From: Macrostomum lignano | Taxonomy: Eukaryota | Length of the DNA stretch: 41,469 bases | NCBI GenBank assembly: GCA_002269645.1 | Contig: NIVC01001572.1 | Coordinates: 45,052 to 86,520 of the forward strand | Direction: 5' to 3' | Shown here: positions 1-41,469 of the stretch, one piece after another | Numbering within the stretch: position 1 is the stretch's first letter | Layout of the letters: each line of letters opens with the position of its first letter | Position numbers and translations under genes: made by a program | The notes under the pieces: generated by a model | Database searches by the model: none | What the model saw: only the letters and a program-made list of their open reading frames with translations | What the model was told of the DNA's origin: nothing

Positions 1-3000
1 CTGAGGGAAAGATGCAGTGACTGAGGGAAAGATGCAGTGACTGAGGGAAAGATGCAGTGACTGAGGGAAAGATACAGTGACTGAGGAAAGATGCAGTGAC
101 TGAGGGAAAGATGCAGTGACTGAGGGAAAGATGCAGTGACTGAGGGAAAGATACAGTGACTGAGGGAAAGATGCAGTGACTGAGGGAAAGATGCAGTGAC
201 TGAGGGAAAGATGCAGTGACTGAGGGAAAGATACAGTGACTGAGGGAAAGATGCAGTGACTGAGGGAAAGATGCAGTGACTGAGGAAAGATGCAGTGACT
301 GAGGGAAAGATGCAGTGACTGAGGGAAAGATGCAGTGACTGAGGGAAAGATGCAGTGACTGAGGGAAGATGCAGTGACTGAGGGAAAGATGCAGTGACTG
401 AGGAAAGATGCAGTGACTGAGGGAAATGCAGTGACTGAGGGAAAGATGCAGTGACTGAGGGAAAGATGCAGTGACTGAGGGAAAGATGCAGTGACTGAGG
501 GAAAGATGCAGTGACTGAGGGAAAGATGCAGTGACTGAGGGAAAGATGCAGTGACTGAGGGAAAGATACAGTGACTGAGGGAAAGATGCAGTGACTGAGG
601 GAAAGATGCAGTGACTGAGGGAAAGATACAGTGACTGAGGAAAGATAGTGACTGAGGGAAAGATGCAGTGACTGAGGGAAAGATGCAGTGACTGAGGGAA
701 AGATACAGTGACTGAGGGAAAGATACAGTGACTGAGGGAAAGATACAGTGACTGAGGGAAAGATGCAGTGACTGAGGGAAAGATGCAGTGATGAGGGAAA
801 GATGCAGTGACTGAGGGAAAGATACAGTGACTGAGGGAAAGATACAGTGACTGAGGGAAAGATGCAGTGACTGAGGGAAAGATACAGAGACTGAGGGAAA
901 GATACAGTGACTGAGGGAAAGATACAGTGACTAGGGAAAGATGCAGTGACTGAGGGAAAGATACAGAGACTAAGGGAAAGATACAGTGACTAAGGGAAAG
1001 ATACAGTGACTGAGGGAAAGGTGCAGTGACTGAGGGAAAGATACAGTGACTGAGGAAAGATACAGTGACTGAGGGAAAGGTGCAGTGACTGAGGGAAAGA
1101 TACAGAGACTGAGGGAAAGATACAGTGACTAGGGAAAGATGCAGTGACTGAGGGAAAGATGCAGAGACTAGGGAAAGATACAGTGACTAAGGGAAAGATA
1201 CAGTGACTGAGGGAAAGATGCAGTGACTGAGGGAAAGATACAGTGATGAGGGAAAGATACAGTGACGAGGGAAAGATGCAGTGACTGAGGGAAAGATGCA
1301 GTGACTGAGGGAAAGATGCAGTACTGAGGGAAAGATGCAGTGACTGAGGAAAGATACAGTGACTGAGGGAAAGATACAGTGATTGAGGGAAAGATACAGT
1401 GACTGAGGGAAAGATGCAGTGACTGAGGGAAAGATGCAGTGACTGAGGGAAAGATGCAGAGACTAAGGAAAGATGCAGTGACTGAGGGAAAGATACAGTG
1501 ACTGAGGGAAAGATACAGTGACTGAGGGAAAGGTGCAGTGACTGAGGAAAGATACAGAGACTGAGGGAAAGATACAGTGACTGAGGAAAGATACAGTGAC
1601 TAAGGGAAAGATGCAGTGACTGAGGGAAAGATGCAGAGACTAAGGGAAAGATACAGTGACTAAGGGAAAGATACAGTGACTGAGGGAAAGATGCAGTGAC
1701 TGAGGGAAAGATGCAGTGACTGAGGGAAAGATGCAGTAACTGAGGGAAAGATGCAGTGACTGAGGGAAAGATACAGTGACTGAGGAAAGATACAGTGACT
1801 GAGGGAAAGGTGCAGTGACTGAGGGAAAGATACAGAGACTGAGGGAAAGATACTGTGACTAAGGGAAAGATGCAGTGACTGAGGGAAAGATGCAGAGACT
1901 AAGGGAAAGATACAGTGACTAAGGGAAAGATACAGTGACTGAGGGAAAGGTGCAGTGACTGAGGGAAAGATACAGTGATTGAGGGAAAGATACAGTGACT
2001 GAGGGAAAGATGCAGTGACTGAGGGAAAGATGCAGTGACTGAGGGAAAGATGCAGTAACTGAGGGAAGATGCAGTGACTGAGGGAAAGATACAGTGACTG
2101 AGGGAAAGATACAGTGACTGAGGGAAAGATGCAGTGACTGAGGGAAAGATGCAGAGACTAAGGGAAAGATACAGTGACTAAGGGAAAGATACAGTGACTG
2201 AGGGAAAGGTGCAGTGACTGAGGAAAGATACAGTGATTGAGGGAAAGATACAGTGACTGAGGGAAAGATGCAGTGACTGAGGGAAAATGGAGTGACTGAG
2301 GGAAAGATGCAGTGACTGAGGGAAAGATACAGTGACTGAGGGAAAGATACAGTGACTGAGGGAAAGGTGCAGTGACTGAGGGAAAGATACAGAGACTGAG
2401 GGAAAGATACAGTGACTAAGGAAAGATGCAGTGACTGAGGGAAAGATACAGTGACTGAGGGAAAGATACAGTGACTAAGGGAAAGATACAGTGACTGAGG
2501 GAAGATGCAGTGACTGAGGGAAAGATACAGTGATTGAGGGAAAGATACAGTGACTGAGGGAAAGATGCAGTGACTGAGGGAAAATGGAGTGACTGAGGGA
2601 AAGATGCAGTGACTGAGGGAAAGATACAGTGACTGAGGGAAAGATACAGTGACTGAGGGAAAGATACAGAGACTGAGGGAAAGATACAGTGACTGAGGGA
2701 AAGATACAGTGACTGAGGGAAAGGTGCAGTGACTGAGGGAAAGATACAGTGACTGAGGGAAAGATACAGTGACTGAGGGAAAGATACAGTGACTAAGGGA
2801 AAGATGCAGTGACTGAGGGAAAGATGCAGAGACTAAGGGAAAGATACAGTGACTGAGGGAAAGATACAGTGACTGAGGGAAAGGTGCAGTGACTGAGGGA
2901 AAGATACAGAGACTGAGGGAAAGATGCAGTGACTGAGGGAAAATGGAGTGACTGAGGGAAAGATGCAGTGACTGAGGGAAAGATACAGTGACTGAGGGAA

Positions 3001-4080
3001 AGATGCAGTGACTAAGGGAAAGATGCAGAGACTAAGGGAAAGATACAGTGACTGAGGGAAAGATACAGTGACTGAGGGAAAGATGCAGTGACTGAGGGAA
3101 AGATGCAGAGACTAAGGGAAAGATGCAGAGACTAAGGGAAAGATACAGTGACTGAGGGAAAGATACAGTGACTGAGGGAAAGATACAGAGACTGAGGGAA
3201 AGATGCAGTGATTGAGGGAAAGATGCAGTGACTGAGGGAAAGATGCAGTGACTGAGGGAAAGATACAGAGACTGAGGGAAAGATGCAGTGACTGAGGGAA
3301 AATGGAGTGACTGAGGGAAAGATGCAGTGACTGAGGGAAAGATACAGTGACTGAGGGAAAGATGCAGTGACTAAGGGAAAGATGCAGAGACTAAGGGAAA
3401 GATACAGTGACTGAGGGAAAGATACAGTGACTGAGGGAAAGATGCAGTGACTGAGGGAAAGATGCAGTAACTGAGGGAAAGATGCAGAGACTAAGGGAAA
3501 GATGCAGAGACTAAGGGAAAGATACAGTGACTGAGGGAAAGATACAGTGACTGAGGGAAAGATACAGTGACTGAGGGAAAGATGCAGTGATTGAGGGAAA
3601 GATGCAGTGACTGAGGGAAAGATGCAGTGACTGAGGGAAAGATACAGAGACTGAGGGAAAGATGCAGTGACTGAGGGAAAGATGCAGTGACTGAGGGAAA
3701 GATGCAGTGACTGAGGGAAAGATGCAGTGACTGAGGGAAAATGCAGTGACTGAGGGAAAGATGCAGTGACTGAGGGAAAGATGCTGTGACTGAGGGAAGA
3801 TGCAGTGACTGAGGGAAAGATGCTGTGACTGAGGGAAAGATGCAGTGACTGAGGGAAAGATGCAGTAACTGAGGGAAGATGCAGTGACTGAGGGAAAGAT
3901 GCAGTGACTGAGGGAAAGATGCAGTGACTGAGGGAAAGATACAGAGACTGAGGGAAAGATGGAGTGACTGAGGGAAAGATGCAGTAACTGAGGGAAAGAT
4001 ACAGAGACTGAGGGAAAGATGCAATGACTGAGGGAAAGATGCAGTGACTGAGGGAAAGATGCAGTAACTGAGGGAAGATG
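1..4080. repeat. Minisatellite, 20-bp unit CTGAGGGAAAGATGCAGTGA, ~200 copies, runs off the window start
   Basis: Direct reading. Variants include GATACAG, GCAGAGAC, CTAAGG and a 19-nt AAAATGGAG unit. Confidence 0.98.
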
Positions 4081-4083
4081 TAC

Positions 4084-4419
4084 ACGCAGCCAGCATCCTC
4101 CAGCCCCATCCTCTGCCAGGTAGTGGAGTGAGGAGTCGCTATGTCGCAGACCCTGCAGCCCACCAACTGGCACTGAATAGCAAATCAGATGGGGTGCGGG
4201 AGACGCAGTTAATGGGGCGACAGAAGAGGCTGGCAGCCGTTATTAATTATTTATTTAACCGCCTTTGGAACAAACTTCAGTGCGCATTTTCCCTATTGGG
4301 GCTCTTTGAGCAGTTTTTACAGAAAGAAGAAGTGCCAACCTGCCCGCGGATTCTGGGCTTGAGGATGTTGAACGGCAACACATCTACCCTCAGATGCCGG
4401 GTTCGAGGACAGATATAAA
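4084..4419 (-). CDS. Two putative small internal exons (4419-4340 and 4172-~4085) of an unidentified minus-strand gene: YICPRTRHLRVDVLPFNILKPRIRGQ / CQLVGCRVCDIATPHSTTWQRMGLEDAGC
   Basis: Unique island inside the array. Splice sites are CAAG|TT (4420/4419), CAG|GTTGGC (4340/4339) and CTATTCAG|TGC (4173/4172). Phases are compatible and the joined frame is open. No family recognised; the last donor is weak. Confidence 0.35.
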
Positions 4420-4440
4420 CTTGAGTGACAGAGCGAGTGA

Positions 4441-5452
4441 TGGAGTGACTGAGGGAAATATGGAGAGACTGAATGAACCAGAGAGAGAGTGACTAGGACA
4501 TTGACTGAGGGAAAGATGCAGTGACTGAGGGAAAATGCAGTGACTGAGGGAAAGATGCAGTGACTGAGGGAAAGATGCAATGACTGAGGGAAAGATGCAA
4601 TGACTGAGGGAAAGATGCAGTGACTGAGGGAAGATGCAGTGACTGAGGGAAAGATGCAATGACTGAGGGAAAGATGCAGTGACTGAGGGAAGATGCAGTG
4701 ACTGAGGGAAAGATGCAATGACTGAGGGAAAGATGCAGTGACTGAGGGAAGATGCAGTGACTGAGGGAAAGATGCAATGACTGAGGGAAAGATGCAGTGA
4801 CTGAGGGAAAGATGCAGTGACTGAGGGAAAGATGCAGTGACTGAGGGAAAGATGCAGTGACTGAGGGAAAGATGCAGTGACTGAGGGAAAGATGCAGTGA
4901 CTGAGGGAAAGATGCAGTGACTGAGGGAAAATGGAGTAACTGAGGGAAAGATGCAGTGACTGAGGGAAAGATACAGTGACTGAGGGAAGATGCAGTGACT
5001 GAGGGAAAGATGCAGTGACTGAGGGAAAGATGCAGTGACTGAGGGAAAATGGAGTAACTGAGGGAAAGATGCAGTGACTGAGGGAAAGATGCAGTGACTG
5101 AGGGAAAGATGCAATGACTGAGGGAAAGATGCAGTGACTGAGGGAAAGATGCAGTGACTGAGGGAAAGATGCAGTGACTGAGGGAAAGATACAGTGACTG
5201 AGGGAAAGATGCAGTGACTGAGGGAAAGATGCAATGACTGAGGGAAAGATGCAATGACTGGGGGAAAGATGCAGTGACTGAGGGAAAGATGCAATGACTG
5301 AGGGAAAGATGCAGTGACTGAGGGAAAGATGCTGTGACTGAGGGAAAGATGCAGTGACTGAGGGAAAGATGCTGTGACTGAGGGAAAGATGCAATGACTG
5401 AGGGAAAGATGCAGTGACTGAGGGAAAGACGGAATGACTGAAGTGACGGAAT
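4441..5452. repeat. Second block of the same 20-bp minisatellite (~48 copies, degenerate edges)
   Basis: Same unit as 1-4080, with more GCAATGA variants. Confidence 0.97.
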
Positions 5453-5454
5453 GG

Positions 5455-5665
5455 AGGCCCTGAGAAGTGAGCACTGAGACAGCAGTGGAGAAGAGCTGAG
5501 GCCCTGAGAAGTGAGCACTGAGACAGCAGTGGAGAAGAGCTGAGGCCCTGAGAAGTGAGCACTGAGACAGCAGTGGAGAAGAGCTGAGGCCCTGAGAAGT
5601 GAGCACTGAGACAGCGGTGGAGAAGAGCTGAGGCCCTGAGAAGTGAGCACTGAGACAGCAGTGGA
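5455..5665. repeat. 44-bp tandem repeat, ~4.7 copies (GGCCCTGAGAAGTGAGCACTGAGACAGCAGTGGAGAAGAGCTGA)
   Basis: TGAGAAG recurs at 5461, 5505, 5549, 5593 and 5637. Confidence 0.95.
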
Positions 5666-6143
5666 AGCCCGCACAGCTGAGTGGGGCAGTCAGTCGGAAG
5701 GGAGGCACTGCAGGACGGCGAGTCCATCGGAAGCCGGTGGATCAGCAGTGGTGGCCAGAAAATCCGCTTTACTGGCGCCGTTTCGTGCAGTAAAAAAGGG
5801 AGAAAAAATGATTTCAAGACAGATAAGCGGCCGGGGGTGGACAGAATGCCACAGCTGAGAGACCGGGACTCGGTCAGGCTGGAGTTGCTAGGAGAGGAAG
5901 CACCAATCGGGTTGAGTCGCTGGCTGGCTGCTCATGGAATTCCCAAACCCCACGCGCCCCGTCCCTCCGCGGCCCACAGCCTTTATTCCCCACCCACCCA
6001 CAGAGATCCCTCTCACCCAAATCCCCAGGCTGCCCACCCCTCCGACCCGCTGCGCTACAGACAGAAAGACAAAAGCCTCTTGCGGAGCTGCCGGAGCCGG
6101 AGCGCACTTTTGCACCTCGCCAGCCCTGCCACTCTCGCAGCCC

Positions 6144-7211
6144 ATGGGCCAGCAGCTCAGCAGCGAGTCGTACTGCCTCGCCACCATTGAGAAGCTTGTC
6201 GGCGAGCTCAACACGACCGACAGTCAGGTAAGCGAGAGTCATGTGACCTGCGGAGCCTGCGGCGGCAGCCCCGGAGGCGGTGAGTTCAGCGGCGATCATG
6301 GAGGCGGTGACGGCGGCGGGGAGGCCTGCCGGATCGCCTTCGCGTGGCGCGAGTGGGCCAGGGTGAGCAAATTCCTGGAGCGGGTGCTCCCCAACTCTGA
6401 GCAGAAGCGACTGCTGCGCCACGTGCTGCTGGAGCAGACCGGCCTGAGCCACTGCAGCTTCGCTGATGCCAACGAAGGAGCCGACGAGAGTGACGAGCTC
6501 TGCGTCAATGGCAGCGCCGGTGGGGGTGCCGACGGCCCGCGACCCTCAGCCGAGAGCCGCTGGTCGGTGCACCTCAACTACGGCGACGACAGCGACAAAA
6601 ATGCCATCCTCTACCGAGACTTCGTGAAGCTGCACTTCCAGCTGGATCACGTGACCGCGCCTCTGTCGGCGACCCAGCAGCAGCAGCAGCAGCAGCCGCA
6701 GACGACCTCAGCGGAGCTGGCGAGCCGGGACAGCGGCCTGTCCTCGCTGTCCTCCTCGTCGTCCTCGTCGGCTGGTCAGCAGGGCGTCGATCTGGCCGAC
6801 CGGCTGGCGGAGGACCTTCGCAGACGCTGCCAGCGCATCGGTGTCGCCCTCGTGGTGACGAAGGCGGCCTACCACAGCCGCGACTGCTGCTGTGTGGTGA
6901 GCGGCACGGTGGACGTGCGCTCCGTGCTGCGCAACTCCGGCAGCCTGGAGCTGCGCAGCCGCGTCAACGTTGACGTCGAGGACGCGGAACTCGGCGACCA
7001 GCTGCAGAGGTCGCTCAGCGGCCTCCGGGATCGCCTGGCCGGGCAGCAGCAGCAGCAGCTGCAGTTTCTGCAGCAGGTCCGGGAGCAGCAGGAGCAGCAG
7101 GAGCAGCAGCAGCAGCAACAGGCGTATTTCCCGATGGTCCTCTACCTGTGCGGGGACAGCAACCGAGTGATCCTCATCTACGGCAGGAGGCTGCGCCACC
7201 CAGCTGGCTGA
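6144..7211 (+). CDS. Uncharacterised ~355-aa protein starting MGQQLSS (N-myristoylation consensus MGxxxS), with poly-Q and poly-S tracts
   Basis: Long GC3-rich ORF. The ATG at 6144 directly follows an acceptor-like CTCTCGCAG (6140). AATAAA lies ~200 nt after the stop. No domain recognised. Confidence 0.75.
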   Translation: MGQQLSSESYCLATIEKLVGELNTTDSQVSESHVTCGACGGSPGGGEFSGDHGGGDGGGEACRIAFAWREWARVSKFLERVLPNSEQKRLLRHVLLEQTGLSHCSFADANEGADESDELCVNGSAGGGADGPRPSAESRWSVHLNYGDDSDKNAILYRDFVKLHFQLDHVTAPLSATQQQQQQQPQTTSAELASRDSGLSSLSSSSSSSAGQQGVDLADRLAEDLRRRCQRIGVALVVTKAAYHSRDCCCVVSGTVDVRSVLRNSGSLELRSRVNVDVEDAELGDQLQRSLSGLRDRLAGQQQQQLQFLQQVREQQEQQEQQQQQQAYFPMVLYLCGDSNRVILIYGRRLRHPAG

Positions 7212-7410
7212 CTGGCTGACTCTCTTGACAGCTGCCTGCCCTGAGTCTCGGGCCCCGAAGCCGGTAAACTTCGCTGACAGACACCTCTGCCCCTGTTTGT
7301 CCCGAGTTTGTTTATACCGCGGTCACAGCGACAATTCCATATTTAAAAGTCGCCTTCTACTTAACGGTCCCAATATTTTGCCTAAACAATGGCGCTTGCC
7401 CGCCCCCAGC

Positions 7411-7416
7411 AATAAA
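7411..7416 (+). terminator. Probable polyadenylation signal (AATAAA) of the 6144-7211 gene
   Basis: Canonical hexamer in an AT-richer 3' region 200 nt downstream of the stop. Confidence 0.5.
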
Positions 7417-8236
7417 ATCAAATTGAAAACAAATCCCGACTTTCGCTTTCAATTTTACTGACTGTCAGCAGGCTGACAGAGGCGGACAAGGTAGAGAGGG
7501 AGGAGTGTGAGATTGCCGCTGTCCCGAGGGCTCTTCTAGAAGCGGGCTTTAATGGAGTTGCTGACGGGACAATGTCCGGGCCGAGAAGAGACTGGACTCT
7601 TCATCGCTGATTGAATGGGGTGATCAATCACCGAGTGTTCGAGTCCCCATCTCACCCCGAGTCTCCCTCACCTCAGAGACGTCAGATCCCAAACCGGGAA
7701 TCACAAAAACTGACGCCCCGGGAGCTTTTAGAGGGGCATCCATCAGGCTAAGTGGGGCCGCAAAAATTCATCCCATTAGCGCCTGCAGCCTCCCAGTTCT
7801 CGGGCTTTCTTCCTTCTACAGTTCGATCGCCTGACACAGCAGAGCGGTGAGAAATCAGCCCAGTTGAATGGCAAAGCAAAAGAACTCTTGTGTTTAACAC
7901 GGCTATATTAAAATATTGTCTAGTAAATCCAATTGTTTCGGAATCGCAATGTTCGGGCAGTTATGATTTTGTACATGCACACCTTCCAGGGCAAAGAGAT
8001 TGGTTGATCAGTGGTGAGTCCTGCAGTTTTGCAGCTCTGATTGAGGCGGGTTGTGAGTTGAGTTCCTGAACTACTCATAGATGATTAAATTAGAAACGCT
8101 TTGCCAACCAAATACCGTACGTACAGAAAAATAGAGCTTTGAAATAGATCTAGTAAACTGATCTGTGAGCAGTTGAGCATCCTACAGTGAGTTGGATACG
8201 CATGCGCCAGCACCGCTCCAGAATGTTCCGCCCTGC

Positions 8237-9617
8237 TCACGGCAGCCGGTAGAAGCCGTGGCCGTGCGAGTAGCGGTGGAAGCAGGCAGCGCACATGTTG
8301 TAGTTCGGGCACAGGGAGCACTTGAACCGCCAGCCAATCAGCGGGTCGGTGCCGCAGCGGCTGCACTCGATGCCGAAGTGCACGAAGTCCGAGCCGTCGA
8401 TGCCTTTGGCGGCCACGTCCTGCCGGTAACCGGCCAAGGATGCCTGCACGGCCGGCGCTGTGGCCGGACACTTGCGCTGGGTGGCCGTGCGCGGCCGCAG
8501 GTAGTCGGGGCGGAAGACGGCGCGGCGGTCGCCCAAAACGGCAGCGTTCGGCGGCGGCGACGATTTGAGTGGAGAGTCGCGCAGCTCCTGAAAATGACGG
8601 ACGACTTGCAGTGCAGCATCAATGCGTTTGAGCTCTCCCAGCACACCTCACAACTGTAGGATCTCACAGACACCTCAAAGAAGCTCTTTATGCAACTCTC
8701 GGGTGAGAACTCACTCTGATCCGACGAACGGACGGCTTCTCAGCAGCCGAGACTCTGGAAGCCCCGTCGCTCACGGGCCGCAGTCGGTCTGCGGGTGCCG
8801 CGGCTGCTGGCAGGACTGAAGCCGCTGCCGCTGGAGCAGCTGCGGCGGCCTTCGAAGCCTCCTCCGGGCTGCCCCGCGGGTCGGCGCCGGCCGGGTGGTC
8901 CACCGCCTCCTGGCTGACCTCGACGTTGCCAGAGCTGCGTCGTCAGCTGGAGTGACGAGGATGCGGAACTCCGGAGGGGAGAAGTTGTTCAGAGCCAGCT
9001 GGAACTCCTCGTCCGAGGAGAACGTGATGAGGTCGCCGAACCGGTCTGAAAGCGCCGGGATGACGGAAGCTTGGAGGAACTCAGGAAACCGTATGCTTCA
9101 ATTCGGACTTGTTTCCACTGGCTTCCACAAGTTTCCAAGCTTGTTTCCACTGGCTTCCACAAATTTCCAAGCTTGTTTCCACTGGCTTCCACAAGTTTCC
9201 AAGCTTGTTTATACTCAAAATTCAAAAGTCCCATCCTTTCCAAGCAGGTGAACTAAAGCTCAATCTATTAATTCACCATTTACCTCTCAGAGACTAACCG
9301 CAGACGGTCCTGCTTAACTTGTATAAAAAAATCATTAACTCCTGCATCAACAAGGTCGCGGCAAAATTGCTTCGCTCAGGCTGAAGATTTAATTTGCTCA
9401 GCAACATAGCAGATTCGCGGCACTCACCGAGGTACTTCAGCTGGTAGCGGCCCTGAAGGTTGAACAGCCAGCCCAGCTTGCAGTGCAGCTCGTCCAGGTG
9501 CGCCCGGCGCAGCAGCAGCAGCCGAGTCTCGCTGAGCCCGGCCTCCTCCAGCCGGCACTTCACCGGCAGGACCCAGGCGCCCGGGGCCGCACCGGCCGGG
9601 TCCATCGCCGCTGTCAT
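8237..9617 (-). CDS. p62/SQSTM1-like PB1 + ZZ zinc-finger protein, complement(join(8237-8587, 8715-9045, 9428-9617)), ~290 aa, with a 1-nt frameshift in exon 2 (~8935-8945)
   Basis: PB1: VKCRL...YQLKYL|DRFGDLITFSSDEEFQLAL...FRILV (compare p62 DEDGDLVAFSSDEEL). ZZ: HFGIECSRC...IGWRFKCSLCPNYNMCAACF...H. Splice sites are G|GTGAGT, TTTCAG|, AGA|GTGAGT and TTTTCAG|. Exon 2 is 331 nt, one short of phase compatibility. Confidence 0.85.
9108..9210. repeat. 32-bp tandem repeat x3 (CTTGTTTCCACTGGCTTCCACAAGTTTCCAAG) in intron 1 of the PB1-ZZ gene
   Basis: Copies at 9108, 9140 and 9172. Confidence 0.9.
9212..9335 (+). repeat. 124-bp direct repeat, copy 1
   Basis: TACTCAAAATTCAAAAG...GTATAAAAAAATCAT reads identical to 10208-10331. 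Confidence 0.93.
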
Positions 9618-10207
9618 TGAGCAAAGAGCTGCCGAGTGTCTGCTAAGGCTGGCCGCCCGACCGGTCTGTCTCTCTCTGTGTGCTCGGCAACACGCTGCAT
9701 CTGCATTTCTCAGGTGCAACTCCTGTTTATCTGGCCTGCCCCTCCCCCCTGAGCAGTGTAGGCGAGTCAGAGATGAGCGCTATTGTTGAGCAAGGCGAGA
9801 GAGCAGTGCTCAAGCTACTCACAAGAATGGGGTGCTCAGCTCAGCTCGGTAGCAGCTGCCTCACCCTCCATCCTGTGCATTCGGCTGTAGTTGTTATTCA
9901 TTCAAGGCTCAGCACTCAGCGAGACACATTTTCTGTCATTTTTCCTTCGACTGTCAAAGGCCAGTTTGAGCAGGGCGCCCCCCCTCCGGCCTCGGCCCCG
10001 CCTGCCCCAGTGGCATCTGCGCCCACAGCTGCTGCGCCTCCCACACCGCCCGCCAGAGGTCGCGCCCTCTTGTGCCTCAGCGATGACGGGGAGAGCCTGC
10101 AAGCATGCAGCTGTGCCTGTCCTGGCCAGAAATCGATGTAAAATATCAAAATTAATAATAGCTGCTTTTTAGCACGTTTGTTTTTTAAACGAAATGTACC
10201 AATGCAC

Positions 10208-10331
10208 TACTCAAAATTCAAAAGTCCCATCCTTTCCAAGCAGGTGAACTAAAGCTCAATCTATTAATTCACCATTTACCTCTCAGAGACTAACCGCAGA
10301 CGGTCCTGCTTAACTTGTATAAAAAAATCAT
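10208..10331 (+). repeat. 124-bp direct repeat, copy 2
   Basis: Reads identical to 9212-9335. Confidence 0.93.
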
Positions 10332-10876
10332 ATCATGTCAAATCATAAAAAAATCAATATGCATGTCGCACGCCAAGGACCACTAGAAGTTACCGCAAAA
10401 GAAATACTCGTAGTTCGAATGTTAAAGTCCATGTTGTACCGGTGGGCCAAGAGTTTGGAAATATTGTCTCATTGATTTTGGAGGATTGACAATTCTTTGA
10501 TAGTGAAATGTAGACTGTAATTGTAAGCTTTGCGTCATCTTAAAAAGAGAACAAAATTTTGAACACACTTGCGAAAAAATTTTCACTTTAAGTGCAACTG
10601 ATCCGGAGTTGTGAGCATGAAAAGTTTAGCTGTAAATGCGAACAAGCGGGCATTAAGCTAGTTCGAGCATGCTAAATGCAGCTTGCTTAATACTTTACTA
10701 GTATGCTCATGCAATGCTACTTGCAAGTAGAACAGAGCAAATCTTGCATTAGTTTCTATTAAATACACCAACTGTGCCGCCCTAAGCCTGTGGCTTTAGT
10801 CAAAATAATTCAGAAATAAAACTCAGATGATAATCATTCTCTGAGTCAGTTAAATTTGGTTCCGAATGCAATCCTG

Positions 10877-13340
10877 TGCTATCTCACTCTGTATCTCGCT
10901 CTGTATCTCACTCTGTATGTCTCTACCTATCTCACTCTCTATCTCACTCTCTATCTTACTCTCTTTCTCACTCTCTTTCTCACTCTCTATCTCACTCTCT
11001 ATCTCACTCTCTATCTTACTCTCTATCTCACTCTCTATCTCACTCTCTATCTCACTCTCTATCTTTCTCTGTATCTCACTCTGTATCTCACTCTCTATCT
11101 CACTCTCTATCTTACTCTCTATCTCACTCTCTTTCTCACTCTCTTTCTCACTCTCTTTCTCACTCTCCATCTCACTCTCTATCTCACTCTCTATCTTACT
11201 CTCTTTCTCACTCTCTATCTCACTCTCTTTCTCACTCTCCACTTCACTAGCTATCTTACTCTGTATCTCACTCTGTATCTCACTCTCTATCTCACTCTCC
11301 ATATCACTCTCTTTCTCACTCTCTTTCTCACTCTCTTTCTCACTCTCTATCTCACTCTCTATCTCACTCTCTATCTCACTCTCTATCTTACTCTCTTTCT
11401 CACTCTCTATCTCACTCTCTATCTCACTCTCTATCTCACTCTCTATCTTACTCTCTATCTCACTCTCTTTCTCACTCTCTTTCTCACTCTCTTTCTCACT
11501 CTCCATCTCACTCTCTATCTCACTCTCTATCTTACTCTCTTTCTCACTCTCTATCTCACTCTCTTTCTCACTCTCCACTTCACTAGCTATCTTACTCTGT
11601 ATCTCACTCTGTATCTCACTCTCTATCTTAATCTCTTTCTCACTCTCTTTCTCACTCTCTATCTCACTCACTATCTTACTCTCTATCTCACTCTCTATCT
11701 TAATCTCTTTCTCACTCTCTTTCTCACTCTCTATCTCACTCACTATCTCACTCTCTATCTCACTCTCTATCTCACTCTCTATCTTACTCTCTATCTCACT
11801 CTCTTTCTCACTCTCTTTCTCACTCTCTTTCTCACTCTCCATCTCACTCTCTATCTCACTCTCTATCTTACTCTCTTTCTCACTCTCTATCTCACTCTCT
11901 ATCTCACTCTCTATCTCACTCTCTATCTTACTCTCTATCTCACTCTCTATCTCACTCTCTATCTCACTCTCTATCTTAATCTCTTTCTCACTCTCTTTCT
12001 CACTCTCTATCTCACTCTCTATCTTACTCTCTATCTCACTCTCTATCTCACTCTCTATCTCACTCTCTATCTTAATCTCTTTCTCACTCTCTTTCTCACT
12101 CTCTATCTCACTCTCTATCTTACTCTCTATCTCACTCTCTATCTCACTCTCTATCTCACTCTCTATCTCACTCTCTATCTCACTCTCTATCTTACTCTCT
12201 ATCTCACTCTCTTTCTCACTCTCTTTCTCACTCTCTTTCTCACTCTCTATCTCACTCTCTATCTCACTCTCTATCTTACTCTCTTTCTCACTCTCTATCT
12301 CACTCTCTATCTCACTCTCTATCTCACTCTCTATCTTACTCTCTATCTCACTCTCTATCTCACTCTCTATCTCACTCTCTATCTTACTCTCTTTCTCACT
12401 CTCTTTCTCACTCTCTATCTCACTCTCTATCTTACTCTCTATCTCACTCTCTATCTCACTCTCTATCTCACTCTCTATCTTAATCTCTTTCTCACTCTTT
12501 TTCTCACTCTCTATCTCACTCACTATCTTACTCTCTATCTCACTCTCTATCTTAATCTCTTTCTCACTCTCTTTCTCACTTCTATCTCACTCACTATCTT
12601 ACTCTCTATCTCACTCTCTATCTCACTCTCTATCTCACTCTCTATCTTAATCTCTTTCTCACTCTCTATCTCACTCTCTATCTCACTCTCTATCTTACTC
12701 TCTATCTCACTCTCTATCTTAATCTCTTTCTCACTCTCTTTCTCACTCTCTTTCTCACTCTCTTTCTCACTCTCTATCTCACTCTCTATCTCACTCTCTA
12801 TCTTACTCTCTTTCTCACTCTCTATCTCACTCTCTATCTCACTCTCTATCTCACTCTCTATCTCACTCTCTATCTCACTCTCTATCTCACTCTCTATCTC
12901 ACTGTCTATCTTAATCTCTTTCTCACTCTCTTTCTCACTCTCTATCTCACTCTCTATCTTACTCTCTATCTCACTCTCTATCTCACTCTCTATCTTACTC
13001 TCTTTCTCACTCTCTATCTCACTCTCTATCTCACTCTCTATCTCACTCTCTATCTTACTCTCTATCTCACTCTCTATCTCACTCTCTATCTCACTCTCTA
13101 TCTTAATCTCTTTCTCACTCTCTTTCTCACTCTCTATCTCACTCTCCATCTCATTCTCCATCTCACTCTCCATCTCACTCTGTATCTCACTCTCTTTCTC
13201 ACTCTCTTTCTCACTCTCTATCTCACTCTTTTTCTCACTCTCTATATCTCACTCTCCATCTCACTCTCTTTCTCACTCTCTATCTCACTCTCTTTCTCAC
13301 TCTCTTTCTCACTCTCCATATCACTTTATCTCACTCTCTG
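10877..13340. repeat. 12-bp pyrimidine-rich minisatellite (ATCTCACTCTCT)n, ~200 copies
   Basis: Direct reading. The plus strand is almost G-free. An internal 336-bp (28-unit) duplication is marked by ACTTCACTAG at 11241 and 11577. Confidence 0.97.
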
Positions 13341-13519
13341 TCACACGCTATCTCAGTTTATATCTCATTTTCCCACTGGTTCTTCCCTGATCGCCATGAA
13401 CTTCGGCCAGAGCTCAGAACCCGAGCCCTTCATTGAGAGGTCTCGAGAGATGCCGAAGGCGGGCCGGCAGTCACGCAGGCTGTCAACAAAGCCGGGAAAT
13501 CGGCTTGGGGCCGCCCCGC

Positions 13520-13702
13520 CCCCGCAACCCGGCCAGACGTCAGGGACTCTGGGAGGGGGGGGGGGTTACCGGCCACCCCGCCAGCCCTATAAATCCCAGC
13601 TCGGCTGCCGGCTCCCCGGGAACTCAATCTGCAGCTCAAGTCCAGCCTCATTGGAGCCTCATCGGAGTCTATCTTACATCAGATAGCAACAGTTAAGTAA
13701 GC
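13520..13702 (+). promoter_or_regulatory. Putative Pol II promoter and first non-coding exon (GC boxes, TATAAA at 13588, donor AA|GTAAGC at 13697)
   Basis: GC-rich island with CCGCCCC motifs, a TATA box and a consensus donor ~105 nt downstream. Assignment to the nuclear receptor gene is inference. Confidence 0.35.
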
Positions 13703-13904
13703 GTTTCTGGGTCCGTTTAACTGACTACTGACCTGCTGTGGCCGCTCTCAGTAGTAATAATCAAATATGGCAACTAGTCCCAAGTTAACTGAGAAAACTT
13801 CCGACTTAATTAAGTTAATATGAGACTTTAAATAAAATTTATTTTCTTTTAAAATATAAACTTTTCAAAAATAAATTAGAAATCCATTATTTTGATTCCT
13901 TTTG

Positions 13905-14665
13905 ATCCGTGGGATAAATTACCAGTCCATTATTTACATTCGTTATAATCCATGGGATGGATTAGCAATCCATTATTTACATTCGTTATAATCCGTGGTA
14001 TAGATTAGCAATCCATTATTTACATCCTTTATAGTCTATGGGATAGATTATTTACATTCGTTATAATCCGTAGGATAGATTAGCAATCCATTATTACGAA
14101 GTGTATTCCTTATACTCTGTAGAAAAGTTCAGCAATCCTTTAGTCCTTCATACTCATAAATAGGATAGATTAGCAGTCCACACCCAAGGACTACTTAAGT
14201 CCTTGTGCTGAAAAAATGAAAACCTCCTATCTCTGTAGTGTATTTTTCGGCGAAAAGTTGCCTTCAAAACATTTACCACAGATTTCGAGTGTTGCGTCCT
14301 TCTACTTAAGTTGTCCTTGTCTACACCTCCTTCATACTCATAAATAGGCTAGATTAGCAATCCACCAGCTCCTTCATACTCATAAATAGGCTAGATTAGC
14401 AATCCACCAGCTCCTTCATACTCATAAATAGGCTAGATTAGCAATCCACCACCTCCTTCATACTCATAAATAGGCTAGATTAGCAATCCACCACCTCCTT
14501 CATACTCATAAATAGGCTAGATTAGCAATCCACCACCTCCTTCATACTCATAAATAGGCTAGATTAGCAATCCACCACCTCCTTCATACTCATAAATAGG
14601 CTAGATTAGCAATCCACCACCTCCTTCATACTCATAAATAGGCTAGATTAGCAATCCACCAGCTC
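13905..14665. repeat. ~42-bp repeat family: degenerate copies (13905-14185) followed by 8 near-perfect copies (14324-14665) of CTCCTTCATACTCATAAATAGGCTAGATTAGCAATCCACCAC
   Basis: 42-bp period (14411, 14453, ...). Shared core TAGATTAGCAATCCA. Confidence 0.92.
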
Positions 14666-15102
14666 CCGCTAGGTAGCAGAGCTCAAAGCTGCCAGGCGCG
14701 CCAACCAGTCGACCCAGTGCTTTTCGTCCGAAGTCTGACATTTTTACTTTCAGATGCCGGCGCGCACAGCATAGAGAGACAGTGTGTGAGCACACAGTGA
14801 GCACACAGTGAGCACACAGTGAGCACACAGTGAGGCTCATGCGGCCCAGAGCAGCGGGTAAGACTCTGGGCGGCTGCTGAGTCAGTGAGATGCCCGCCCT
14901 CTCAGTTAGCGCGCCTGGATCCGTGAAGAGCCGAGCTGGGCTCAAATCCCGGATTAAGTCCTGTTCCATGGACACCCCTACTAGAGACCTGGACTGGAAA
15001 CAGAGCTCCCTGAGCAGCAACTACTTAGCAACTTGAAAATAACTGAACTCAAAGTTTACACAATCTCGCTGGAGTTTTAGAAAACCAAAACTCTTAAATC
15101 AT

Positions 15103-17415
15103 AAATTAGTAGATTGGCAAAGTGAAGCATCTCAAATTAGTAGATTCGAAGAATGGAGCATCTCAAATTGGTAGATTAATAGAATGGAGCATCTCAAATT
15201 GGTAAATTGGCAGAATGGAGCATCTCAAATTGGTAGATTGGTAGAATGAAGAATCTCAAATTGGTAGATTAATAGAATGGAGCATCTCAAATTGGTAGAT
15301 TGGCAGAATGGAGCATCTCAAATTGGTAGATTGGTAGAATGGAGCATCTCAAATTGGTAGATTGGCAGAATGGAGCATCTCAAATTGGTAGATTAATAGA
15401 ATGAAGCATCTCAAATTGGTAGATTGGCAGAATGGAGCATCTCAAATTGGTAGATTGGCAGAATGGAGCATCTCAAATTGGTAGATTGGTAGAATGGAGC
15501 ATCTCAAATTGGTAGATTGGCAGAATGGAGCATCTCAAATTGGTAGATTGGCAGAATGGAGCATCTCAAATTGGTAGATTGGTAGAATGGAGCATCTCAA
15601 ATTGGTAGATTAATAGAATGGAGCATCTCAAATTGGTAGATTGGCAGAATGGAGCATCTCAAATTGGTAGATTGGTAGAATGGAGCATCTCAAATTGGTA
15701 GATTGGCAGAATGGAGCATCTCAAATTGGTAGATTGGCAGAATGGAGCATCTCAAATTGGTAGATTGGTAGAATGGAGCATCTCAAATTGGTAGATTGGT
15801 AGAATGGAGCATCTCAAATTGGTAGATTGGCAGAATGGAGCATCTCAAATTGGTAGATTGGCAGAATGGAGCATCTCAAATTGGTAGATTGGTAGAATGG
15901 AGCATCTCAAATTGGTAGATTGGTAGAATGGAGCATCTCAAATTGGTAGATTGGCAGAATGGAGCATCTCAAATTGGTAGATTGGCAGAATGGAGCATCT
16001 CAAATTAGTAGATTCGAAGAATGGAGCATCTCAAATTGGTAGATTAATAGAATGGAGCATCTCAAATTGGTAAATTGGCAGAATGGAGCATCTCAAATTG
16101 GTAGATTGGTAGAATGAAGAATCTCAAATTGGTAGATTAATAGAATGGAGCATCTCAAATTGGTAGATTGGCAGAATGGAGCATCTCAAATTGGTAGATT
16201 GGTAGAATGGAGCATCTCAAATTGGTAGATTGGCAGAATGGAGCATCTCAAATTGGTAGATTAATAGAATGAAGCATCTCAAATTGGTAGATTGGCAGAA
16301 TGGAGCATCTCAAATTGGTAGATTGGCAGAATGGAGCATCTCAAATTGGTAGATTGGTAGAATGAAGAATCTCAAATTGGTAGATTGGCAGAATGGAGCA
16401 TCTCAAATTGGTAGATTGGCAGAATGGAGCATCTCAAATTGGTAGATTGGTAGAATGGAGCATCTCAAATTGGTAGATTAATAGAATGGAGCATCTCAAA
16501 TTGGTAGATTGGCAGAATGGAGCATCTCAAATTGGTAGATTGGTAGAATGGAGCATCTCAAATTGGTAGATTGGCAGAATGGAGCATCTCAAATTGGTAG
16601 ATTAATAGAATGAAGCATCTCAAATTGGTAGATTGGCAGAATGGAGCATCTCAAATTGGTAGATTGGCAGAATGGAGCATCTCAAATTGGTAGATTGGTA
16701 GAATGAAGAATCTCAAATTGGTAGATTGGCAGAATGGAGCATCTCAAATTGGTAGATTGGCAGAATGGAGCATCTCAAATTGGTAGATTGGTAGAATGGA
16801 GCATCTCAAATTGGTAGATTAATAGAATGGAGCATCTCAAATTGGTAGATTGGCAGAATGGAGCATCTCAAATTGGTAGATTGGTAGAATGGAGCATCTC
16901 AAATTGGTAGATTGGCAGAATGGAGCATCTCAAATTGGTAGATTAATAGAATGAAGCATCTCAAATTGGTAGATTGGCAGAATGGAGCATCTCAAATTGG
17001 TAGATTGGCAGAATGGAGCATCTCAAATTGGTAGATTGGTAGAATGAAGAATCTCAAATTGGTAGATTGGCAGAATGGAGCATCTCAAATTGGTAGATTG
17101 GCAGAATGAAGCATCTCAAATTGGTAGATTGGTAGAATGAAGAATCTCAAATTGGTAGATTGGTAGAATGGAGCATCTCAAATTGGTAGATTGGTAGAAT
17201 GGAGCATCTCAAATTGGTAGATTGGTAGAATGGAGCATCTCAAATTGGTAGATTGGTAGAATGGAGAATCTCAAATTGGTAGATTGGTAGAATGGAGCAT
17301 CTCAAATTGGTAGATTGGTAGAATGGAGCATCTCAAATTGGTAGATTGGTAGAATGGAGCATCTCAAATTGGTAGATTGGTAGAATGGAGCATCTCAAAT
17401 TGGTAGATTGGCAGA
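15103..17415. repeat. 31-bp minisatellite GAATGGAGCATCTCAAATTGGTAGATTGGCA, ~75 copies, with higher-order repeats
   Basis: TTCGAA variant at 15145 and 16013 (868 = 28x31). TTAATAGAATGAAG variant at 16261, 16602 and 16943 (341 = 11x31). Confidence 0.97.
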
Positions 17416-18377
17416 GTGGCGATATCAAATAACCATGAGAATCAACGAACTCTGACGTCAAATCGAGTAAGTTTTTCACAGATCTGCCAAGCCATGAAAA
17501 TGCAGACTGTTTAAAAGCTCAGCAAGTTTGTGGAGAATCAAAGCGGCCACGGCACGAGAATTCCAAATAAGGAAGCTTGGGGATGCCTCTGGGCGGCATT
17601 CAATAAATTTGCTGCCATGAAATGCCGCACGGGATCTCCATTGAAACCCTGCCGCGGTGATGTCAGCAGATGCCCCCCCGGACACCTCCCGGCCCACGCA
17701 GTCAGTCCTCTCCGGGAAATTTGTCACATTTGCCGGTATTTTCTCGGCGGGGGATTTCGGGAAAAAAACAAATTTAAAGCCTCCATGGGGGATTTCCGAC
17801 TGAAGTTGAGGATCGAGTTTCGCACTCAGTCTGTGGGATCGGATGAGCTCCGCGTGGGCGACTCTCGATGCTGATCCGAGCGCTCAGGTTGCGCCAGGCT
17901 CAAACTTGCAGGAGACCCCGCTGCACTAAAGGCGGCCACCTGTCTGTTTACACAGCCAGTCACAGTGCTTTCTGGGGCTTTTAGTGGGTCCTGAGACCTC
18001 GGCAACTCACTGCTTGTCTGTCCCTCCGTCACGATGGGGTCGCAACTCGGCTTGCCCACTCGTGTGTCAGCTGACAGCAGCTTCCATGCAGCAGCTGCAT
18101 CATCTGGGTCTCTGCCGACCCAAGCCCCATTGTGTGCTCTCACCCCCCCCCCTGCACCCCATTGTGCCACCCTACGCTACTACTGGCTTGTGGCTCAATA
18201 GAGCCCTCCGTCTGGCCCTCAACCTGCCTCGGCCCCTCCACTGAGTCGCCCGCCTCCCCTCCGCCTCCGCTGGCCGAGCTCTCGCGGTCTTTATCAATGT
18301 CAGCGGGCGGGGCGCGTGCCCGGGCCAGCCGCAGATTCCAAGCCCTCACTGACGCCATCCTGTGAAGCATATCTCTG

Positions 18378-21299
18378 ATGCAATCGAAAAATCACCAAGC
18401 AGACGCAGCTAAGCTGACGGCACCGACCAAAGAGATGAGCGAGGAGGAAACTGGCAGCAATGGCGGCGGCGGCGGCAGCAGCAGCAGCAGCAGCAGCGGC
18501 AGCCGCAGCCGCAGCAGCGCCTTCAAGCACATGAAGCTGAAGCTGCACCTCGCAGCCACTGGAGAGGACATGGAGGAGGCAAAGCAGGAGCCCGACGCGA
18601 AAAGCGGAACGGACGACTCCGACAAGGTGCCCACCACCGGCGACGTCAGCGACAACTCCGACGACTCGGAGGTGAGCAACCCGAGCCAGCTGCTCAACCG
18701 GATTCTCAACGAGTTCGGCGTGTCATTCGTGCGCGACAACTCGAGCTGCAAGCTGGCCACCTGCGGCCTGAAGCTCTGCTCCCAGCAGCTGCTGCCGCCG
18801 ATGGACGACAGCGACGACCAGCCGTCGGAGGCGGCTTCGGAAGCGGCTGCAGCGTCAGCGGCTGCCGCGGCCTCAGCGGACGGCGGCAGCGACAACCCGG
18901 ACGGGTCGCTCTACTACACCAAGAAGTTTCATGAGAAATTCGCCAGCGTGAACCGCAAGCGCAAGCTGGAGGCACCGGGACTCCCGCTGAACAACTTCGT
19001 GCGCTTCTACAGCGGCGGGGAGCACGCCGGCGCCATGGAGGAGCTCGGCGACGCCCTGGTCGAGACAATGTCCAGCACCAGCACGCTCAACGATGACACC
19101 GCGAGTCTGAAGGATTCGACTGCGGGCTCCGAGGCGGATGCCTCTTCGATGCCGCTGGCTTCCTCTGCGGGGGCGAAGGCAGCGGCCGCAGCTGCCGCGG
19201 TCGCCTCGGGGGAGCCGTGCGCTGTGTGCGAGGACCGAGCCACCGGCCTGCACTACGGAGTCATGACCTGCGAGGGGTGAGCAGGGTTCGATCTTGAGTG
19301 ATGATGCGTGTTGAGGGTCCCAGAGAGCCGGGACTCCCCACCGCAGAGGGCTCTGTTCCGTAGCAGACAGGTCAGGCAGCTTTCTCAAAGCCGCAACCCC
19401 TCCCCGCAGCTGCAAGGGCTTCTTCAAGCGCACCGTGCAGAACCGCCGAATCTACGAGTGCGGCTTCGGTCAGGGCTGCGACGTGCAGCTGCAGCGCCGG
19501 AACAACTGCCAGTTCTGCCGCTTCAGGAAGTGCCTGGACACCGGCATGGTTGTGGAAGGTACGGAAGAGATAGCTGACGGTGAGACAGCTGACGGTGAGA
19601 TAGCTGACGGTGAGACAGCTGACGGTGAGATAGCTGACGGTGAGACAGCTGACGGTGAGATAGCTGACGGTGAGATAGCTGACGGTGAGACAGCTGACGG
19701 TGAGATAGCTGACGGTGAGACAGCTGACGGTGAGATAGCTGACGGTGAGATAGCTGACGGTGAGATAGCTGACGGTGAGATAGCTGACGGTGAGATAGCT
19801 GACGGTGAGACAGCTGACGGTGAGACAGCTGACGCCCATGAAGGCCAACCTGTAAGGCACAGAGACAGAGACTGTACATGCCTGACGAGGAGAAAGTCAG
19901 AGCTTTGTACACCCTGTGTGAGTTCGAGCCTGCTTGCTCAAGGGTCACCGCCACTCTGAATGGGCCTGACTGATCCTGCATTGATGCACCCGCCGCCTCT
20001 TTCAGCGGTCCGCGAGAACCACATGCCGGGCGGCAGAAACTCGAAGGCTGTCTACGGAAAACTATTTGTAAGTCCATTTGACTGACTCTGACTGGGGTTT
20101 GTCACAGCATGACTGACTCTGACTGGGGTTTGTCACAGCATGACTGACTCTGACTGGGATTTGTCACAGCGTGACTGACTCTGACTGGGATTTGTCACAG
20201 CGTGACTGACTCTGACTGGGATTTGTCACAGCGTGACTGACTCTGACTGGGATTTGTCACAGCGTGACTGACTCTGACTGGGATTTGTCACAGCGTGACT
20301 GACTCTGACTGGGGTTTGTCACAGCGTGACTGACTCTGACTGGGGTTTGTCACAGCATGACTGACTCTGACTGGGATTTGTCACAGCATGACTGACTATG
20401 ACTGGGGTTTGTCACAGCATGACTGACTCTGACTGGGGTTTGTCACAGCATGACTGACTCTGACTGGGGTTTGTCACAGCATGACTGACTCTGACTGGGA
20501 TTTGTCACAGCGTGACTGACTCTGACTGGGATTTGTCACAGCGTGACTGACTCTGACTGGGATTTGTCACAGCAATGACTGACTCAGCTTTGCCGCCTAC
20601 TGCAGACGTCAAGCGCAAAGCAGCCGCGCTCTGAGGCGGGTGGAGACTCGACCAGACAGCAGCAGGCCGGACCTTCGGCGGCAGCCGATGAAGCCGCCGC
20701 GACAACGCAGCAGCCGCAGAGCCAGAAGCCGCAGCAGCAGAAGCCGCCGTCCAGACCGACGGGTCACGCGTCGCGGGGCGGCAAGGCGGGCCGCCAGCAG
20801 CCGTCAGCGGCCGCTTCAAAGAAAGCGGCGGCTGCTGCGGCTGGCTTCTCGTACGGACCGCCGCCGCTGCCGCCGCCGCCGCCACAGCAGCCGCCGCAGC
20901 CGCCGTTCAGCGCTGGGTTGACTCGAGCGCCGCAACCACCGCTGCTGCCACCGCCGAGGGATGGCGCCTTCGGCATGATGGGGCATCTACAGCAGCCGCC
21001 GCGAATGCCGTCAGGCCTGGGCCTGCCCGACCCTGCGTTCTTGGCGGCCGCCACCGCCGGCCACCGCTACTTCCAGACACCGGCGCCCCCGCCGCTGATT
21101 GGCTACTCAGCCGCCTCTGCTTCCATGAGCCCCGGCCCGAGCGGCGCCAGGCTTCAACAGGCGTCGCTGCCGCCTCCGCTGCGCCGACCGCCGCTGCCGC
21201 CGCCACCAGGCGGTGCGGCCTATTATCCTCAAATGCCCGCAGCAGCCTCCGACACAGGCGGCATACCGTACTCCAACTTTGGGCAGCAGTACCAGCAGT

Positions 21300-21345
<46 letters not shown>

Positions 21346-23854
21346 TCAGTACCCGCCTCATCCAGTGCAGCAGCAGCAGCAGCAGCAGCAGGCGGATTCG
21401 TCAGATCCGTCTCAAGCGCTCCGCCTGCTGTCCAGCGGACTGGCGCACCCGCTGCCTGTCAGCCTGGACCTCGTGCGCGAAGCCATCGACAAGTCGGACG
21501 GCCTGGCCGGCTGCCTGACGGAGCTGGAGAAGGTATGCCTGATGTGCATCTTCCGCTGGAGCCGCGAGACCGAGGCTGCACCCGGGGTTGGCAGCGGTGC
21601 CGCCTTCGCCAACTGGAAGCACATCCTGCTGCTGTCCGTGACGCGCCACTTCCTGGTGAACTCGCAGACTCTGCGCCAGGCCGGCACCACCTCGATGAGC
21701 CACCTGGCCTTCGAGCTCGGCTGTCGGATGAAGCGGTACGCGGCCGAGCACCGCGTTGACCAGGCCGACCCCGATGGGAGAATGAGTGAGTCTGGAAGTT
21801 TGGAGGAGCGGCGCTGTCCTTGGGGGGGGGGCGCCAGTCAGGTGGGTCAATATTCAGGGAGGGCGAGGCGGATGCCAGTCAGAGGAATCATAGCCTTTAT
21901 TAAACATGCTCAGAAAGTTCTTAAAGAATCGATAAAACTAGAATTGACTAGAATTGCAACTAGAATTGCAGAGCCCAGCTTGCAAGCAGCTTCAACAACC
22001 CCATCATTCCAGACTCCCTGCTGGCCGAGATGGCCGAGTTCTGCTCCGTAATTCTGGACGTGGTTCTCAACTCCAGAAAGGACGTTATCAGCGACTTCAT
22101 CTTCCTGTTGAGCAGCCACTCGGAAGAGCGTGAGCAGAGCCAGTGCTAATTTTGCTTCTAAACTCTGCTTTCGAGCCCGAGAATTGTTTATCAGTTTTCC
22201 AGAGCACTGGGTGCGGTGGTCTGACTGAGTGAAGCTGAGAAACACTCCATCTGCAGAGAAGAATAGGCTGACCCGTGACAATGAGCCCCTGTGCTGACAG
22301 TAGAAGATCAGCTAGAGAGGGTAGGGGGGCTGCTGCAGCCCTCTCTTACTACGACAGAAGCGCAGACGCACAAGCAGTCTCAGACGCTGCCATTGTCCTT
22401 CGCTCTTTTAGCCTACCCTAATAAACAAGGCTCGTAAAGAGAAGTTTTCGCAGGCCTGGGGCAAGCATGGGGTCATTGCGCAGAGCAAACGCATGCGGGG
22501 CGCCGCCAGGCTCGGAGCCCTAATTTCCGAGCCAGCTGCAGATGGGGCGCCGTGAAACGTGCTGCCAGTCGGCTCACAGAGTCGCAGATTGCAGCGGGGC
22601 CACGTGCGAGAGCGAAAATGCTTGAGCTCTCAAGACAATGGGCGGCTGGGTTCGCAATTAGTGGAGCAGTGAGACACGCTGTACAATGGAGCCTCACTGG
22701 GTTGTTGGAGTCGCACGAGCGGCTGCTGGGCCATGGGCATCCCGAGCTAAACATCTGGTTCGGGGACACCCAGAGTAGTTCCTCCACAAGCCCGCAAGCC
22801 ACTGCTGCACGGGGGCACATTTTCGAGACCTTTAAGATGGGTAAATATTTACGAAAAACTATAGTGAGCCTGCTGCCGTTCCAGATTCTATTTTCAGAAC
22901 TCCCTGGCGCGGGACGGCGCAGACTGAGTGGCCTCAAACAGGCAGCATCTGTATTCAAGATGTCCCTGATTTGCAGATGGGAATCCAACTGGCACCCGGA
23001 TAAGGCCTTGTTTTAGACATCTAGACATTTATTAATAATAATAATAATTGATTACACCTGCCCAAATTGGGTCCGATGTGCAACCGACAGCTCAGCCGCA
23101 GCTATTGCGCGGTGCATCTGATGGCTGGGTACGGCTGTTCAGTCCAAGGACTGAAGGGTCACACACACCCTAAATTACAGCTGGGTGAACTGAAGCAATG
23201 CAGAGTTACAAGTGTCTTGCTTAAGGACTCAAATTGTTCCAGTGGGATCGGAAATCGAACCCCCGACCTTCAAGTCGAGAGTTCGACGCTCGCTAGCCAC
23301 TAGGCTACAACTGGGGGTTGCAGACTTCTAGACAAACAAGTACGAGTAGAGTGTGCTAATGATTATTTATGTACGCTCGTAGTCAGGTAAAAAGTCACGA
23401 CAGTCATGCCTGACGATTCGAAAGTCACCTGTACATCCTGTGTGAGCGAGTGCGAGTCTGCGTACAGTATAGATATTAGCGCATCCTAGTGGTCCTTGAG
23501 CGCTGGTTTTGTGCCAATAATGACTAATGCGACTGCAGAGAGCAATTCAGATGAGTCACACCGTCTCACTCCACCCTTCATTGCCTCCGCCAACTCACAG
23601 AAATTGTCTCCCGCCTGGAAAACCAGCCGCGCCTTCTGCCCGCGCTGCGGGCCTTCCGGGCGGCAGCGACCGCGCTGGAGACGGCGCGCCCTGATCAGCA
23701 GGCGCTGCTGATGGCGCTGCTGCTCGGCTCTGCTCCGGTGCCGGTCAGCTCCACTGCCGCGGCGTCGTCGGCCGAGAGGATTCCAACGGCTCTGACGACC
23801 GTCGCGACGTCCAGCAGCGCGTCTTCGGCCGCAGCGCCTGGCAGCGTTGCCTAG
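18378..23854 (+). CDS. Hr4: Nuclear receptor, NR6A (HR4/GCNF) type: join(18378-19276, 19410-19558, 20006-20067, 20606-21785, 22013-22129, 23601-23854)
   Basis: C4 DBD: [20 protein letters not shown]|[17 protein letters not shown]...[17 protein letters not shown]|[17 protein letters not shown], closely matching the HR4 DBD and T-box (…QAVREDRMPGGRNSGAVY). All five introns are GT-AG with matching phases (2,1,0,1,1). A divergent LBD ends in an AF-2-like LLMALL. Orthology is from memory of HR4, not from a search. Confidence 0.88.
19576..19834 (+). repeat. 15-bp tandem repeat GACGGTGAGA(T/C)AGCT x17 in nuclear receptor intron 2
   Basis: Units start at 19576 and recur every 15 nt to 19816. Confidence 0.97.
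20080..20585 (+). repeat. 31-bp tandem repeat GACTGACTCTGACTGGG(G/A)TTTGTCACAGC(A/G)T x~16 in nuclear receptor intron 3
   Basis: 31-bp period (20080, 20111, ...). Confidence 0.97.
23027..23314 (-). mobile_element. tRNA-derived SINE with a CORE-like central segment and a (TTA)n tail, antisense in nuclear receptor intron 5
   Basis: Minus strand has an A box TAGCCTAGTGG, a B box GGTTCGATTTCC and an acceptor-like stem CCAGTTG/CCACTGG. GTCCTTAAGCAAGACACTTGTAACTCTGCATTGCTTCAGTTCACCCAGCTGTAA resembles the MIR/CORE segment (CCTTGGGCAAGTCACTTAACCTCTCTG...CAGTTTCCTCATCTGTAAA). The tail is ATTATTATTATTAATAAA. Confidence 0.75.
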
Positions 23855-23943
23855 GAAACCAAGGCCTCAGCTGATTTCGACTGCACATGTACATTGCTTG
23901 CCTCAGTTTAACAAAACTCTGTGATGCGTGATTTTCTTGCTGC

Positions 23944-24346
23944 ACCCTGAGCCCTGTAGCAACGGCCAATGTTTACCTTGACGACCCTGGGTCCTATAGC
24001 AACGGCCAATGTTTACCTTGACGACCCTGGGTCCTATAGCAACGGCCAATGTTTACCTTGACGACCCTGGGTCCTGTAGCAACGGCCAATGTTTACCTTG
24101 ACGACCCTGAGCCCTGTAGCAACGGCCAATGTTTACCTTGACGACCCTGGGTCCTGTAGCAACGGCCAATGTTTACCTTGACGACCCTGAGCCCTGTAGC
24201 AACGGCCAATGTTTACCTTGACGACCCTGGGTCCTGTAGCAACGGCCAATGTTTACCTTGACGACCCTGGGTCCTGTAGCAACGGCCAATGTTTACCTTG
24301 ACGACCCTGGGTCCTGTAGCAACGGCCAATGTTTACCTTGACGACC
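23944..24346. repeat. 40-bp tandem repeat x10 (GTAGCAACGGCCAATGTTTACCTTGACGACCCTGGGTCCT), just downstream of the receptor stop
   Basis: AACGGCCAAT recurs at 24001, 24041, ... Confidence 0.97.
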
Positions 24347-25152
24347 AGGTGTTTCTGGGGACGCCGTTTGGCATCATTAGTTCCAAAATATTTTTGGTTG
24401 TAACCACGGTAAACGAACCGGTTGCCATTGGTAACTATTTTTGTTGTCATAGACAGATTTTAATTGCCATCATACCCACTGCGAGCCGCGGAACATGTTG
24501 CTGCACTCAAATTTGCATTTTCAATATATACATCTTGATAACCCGTCACAGCCCTTGATTGTCTCACCGATTCCAAATGTCAATATTTTTGTTAAAGAAT
24601 TCTACTTAAAAGTGAAGAGGAACCAACTGCATCGAGACAGTTGTGCAACTTTTCTTGTCTGCACTTTTCCGCCGGGGAAACTAGAAGGAAAATCCTCATC
24701 TCTGCATTGCGGACTGCTTCAACCCGAGCTGTGTATTTCACAAAAACTGCGGCTTCACTGAAAATGCTTACAAAAAATTGGGGAGCCCGCGCGCCCTTGG
24801 CGCGGCTCCCCACTGTTTGGTGGAGAACAAAAATGACTCGAAAAAAAATTGTTTCCAGCTCGCCCCTCTGCCGATCTTCATCTTCGATTCTTTGCGGGTT
24901 CCGCATAGCGACAGGGAGGTTTTAAGTGATAAAATATTGATATTAATGAAACTGACTCACGAGACTGCTTGCTTTGCCTGTACAAAGTTAATTAGAAATA
25001 AGGAGGGAACAGAAGCACCTAAACAGTAGAATGTGGGGGGGGGGGCTGCAATTAAAGATGCAACTCAGGCTGGGGTGCTGCTGTGACGCAAAAAAGTTCT
25101 GAACTCAGCCGGTTACACATTAAACAGACTGTCGGGTTGCTCCAAACCTACT

Positions 25153-26742
25153 CTACTTAGAAGTTGACGAGGACAATGCGGTGCCATTGGAGGCTCCGGA
25201 ATTTTTCCTGCCGAGCTGCGAGCCGAGGTCCCAGCCCAGACCGTTGTCCAGCGCGTGCAGGCACATCCGCAGCGCCTTCTCGCCCGGCGCCCGGACCACC
25301 ACGCGGTGCAGGGGGACGTGGCCGGGCCGCCGCGCCCGCTGGAAGACGCCAATGTAGCAGCCGTAGCGCTGGCTGATGCTCTTCACCTTGCGGTCGCCGG
25401 GGTCGCTGAGGATGTCGCGCAGGCTCGGGCTGTCCCGCACCGTGAAGGCGTGTACGAGGTGGCAAGCGGCCGCGGCGCTGGCGGTGGTGACGGATGTGGT
25501 GGCGGCGGTGGCCGCGGAGGCCGTGGCGGCGGATGTCACGGCGGTGGTGCTGCGGGACCGCAGTGGCTGCTGCCGCGGGTGGCCACCGGCAGCTGCGGGT
25601 TTCGCTGGCTCCGCGGCGATCAGCGCAGGCGGCGGCTTTGGCGCCGGTTTTGGCGGCGGCGGCGGCGGTGACGAAGCCTTCACCAGGCTGGAGTTGTTCC
25701 TGACTGTCAGCGGGGCCTGCTGAAACTGGCGATGCGTAGTCTGGGTGAGGAAGTAGGGCGATGACACCCGCTGCTGCTGCAGGCCGCAGGGCTGGTGAAG
25801 CTGCTGCTGGTGCAGGTGGAGGAGAGGCGCAGACGGAGTTCGCGGGGGCGGCGGCGGCGGGGGCGGCTGCAGCGAGCTTGGAGTGCGCGGGTGGGCCTGC
25901 AGCTCAACCGCTGATGGCTTTCTCAGGAGCCGAGGCGCGGGCTTTGGGGCCGGCTGCGGCGGCTGCTTCTGCGCAGTGAGCGGTCGCTGAGAAGTCTGGA
26001 CCGAACCGACCAGTCGCTGCTGCTTGCAGGAGCTCTCCGGCGTGCGAGTCCGCGAGCTGGTCAGCTGCGGCTGCTCCGCTGTCAGGAGGCCGGCGGACAT
26101 GAGGCCGCCCATAAGCCGCTGCTCGAAGCGCTCCAGGATGGGCGGCAGGACCCGGCTGAGCAACAGCCTGAGGCAGCCGCTCTTCACCACCGAGTAGACG
26201 CTGCCGTCAGCTGCCGGTGGAGCGGCCTGCGACCCGGCATCGCCGCCGCCGACCCGCTGCGCCACTGCCTGCTCGAGCTTGTCCAGGTCGGCCTCGAACT
26301 GCCGCACGACCGTCGACCGGAAGGTGGCCCGGTCCTCGGACAGCTCGCTGAGGCTGCTGCCGCCGCTGCTGCTGCTGAGCGCGTCGCCCTCGCCCTCGTT
26401 CTTCAGCAAGAAATTCTGATCGGCGCCGCCAGCTTGGCCGAGGTGAAAGTCCGCGACGCTGTCGTCAAAATTTTCGCAACAGTCCGACGGCGGTGGCGGC
26501 AGAGAAGGCGACGGCGACCGCAGAGACGTCGGCGAGGCCCTGGCGGGCGGCGGTGGCGGCGGCAGGGGAGGCGAGTTCGAGGGCCGCTGCAGCTGGCGGC
26601 TCCTCCCGTGCGGCCGCCGGTGGAAGTTGCGGCCGCAGTCGATGAGTGAGCAGTCGGACAGGGTGCTGCAGACGCTGTCGCAGTCTTGAGTTGGTGCCAC
26701 CGAGCTGCTCAGGAGCTGCTCGCGAGCTGCCACCCTGGCCAT
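25153..26742 (-). CDS. Intronless 529-aa low-complexity (P/Q/A/S) protein with a C-terminal atypical KH-like domain
   Basis: Uninterrupted GC3-rich ORF. The C-terminus HAFTVRDSPSLRDILSDPGDRKVKSISQRYGCYIGVF...HRVVVRAPGEKALRMCLHAL fits the type I KH beta-alpha-alpha-beta-beta-alpha pattern without GxxG. Confidence 0.75.
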   Translation of the reverse strand: MARVAAREQLLSSSVAPTQDCDSVCSTLSDCSLIDCGRNFHRRPHGRSRQLQRPSNSPPLPPPPPPARASPTSLRSPSPSLPPPPSDCCENFDDSVADFHLGQAGGADQNFLLKNEGEGDALSSSSGGSSLSELSEDRATFRSTVVRQFEADLDKLEQAVAQRVGGGDAGSQAAPPAADGSVYSVVKSGCLRLLLSRVLPPILERFEQRLMGGLMSAGLLTAEQPQLTSSRTRTPESSCKQQRLVGSVQTSQRPLTAQKQPPQPAPKPAPRLLRKPSAVELQAHPRTPSSLQPPPPPPPPRTPSAPLLHLHQQQLHQPCGLQQQRVSSPYFLTQTTHRQFQQAPLTVRNNSSLVKASSPPPPPPKPAPKPPPALIAAEPAKPAAAGGHPRQQPLRSRSTTAVTSAATASAATAATTSVTTASAAAACHLVHAFTVRDSPSLRDILSDPGDRKVKSISQRYGCYIGVFQRARRPGHVPLHRVVVRAPGEKALRMCLHALDNGLGWDLGSQLGRKNSGASNGTALSSSTSK

Positions 26743-28245
26743 GCTGCGAGCCTGAAAGCTGCTTCGTCTTGTTCAAAGCAGCGGCAAGTCGGTGGCCGGT
26801 CTCGGCGAGGCCATGCAGGAGAATTGAAGGCGCGCTGTGGCCACCCGCGCTGAGCTCTCGGCGGTGAAAAAATGCGTGGGTCGGGGCGCAGCCGAGCTGC
26901 TCAAACTGATGCAGCAGCCAGCTGCCAGAGCTGCAGCAGCTGATCACCAAGGTGATCTTATAGTAGTCTATGGCCGAGAGCTCTTCTTTGGCAATCGAAT
27001 AAAAGTACTTCGTGAGGGTTAAATATAACCCCGTGACCCTAACCCTGCTGTGAGCTACTTGCTACTGACAAATACGCTCGTAAATCGTTCGTCTGGAAAG
27101 TGAGCTCTTGTCTCAGGTTCTCAAACTCGACTCTAAAATATGCAGGACCATGTGCGATCGTGCGTGGATGCTCGCGACGATATTTAATGTTGAGTCTGTT
27201 TTACGTGTACACTCGGCCTAATCACCCAACAGGACACAAATTTAAAAATGAGACGTTTGCTATTGCTGTACTCGTATGCTTTCTAAATGAGTCCATTGGG
27301 CACGAGTTTATTGGGCAAATTAAGCCGAGCTCCAGGTAAGCAAGGCAAGCTTGCCGTGATGGGGCAGTAGCTTGTCAATGCTCCACGCACTCACACACAC
27401 CATAGGCTGTTATCTCAGTTAGTATCGGTTAGTAAATGGTTCTACTGTTCAACCGAAAGTTTCGACCACAAGCTGTTAGGGCGCCAGTTTGCTCGATCGC
27501 AAGTTGGAAAATTGGAACAATAAAATCTGCCTCAGTCAGCGTTATTTCAAACCAATAGCAAGAGATGCAAAAGAGTTCGACGAGATCGGACCCGGCCGTT
27601 GTGCGTCATTCGGCGGCTCCACCAGTGCTGCAGCTGTACCGCTGTCGCAGATCTTGGGCGCTGATCTCAGCAGTTTTCGTGGGAGCCCGACGTTCTTAGT
27701 GCAAGCCAACTTCAGCAGGCTGAACTTTCTAATTTTCACCTGTGCATCCCGCTAGGCGGGGCGAGCACAATGAACTCCTGCTGAACTGGTCTTGCTGTCC
27801 TGGGCTGATCGGCTGATTGTTGATGTTCGCACTGCTGAGATAGTTGATGCTGCTGCTGGTGTGAGCCGAGCTACGCTGGGAGCCTTAGACAAAGGATAGC
27901 GTCCGCAACGTTGGGGCCTACTTCTTAACTTTGGTCCCCTCGCTCCAGGCTCACCATTGTGTCCTCTCGTACCGTCCAGCCCCGGACAGGTGACACGACA
28001 AGCCGCCAAATGAATGTGAAGGAGCGTAGAATGGAACGTGGCGCAAGAGACTGCTTCTGGTCGCACAGCTGCTGAGACCAAATGGAGGAGAGCTGACAGC
28101 CTTCACAACAACTCAAATGAAAGTTGAACTCCATGAATAAAGTCGGTGCGTATTGAATTTAGACAGGCATTGCGAAATAAATGGGCCGCGTGTATTTGGA
28201 GAGCAGAAAACTGCAGTCGCTCTGAAAACTGTAAAAACCACTCAG

Positions 28246-29302
28246 AGAAGCCGCAGACACGCTAAACCTCCGGCTCCATCAGAGTCAGGTAGGCATCCAC
28301 AATCAGAAGCCGCAGACACGCTAAACCTCCGGCTCCATCAGAGTCAGGTAGGCATCCACAATCAGAAGCCGCAGACACGCTAAACCTCCGGCTCCATCAG
28401 AGTCAGGTAGGCATCCACAATCAGAAGCCGCAGACACGCTAAACCTCCGGCTCCATCAGAGTCAGGTAGGCATCCACAATCAGAAGCCGCAGACACGCTA
28501 AACCTCCGGCTCCATCAGAGTCAGGTAGGCATCCACAATCAGAAGCCGCAGACACGCTAAACCTCCGGCTCCATCAGAGTCAGGTAGGCATCCACAATCA
28601 GAAGCCGCAGACACGCTAAACCTCCGGCTCCATCAGAGTCAGGTAGGCATCCACAATCAGAAGCCGCAGACACGCTAAACCTCCGGCTCCATCAGAGTCA
28701 GGTAGGCATCCACAATCAGAAGCCGCAGACACACTAAACCTCCGGCTCCATCAGAGTCAGGTAGGCATCCACAATCAGAAGCCGCAGACACGCTAAACCT
28801 CCGGCTCCATCAGAGTCAGGTAGGCATCCACAATCAGAAGCCGCAGACACACTAAACCTCCGGCTCCATCAGAGTCAGGTAGGCATCCACAATCAGAAGC
28901 CGCAGACACGCTAAACCTCCGGCTCCATCAGAGTCAGGTAGGCATCCACAATCAGAAGCCGCAGACACGCTAAACCTCCGGCTCCATCAGAGTCAGGTAG
29001 GCATCCACAATCAGAAGCCGCAGACACACTAAACCTCCGGCTCCATCAGAGTCAGGTAGGCATCCACAATCAGAAGCCGCAGACACGCTAAACCTCCGGC
29101 TCCATCAGAGTCAGGTAGGCATCCACAATCAGAAGCCGCAGACACACTAAACCTCCGGCTCCATCAGAGTCAGGTAGGCATCCACAATCAGAAGCCGCAG
29201 ACACGCTAAACCTCCGGCTCCATCAGAGTCAGGTAGGCATCCACAATCAGAAGCCGCAGACACGCTAAACCTCCGGCTCCATCAGAGTCAGGTAGGCATC
29301 CA
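28246..29302. repeat. 59-bp tandem repeat x~18, overlapping the stop codon and 3' UTR of the F-box gene
   Basis: Unit AGAAGCCGCAGACACGCTAAACCTCCGGCTCCATCAGAGTCAGGTAGGCATCCACAATC, period 59. Confidence 0.97.
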
Positions 29303-32151
29303 GAATCAGCTCTTTCGCATCGCTGCCCGAGGCCACGAGGACGGGCTGCTCGTAGGCAGACTGGAAAGCTGCAACTGCGGCCTCAGTCAGGTCGTCGCAG
29401 CCGGCAATGACCAGCTGCTGCAGCCACGGGCAGCCATTCCGGATACTGGCCAGGGCAGCGGGGGTCAGCTGGGTGCAGCCAGACAGCCACAGCCGCCGCA
29501 GGCCCCTGGCAACCGGACTGGCGCACAGGTCAGCAATTGCCTCATCGGTGAGGCTGGGCTCGGATTTGTAAGGCTCGCGGTCAGCCTCAGGGTAGAGCAG
29601 CACCCTGAGCTCGAGCAGGTCCGCTGAGCAGTTTTGAACGGTTCGCAGGTTCGCCCAGGCCCGGCCGGTGAGGCGCCGGCAGTCGAGGAGGCGGAGGCAG
29701 CGCAGGCGGGGCAGCTGGACGAGCAGAGCCGGTAGGCGGTCGTCGTGGCACACGTCCAGGGTGAGGTGGGTCAGGCCTGCGGAGGGCGGAGTGCCGCACG
29801 ACTCTCAAACTGCTGCATGAGTTTAAGGGTTTCTAAGGTTAAAGGTTAAAGGTTTCTAAGAAACCTCTTTTATCCGGCCCTCGCTCGGATCCATTGAAAC
29901 TTCACAATAGCAATCCGACCAGCTAAAGGTTGGTCATTGGTGTCAGTTCCCTCTTTTCTTTCTTGTCTTCTCTCTCCCTCTTTCTCTCTCCTCTCCTCTC
30001 CTCTCCTTTCCTCTCTCCCCTCTCCACCTCTTCCCTCCCTTATCCTCTCTTCGCTCTTCTCTCCCGTCTTCTCTCCTCTTATCTTACATTTTTTCTCATC
30101 CCATATTTCGCCTCTTCTCTTATCACTCATATTCTATTCCTTCTCCTTTACCTTAAGGATTGAAGAAATCATTGTGGGGGGGGGGCAGGATTCTCCGCAG
30201 CTCAAACAGTCCACACAATTGTTTCTAAGAAACCAAGTTTCCCGTCCTTCTGCACCAGTAGTCCTTGGCACAAACAGGCCAGACAGCCGCCGCTCACCCT
30301 GGCAGGCCCGCAGGCCCTCGGACTGCCCCAGGCCAGCGAAGTCCTCCAGCTCCAGCAGCGGGCAGATGCGCAGGCACAGCTGCCGGAGACCCGCCGGCAG
30401 CGGCGCGGCCAAGTCCGCATCGGCCAGGCGGCAGCGCGTGAACCGGACGATCCGCAGCTCCTCCAGACGGGCGGGCAGGCGGTCAACCAGCAGCCGGTAG
30501 GCCGCACCATCCAGGACGCGGCATTCGCCGATGCAGAGGCTGCGCAGCCGCGGGCAGGCAGCCGCCAGGCGGCCGAATCTGTCGGCAGTCAGCTGGGTGC
30601 AGAAGTCCAGCCGGAGGCCGCGAATGCCGCCGCCGTGGAGGGGGTGGATCAGCAGCTCCGCCATCGAGTTGTTGATATTTGAGTGGGGCAGAGCCAGCTC
30701 CGCCAGGCGGGACAGGCGGGACAGCAGCTGCCGGAATTCTGCGAATGCGACAGACAGACTGACTGGCTGACTGACTGACTGACCGTCTGGCTGACTGACT
30801 GACTGACTGGCTGACTGACTGACTGACTGACTGACTGACTGACTGTCTGACTGACTGACTGACTGACTGACTGGCTGACTGACTGGCTGACTGACTGACT
30901 GACTGACTGACTGACTGTCTGACTGACTGACTGACTGACTGACTGACTGACTGACTGACTGACTGACTGACTGACTGACTGACTGACTGACTGACTGACT
31001 GACTGACTGACTGACTGACTGACTGACTGACTGACTGACTGGCTGACTGACTGACTGACTGACTGACTGGCTGACTGACTGACTGACTGACTGACTGACT
31101 GACTGACTGACTGTCTGACTGACTGGCTGACTGACTGACTGACTGACTGGCTGACTGACTGACTGACTGACTGGCTGACTGACTGACTGACTGACTGGCT
31201 GGCTGACTGATTGACTGACTGACTGACTGACTGACTGACTGACTGACTGACTGGCTGACTGACTGACTGACTGACTGGCTGACTGACTGACTGACTGACT
31301 GACTGACTGACTGACTGACTGGCTGACTGACTGACTGACTGACTGACTGACTGGCTGGCTGACTGATTGACTGACTGACTGACTGACTGACTGACTGACT
31401 GACTGACTGACTGACTGACTGGCTGACTGACTGACTGACTGACTGGCTGACTGACTGACTGACTGACTGACTGGCTGACTGACGGTCGCTTACCAAGCAG
31501 GAAGATGGGGCTCAGAGTCACACTGCTTAGACTTGGGCACTCCGGCAGAACAGAGACAACCTGCCGCACCAGCCGATGGCTCACCTCCAGGTGCAGCGAA
31601 GTCAGCCGGCCGATGATGCCCGCCAGCAGCGACACGAGGTTCGCGTTCTCGGTTGAAAAGTTCGAATACTCGCGGAAGTCCAGCTCGGCCAGGCTCGGAC
31701 AGCCGGCCAGCAGCTGCTTGGCCGGGTCCTCGGTAAACAGCCAGCCGGAGTAGTGCAGCCGCAGACTGCGCAGGCGGGGGCAGCAGCGGCCCAGAACGGA
31801 CAGCGGGTTCGGCCCAGGCCGCCGGTCCCTGTCCGCGTGGTCCGCTTCGTTCTGCGGCTTCTCCAAGGTGAATTTCTGCAGGTTCTTCGACTTGCTCAGC
31901 AGTGGCGCCAGCTCCAGAGCGATCAGCCGGTCGGCGCGGAGCTCCAGCAGCGAGGCGGACAGCCAGGCGGTCAGGCGGGCGATCAGGTTTGGATTGACCG
32001 ACGGGTTGGCGCGGATTCGAATTCGGCGCCACAGCCACGGCTGGGCAACGATTTGCCGCCAGCGCCTGCTCAGCTGAGCGCACCGGCCGAGGCTGGTCTG
32101 GTCCAGCTCGGACAGGATCTGCGTGAGCAGCTCGACAGGCAGCTGCTCCAT
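29265..32151 (-). CDS. F-box/leucine-rich-repeat (FBXL-type) protein: complement(join(29265-29776, 30298-30738, 31494-32151))
   Basis: F-box MEQLPVELLTQILSELDQTSLGRCAQLSRRWRQIV, followed by AMN1-type LRRs (LRSLCIGECRVL, LRRLWLSGCTQLT, LQQLVIAGCDDLT). Both introns are phase 1 with GTAAGC or GTGAGC donors and CGCAG acceptors. Confidence 0.9.
29950..30160. repeat. CT-rich low-complexity tract in F-box gene intron 2
   Basis: Near-pure pyrimidine plus strand. Confidence 0.85.
30753..31483. repeat. (GACT)n / (CAGT)n microsatellite filling F-box gene intron 1
   Basis: Direct reading, with GGCT, GTCT and GATT variants. Confidence 0.98.
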
Positions 32152-32316
32152 CTGCTCCGATGCTTGACAGAAAACCCGGCCAATTAGCTGCTTAAACATG
32201 TCTGCATGCACTTTGGTGCTTGTCTATGGTACCCAAGAAATCTAATTTTTTACTTCCGATTTACTCGGCCGCGTGGCAACATTGAGTGACTAAGTTCTCA
32301 GTCTTGCTTTGAAATA

Positions 32317-32777
32317 TTCAGTGACATTTGCTTCTGCTTCAGTGACATTTGCTTATCATTCAGTGACATTTGCTTCTGCTTCAGTGACATTTTCAACTGC
32401 TGGCATCAATGAGCAGATACAACAATTTCAACTGCTCATATCAATGAGCAGATACAACAGTTTCAACTGCTCACATCAATGAGCAGATACAACAGTTTCA
32501 ACTGCTCATATCAATGAGCAGATACAACAGTTTCAACTGCTCACATCAATGAGTAGATACAACAGTTTCAACTGCTCACATCAATGAGCAGATACAACAG
32601 TTTCAACTGCTCATATCAATGAGCAGATACAACACTTTCAACTGCTCACATCAATGAGTAGATACAACAGTTTCAACTGCTCACATCAATGAGCAGATAC
32701 AACAGTTTCAACTGCTCACATCAATGAGCAGATACAACAGTTTCAACTGCTCACATCAATGAGCAGATACAACAATT
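32317..32777. repeat. Two adjacent arrays: 21-bp x~3.6 (32317-32392) and 35-bp x~11 (32393-32777, TCAACTGCTCACATCAATGAGCAGATACAACAGTT)
   Basis: Period 35 (32463, 32498, ...). Confidence 0.93.
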
Positions 32778-33357
32778 TTAAGCAAATTGAACAAAAGCTA
32801 TAAAAATGCAATAAAATGTCTCGGATACAAAGCAAACTGCAGGCAGGAACCACAACTCATGTCCTGATCTGGATAGAGAAAAGCAGCTCAACCCTATAAT
32901 AATAAGATTTTGATTACAACTGAATCAGTAGATAACATGCCTACTTTTCAGTCCTACCTCTAGTTAGGCATAGCATGAGCCAATAAAAAGTATTCTCATT
33001 ATTGTTAAATGTAAGTTTCGTTTTTAGCAACAAAAGCTTTTTATGTGCAGCGCCAGCCATTTTAGGAATTAAGAATTGTTATGTCTTCTTTTACACCGAA
33101 GAAAGACGGAAGATAGTGCTTGAGCGTTTGCGAGCTTATGCCACTCGAGAGCATAGCCGTTTCAGAAACTTAATATATTTCTTTGGGTCGCGAGCCGTCT
33201 CAAGCATTTAATACTGTACCGAGTATCTAGAGTTTCAACCCTAGACACTTTAGAAGCAGAAAGCAAACGAAGCCGAAGTCTATAAGAAGTCAGAAGTCAC
33301 GTCACAACATCTGTGACAACATCTGTCACAACATCTATTTAGATACTTTCAATATAG

Positions 33358-34058
33358 TGTTGGGCTGCGCCCTTCCAGTGTGTATGTACTCGTACTTTTG
33401 TTTTCAGTTTTCATGCCACCCCGCCCCGTCCCCCGTCTCGCGCCCGGGCCAGGGTTTGTGAGAGGCGTAAGTCTCAACCCTGGCCTAGCCCTTTGCACCC
33501 AGCCCCCGGCCCAATCTCTGTCCAATCTGGGTGCCCCCCCCCTCCCTCGTTGCCCGCCTCACCCTGGGGCTGCTCGTATTGGCTGGCTGGCTGATAAGCC
33601 GGCTGGGCCCCAGGGTTTGGCTCGCCGTCTCCATTCTGCCCCACCCCTCCCCCTTTTTTGTGTATTATTTAAATGCTAGCCCTGAGCGGGCTGCGCTCCA
33701 CGTTTGCTCTCTATTGGTGTCCGCTTCGTTCTTACTGTTTTTGCGTTCATCGGCGTACCTCTGCCTTCGCGTGCCAATAACTGCTTCGGGCCAACAAACG
33801 CTTCGTGATTAACTCGATATATCAAGAGGAGGTGAGCTCGAGCTTTCGTTCTTCTGGGTTGCCGCGTGGGGCCGGGATCTGCAGGGACCTGGGAACGGTG
33901 AACTCTCGCCGATCCCAGGGTGTTCGGTCAGGCGAACTCTCGCCGAACCGAGCGAGACAGGGTAGGAATAGCCGGGGTGAGGGCTGGGACAGGGGTGTCT
34001 CAGGCGGGGAGGGCCCGAACCTTGACCCGTCCAGCGGCCATTAGGCCGAGACACAACA
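33358..34058 (+). repeat. 5' LTR, 701 bp (TGTTGGG...ACAACA)
   Basis: TG...CA ends. The first ~187 bp match 41283-41469. Followed by the PBS after 2 nt. TATA-like TATTTAAA near 33666. Confidence 0.95.
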
Positions 34059-34060
34059 AG

Positions 34061-34078
34061 TGGTGCCGTGACCAGGAT
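34061..34078 (+). other. Primer-binding site TGGTGCCGTGACCAGGAT, probably tRNA-His
   Basis: The reverse complement ...GTCACGGCACCA matches the 3' end of eukaryotic tRNA-His plus CCA. Confidence 0.8.
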
Positions 34079-34182
34079 CAGCGGTCCTCTCCCCTGCTGT
34101 CCTGCCGTGTGTTTAGGGTTGTGTGTGTTGCCTAGTTTATTTGTGTGTTGTTTGCTTCGGTTGTCTCTGTGTTTTTGTAGCC

Positions 34183-35162
34183 ATGGCCAATTTAGACGAT
34201 CTGATTGACGCCCTGACGGCGCGTCTGCAAAACGAACTTAATGTGGCACAGCGGGTGCCGAGGCCAAATAAGTACGTGCCCACACAGGACTTTGCCCTTT
34301 GGATGCAACAATTCACAGGGTATTGTGAGGCGGCTCATATTCTAGGGGATCAGCGCAAGCAGGCGCTGCTCAGTCTGCTTGACTTTAATACTGCTTTTAA
34401 GGCTGTTGCGAATCTTGAGTTGGCCGATGATTTGCCGTATGATGAGTTTGTTGAGCAGCTAGAAGCTAGGTTTGATGAGAATAGGACTGCTCAAGATTAC
34501 AAGACCGAGTTCCAGAGTAGGAATCAGAAAGATGGCGAGCCCATTGAAGAATATGCAGACGTGCTCAAGGAGCTTATGAGAAAATCGTACCCAATGCTGC
34601 CAGCGGCCCAGCGAGAAGAGTTGGTGAAAGACAGGTTTTTGAAGGGGATTCGGGTGCCAGCCCGGGTGCTGGAGAGCGTGCTGCTGCAAGCGCCAGAGAC
34701 GCTCCAGGACGCTATTAGGCGGGTGCGTCAAGTGAGGGCATCGTTGGCTCTGATGGAGCCTGAGGGTAAGCGAGCTGTGCACATGGTGGGGGTCAGGCCG
34801 CAGCGGCTGGCAACAGCCAGGAGTCCAGGGCAGCCGCCGAGATAGCAGCTCTGAAAGCGGAAGTGGCTCAGCTAAAAGCAAGTGCTGCAGCGCCCACTGC
34901 GCCGATGGCGACAGCAAGGTCTGAGCAGCCAAAAGTGAGCTTGCAGCATCGAGCCCCTGAGCAGAGTCAGCAGCAGAGGCAGTGTGGTCGGTGCCTGCAG
35001 ACAGGGCATACTACGGCTCGGTGCCGTAATGCAGTGGTCTGCCGGGAGTGTGGCCAGTCAGGGCACATGCGCAACCGCTGCGATCGTCGGTGGGACCAGT
35101 CGGGTTCGGGAAACGGATTGGGGGCTCGGCCGGGGCACCCGTCCGGGCCCCAGCGTCAGTGA
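34183..35162 (+). CDS. gag: Gag with two CCHC zinc knuckles; 1-nt frameshift in the G5 run at 34788-34792
   Basis: MANLDDLIDAL...capsid-like region (RNQKDGEPIEEYADVLKELMRKSYP...LVKDRFLKGI). Adding one G joins it to GQAAAAGNSQ...AEIAALKAEVAQLK and CGRCLQTGHTTARC / CRECGQSGHMRNRC. Confidence 0.9.
35108..35160 (+). promoter_or_regulatory. Programmed -1 ribosomal frameshift signal: G GGA AAC heptamer plus downstream GC-rich stem
   Basis: The heptamer is in X XXY YYZ register in the gag frame, and the -1 frame is the pol ORF (GKRIGGSAG...). TGGGGGCTCGG can pair with CCGGGCCCCA about 4-5 nt downstream. Confidence 0.8.
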
Positions 35163-38100
35163 ATCCGGGTGCATCGGGGGCCGCGGCCTTGTCCCAGAGT
35201 GTGCTGAGTCGGCAGGGACTGGGCTATGTGGATGCACAGTTTAGGTTTGGGCCCCCGATTGCATGTCTGCTTGACAGCGGGGCCACCGTGTCGTTGTTAA
35301 GCAACCGTTTCCTGAAGTCTAAAAAAGCCGACATTGACTTATTGCCGAATTTGCCGAATTTTTCCGTTTTCGCTGCCAATGGGGAACCGATTGCTGTACA
35401 TGGAATGGTGACGATGAAGTTTTCTGTTGGGGACACCGAGTTTTTGCACGAGTTCGCTGTGGTCGAGGAACTGGCTGTGGCATGTATTCTGGGCACTGAC
35501 TTTTTCGTGAGACACGGGATGGCGATTGACTTTGCTAGGAATTGCTTGCAGACTGCATCCTGTGTGTATCCGTTTCGCTTATCAGCAGATAAGCCGCGTC
35601 TTTGCCGTCTGGTGCTGAGTCAGCCTGAGCAGTTCAATGCAGGTCAAGAGAAGGTGGTGCACGTCAGGTTGCAGAGAAGGGTTCCCTCTGGGGTTCAGTT
35701 CCTAGGCATTGTGGAGTCTGAGAGGAGAGTGAGTAACGAGCAGATGGTGGCCAGATCGGTACAGATGCCTGACGGGGACGGTCGCTTGGCTGTCAGGGTG
35801 TTGAACACGTCAGGATGCAGTCTGTCATTAAGGAAGGGAAGCCGAATTGGTTGGTTCTCCCCAGTGGCGGCCCAGCAGCCAGCTGGGTGGCAGGTGAACT
35901 CGGTGGAGAGTGTCCGAGACGACTGGAACCCCCTCAGCGATGTCAAGGAGTGGGGAGGATGTGGCCTGACGGGCGATGAGAAGCACGAGTTTGAGCGCCT
36001 GATGGCTCGGAATCGTGATGTCTTTGCCAGGGATAGCTCGGAGTTGGGACAGTCACACTTGATGGCGCATGAGATTGACACCGGCAACGCCAAGCCAGTA
36101 AGTCAGCCGCGCGTAGGATTCCACCGCGCTGGAAGGAGGAAATTGATAAGCAGGTTGATGAGTTGTTGCAGCAGGATCGCATCTATCCCTGCTACTCTCC
36201 GTGGGCGAGCCCGATCGTGCCGGTTAAAAAGGCCGACGGTAGCTTGAGGTTGTGTCTAGACTATCGGCGCCTTAACGAGGTCACAGTGCCAGATCCTTAC
36301 CCACCGCCGCGGATGGACGAGACGCTTGATGCGCTAGGAGGGAACTGTGTTTTCTCGACGATGGATCTGGCCTCCGGCTATCATCAGTGCCCGATTGAGC
36401 CGAAGGACCAGTTGAAAACGGCGTTCGTGGTACCCAACAGGGGTCAGTTCGCCTGGAAGTGCATGAGTTTTGGCTTGCGCAATGCTCCCGCTACGTTCGC
36501 CAGGCTAATGTCTATGGCCCTGTCTGAGGTTAACTGGAAGGAGTGCCTGGTGTACTTTGACGATATAGTCGTGTTCGCCAAGTCGGTGGGTCAGCATCTC
36601 GAGCGATTGAAGCATGTTTTCCAGTGCCTGAGGGATGCCAATGTCAAGCTGAAGCCCGCCAAGTGTGTGTTCCTCGCAGAGCGGGTGAAGTTTCTGGGCC
36701 ACATCGTCTCTCAGGAGGGGATCGCAACGGATCCGAGCAAGTGCGAGGAGATCCAGAATTGGCCGAGGCCATGTAGCGCCAAGAAGGTGCAGGCATTCCT
36801 GGGTACGTGCGCCTACTATCAGTCATTTATCCCGCAGTTTTCAGAGATTGCAGCGCCGCTGTATAGGTTAACCGCAGACGGAGTGAAGTTTGAGTGGGGT
36901 AGTGAAGAGGAGAGCTCGTTTTGCAGGCTGAAAGACGCTTTGTGTTCACCGAATGTGATGGCATTCCCGGATTTTTCGCCTGGTGCCGGGGAGTTCATCC
37001 TCGACACGGACGCCAGTTCGCGCGTCGGGCTGGGAGCCGTCCTGTCACAGCGTCAAGCAGATGGCCGTGAGAAGGTGATCGCTTACGGGTCTAGGATGAT
37101 TCATGCGGCGGAGAAAAATTATTGCACCACCAGGTTAGAGTTGCTTGCCGTCGTGCACTTCGTCAAAAAGTATAGGTACTATTTGTTAGGTAGAAAGTTC
37201 ACTGTTCGTTCAGACCACAAAGCTTTGCAGTGGCTAGCCAGTCTGAAGGACGTAGAGGGTCAGTGCGCAAGGTGGCTTGAGTCGCTCCAGAACTTCGACT
37301 TTGAGATCATTCACAGGCCAGGCAAGGAGCACGGCAACGCTGATTCGCTGTCTCGCAAGTACCGAAAACACGCTGGCCATGAGAGCTGCCCTAGCTGCCA
37401 GTTTAGCGAGAATGTGCCAGTAGTGAACGCGGTGTTTGGCAGTGGGCTGTCTTCGAAGGAAGTCCAGCAGGCGCAAGTGGCCGAGAAGAAGCTTGCAGCT
37501 GTCCGCTCCTATGCCCTGGACCCGGGTTCGAACCCCAGTGCGCCTAGAGTGATGTCGTGGGAGGAGCGTGTGCTGTGGGCACAACGGCAGCTGATAAGAG
37601 TAGAGTCTGATCTGTTGTATTTTCAGAGTCCCGGGAGTGGGTGCCAGAAAAAGATCTTGCTGCCGCCGGCTTTGCTGCCGAAAGTGCTCAGTGAGCTTCA
37701 TGATGGGGTTGCAGGAGGGCACCTTGGGGTTAGGAAGACACAAGAGAAAGTGAAGGCGAGATACTGGTGGCCGGGGCTGAGTCGTTCCGTGGAAGAGTAT
37801 TGCCGGAGCTGTGTCCACTGTGCGAAGGCGAAGCCTGGGCGCAGCAACCGGGCGCCTTTGCAGCCAATCTGCTCGGAAGGAGCTTTCCAGAGGATCATGA
37901 GTGACATTGTCGGGCCGTTGCCCAAGTCCAGAGGTGGCAATCGATTCGTGCTGACAATCCAGGATTCTTTTACTAAGTGGCCGGTGGCGGTGCCCTTGTC
38001 CAATCAGCGAGCCCCGACGGTGGCGCGAGCGATTTTTGATCACTGGATTGCGCACTTTGGTTGTCCTGAATTTCTAGTCACCGATAAGGGCACCAATTTT

Positions 38101-39045
38101 GAGTCGGCTTTGATGAAGCAGTTGTGTCGGTTGCTTGCCGTTAAGAAATGCAGAACGTCCTCCTATCACCCGATGGCTGATGGTCAGGCTGAGAGTTTCA
38201 ATAAGACGTTGAAGTCAATGATCAAGTGCAGGATGAGTGAGTCGGTGGGCGAAGGAGACTGGGAGGATCTGATCCACCCGTCTCTCATGGCGTACCGTAG
38301 CAGCGTTCACAGAGGCACGGGGTACACCCCGTACTACATGCTGTACGCCAGGGAGATGCGGCTTCCAGTGGACATCGGAACCTTGCCTGAGTCCATTCCT
38401 GCCAGTGCTCCGGCGTATGTTCAGTCATTAGGTAATAGTCTGGCTGAGGCTCATTCGCAGGTGCGGACCAACCTGCAGCAGTACCAGAGGAAACAGAAAG
38501 TGCTGTACGACTCAAGGGTGCGAGGCCCGGCCATAGAAGTGGGGGATGCCGTCCTAGAATACTCGCCTGCGCTGCAGGCAGGGGAGGCAGCCAAGTTCCA
38601 TTGCAATTGGAAGGGGCCGGCGAAGGTGTTAGAGAAGATATCCGATTTGAATTACCGGGTAAAGCACGCCAATAGGGGAAAGAGAAAAATAGTGCATTAT
38701 AATAATTTGCGAAAAGTACCCGAGCGGCCTGAGCAGTTCAGGTTGATGAATAGGCATACGGCAGTGCAGCGCCGGTCGGCGCATCCGCCTGAGCCGGCAG
38801 GGTGCAGACAGGAGCCCGCGGGGCCGGCGACTAAAGAGCCGGAACTTGAGGAGGAGGAGGAGTTTTACTCGTATGTGGTGCCACCAGTTGCCGTTGGGCC
38901 TCGGCATGGGATAGTAGGGCCGGGAACGCCAGTTGCGCCATGCGCACCGGTGGCTCCAGCGGCGCCAGCCGTGTCTCCGCGCAGACTGCGCGAGCGTCGG
39001 GGTGTGCCCCCAGCGTATTACGGGAATCCGGTATTGTATCGTTAA
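35108..39045 (+). CDS. pol: Pol: aspartic protease, dUTPase-like spacer, RT, RNase H, integrase; 1-nt frameshift at ~36107-36112
   Basis: PR: LLDSGAT. RT: SPWASPIVPV...YFDDI. RH: LDTDAS...ELLAV...SDHKAL...ADSLS. IN: HDGVAGGH...CRSCVHC, SDIVGP, TDKG...35 aa...E, and a C-terminal WKGPAKV. The frames join as PVSQP-x-RRIPPRWKEEIDKQVDELLQQDRI. Confidence 0.95.
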
Positions 39046-39382
39046 TTCGCAGTGGGCTCACAAGGCGGTCGTCATAAATTGATTTTTAATATGCACTTGT
39101 ATTAATGCCTCCACGCTGTTGTCTATGGTAGAAAGCCTAAAATAACCTAAAATGAAAAAAATGATACAACCCCAAAGCACAAAAAAATCATAAAATGGAA
39201 CGCATGGAAAGCACGTAAAAAACATTAAATGTATTAAAATTACAAAGTATGCTAGGCAAGAAGCGTTCTCAATCGTATTGTAAAATAAACATGTCATAGG
39301 ATGGGTCAGGTCAGGGTCACAGTTGCTAGTCCGCAAGGCATAGGTAGTGATTGGGTTTAAATGTCATCATTGCAGGAGGACC

Positions 39383-40108
39383 ATGTCGTCGCCAACGACA
39401 CCGACTGATTTGTATGGCGTGTTAGGCGTGGGTCGGACTGCTAACTCTGCGGAGATTGAGGCAGCGTGTAGTCGTCTGTACTCAAAGCGGCCCCGCGTCT
39501 GTCCTGCCGAGGTAGAGTCTCCGGAGTCTCAGCGAGACGTGATGGCGATGTGCGTTTTATCTGACCCAGTGTTTCGGGAAGTATACGATCGGGTTGGGGA
39601 GGCAGCGTGTCAAGGGGTGTTAAAGTACGCCTACTTTTTCAATCCTCCCCCTGACGTTGAGTTGCCCGAGCAGGTCAGGTTAGCTTTGGCTAGTCTTAAG
39701 GGAAGCGCCGCAGGGGAAGCTCCAGTTCACGCGGAGATCCCAGCCGAGTTATTGGCTCCGGCTGCGCTTGCTGAGTGTAGGCGGCTGAGGGGTGCGCTGC
39801 TGGCGCGGTTGAGGGCTGGGGATAGTGAAGGAGCTTGCCTGGTGGTTCAGGAGGTGGCGAGGTTTCTTGATGGGGCTGGTGTGAGTGTGCCTGAGCAGTT
39901 GTCTAGATTCTTAGCAGTGTCTGTGTCGTTTCTGTGCAATCAGTATGGGCGGAAGAGAGGTTCTGGTGGTGGCTCCGGGAGGTGTCGGAGGGTCCCGCCT
40001 TCGGTGCTGCAGGCGGCGTTTGAGTGCGTGTTGTTGGCTGTGCGGGGTTTTGAGCTGTGTGAGTTGGGGGTCCCTTGTTGGGGAGGCTCCGGGGTCTGTC
40101 TCTCTTAG
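39383..40108 (+). CDS. Retrotransposon cargo ORF with an N-terminal J-domain-like region lacking HPD (probably exon 1, ending at donor 40058/40059)
   Basis: TDLYGVLGVGRTANSAEIEAACSRLYSKRPR...VLSDPVFREVYDRVGE aligns with the DnaJ consensus DYYEILGV...A...EIKKAYRKLA.KYHPD...VLSDPEKR..YD.YGE. Confidence 0.75.
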   Translation: MSSPTTPTDLYGVLGVGRTANSAEIEAACSRLYSKRPRVCPAEVESPESQRDVMAMCVLSDPVFREVYDRVGEAACQGVLKYAYFFNPPPDVELPEQVRLALASLKGSAAGEAPVHAEIPAELLAPAALAECRRLRGALLARLRAGDSEGACLVVQEVARFLDGAGVSVPEQLSRFLAVSVSFLCNQYGRKRGSGGGSGRCRRVPPSVLQAAFECVLLAVRGFELCELGVPCWGGSGVCLS

Positions 40109-40168
40109 TGGATCCTGGCCTCGCGCGGCGCCCGGAGGAGAGGGAGTGACGGGCCGCACCTTTCGCAG

Positions 40169-41068
40169 ACTCCGCTGACGGCCCAGCGCGACTTGGCGAC
40201 CGAAGAGTTAACGGGTGTCGACCCGAGCAAGTACGACCGGCCGACACGGTCCAGGAGGTCTCCCCCCGTGACGACCCGAATCAGCGCAAGGTCAGCTCGG
40301 CTAAGCGTCTCGTCGATGCAAAGGCATACCTAACGAGGCTGGGCCGGTCGATTCAGCCCGAGGACCTTCGTGGCGTGCGTCGATGTCTAGCGGCTGTAAA
40401 CTCGCCGTACTGCCTGCGTCTAGAATGTCCCGTGGTCCGACCACTGCTGCAAGACCGACGGATCGTGTTCGCCCTGGCCTGAAGGCCAGTGCTGCACCGT
40501 GGTGGCCATCGCTGCGAGACGATGTACGACGATTTCTAGCGGGTAGCTGGCCGCGTGTCGTGGCGGTCGGCGAAGTCGAGCTCAATTGGGACGCTGAGAG
40601 GTCGCAGCGCCAGGACCAGTTAACGGCGGCGATGGAGCAGTTCTTGCTTGCCAAGGAGTTCGGCCTGCCGGTTTTGTTCCGAGTTGAAGGCGGCGAACCT
40701 GCCTGGGCGGTCGCCCTAGATTCCTCCGGCAGCCGGAGTTTCAACGATGAGCGTCATGCTGGCCGAGGACCTGGACTTGCCGGAGCCGTCGAGGCCGCGC
40801 TGGTGAGCAGTGCCACGGGTCTTCTTCGAGGTGTCCGCTCGTGCCGAGGATCCCGCGAGCGGTCCAACGGGCTAAGCGTCTCCCGCGGCAGCGCCTGCTA
40901 GTGACATCGGCCGCACCGTTTGGTGGAGACCCCAAGGACCCGACAGCCATCAAGTTCGTGCCGGAAGCCCTAGCGGACAGTGAATGTGATCGCAGGTACT
41001 GGACTCGACTGTTTGCGACCAACTGTAGTAGATTTTTTGGCGATTGTAGAGTAGAATTGCGTTCTTAA
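40169..41068 (+). CDS. Retrotransposon cargo, TatD-like (metallo-hydrolase TIM barrel) domain with degenerate active site; interrupted by about 4-5 frameshifts in this sequence
   Basis: Collinear TatD-like motifs across frames: RLVDAKAYLTRL (40306), DRRIVFAL(G)LKA (~40455-40490), PRVVAVGEVELNW (40551), QFLLAKEFGLPVLFRV (~40640-40685), PRVFFEVS (~40812), KRLPRQRLLVTSAAPF (~40875-40920), FATNCSRFFG (~41012). Confidence 0.65.
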
Positions 41069-41271
41069 GCCCGTTTTCAATTTTTGCGTACGCAATAGTT
41101 TGTGTCCCGTTTTCATTTTTTCGTTTTGTTTTTTGTAATGCCGGCGATATCCACGCGTCGCGTCAAAGTTTTTCTGTTATTTTTCGGCCGTCTTTTTGAA
41201 TTAACTTTTTTTCAGACTTGCTTGTTCATGCGTTGCTTTTGCTTGACATCCCTTTCTCCTCTTCTTTTCGT

Positions 41272-41282
41272 GGAGGGGGAGA
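41272..41282 (+). other. Polypurine tract GGAGGGGGAGA
   Basis: Immediately precedes the TG start of the 3' LTR. Confidence 0.9.
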
Positions 41283-41469
41283 TGTTGGGCTGCGCCCTTC
41301 CAGTGTGTATGTACTCGTACTTTTGTTTTCAGTTTTCATGCCACCCCGCCCCGTCCCCCGTCTCGCGCCCGGGCCAGGGTTTGTGAGAGGGCGTAAGTCT
41401 CAACCCTGGCCTAGCCCTTTGCACCCAGCCCGGCCCAATCTCTGTCCAATCTGGGTGCCCCCCCCCTCC
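41283..41469 (+). repeat. 3' LTR (first 187 bp; truncated by the window end)
   Basis: Matches 33358 onward except for homopolymer length differences (GG/GGG, C5/C3). Confidence 0.95.

Follow-up and report, generated by a model that had tools for sequence, protein, structure and literature searches.

The window analysed here, a stretch of 41,469 nucleotides from the flatworm Macrostomum lignano, closes with a young LTR retrotransposon (family A) whose third reading frame, ORF3, encodes a J-like domain without the HPD motif, a helical bundle and a TatD-like barrel. In the reading we prefer, to which we give a probability of about 0.4, this protein probably comes from a spliced mRNA and probably serves the element as an accessory counter-defence factor, its J domain being predicted no longer to engage Hsp70.

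A young Ty3/gypsy element with a third gene

The element shows the hallmarks of LTR retrotransposons, namely an LTR pair, a primer-binding site (PBS), a polypurine tract (PPT) and a target-site duplication of 4 bp (seen in sibling copy L046), and Pfam recovers the Ty3/gypsy order of gag followed by protease, reverse transcriptase (RT), RNase H and integrase (Table 1). The PBS is probably tRNA-His-like. The Pfam-matched part of pol (36079-39045) lies 5' of the ORF3 frame; in L046, pol is an unbroken frame of 1338 codons. In a sibling copy, 341 nt separate the pol stop from the ORF3 frame. The frame break in gag of the window copy is an indel relative to contigs from sequencing runs. Because the two LTRs of sibling copies are 99.6-99.9% identical and two of four sequencing runs contain the unoccupied site of one insertion, family A is a young Ty3/gypsy LTR retrotransposon. 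The assembly is described as redundant (PMC12801592), so contig counts exceed the true copy number. We rejected an errantivirus-like, env-bearing element, as ORF3 is not an envelope glycoprotein: a Pfam search of ORF3 found no env family, and J, soluble helical-bundle and TatD folds account for the protein.

Other features of the window include an F-box protein gene on the minus strand (30134-32223), whose coding region holds a long 8/12-nt tandem repeat, a nuclear-receptor-type C4 zinc finger (Pfam zf-C4; 18366-19959) split over two frames, and tandem arrays at 28128-29430 and 32317-32851 with units of 59 and 35 nt. The 59-nt unit has a 28-nt inverted match (86%) to gag at 34745-34772, possibly by chance.

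Table 1. Features of the family-A element, in window coordinates
Feature	Position	Strand	Remark
5' LTR	33358..34058	+	701 bp, TG...CA ends
Candidate splice donor within LTR	33832..33838	+	putative 5' end of the ORF3 intron
PBS	34060..34077	+	identical word in families B, C, E
gag with zinc knuckle	34183..35162	+	Pfam Retrotrans_gag, zf-CCHC; one frame break in window copy
pol (protease, RT, RNase H, integrase)	35030..39045	+	one frame break in window copy
AT-rich spacer	39046..39375	+	candidate splice acceptor at its end, 7 nt 5' of ORF3 ATG
ORF3	39383..41050	+	558 codons in unbroken copies; end coordinate approximate
J-like domain without HPD	39407..39589	+	KRPR at 39485-39496
Helical bundle with Arg/Lys-rich loop	39758..40110	+	present in each of the eight ORF3 families, unlike any known family
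TatD-like TIM barrel, most metal ligands missing	40298..41045	+	fragmented in window copy
PPT	41266..41282	+
3' LTR start	41283..41469	+	cut by contig end

The full ORF3 and its window copy

In the window, the ATG at 39383 opens a frame of only 241 codons. The initial annotation, which described a J domain at 39383..39620, had found the start of a real gene, and its interval covers the first 80 of 558 codons; it overlooked the helical bundle and the TatD-like barrel. A search of the species' own genome placed family-A ORF3 on 22 contigs, the frame being fully open in ten. Unbroken copies encode 558 aa comprising the J-like domain, the helical bundle (residues ~126-243), a linker and the barrel (~306-555). 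Against an unbroken copy, window ORF3 has 12 indel places from about 40065 onward. Contigs from four sequencing runs have indels in common against the window copy; those of four other runs have zero indels within ORF3 against the unbroken copy, with the frame open in all four. Since run contigs are free of them, the breaks are private to the window copy or are assembly errors at the contig end. A structure model of the 558-aa protein reached a mean pLDDT of 60, with 70-90 across most of the barrel. Database proteins 97-100% identical to the ORF3 frame are labelled Macrostomum lignano. Separately, the contig of one truncated family-A copy also bears an Hsp70 gene (L159, G000:C339:100614-102425), ~10 kb away and probably there by coincidence.

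Family A has lost the HPD motif of its J domain

Residues 9-69 of ORF3 match the whole Pfam DnaJ profile (1-63 of 63; E 5.1e-5 in a search of 24,736 models) at 23.7 bits, below the profile's cut-off of 27.8 bits. J-domain proteins account for 34 of the 39 PDB sequence matches of the full protein at E<=10 (best E 6e-5, DNAJB13 the best match), the structure model contains four J helices (pLDDT 50-80), and in the J tree the domain nests among J domains that score above the cut-off. The view that a J domain had been captured within a retrotransposon is therefore borne out by the profile match, the PDB matches and the position between LTRs. The replacement of HPD by KRPR is likewise confirmed, and it is a property of the family rather than of one mutated copy: KRPR occurs in 21 of the 22 family-A contigs, KRPC in one decayed copy, and HPD, the mark of a functional Hsp70 co-chaperone, in none. 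The Hsp70 contact is made by the charge of helix II. Over the 13 residues before the loop, helix II holds two K/R and two D/E in family A, compared with three to six K/R in families B-H.

By the definition in PMC13254874, a recognisable J domain with a non-conservatively replaced HPD, the family-A domain is of type IV (a pseudo J protein). Pam16 and DNAJB13 are of this type too (PMC13254874), but they are cellular proteins with other domain content, whereas family A has HPD-bearing sisters that give the direction of loss. Even conservative HPD changes abolish Hsp70 stimulation (PMC13254874), and from the sequence, Hsp70 engagement is predicted to be lost in family A. HPD-less ICP22, which recruits Hsc70 (PMC13254874), speaks against this prediction.

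Sister families share a J and helical ORF3

A related J-domain query, for which 150 of 215 candidates were scored and 40 loci examined, uncovered seven further element families (B-H) with ORF3 at the same place, mostly inside LTR pairs, together with remnants of a family I and ordinary host DNAJ genes. In B-H the J fold and HPD are present and Pfam DnaJ scores reach 48-65 bits, above the cut-off. Among the best 30 loci, 22 read HPD, four read RPD and four were unreadable; the RPD loci all belong to family B, in which RPD is an independent change, and carry stops elsewhere in ORF3. A post-J extension and a helical bundle with a basic loop are common to all eight families, while the barrel occurs in three (A, B and C) and the ORF3 of family G contains a chromodomain (E 1e-12). 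In this clade, a captured J domain was joined to the helical bundle. Since seven sister families carry the same J and helical ORF3 with HPD intact, comparison of these sequences indicates that capture was clade-wide, that the J domain was a normal one when captured, and that HPD loss in family A is derived. The same seven families leave the suggestion that HPD loss was the purpose of capture unsupported.

A hydrophobic-Ser-acidic stretch, which fits the description of a SUMO-interacting motif (SIM) in PMC12751080, follows the J region in seven of nine families (B, C, D, E, F, H and I); A and G lack it. This pattern was set post hoc and arises in 2-13% of shuffles per protein; a stricter first pattern was found in two of eight families. 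LxCxE, as in polyomavirus T antigen, is absent from every ORF3.

Several copies show further rearrangements. The chromodomain of family G (L105:1302-2282, G000:C245; L106; L156) lies between the J and helical domains, outside the integrase, which is its chromovirus position, and the LTR ends and PBS of this family differ from those of the others. In a family I remnant (L044:2033-3097, L043), a P-loop (Walker A/B-like) frame with weak Pfam AAA matches comes after the J and helical pieces, either as a fusion or as a neighbour. In family E, an internal deletion (L123, G000:C506) has fused RT directly to the J and helical ORF, giving a single frame of 1099 codons that NCBI annotates as a protein (P0160), and another copy (L103, G000:C20) has a 3.3-kb tandem duplication of pol-ORF3.

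A TatD fold lacking most of its metal site

Pfam TatD matches the barrel at E 7e-6 in family A and 1e-8 in family B, and the top 16 Foldseek matches of the ORF3 model are TatD-family structures (E 5e-6, target TM 0.69). TatD enzymes use two-metal catalysis (PMC10085689), and the site it requires (HxH or GxN, Glu, two His, Asp) is incomplete here. Relative to intact TatD, family A retains the bridging Glu alone. Other residues, in several cases Arg or Lys, stand in place of the HxH pair of His, the substrate His, two metal His and a late Glu and Asp. Families B and C keep the Glu and one His, a remnant of the first HxH His, and host TatD exons keep the ligands. In TATDN1, single His or Asp changes do not abolish activity, and the most important Glu is the one kept in family A (PMC10085689). 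As single changes are tolerated, it is the joint loss of ligands that makes the family-A barrel likely to be inactive as a nuclease; inactive nuclease folds that retain RNA binding exist (PMC5408684). The ORF3 barrels thus share the TIM barrel and bridging Glu with the class II HxH type, and in B and C a trace of its first His, but differ from the TatD family (PMC10085689) in having five or six other His, Asp or Glu positions for ligands or substrate replaced, in being intronless and in residing on a retrotransposon. Class II bacterial proteins scored best in a donor comparison in which host genes entered unfairly, as single exons, and for this reason we claim no transfer. The helical domain has no sequence match in the PDB, and its best structural Z of 8.7 is in the range of generic bundles.

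Candidate splice signals and a probable spliced ORF3 message

In all eight families, a GTRAG donor-like word stands 470-620 nt into the LTR and a YAG lies within 20 nt before the J start, against a background of 48 in 120 windows; families F, G and H have the YAG abutting the ATG. In families B and C the acceptor is followed by no ATG. There the donor exon ends in A and the acceptor side starts with TG in the J frame (five of five loci each), so splicing would create the start codon. A database gene model (P0005) in family A uses the same donor and acceptor, and may be a mere prediction. We found no LTR-to-ORF3 joint in contigs of eight runs, whose RNA status is guessed and whose assembly drops rare forms. 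On the conserved signals, including the intron-split start codon of B and C, we propose that ORF3 is likely made from a spliced mRNA. Relatives without ORF3 still carry the donor-like word. No canonical heat-shock element was found in the LTR parts scanned at 19 loci, some LTRs being partly covered.

ORF3 is under selection in family A

In the J tree, a branch (87/86, unstarred) separates the 11 element rows from 11 host and 8 bacterial ones; the branch of family A is long and lies next to B and C. The tree singles out no donor among the host and bacterial rows. In the RT tree (30 rows; 3 short ones left out), support of 99/98 unites A with its sister family, B and C. In the J core, A exceeds B or C in private changes in nine of ten outgroup comparisons, which are non-independent, reaching P<0.05 in five; for the helical domain the excess is significant in none of ten.

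Across three family-A variants (three non-independent pairs), whole-ORF3 dN/dS is 0.30-0.34 (P<=8e-5). By region, it is 0.47, 0.15 and 0.16 for the J segment, about 0.96 for residues 73-125, 0.12-0.27 for the helical domain and 0.36-0.47 for TatD; pol, at 0.10-0.13, lies below ORF3. Between B and C, dN/dS is 0.09 for J and 0.14 for TatD with dS near-saturated, and pairs within D, E, F and G give 0.10-0.25; except in the last G pair and in A versus B, the rows were covered. With whole-ORF3 dN/dS well below 1, these substitution patterns indicate purifying selection on the family-A gene, its HPD-less domain included, on few changes. As the J segment remains constrained, a partner may be retained.

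Young relatives dispense with ORF3

The closest sister of family A, whose RT is 82% identical, shows no match to the J, helical or TatD domains, and its LTR matches are 98.7-100% identical. Young B copies (LTRs 99.3-99.9% identical) have only half the barrel left, and a sister of family D has no ORF3. Scanned with ORF3 profiles, 3 of 20 loci match and 17 do not. The RT tree requires four changes of the ORF3 label, and at least three losses of ORF3 fall in lineages that have young copies. Because young relatives without ORF3 exist, ORF3 is dispensable in cis; other families may supply it in trans. In the ORF3-less sister family (L137:6570-7790, L138, L142, L143, L144), a GC-rich stretch of ~600 bp between AT-rich spacers holds a 207-codon stop-free frame that no ORF3 profile matches. 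A likeness by eye between this pol-LTR interval and ORF3 was dropped, as no profile score exceeded 2 bits.

Relatives outside the genome and known systems

A search with the full 558-aa protein found no relatives outside the Macrostomum lignano genome, and JGI metagenomes and IMG/VR gave none either, blanks that do not show absence. An ORF3 alignment search (8000 candidates scored) returned only ordinary DnaJ proteins at 21-31% query coverage, a helical profile search gave two matches, both labelled as the same species, phages gave weak TatD matches only, and Atlas matches were all under 0.9. Against viral structures, the match was limited to the J domain. Among 13 matches from 1.84 billion representatives is a 166-aa pseudo-TatD on a Logan contig (P0004), which shares 51% identity with family A and no more than 51% with anything in G000; since it is absent from G000, the cargo is probably present in another genome too.

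Neither an additional ORF3 in an LTR element nor a viral J domain is new in itself. In titles and abstracts we found no description of J-domain or TatD cargo in LTR retrotransposons; Repbase, Dfam and an earlier classification paper of the species' elements may bear on this. The main text of a survey of LTR families of Macrostomum lignano (PMC12801592) is without DnaJ, TatD or ORF, and one of its supplements has DnaJ as host-type transcript annotation only; neither DnaJ nor TatD appears in the accessible part of PMC6338049. UniRef labels ORF3 fragments as J-domain proteins, without element context.

A close parallel is in bdelloid LTR retrotransposons (PMC5408684), which likewise carry family-specific, captured non-env ORF3 genes (DEDDy exonuclease, GDSL esterase) between pol and the 3' LTR, gained and lost across the tree and including a 3'-5' exonuclease-type fold. 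However, the bdelloid cargo keeps its catalytic residues, whereas ours combines a J domain, a helical bundle and a TatD barrel without most ligands, and 'DnaJ' does not occur in that paper. Viral J proteins (polyomavirus T antigen, phage Rki, RNA-virus J domains and HSV-1 ICP22; PMC13254874, 10.1101/2022.02.15.480533) also place an N-terminal J domain with targeting modules on a mobile element, but none described in these sources comes from a retrotransposon.

A model for ORF3 and its alternatives

Given the chromodomain of family G, the SIM-like stretch and the basic loop found in all families, a nuclear factor that recruits Hsp70 to silencing complexes seems the likeliest reading of ORF3. 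In the families with HPD, ORF3 would enter the nucleus, dock on SUMO- or H3K9me-marked silencing complexes and recruit Hsp70 to dismantle them, comparable to polyomavirus T antigen acting on Rb-E2F. SUMO connects piRNA targeting to heterochromatin in Drosophila (10.1101/2021.07.27.453956), a result from the fly and not from Macrostomum. In family A, the TatD barrel would have been gained first, and HPD, the helix II charge and the SUMO-motif-like stretch lost afterwards; its ORF3 would now be independent of Hsp70, with the basic loop and the metal-free barrel binding and shielding element RNA or cDNA and the J fold retained as a scaffold. Extended to the whole clade, the model would describe an animal LTR retrotransposon lineage whose modular J proteins direct Hsp70 at SUMO-/H3K9me-marked silencing complexes, as a counterpart of T antigen, one branch having replaced Hsp70 recruitment with a pseudo-TatD that protects its nucleic acid against host nucleases. 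We offer this extension tentatively, as possible rather than probable. A plant DNA transposon offers a precedent for element-encoded counter-silencing in VANC21, and SILENZIO is a J protein in transposon chromatin control, although a host repressor; no homology is claimed for either (PMC8616336).

Alternatively, ORF3 may act like Rev or CERV, a product of spliced RNA whose arginine-rich loop binds unspliced genomic RNA for nuclear export, with Hsp70 as an optional helper. CERV of the C. elegans element Cer1 (PMC10309623) is a gypsy-type accessory protein made from a spliced mRNA, which for ORF3 is our proposal only; its role in RNA export rests on experiment, and its description names no J or TatD domain. 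The donor-like word in every LTR, the acceptor 5' of ORF3 and the basic loop of every helical domain suit such a role, but ORF3-less relatives with LTR matches of 98.7-100% identity keep the donor-like word, and the SIM-like stretch and chromodomain are left unexplained, which makes export credible yet unlikely.

A decoy model built on the initial annotation appears improbable: selection would have kept the HPD-less J domain to hold Hsp70, or to pair in the manner of Pam16 with an active J protein, and so to block chaperone-dependent PIWI/Argonaute loading. The fixation of KRPR, the constraint on the J segment, the precedents of ICP22 and Pam16 (PMC13254874) and the independent RPD at four family-B loci agree with it. 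However, most families keep HPD, the family-B RPD copies carry stops, and the J core evolves faster in A. Moreover, an Hsp70-sequestering mimic is disfavoured because HPD and the basic residues of helix II were lost together in family A, as was the SUMO-motif-like stretch.

Even less can be said for a private chaperone of Gag/Pol folding, particle assembly or uncoating. Although such a role has been proposed for the polyprotein J domains of 11 RNA virus families (10.1101/2022.02.15.480533) and seven families here retain HPD, the repeated loss of ORF3 in lineages with young copies, the recent activity of HPD-less family A and the nuclear indications of chromodomain and SIM-like parts speak against it; the earlier idea of an aid to particle assembly is thus unlikely as an essential role. 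It is very improbable that HPD-bearing ORF3 draws Hsp70 off heat-shock factor to open a stress window for transcription, as phage Rki does with DnaK and sigma32 (PMC13254874): other LTR families of Macrostomum lignano are heat-induced (PMC12801592), but the scanned LTR parts contain no canonical heat-shock element, and the scheme is inapplicable to family A. Least likely of all, a decaying passenger would account for the motif losses in J and TatD, the ORF3 deletions in the sister family and young B copies and a dN/dS above that of pol, but hardly for the whole-ORF dN/dS or for frames open in 10 of 22 contigs and in all four runs compared with the unbroken copy.

Few counter-defence proteins encoded by animal retrotransposons are known. 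Under the counter-defence reading, Macrostomum lignano offers at least eight families in one tractable flatworm that share a J and helical gene, swap modules such as the chromodomain and pseudo-TatD, and provide natural gains and losses. The loss of HPD under continued selection among these families would make them a comparative series on Hsp70 recruitment against silencing, and the purpose of type IV J domains, termed "enigmatic" in PMC13254874, may be addressable with them.

Follow-up and report, generated by a model that had tools for sequence, protein, structure and literature searches.

Extra ORFs in LTR retrotransposons are already known. Those of bdelloid rotifers (ORF3s) encode host-derived enzyme folds, a DEDDy exonuclease or a GDSL esterase, in the env position after pol; they are family-specific, are described as made from spliced messages, have kept their catalytic residues, consist of a single domain, and evolve near neutrality (PMC5408684). 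In Drosophila errantiviruses, the third ORF, env, is expressed from a subgenomic RNA, and its start is made by the splice in some clades (PMC2585583; bioRxiv 2023.08.03.551782). Nucleases of the HxH class of TatD/TATDN proteins (YcfH, YjjV, and TATDN3) are TIM barrels with a GE motif (PMC10085689), and class C J proteins, among them DNAJC9 and the J-like Tim16/Pam16-type adapter, are described as fusions of a J domain to a part that directs Hsp70 to chromatin or regulatory complexes, or as HPD-less adapters (PMC10939069).

The flatworm ORF3 analyzed here likewise follows pol, where env would lie, and carries an enzyme fold of host origin; in contrast to the rotifer genes, it combines a core of J and helical domains with swappable add-ons, its TatD domain is degenerate, and it is under purifying selection. 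A splice-made start is predicted for its sister families, as in some errantivirus clades; unlike env, it is devoid of a signal peptide, a transmembrane segment, and similarity to fusion proteins. The TIM barrel and the GE motif are common to ORF3 and the HxH-class nucleases, whereas in the window's family (F1), six of the seven site positions are replaced, the domain is fused to J and helical parts, and it resides in a retroelement. With class C J proteins, there is no homology beyond the J domain, and ORF3 is encoded by an LTR retrotransposon. The polyomavirus T-antigen is a further protein in which a J domain is fused to a targeting part; a T-antigen-like LxCxE motif was absent from the 8 ORF3 rows scanned. 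ICP22 of HSV-1 is listed as another J-like protein.

Our searches did not find a selected J-domain co-chaperone as ORF3, the helical domain, or swapped add-ons described elsewhere: no account of an ORF3 of this type emerged from titles and the beginnings of abstracts in the open literature, the available text of the rotifer paper (PMC5408684) contains no mention of DnaJ or a J domain, and that of a survey of Macrostomum LTR elements (PMC12801592) mentions neither DnaJ, TatD, nor splicing. The survey text reports heat-induced LTR families bearing heat-shock elements (HSEs); a canonical three-unit HSE was present in 0 of the 10 family LTRs scanned here, which lends no support to a heat-shock link.

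The window, that is, the whole stretch of DNA analyzed (41,469 nt), ends with the last base of its contig; database gene models containing this ORF carry the label Macrostomum lignano. The element at this end (Table 1) is a member of Ty3/gypsy, as it possesses LTRs, a primer-binding site (presumably tRNA-His-like), a polypurine tract, gag, and the order protease, RT, RNase H, integrase; its RT is closest to that of Ty3 among PDB structures. It is inserted near a 35-bp tandem array (32500–32849), and its LTR contains two imperfect 34-nt direct repeats (33882–33949) downstream of the predicted donor. Elsewhere in the window, fragments of F-box/leucine-rich-repeat-like host genes, split by long CAGT-type microsatellites, lie on the minus strand (27700–32223), and 18378–22051 on the plus strand holds what we take to be a nuclear-receptor-like host gene, with a zinc-finger start and a later ligand-binding-like exon.

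Table 1. Features of the ORF3-bearing element in window coordinates (a slash marks a splice junction).
Feature	Coordinates	Strand	Basis
5′ LTR, TG...CA, about 700 bp	33358..34058	+	Direct repeat with 41283 onward; ends read
TATA-like box in LTR, putative promoter	33666..33674	+	Motif scan
Predicted splice donor 33831/33832, subgenomic ORF3 RNA	33824..33839	+	Consensus GAG/GTGAGC; used by P0004
Primer-binding site	34061..34078	+	Sequence; TGGTGCCGTGACC-type site also in L060, L063, L126
gag	34183..34845	+	Pfam Retrotrans_gag; differs from public contigs by indel near 34787
Protease, RT, RNase H, integrase	35030..39045	+	Pfam, Ty3/gypsy order; indel near 36106 in window copy
Predicted splice acceptor 39375/39376	39365..39376	+	TTGCAG/, 7 nt before ORF3 ATG; acceptor-like sites in sisters
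ORF3	39383..41049	+	One frame (558 aa) in other copies; broken in window
J-like domain, residues 9–69, HPD replaced by RPR	39407..39589	+	Pfam DnaJ; alignment with HPD-bearing sisters
Helical domain with basic loop, residues about 121–250	39743..40131	+	Shared by all ORF3 families
Proposed intron, coding sequence	40059..40168	+	Copy comparison, conservation
TatD-fold domain, residues about 306–556	40297..41046	+	Pfam, fold model
Polypurine tract	41270..41282	+	Sequence
3′ LTR, cut off by contig end	41283..41469	+	Direct repeat with 33358 onward

The proposed intron and the reading frame of ORF3

A preliminary description of this DNA proposed that a 110-nt GT-AG intron could fuse the dead J-domain and dead TatD parts into one protein. 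The signals that it named are present: a donor-like CTGT/GTGAGT at 40058/40059 and an acceptor-like CCTTTCGCAG/AC at 40168/40169, separated by 110 nt, so that 40059–40168 has GT and AG ends in the consensus context of a spliceosomal intron. The part before the donor comprises 676 nt (phase 1), and removal of the stretch skips the stop at 40106–40108 and, in the window copy, does lead in frame into the ORF containing LVDAKAYL, but only via private indels. The apparent rejoining is due to an indel near 40221, the stop to indels near 40065 and 40141, and each of the three was found in 0 of 18 other copies. Splicing would still leave the window copy with a stop at 40482 and nine further indels downstream.

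The other copies stem from a DNA search with 22 matches, of which 19 were near full length, including that of the window. In 10 of the remaining 18, a single open frame of 569–573 codons from stop to stop spans 39383–41049 (one of these open copies carries frame-neutral and terminal indels), and ORF3 counted from its ATG has 558 aa in both open copies listed; the other eight contain 1–4 indel columns, located elsewhere. Excision of 40059–40168 shifts the frame in both open copies examined, where a stop follows after 33 and 18 codons. The GT and AG ends are retained in 17 of the 18 copies, which would suit an intron, but the AG is missing from one copy whose frame is open. Alignment of copies had been suggested as a check, and in it, the stretch behaves as coding sequence that keeps its frame, not as a freely diverging intron: it corresponds to codons about 226–263, its first part is conserved in families that are about 30% identical, one glycine within it is conserved in 8 of 8 rows of the helical alignment, and its interior is thus under constraint at the protein level. 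The donor motif GTRAGT itself occurs 27 times in the window where 33.1 ± 5.2 are expected, which is no more than chance. Contigs from four of four public runs (three guessed to be RNA, one unknown) traverse 40059–40168 unspliced, and the 3 joints in contigs of the four runs include neither 40058–40169 nor 33831–39376, although contigs cannot show absence in either case. Two public gene models, P0001 and P0002, do use the acceptor at 40168, with a different donor; both are chimeric models that join unrelated genes. Their donor is a second GTGAGT (39881–39886), which they join in frame to the acceptor, thereby omitting most of the helical domain.

Thus, 40059–40168 is ordinary coding sequence, an intron as a requirement for ORF3 is refuted, and splicing of 110 nt to fuse the two domains has next to no probability. 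The suggestion that the genomic RNA is packaged unspliced falls with the intron and is unsupported, and the alternative named in the same description, frameshift errors linking both ORFs, is the right one. The fused J-like/helical/TatD-like protein that it anticipated is real, but as a single unspliced frame of 558 aa and not as a spliced product of 520–530 aa.

In the window copy of ORF3, 12 single-base indels are spread from about 40065 to about 41040, most of them within or beside homopolymer runs; 11 of the 12 indel columns were found in 0 of the 18 other copies and the remaining one in 1. Relative to four copies, gap density is 0–1 over 37850–40000 and rises to 4, 7, and 6–8 in the three bins nearest the end of the contig. 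Contigs of all four public runs disagree with the window at each of 10 ORF3 indel places (12 of 32 rows listed). These patterns suggest that the indels are likely assembly errors; alternatively, they may be mutations private to this insertion. The intron is an artefact, and its only import is a caution about contig ends.

The ORF3 protein and its families

In F1, residues 9–69 match Pfam DnaJ with E=0.0025 and residues 359–535 match TatD with E=4.9e-5, both below the cut-off, and the HPD motif reads RPR. The C-terminal 257 residues were modeled with a pLDDT of 88.8, and 13 of the top 14 Foldseek rows were TatD/deoxyribonuclease; the alignment used for the model had 14 rows, including 6 ordinary TatDs, and the model leans toward that fold. 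Fold and homology identify this part as a TatD TIM barrel, with HxH-class TatD/TATDN proteins as its best profile and fold matches and bacterial HxH-class proteins as its best PDB matches. When the site residues were scored against the definitions in PMC10085689, six of seven positions were replaced and only the bridging Glu (E398) was kept: the HxH or (G/A)xN motif of TatD nucleases has become K-A-Y (K314 and Y316), a Lys occupies the position of the substrate His, and R434, A462, and A513 replace two further His and the ETD Asp, three site histidines having become Lys or Arg. The part is basic (pI 9.7). Glutamates 398, 463, and 485 are invariant in 8 element rows, and the invariance of Glu463 and Glu485 may reflect a rewired site, so that the TatD domain need not be “dead”. 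The term double pseudo-enzyme, which had been applied to this protein, fits F1, where HPD and most TatD ligands are lost, but not the lineage at large, as HPD is retained by the majority of its sister families.

Neither a signal peptide nor a transmembrane anchor was found in ORF3 by hydropathy (highest 19-residue value 1.49) or by Pfam. The helical domain had neither a Pfam nor a usable Atlas match, and the best E values among PDB sequences were 0.11 and 0.017; a single-sequence fold of the whole protein was unusable (pLDDT 39). dN/dS of ORF3 was 0.27–0.32 in three of three subfamily pairs (p<=2.4e-5), a weaker constraint than that on pol (0.11), and 0.13–0.35 over shallow and deep comparisons, by which measure ORF3 is under purifying selection.

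A protein search recovered distant ORF3 copies at 32–45% identity. Among 16 such places fetched, pol lies directly upstream in 10 (L055–L064), remnants of pol persist at L066–L068, and three truncated pieces (L053, L054, and L065) end in an LTR. These copies, many of them broken, fall into families F2–F5, whose ORF3 comprises a J part, a helical part, and a TatD-like part. L053, L054, L059, and L060 have HPD, L056/L057 have RPD, and the first His of HxH is retained; in 6 of 7 pieces scanned, J and TatD parts exceed the Pfam cut-offs (45–65 bits for the J domains of sister families). In several TatD-bearing sister copies, ORF3 is broken or partly deleted despite flanking LTRs that are 96–99.9% identical, and on this ground, it may be dispensable in cis. 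L062–L064 are young (LTRs 99.6–99.9% identical), one with an open pro-pol frame of 1307 codons, and what remains of their ORF3 lacks the J and helical parts as well as the beginning of the TatD fold. An array of 34-bp period borders L062 on either side. The ORF3 of L056 is about 94–95% identical to those of L062–L064 and L053/L054, while the LTRs lack blastn similarity, an apparent LTR swap.

A search with the F3 J domain revealed further multi-copy frames. Of 20 additional places fetched, 12 are situated downstream of pol in a gypsy element; the other 8 are DnaJ genes of the host, of the ordinary kind. Five families lack TatD; their open ORF3s (283–328 aa) consist of a J domain with HPD (5/5), an acidic linker, and the helical domain. 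In one of them, a multi-copy gypsy family (L127:1499–2482, minus strand; L128:7358–8341, plus strand), a chromodomain (E=1.5e-12) lies between linker and helical domain; chromoviruses, in contrast, carry the chromodomain on integrase. The other four (L121–L126, L129, and L140) have LTRs that are 98–99.9% identical, and several had 15–25 matching copies in the search. The helical profile of the TatD-less families scores 49 bits with F3, 41 bits with F2, and only 9 (8.9) bits with F1, and the reverse profile recovers two of the five at 29–32 bits; by these scores, the helical domains are homologous, F1 being linked to the TatD-less families through F2 and F3. As judged from the alignments, the shared core is a J domain (usually with HPD), an acidic linker, and the helical domain, to which one subclade adds the TatD-like domain and one family the chromodomain. 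The RT domains of about ten ORF3 families (family counts are lower bounds) are 48–71% identical to that of the window. In the RT tree, TatD-bearing families form one branch (89/91, not starred; midpoint root, no outgroup or one-clade test), and the tree is compatible with, though no proof of, a scenario in which TatD was gained once at a later stage and HPD was lost later in F1. We are almost certain of the following taken jointly: the open frame in other copies, purifying selection, the domain identities, the loss of HPD and TatD ligands, and the J plus helical core in about ten families.

Outside the species, the full-length word search found no relative among 8000 scored sequences. A library of 1.84 billion yielded 14 matches: 3 gene models of the species itself, 10 generic TatD or DnaJ proteins, and P0003, a 166-aa fragment from a public contig of 1.2 kb that is 51% identical to the TatD-like domain and has no close match in the genome searched; it probably derives from a related element of another strain or species. 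From outside the species, this fragment was the one specific relative recovered. A TatD profile retrieved 9 ordinary TatDs, and a helical-domain profile 2 matches, both from M. lignano. The host has TATDN1-like and TATDN3-like genes (L078–L088), with intact active-site motifs and introns. Several database entries of M. lignano named “J domain-containing protein” are transposon fragments.

Predicted expression of ORF3

The ORF3 start lies 337 nt beyond the pol stop. The consensus donor of the LTR is situated 166 nt downstream of the TATA-like box, and the interval from the box region to the donor is free of ATG. The splice sites in gene model P0004 coincide to the base with 33831 and 39375, although the model may be purely ab initio. 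In six families, the distances from a YAG to the ATG of ORF3 are 0, 0, 0, 1, 7, and 16 nt; within 0–1 nt of the ATG, a YAG was found in 4 of the 6 (related, not independent) families, compared with 6% of spacer positions. In F2/F3, TTGCAG/TG precedes the J domain; it was found at 7 of 18 loci scanned and is missing from loci whose J part has been deleted, has decayed, or belongs to the F1 type. In each of four sister LTRs, GTAAG occurs once and follows an A, even though the F2 LTR has no blastn similarity to the others. Joining an A/GTAAG donor to a TTGCAG/TG acceptor would create a start codon in F2 and F3, much as the start codon of gypsy env is described to be made by a splice (PMC2585583; bioRxiv 2023.08.03.551782). 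In F2, a further ATG lies in frame about 20 codons upstream, and this family could thus do without the splice. No genomic processed copy joining LTR and ORF3 was found among 150 of 168 matches listed. From the arrangement of these sites, a splice from donor 33831 to acceptor 39375, giving an env-like subgenomic ORF3 RNA, appears probable. Spliced-leader trans-splicing occurs in flatworms and is an alternative use of the acceptor before ORF3.

Candidate functions of ORF3

As an explanation of the whole, we lean toward an intron-free third gene whose indels in the window are likely errors, which would be expressed from an env-style spliced RNA and would encode a nuclear factor directed against host silencing. 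A nuclear, chromatin-directed factor is favored by the acidic tracts, the basic loop, and the chromodomain add-on. The mechanism, drawn from domain content and analogy, is more tentative: ORF3 would be an Hsp70-targeting J factor that loosens host repression, and in F1, which has lost both catalytic motifs, the protein would work through binding alone. Where HPD is kept, the J domain would recruit Hsp70 to whatever target the helical domain and the add-on select, the latter acting as a targeting module (chromodomain to methylated histone, TatD fold to nucleic acid), and the recruited Hsp70 would loosen a repressive host complex. Bound to nucleic acid or to the host chaperone/PIWI pathway, the F1 protein might serve as a scaffold or a decoy. 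Precedents for such steps are DNAJC9, a J protein for histones, and HPD-less J-like domains that act as adapters (PMC10939069), and planarian DNAJA1, which binds and stabilizes a PIWI protein (PMC11663942).

The same domains could serve the particle instead, with the J domain recruiting Hsp70 to Gag during assembly or uncoating, while the TatD fold would bind or shield cDNA or an RNA:DNA intermediate. Recruitment of Hsp70 by J domains (PMC10939069) and the action of TatD on ssDNA and RNA (PMC10085689), together with the basic pI and the exchange of site histidines for Lys or Arg, would agree with this, but the chromodomain, the acidic tracts, and the basic loop point to chromatin and the nucleus, and we regard such a chaperone of particle or replication as rather unlikely. 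That the TatD-like domain is a rewired, active nuclease trimming ends of element RNA or cDNA seems improbable. Although the invariant Glu463 and Glu485 and the retained bridging Glu, the sole ligand whose loss cut both TATDN1 activities (PMC10085689), speak for it, and the rotifer ORF3 exonucleases set a precedent (PMC5408684), F1 has other residues in place of HxH, the substrate His, the two additional histidines, and the Asp of ETD, and this Asp matters 30-fold in the HxH class (PMC10085689). Loss of HPD and of TatD ligands and the broken or deleted ORF3s of several sister copies would also be expected of captured host cargo that drifts without benefit to the element; dN/dS values of 0.13–0.35 in shallow and deep comparisons and a frame maintained in about ten families with RTs 48–71% identical to that of the window make this very unlikely, and an intron-bearing host donor with J plus helical or J plus TatD domains was looked for and not found.

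Returning to the anti-silencing factor, it is possible, if doubtful in this full form, that throughout a clade of Ty3/gypsy elements in flatworms, env has given way to a modular spliced J gene that would hijack Hsp70 against silencing complexes by means of exchangeable targeting modules (a chromodomain or a nucleic-acid-binding TatD fold), the F1 version being a double pseudo-enzyme decoy. If true, this would parallel, in retrotransposons, what viruses achieve with the T-antigen, and ORF3 would be an anti-silencing protein of an animal LTR element. Natural variants of ORF3 (with and without HPD; with a TatD-like domain, a chromodomain, or no add-on) occur in a model worm that is ready for transgenesis, which would make retrotransposon counter-silencing directly testable.

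Follow-up and report, generated by a model that had tools for sequence, protein, structure and literature searches.

To our knowledge, fixed extra domains are rare in LTR retrotransposons and usually mark host pressure. Viral J-domain proteins such as the polyomavirus T antigens fuse a J-domain to effector modules and recruit Hsp70. The capture of an additional open reading frame (ORF3) by Gypsy elements has already been described. According to the accessible parts of the two reports, bdelloid rotifer Gypsy ORF3s encode a DEDDy exonuclease or a GDSL esterase (PMC5408684), and an orchid Ty3/Gypsy ORF encodes an AlkB m6A demethylase that is proposed to counter host surveillance (PMC9289625). The former source also names Maelstrom and EXD1, in which a dead nuclease fold has been kept for RNA binding and transposon control.

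The window examined here, a stretch of 41,469 nt from the flatworm Macrostomum lignano, ends in a Gypsy element whose ORF3 joins a J-domain-like segment, a helical domain and a TatD fold. The T antigens differ from it in coming from DNA viruses, while the window family lacks the HPD motif. The LxCxE motif was absent from the six HPD-bearing J-only ORF3 frames that we read from their start. Like the bdelloid ORF3s, the flatworm frame is a captured nuclease-type gene at the env position with family-specific gain and loss; however, the bdelloid proteins retain their invariant residues, have a DEDD fold and carry no J-domain, and the accessible text on them mentions neither DnaJ nor TatD (PMC5408684). 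The orchid ORF is likewise an extra frame with a nucleic-acid enzyme fold, but it is active in vitro, belongs to a plant lineage and has another fold (PMC9289625). Maelstrom and EXD1 are host genes with a DEDD fold and act against transposons (PMC5408684). With group II TatD proteins (YcfH, YjjV, TATDN2, TATDN3) the element domain shares the TIM-barrel motif order, the b4 GE, b5 LP and b8 RLL motifs and the C-terminal N..RFF, and its sister families retain the D-x-H at b1. It differs from them in the replaced b8 acids and b3, b5 and b6 histidines, in its basic surface and in its fusion behind a J-domain within a retrotransposon.

The first-pass annotation did not recall such cargo from LTR retrotransposons, and our literature search found no description of TatD or J-domain cargo in Gypsy elements either, although the 2020 LTR classification of this species, Repbase and Dfam may mention it. 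The accessible main text of two papers on M. lignano LTR elements (PMC12801592, PMC8775202) mentions neither DnaJ nor TatD. From the sequence evidence given below, we consider the protein to be the product of a selected ORF3 in a young Gypsy family; a spliced mRNA is its likely template, and it is likely a non-cutting, nucleic-acid-binding accessory protein and not a nuclease. We put the probability of this reading at about one half.

A complete Gypsy element at the contig end

The element occupies window positions 33358-41469, its 3' LTR being clipped by the end of the contig. Its LTRs, primer-binding site, polypurine tract, gag and pol domain order identify it as a Ty3/Gypsy LTR retrotransposon:

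33358..34058, forward strand: 5' LTR (TG...CA), pairs with the 3' LTR
34061..34078, forward strand: primer-binding site, complementary to host tRNA-His(GUG); 11 genomic matches versus 0 for the reversed control
34185..35162, forward strand: gag with capsid and zinc knuckles; frame interrupted in the window copy, a single 348-aa frame in L072 and L075
35030..39045, forward strand: pol in Gypsy order (protease-RT-RNase H-integrase); the frame is interrupted once in the window copy
41270..41282, forward strand: polypurine tract, adjoining the 3' LTR
41283..41469, forward strand: 3' LTR, clipped; the window end is the end of contig NIVC01001572.1

Both genomic matches to the primer-binding site that we tested are tRNA-His. 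In L075 and L074, pol is a single frame of 1338-1341 aa. The LTR pair of the window shows no substitutions and two small indels over 189 columns, and a 4-bp target duplication was seen at one locus (L075). Proteins that match at 97-100% identity over the aligned stretches carry the label M. lignano in UniRef.

An F-box/LRR host gene containing a long short-period tandem repeat lies just upstream of the element (29265-32223, reverse strand). Exons of a zinc-finger (C4) gene, probably a nuclear receptor, are found at 18366-19959 on the forward strand. The stretches 1-5900, 10820-13400 and 32317-32851 are strongly skewed and probably repetitive, and include a 35-bp tandem repeat.

LTR elements of M. 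lignano exploit the heat-shock response, according to the accessible part of PMC12801592. We considered the heat-responsive family Mlig-id38 of that paper as a possible identity of our element and rejected it, its LTR being about 337 nt long and differing in sequence by eye. The canonical heat-shock element pattern is absent from window positions 33000-41469.

A third open reading frame of 558 amino acids

The first-pass annotation had proposed a unit at 40290..41068, made of seven peptide blocks in TatD order between pol and the polypurine tract, and had placed the TatD-like domain at the env position. A search of the own genome returned at least 27 matches, 19 of which span the whole ORF3 region. 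The TatD-like blocks are only the C-terminal half of a 558-aa third ORF, so that the proposed boundaries do not hold: the actual unit starts at 39383, and a fused J-domain and helical domain, an older ORF3 common to the whole clade, had been missed in front of it.

39383..41049, forward strand: ORF3 (P0001), 558 aa where the frame is intact; the window copy has 12 one-base indels
39407..39589, forward strand: J-domain-like segment; Pfam DnaJ E 6.8e-5, below cut-off; HPD absent in the window family
39764..40122, forward strand: conserved domain, not assigned to a family and probably helical, containing a basic RKR stretch; common to the J-domain ORF3s of the clade
40309..41046, forward strand: TatD-fold domain without most canonical metal ligands (Pfam, profile, Atlas, PDB, AF2/Foldseek)

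In P0001, aa 9-69 form the J-like segment and about 128-247 the middle domain, which an acidic linker connects to the TatD-like domain (about 310-556). Six of the seven blocks are found literally in the window, distributed over three frames (LVDAKAYL from 40309, VAVGEVELN from 40560, LPVLFRV from 40665, SVMLAE from 40750, LLVTSAAPF from 40895 and ATNCSRFF from 41015). The seventh, ALGLKA, is in no window frame because it spans a one-base gap near 40475, but it is present in unbroken copies.

Among the 19 full-length copies, 10 are unbroken (558 aa; 562 in L019), 8 carry one to three one-base indels and the window copy carries 12. Checking other copies, as the annotation had advised, thus showed that the breaks are not a property of the family. 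Compared with L002, the window copy displays 12 indels but a single substitution, and L072, the element to which L002 belongs, has an identical 20-base 5' flank. L002/L072 is therefore probably the window insertion on another contig. The indels cluster towards the contig end, and contigs of all four sequencing runs (from four studies) contradict the window at all nine of the ORF3 places listed. Given these observations and the intact copies, the frameshifts are most likely assembly errors near the contig end.

In L072 (8451-9901), the 3' LTR of this probable twin is followed immediately by another gag, with no primer site in between, as in a tandem copy. The UniRef gene models P0002 and P0003 skip about 100 codons in the middle of ORF3 (window about 39875-40170), either because the prediction is wrong there or because ORF3 has an alternative splice form.

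The C-terminal domain has a TatD fold

The TatD scaffold that had been read from the peptide blocks is borne out by several searches. The L002 TatD domain alone matches PF01026 with an E-value of 6.8e-6 and 26.1 bits, against a curated cut-off of 27 bits, and sister-family copies reach 31.9-35.3 bits, above the cut-off. A seven-row family profile retrieved 418 proteins, and PF01026 is assigned to all 120 of those listed. The likeness is therefore beyond chance. The ten best Atlas feature matches with an assigned family are all TatD (best 0.93), as are 12 of 12 PDB profile matches, the best being YjjV and YcfH. An AF2 model built from 6 element rows and 107 TatD rows had a pLDDT of 92.5 and a pTM of 0.90, guided by an alignment of 113 sequences that true TatD rows dominate; the top Foldseek matches of this predicted structure are all TatD (TM about 0.8, E 3e-12 to YcfH). 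From a single sequence, AF2 reached a pLDDT of 40, and the structure search then returned generic alpha/beta folds at Z <8 but no TatD match. The corrected ORF nevertheless gives both a TatD match and a TIM-barrel prediction, the lack of which the annotation had named as counter-evidence. A word-index search with the full ORF3 protein gave no match, and no relative turned up in metagenome and viral contigs.

Loss of the canonical active site

We compared the ligand columns that are invariant in 106-107 of 107 TatD proteins with the 6 element rows. The two b1 histidines read K,Y in family A, the window family, and H,F in families B and C. The b3 His is replaced by Lys or Arg in the four rows that cover the column (4/4), and in all six rows the b5 His has become Arg or Gln and the b6 His Glu. 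In the b8 E-T-D motif, Glu is replaced by T/A, Thr by S and Asp by A/V/S/G (Glu and Asp in 6/6 rows). The b4 Glu is retained in 6/6 rows, the following GLD reading ELN, ELD or QLD. The earlier observation that most ligands are replaced is confirmed for the b3, b5 and b6 histidines and the b8 acids. The statement that only the b4 Glu remains is right as to that residue but incomplete: next to E398 (b4), a Glu at the b6 His position (E463) and one in b7 (E485) are invariant across all element rows. The alignment indicates that the canonical two-metal TatD site is gone, while its most important single residue, the b4 Glu, remains.

These three glutamates are what speaks for a rewired active nuclease or hydrolase, in which the b4 Glu and the new b6 and b7 Glu would form a Mg-type acidic site trimming 3' ends, AP sites or element RNA. 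In the accessible part of the TATDN1 study (PMC10085689), the b4 Glu is the only metal ligand whose alanine mutant (E112A) reduces both activities, the single mutants H149A, H174A, E220A and D222A keep exonuclease activity, and class I TatD proteins are active although they lack the b1 HxH. The bdelloid DEDDy and GDSL enzymes of Gypsy ORF3s have kept their invariant residues (PMC5408684, as far as accessible). However, the element domain has lost both b8 acids along with the His ligands, and Lys or Arg occupy two of the pocket positions. In the accessible parts of the relevant papers, E. coli TatD depends on both b8 acids individually, E201A and D203A each leaving little residual activity, as does E91A (PMC4176340). 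TATDN2 likewise depends on its b8 Glu: E705A abolishes activity, and so does E593A (PMC10711561). We therefore regard a rewired enzyme as unlikely.

The preferred reading, a domain that binds without cutting, is consistent with its charge. The pI of the domain is 9.3-9.9 in five rows from the own genome, as opposed to a median of 5.5 and a maximum of 7.8 in 107 bacterial TatD proteins. Eleven K/R positions are common to families A, B and C, and five of these are K/R in at most 15 of the 107 bacterial rows. For the C-terminal half alone the contrast is weak (pI 6.8-11.0 vs 7.1 and 8.1 in host TatD), and P0004, a related fragment discussed below, is an exception, its overall pI being 6.1. His77 of TATDN1 forms a hydrogen bond with phosphate (PMC10085689, accessible part). 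Nucleic-acid binding does not follow from the TatD fold as such, since the isolated nuclease domain of TATDN2 lacks R-loop binding; a dead TATDN2 mutant binds weakly (PMC10711561, accessible part).

The J-domain and the helical middle domain

The DnaJ match (PF00226) in the window family scores 23.3 bits, against a cut-off of 27.8, whereas relatives reach 48-65 bits, with E-values of 7e-13 and 8e-17 in sister copies that have the HPD motif. HPD is missing in the three family A copies compared, is present in L058, L060, L061 and five J-only families, and is replaced by RPD in L062-L065 and in family D.

The helical domain between the J-like segment and the TatD fold could not be assigned to a family. 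In Pfam no family was common to two members, the PDB gave only chance-level matches, mostly to designed helical proteins, and the Atlas gave no usable match. A profile search with this domain matched only the gene model P0003 of the same species.

Relatives and history

The own genome contains relatives with 32-40% identity in the TatD domain. Gypsy pol lies upstream in 10 of 14 such loci (L058-L071), while L058, L059 and L070 have no nearby pol and L071 only an integrase tail. ORF3 is broken or partial at all 14 sister loci, and an unbroken TatD-bearing ORF3 of the sister families was not found among them. In L067-L069, which are young (LTRs 99.6-99.9% identical), only the last 181 TatD-like codons are kept as an open frame.

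Twenty further loci were picked down the list of 138 integrase matches, and none of them (0/20) had a TatD match. In nine of the twenty, from five families, an ORF3 is present that combines an HPD J-domain with the middle domain known from the window family. Nine others, the nearest relatives (71-80% integrase identity), have no ORF3, nor do two more. The J-only ORF3s consist of an HPD J-domain, an acidic linker and the middle domain, without TatD, and occur in L152/L153/L155/L162, L154/L160, L156, L157 and L158. For the L157 family we count about 20 copies that are nearly identical. In L158 (2499-3482, reverse strand), a chromodomain (Pfam E 1.4e-12) is located within ORF3 between the J-domain and the helical domain, and not on the integrase.

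L143-L151 form a young sister group that is nearest by RT and integrase and has up to about 1.3 kb without ORF3 similarity between pol and the polypurine tract. The LTRs of L143, L144, L148 and L150, which lack ORF3, are 98.7-100% identical, and those of L143 and L148 retain a GTAAGT donor-like site. In L159, a close relative of the J-bearing L157 family, pol is followed by a region of short repeats where the J ORF would be expected. Five ORF3-less sister loci and L159 were searched for remnants of ORF3, and none was detected (best E 0.005, inside pol).

We built midpoint-rooted trees from own-genome rows, with RT on 21 and integrase on 20 (L150 omitted) of 40 loci. Both place the TatD families and the ORF3-less group in one clade (100/100), with the J-only families outside, and the ORF3-less group is sister to the window family. 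The simplest reading of these trees would be that an ORF3 with J-domain and helical domain came first, followed by a single TatD gain, a later HPD loss in the window family and an ORF3 loss in the sister group.

Outside the own genome we found only P0004, a 166-aa Logan fragment that is 51% identical, has the same ligand losses and has no closer match in the own genome. The host has TatD genes of two types at L108-L118, several copies each, which we take from their motifs to be TATDN1-like and TATDN3-like. No TATDN2-like host gene was found in two candidate-limited searches. In a 28-row tree, the element TatD is on a long branch. Candidate donors of the domain are a lost TATDN2-type gene and a bacterial gene.

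Selection on ORF3

dN/dS was calculated according to Nei-Gojobori with 500 bootstraps on natural open frames. Between subfamilies of family A, it is 0.28-0.33 for the whole ORF3 (upper bounds 0.50-0.56), 0.32-0.36 for the TatD domain (upper bounds 0.80-0.97) and 0.18-0.43 with wide intervals for the J segment, compared with 0.15-0.16 for pol. Between families B and C, the TatD domain has 0.13, the J segment 0.10 and the middle domain 0.06-0.10, values that are approximate because dS is 1.7 and above. B versus D gives 0.42. Selection seems to be relaxed in the comparison of B with the truncated family L067 (0.64, 0.28-1.5). Judged by its ratios (0.13-0.36), the TatD-like domain is under purifying selection.

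Both domains of the window family lack their active motifs and yet are selected. This would fit a decoy at the protein level, in which the disarmed J and TatD domains would resemble the surfaces of host co-chaperones and TATDN proteins and sequester their partners (the Hsp70 machinery, or silencing or repair factors), without contact to nucleic acid. The change of HPD to RPD in family D points in the same direction, and the capture of nxf2 by TART, as far as its accessible account goes, is a precedent for a transposable element carrying host-gene sequence. The mimicry would, however, be poor, since the domain is distant from the host: an element profile scores host TATDN1-/TATDN3-like exons at 6-12 bits and selected bacterial TatD proteins at 50-69 bits (a biased comparison), in line with the long branch. 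Basic residues also accumulate on the TatD-like domain. A pure protein decoy thus appears improbable, about as much so as the rewired enzyme.

Far less probable still is that the captured gene is slowly decaying while an active element carries it along. The broken or partial sister ORF3s and the lack of ORF3 in the nearest sister group could be taken for decay, as could the distinct changes among near-identical family A copies (6 synonymous, 9 non-synonymous), although 15 changes are too few to judge. However, the dN/dS intervals exclude 1 for the whole ORF3, narrowly for TatD in three pairs of A subfamilies and clearly for B versus C. Across 60% protein divergence, the frame of 558 codons has stayed open and the replaced residues have stayed the same, so that decay is largely refuted. 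The ligand losses themselves are not decay, being common to families that are only about 37-40% identical. Retention instead of random decay, as the annotation had suggested, is thereby upheld; the combination of a dN/dS near 1 with copy-specific stops, which it had named as the sign of simple decay, was not found.

Predicted splicing of ORF3

The env of Drosophila gypsy is expressed from a spliced mRNA, and corresponding sites can be predicted in the window element:

33832..33837, forward strand: predicted splice donor AG/GTGAG, about 227 nt before the end of the 5' LTR
39370..39375, forward strand: predicted splice acceptor TTGCAG before ORF3, present in 20 of 21 family copies

The UniRef gene model P0005 links the LTR donor at 33832 to the acceptor before the ORF3 ATG. 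All six sister LTRs have GTAAG donor candidates at -208 to -265, each preceded by an A, and TTGCAG, found in six sister copies, stands in each of them directly before the J-domain and is followed by TG. Splicing would therefore create the start codon in these copies; in family C, the J frame has no other in-frame ATG. The argument is somewhat weakened by L154/L160, which have the same A before the donor but an ATG of their own. In three of the five J-only families, AG directly precedes the ATG. The donor-acceptor joint was not seen in contigs of three presumed-RNA runs and one presumed-DNA run that cover ORF3, which is uninformative because contigs drop rare forms. None of the runs that contain the stretch is registered as RNA. 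Taken together, these sites suggest that ORF3 is likely made from a spliced, env-like mRNA.

The env position claimed earlier is correct in that ORF3 lies between the end of pol (39045) and the polypurine tract (about 41270), but the sequence is not env-like. An envelope substitute for cell-to-cell spread, suggested by the location after pol and the predicted splicing, is hardly credible, as ORF3 has soluble-type domains, no transmembrane stretch (maximum 19-residue hydropathy 1.49) and no Pfam envelope match.

Possible role of the captured domain

For the preferred reading, a non-cutting accessory protein, the following course can be proposed. The ancestral ORF3, with its HPD J-domain and helical domain, would have recruited Hsp70. 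One subclade would then have gained a captured TatD at the C-terminus of ORF3, in which the b8 Glu and Asp and the His ligands would have been lost and the phosphate-contacting b3 His and the b5 His replaced by Lys or Arg. With these ligands lost and Lys/Arg in two pocket positions, the barrel would hold the backbone or ends of DNA or RNA without cleavage, and would tether ORF3 to element RNA, cDNA or R-loops, or shield them. Since the HPD of its J-domain is lost, the ORF3 of the window family would be a scaffold or decoy and not an Hsp70 activator. As there are young relatives without ORF3, an element does not need the frame in cis to have spread recently; the protein may come from other copies in trans or be needed only under certain conditions.

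A wider and more speculative reading, which we think doubtful, is that a spliced Hsp70 co-chaperone common to this Gypsy clade would serve as a modular counter-defence platform with swapped readers (a chromodomain, or a disarmed TatD that grips nucleic acid). In the window family, ORF3 would then be nothing but a decoy, keeping host TatD or silencing factors away from reverse-transcription or R-loop intermediates.

The cargo described here comprises a J-domain platform, found in at least five TatD-less families and in the TatD-bearing ones, and a TatD fold that has been maintained by selection after the loss of its canonical catalytic set. With ORF3, functions of the TatD fold other than cutting, and the use of Hsp70 in retrotransposon life cycles, could be examined in a natural case, in M. 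lignano, a flatworm tractable by transgenesis.
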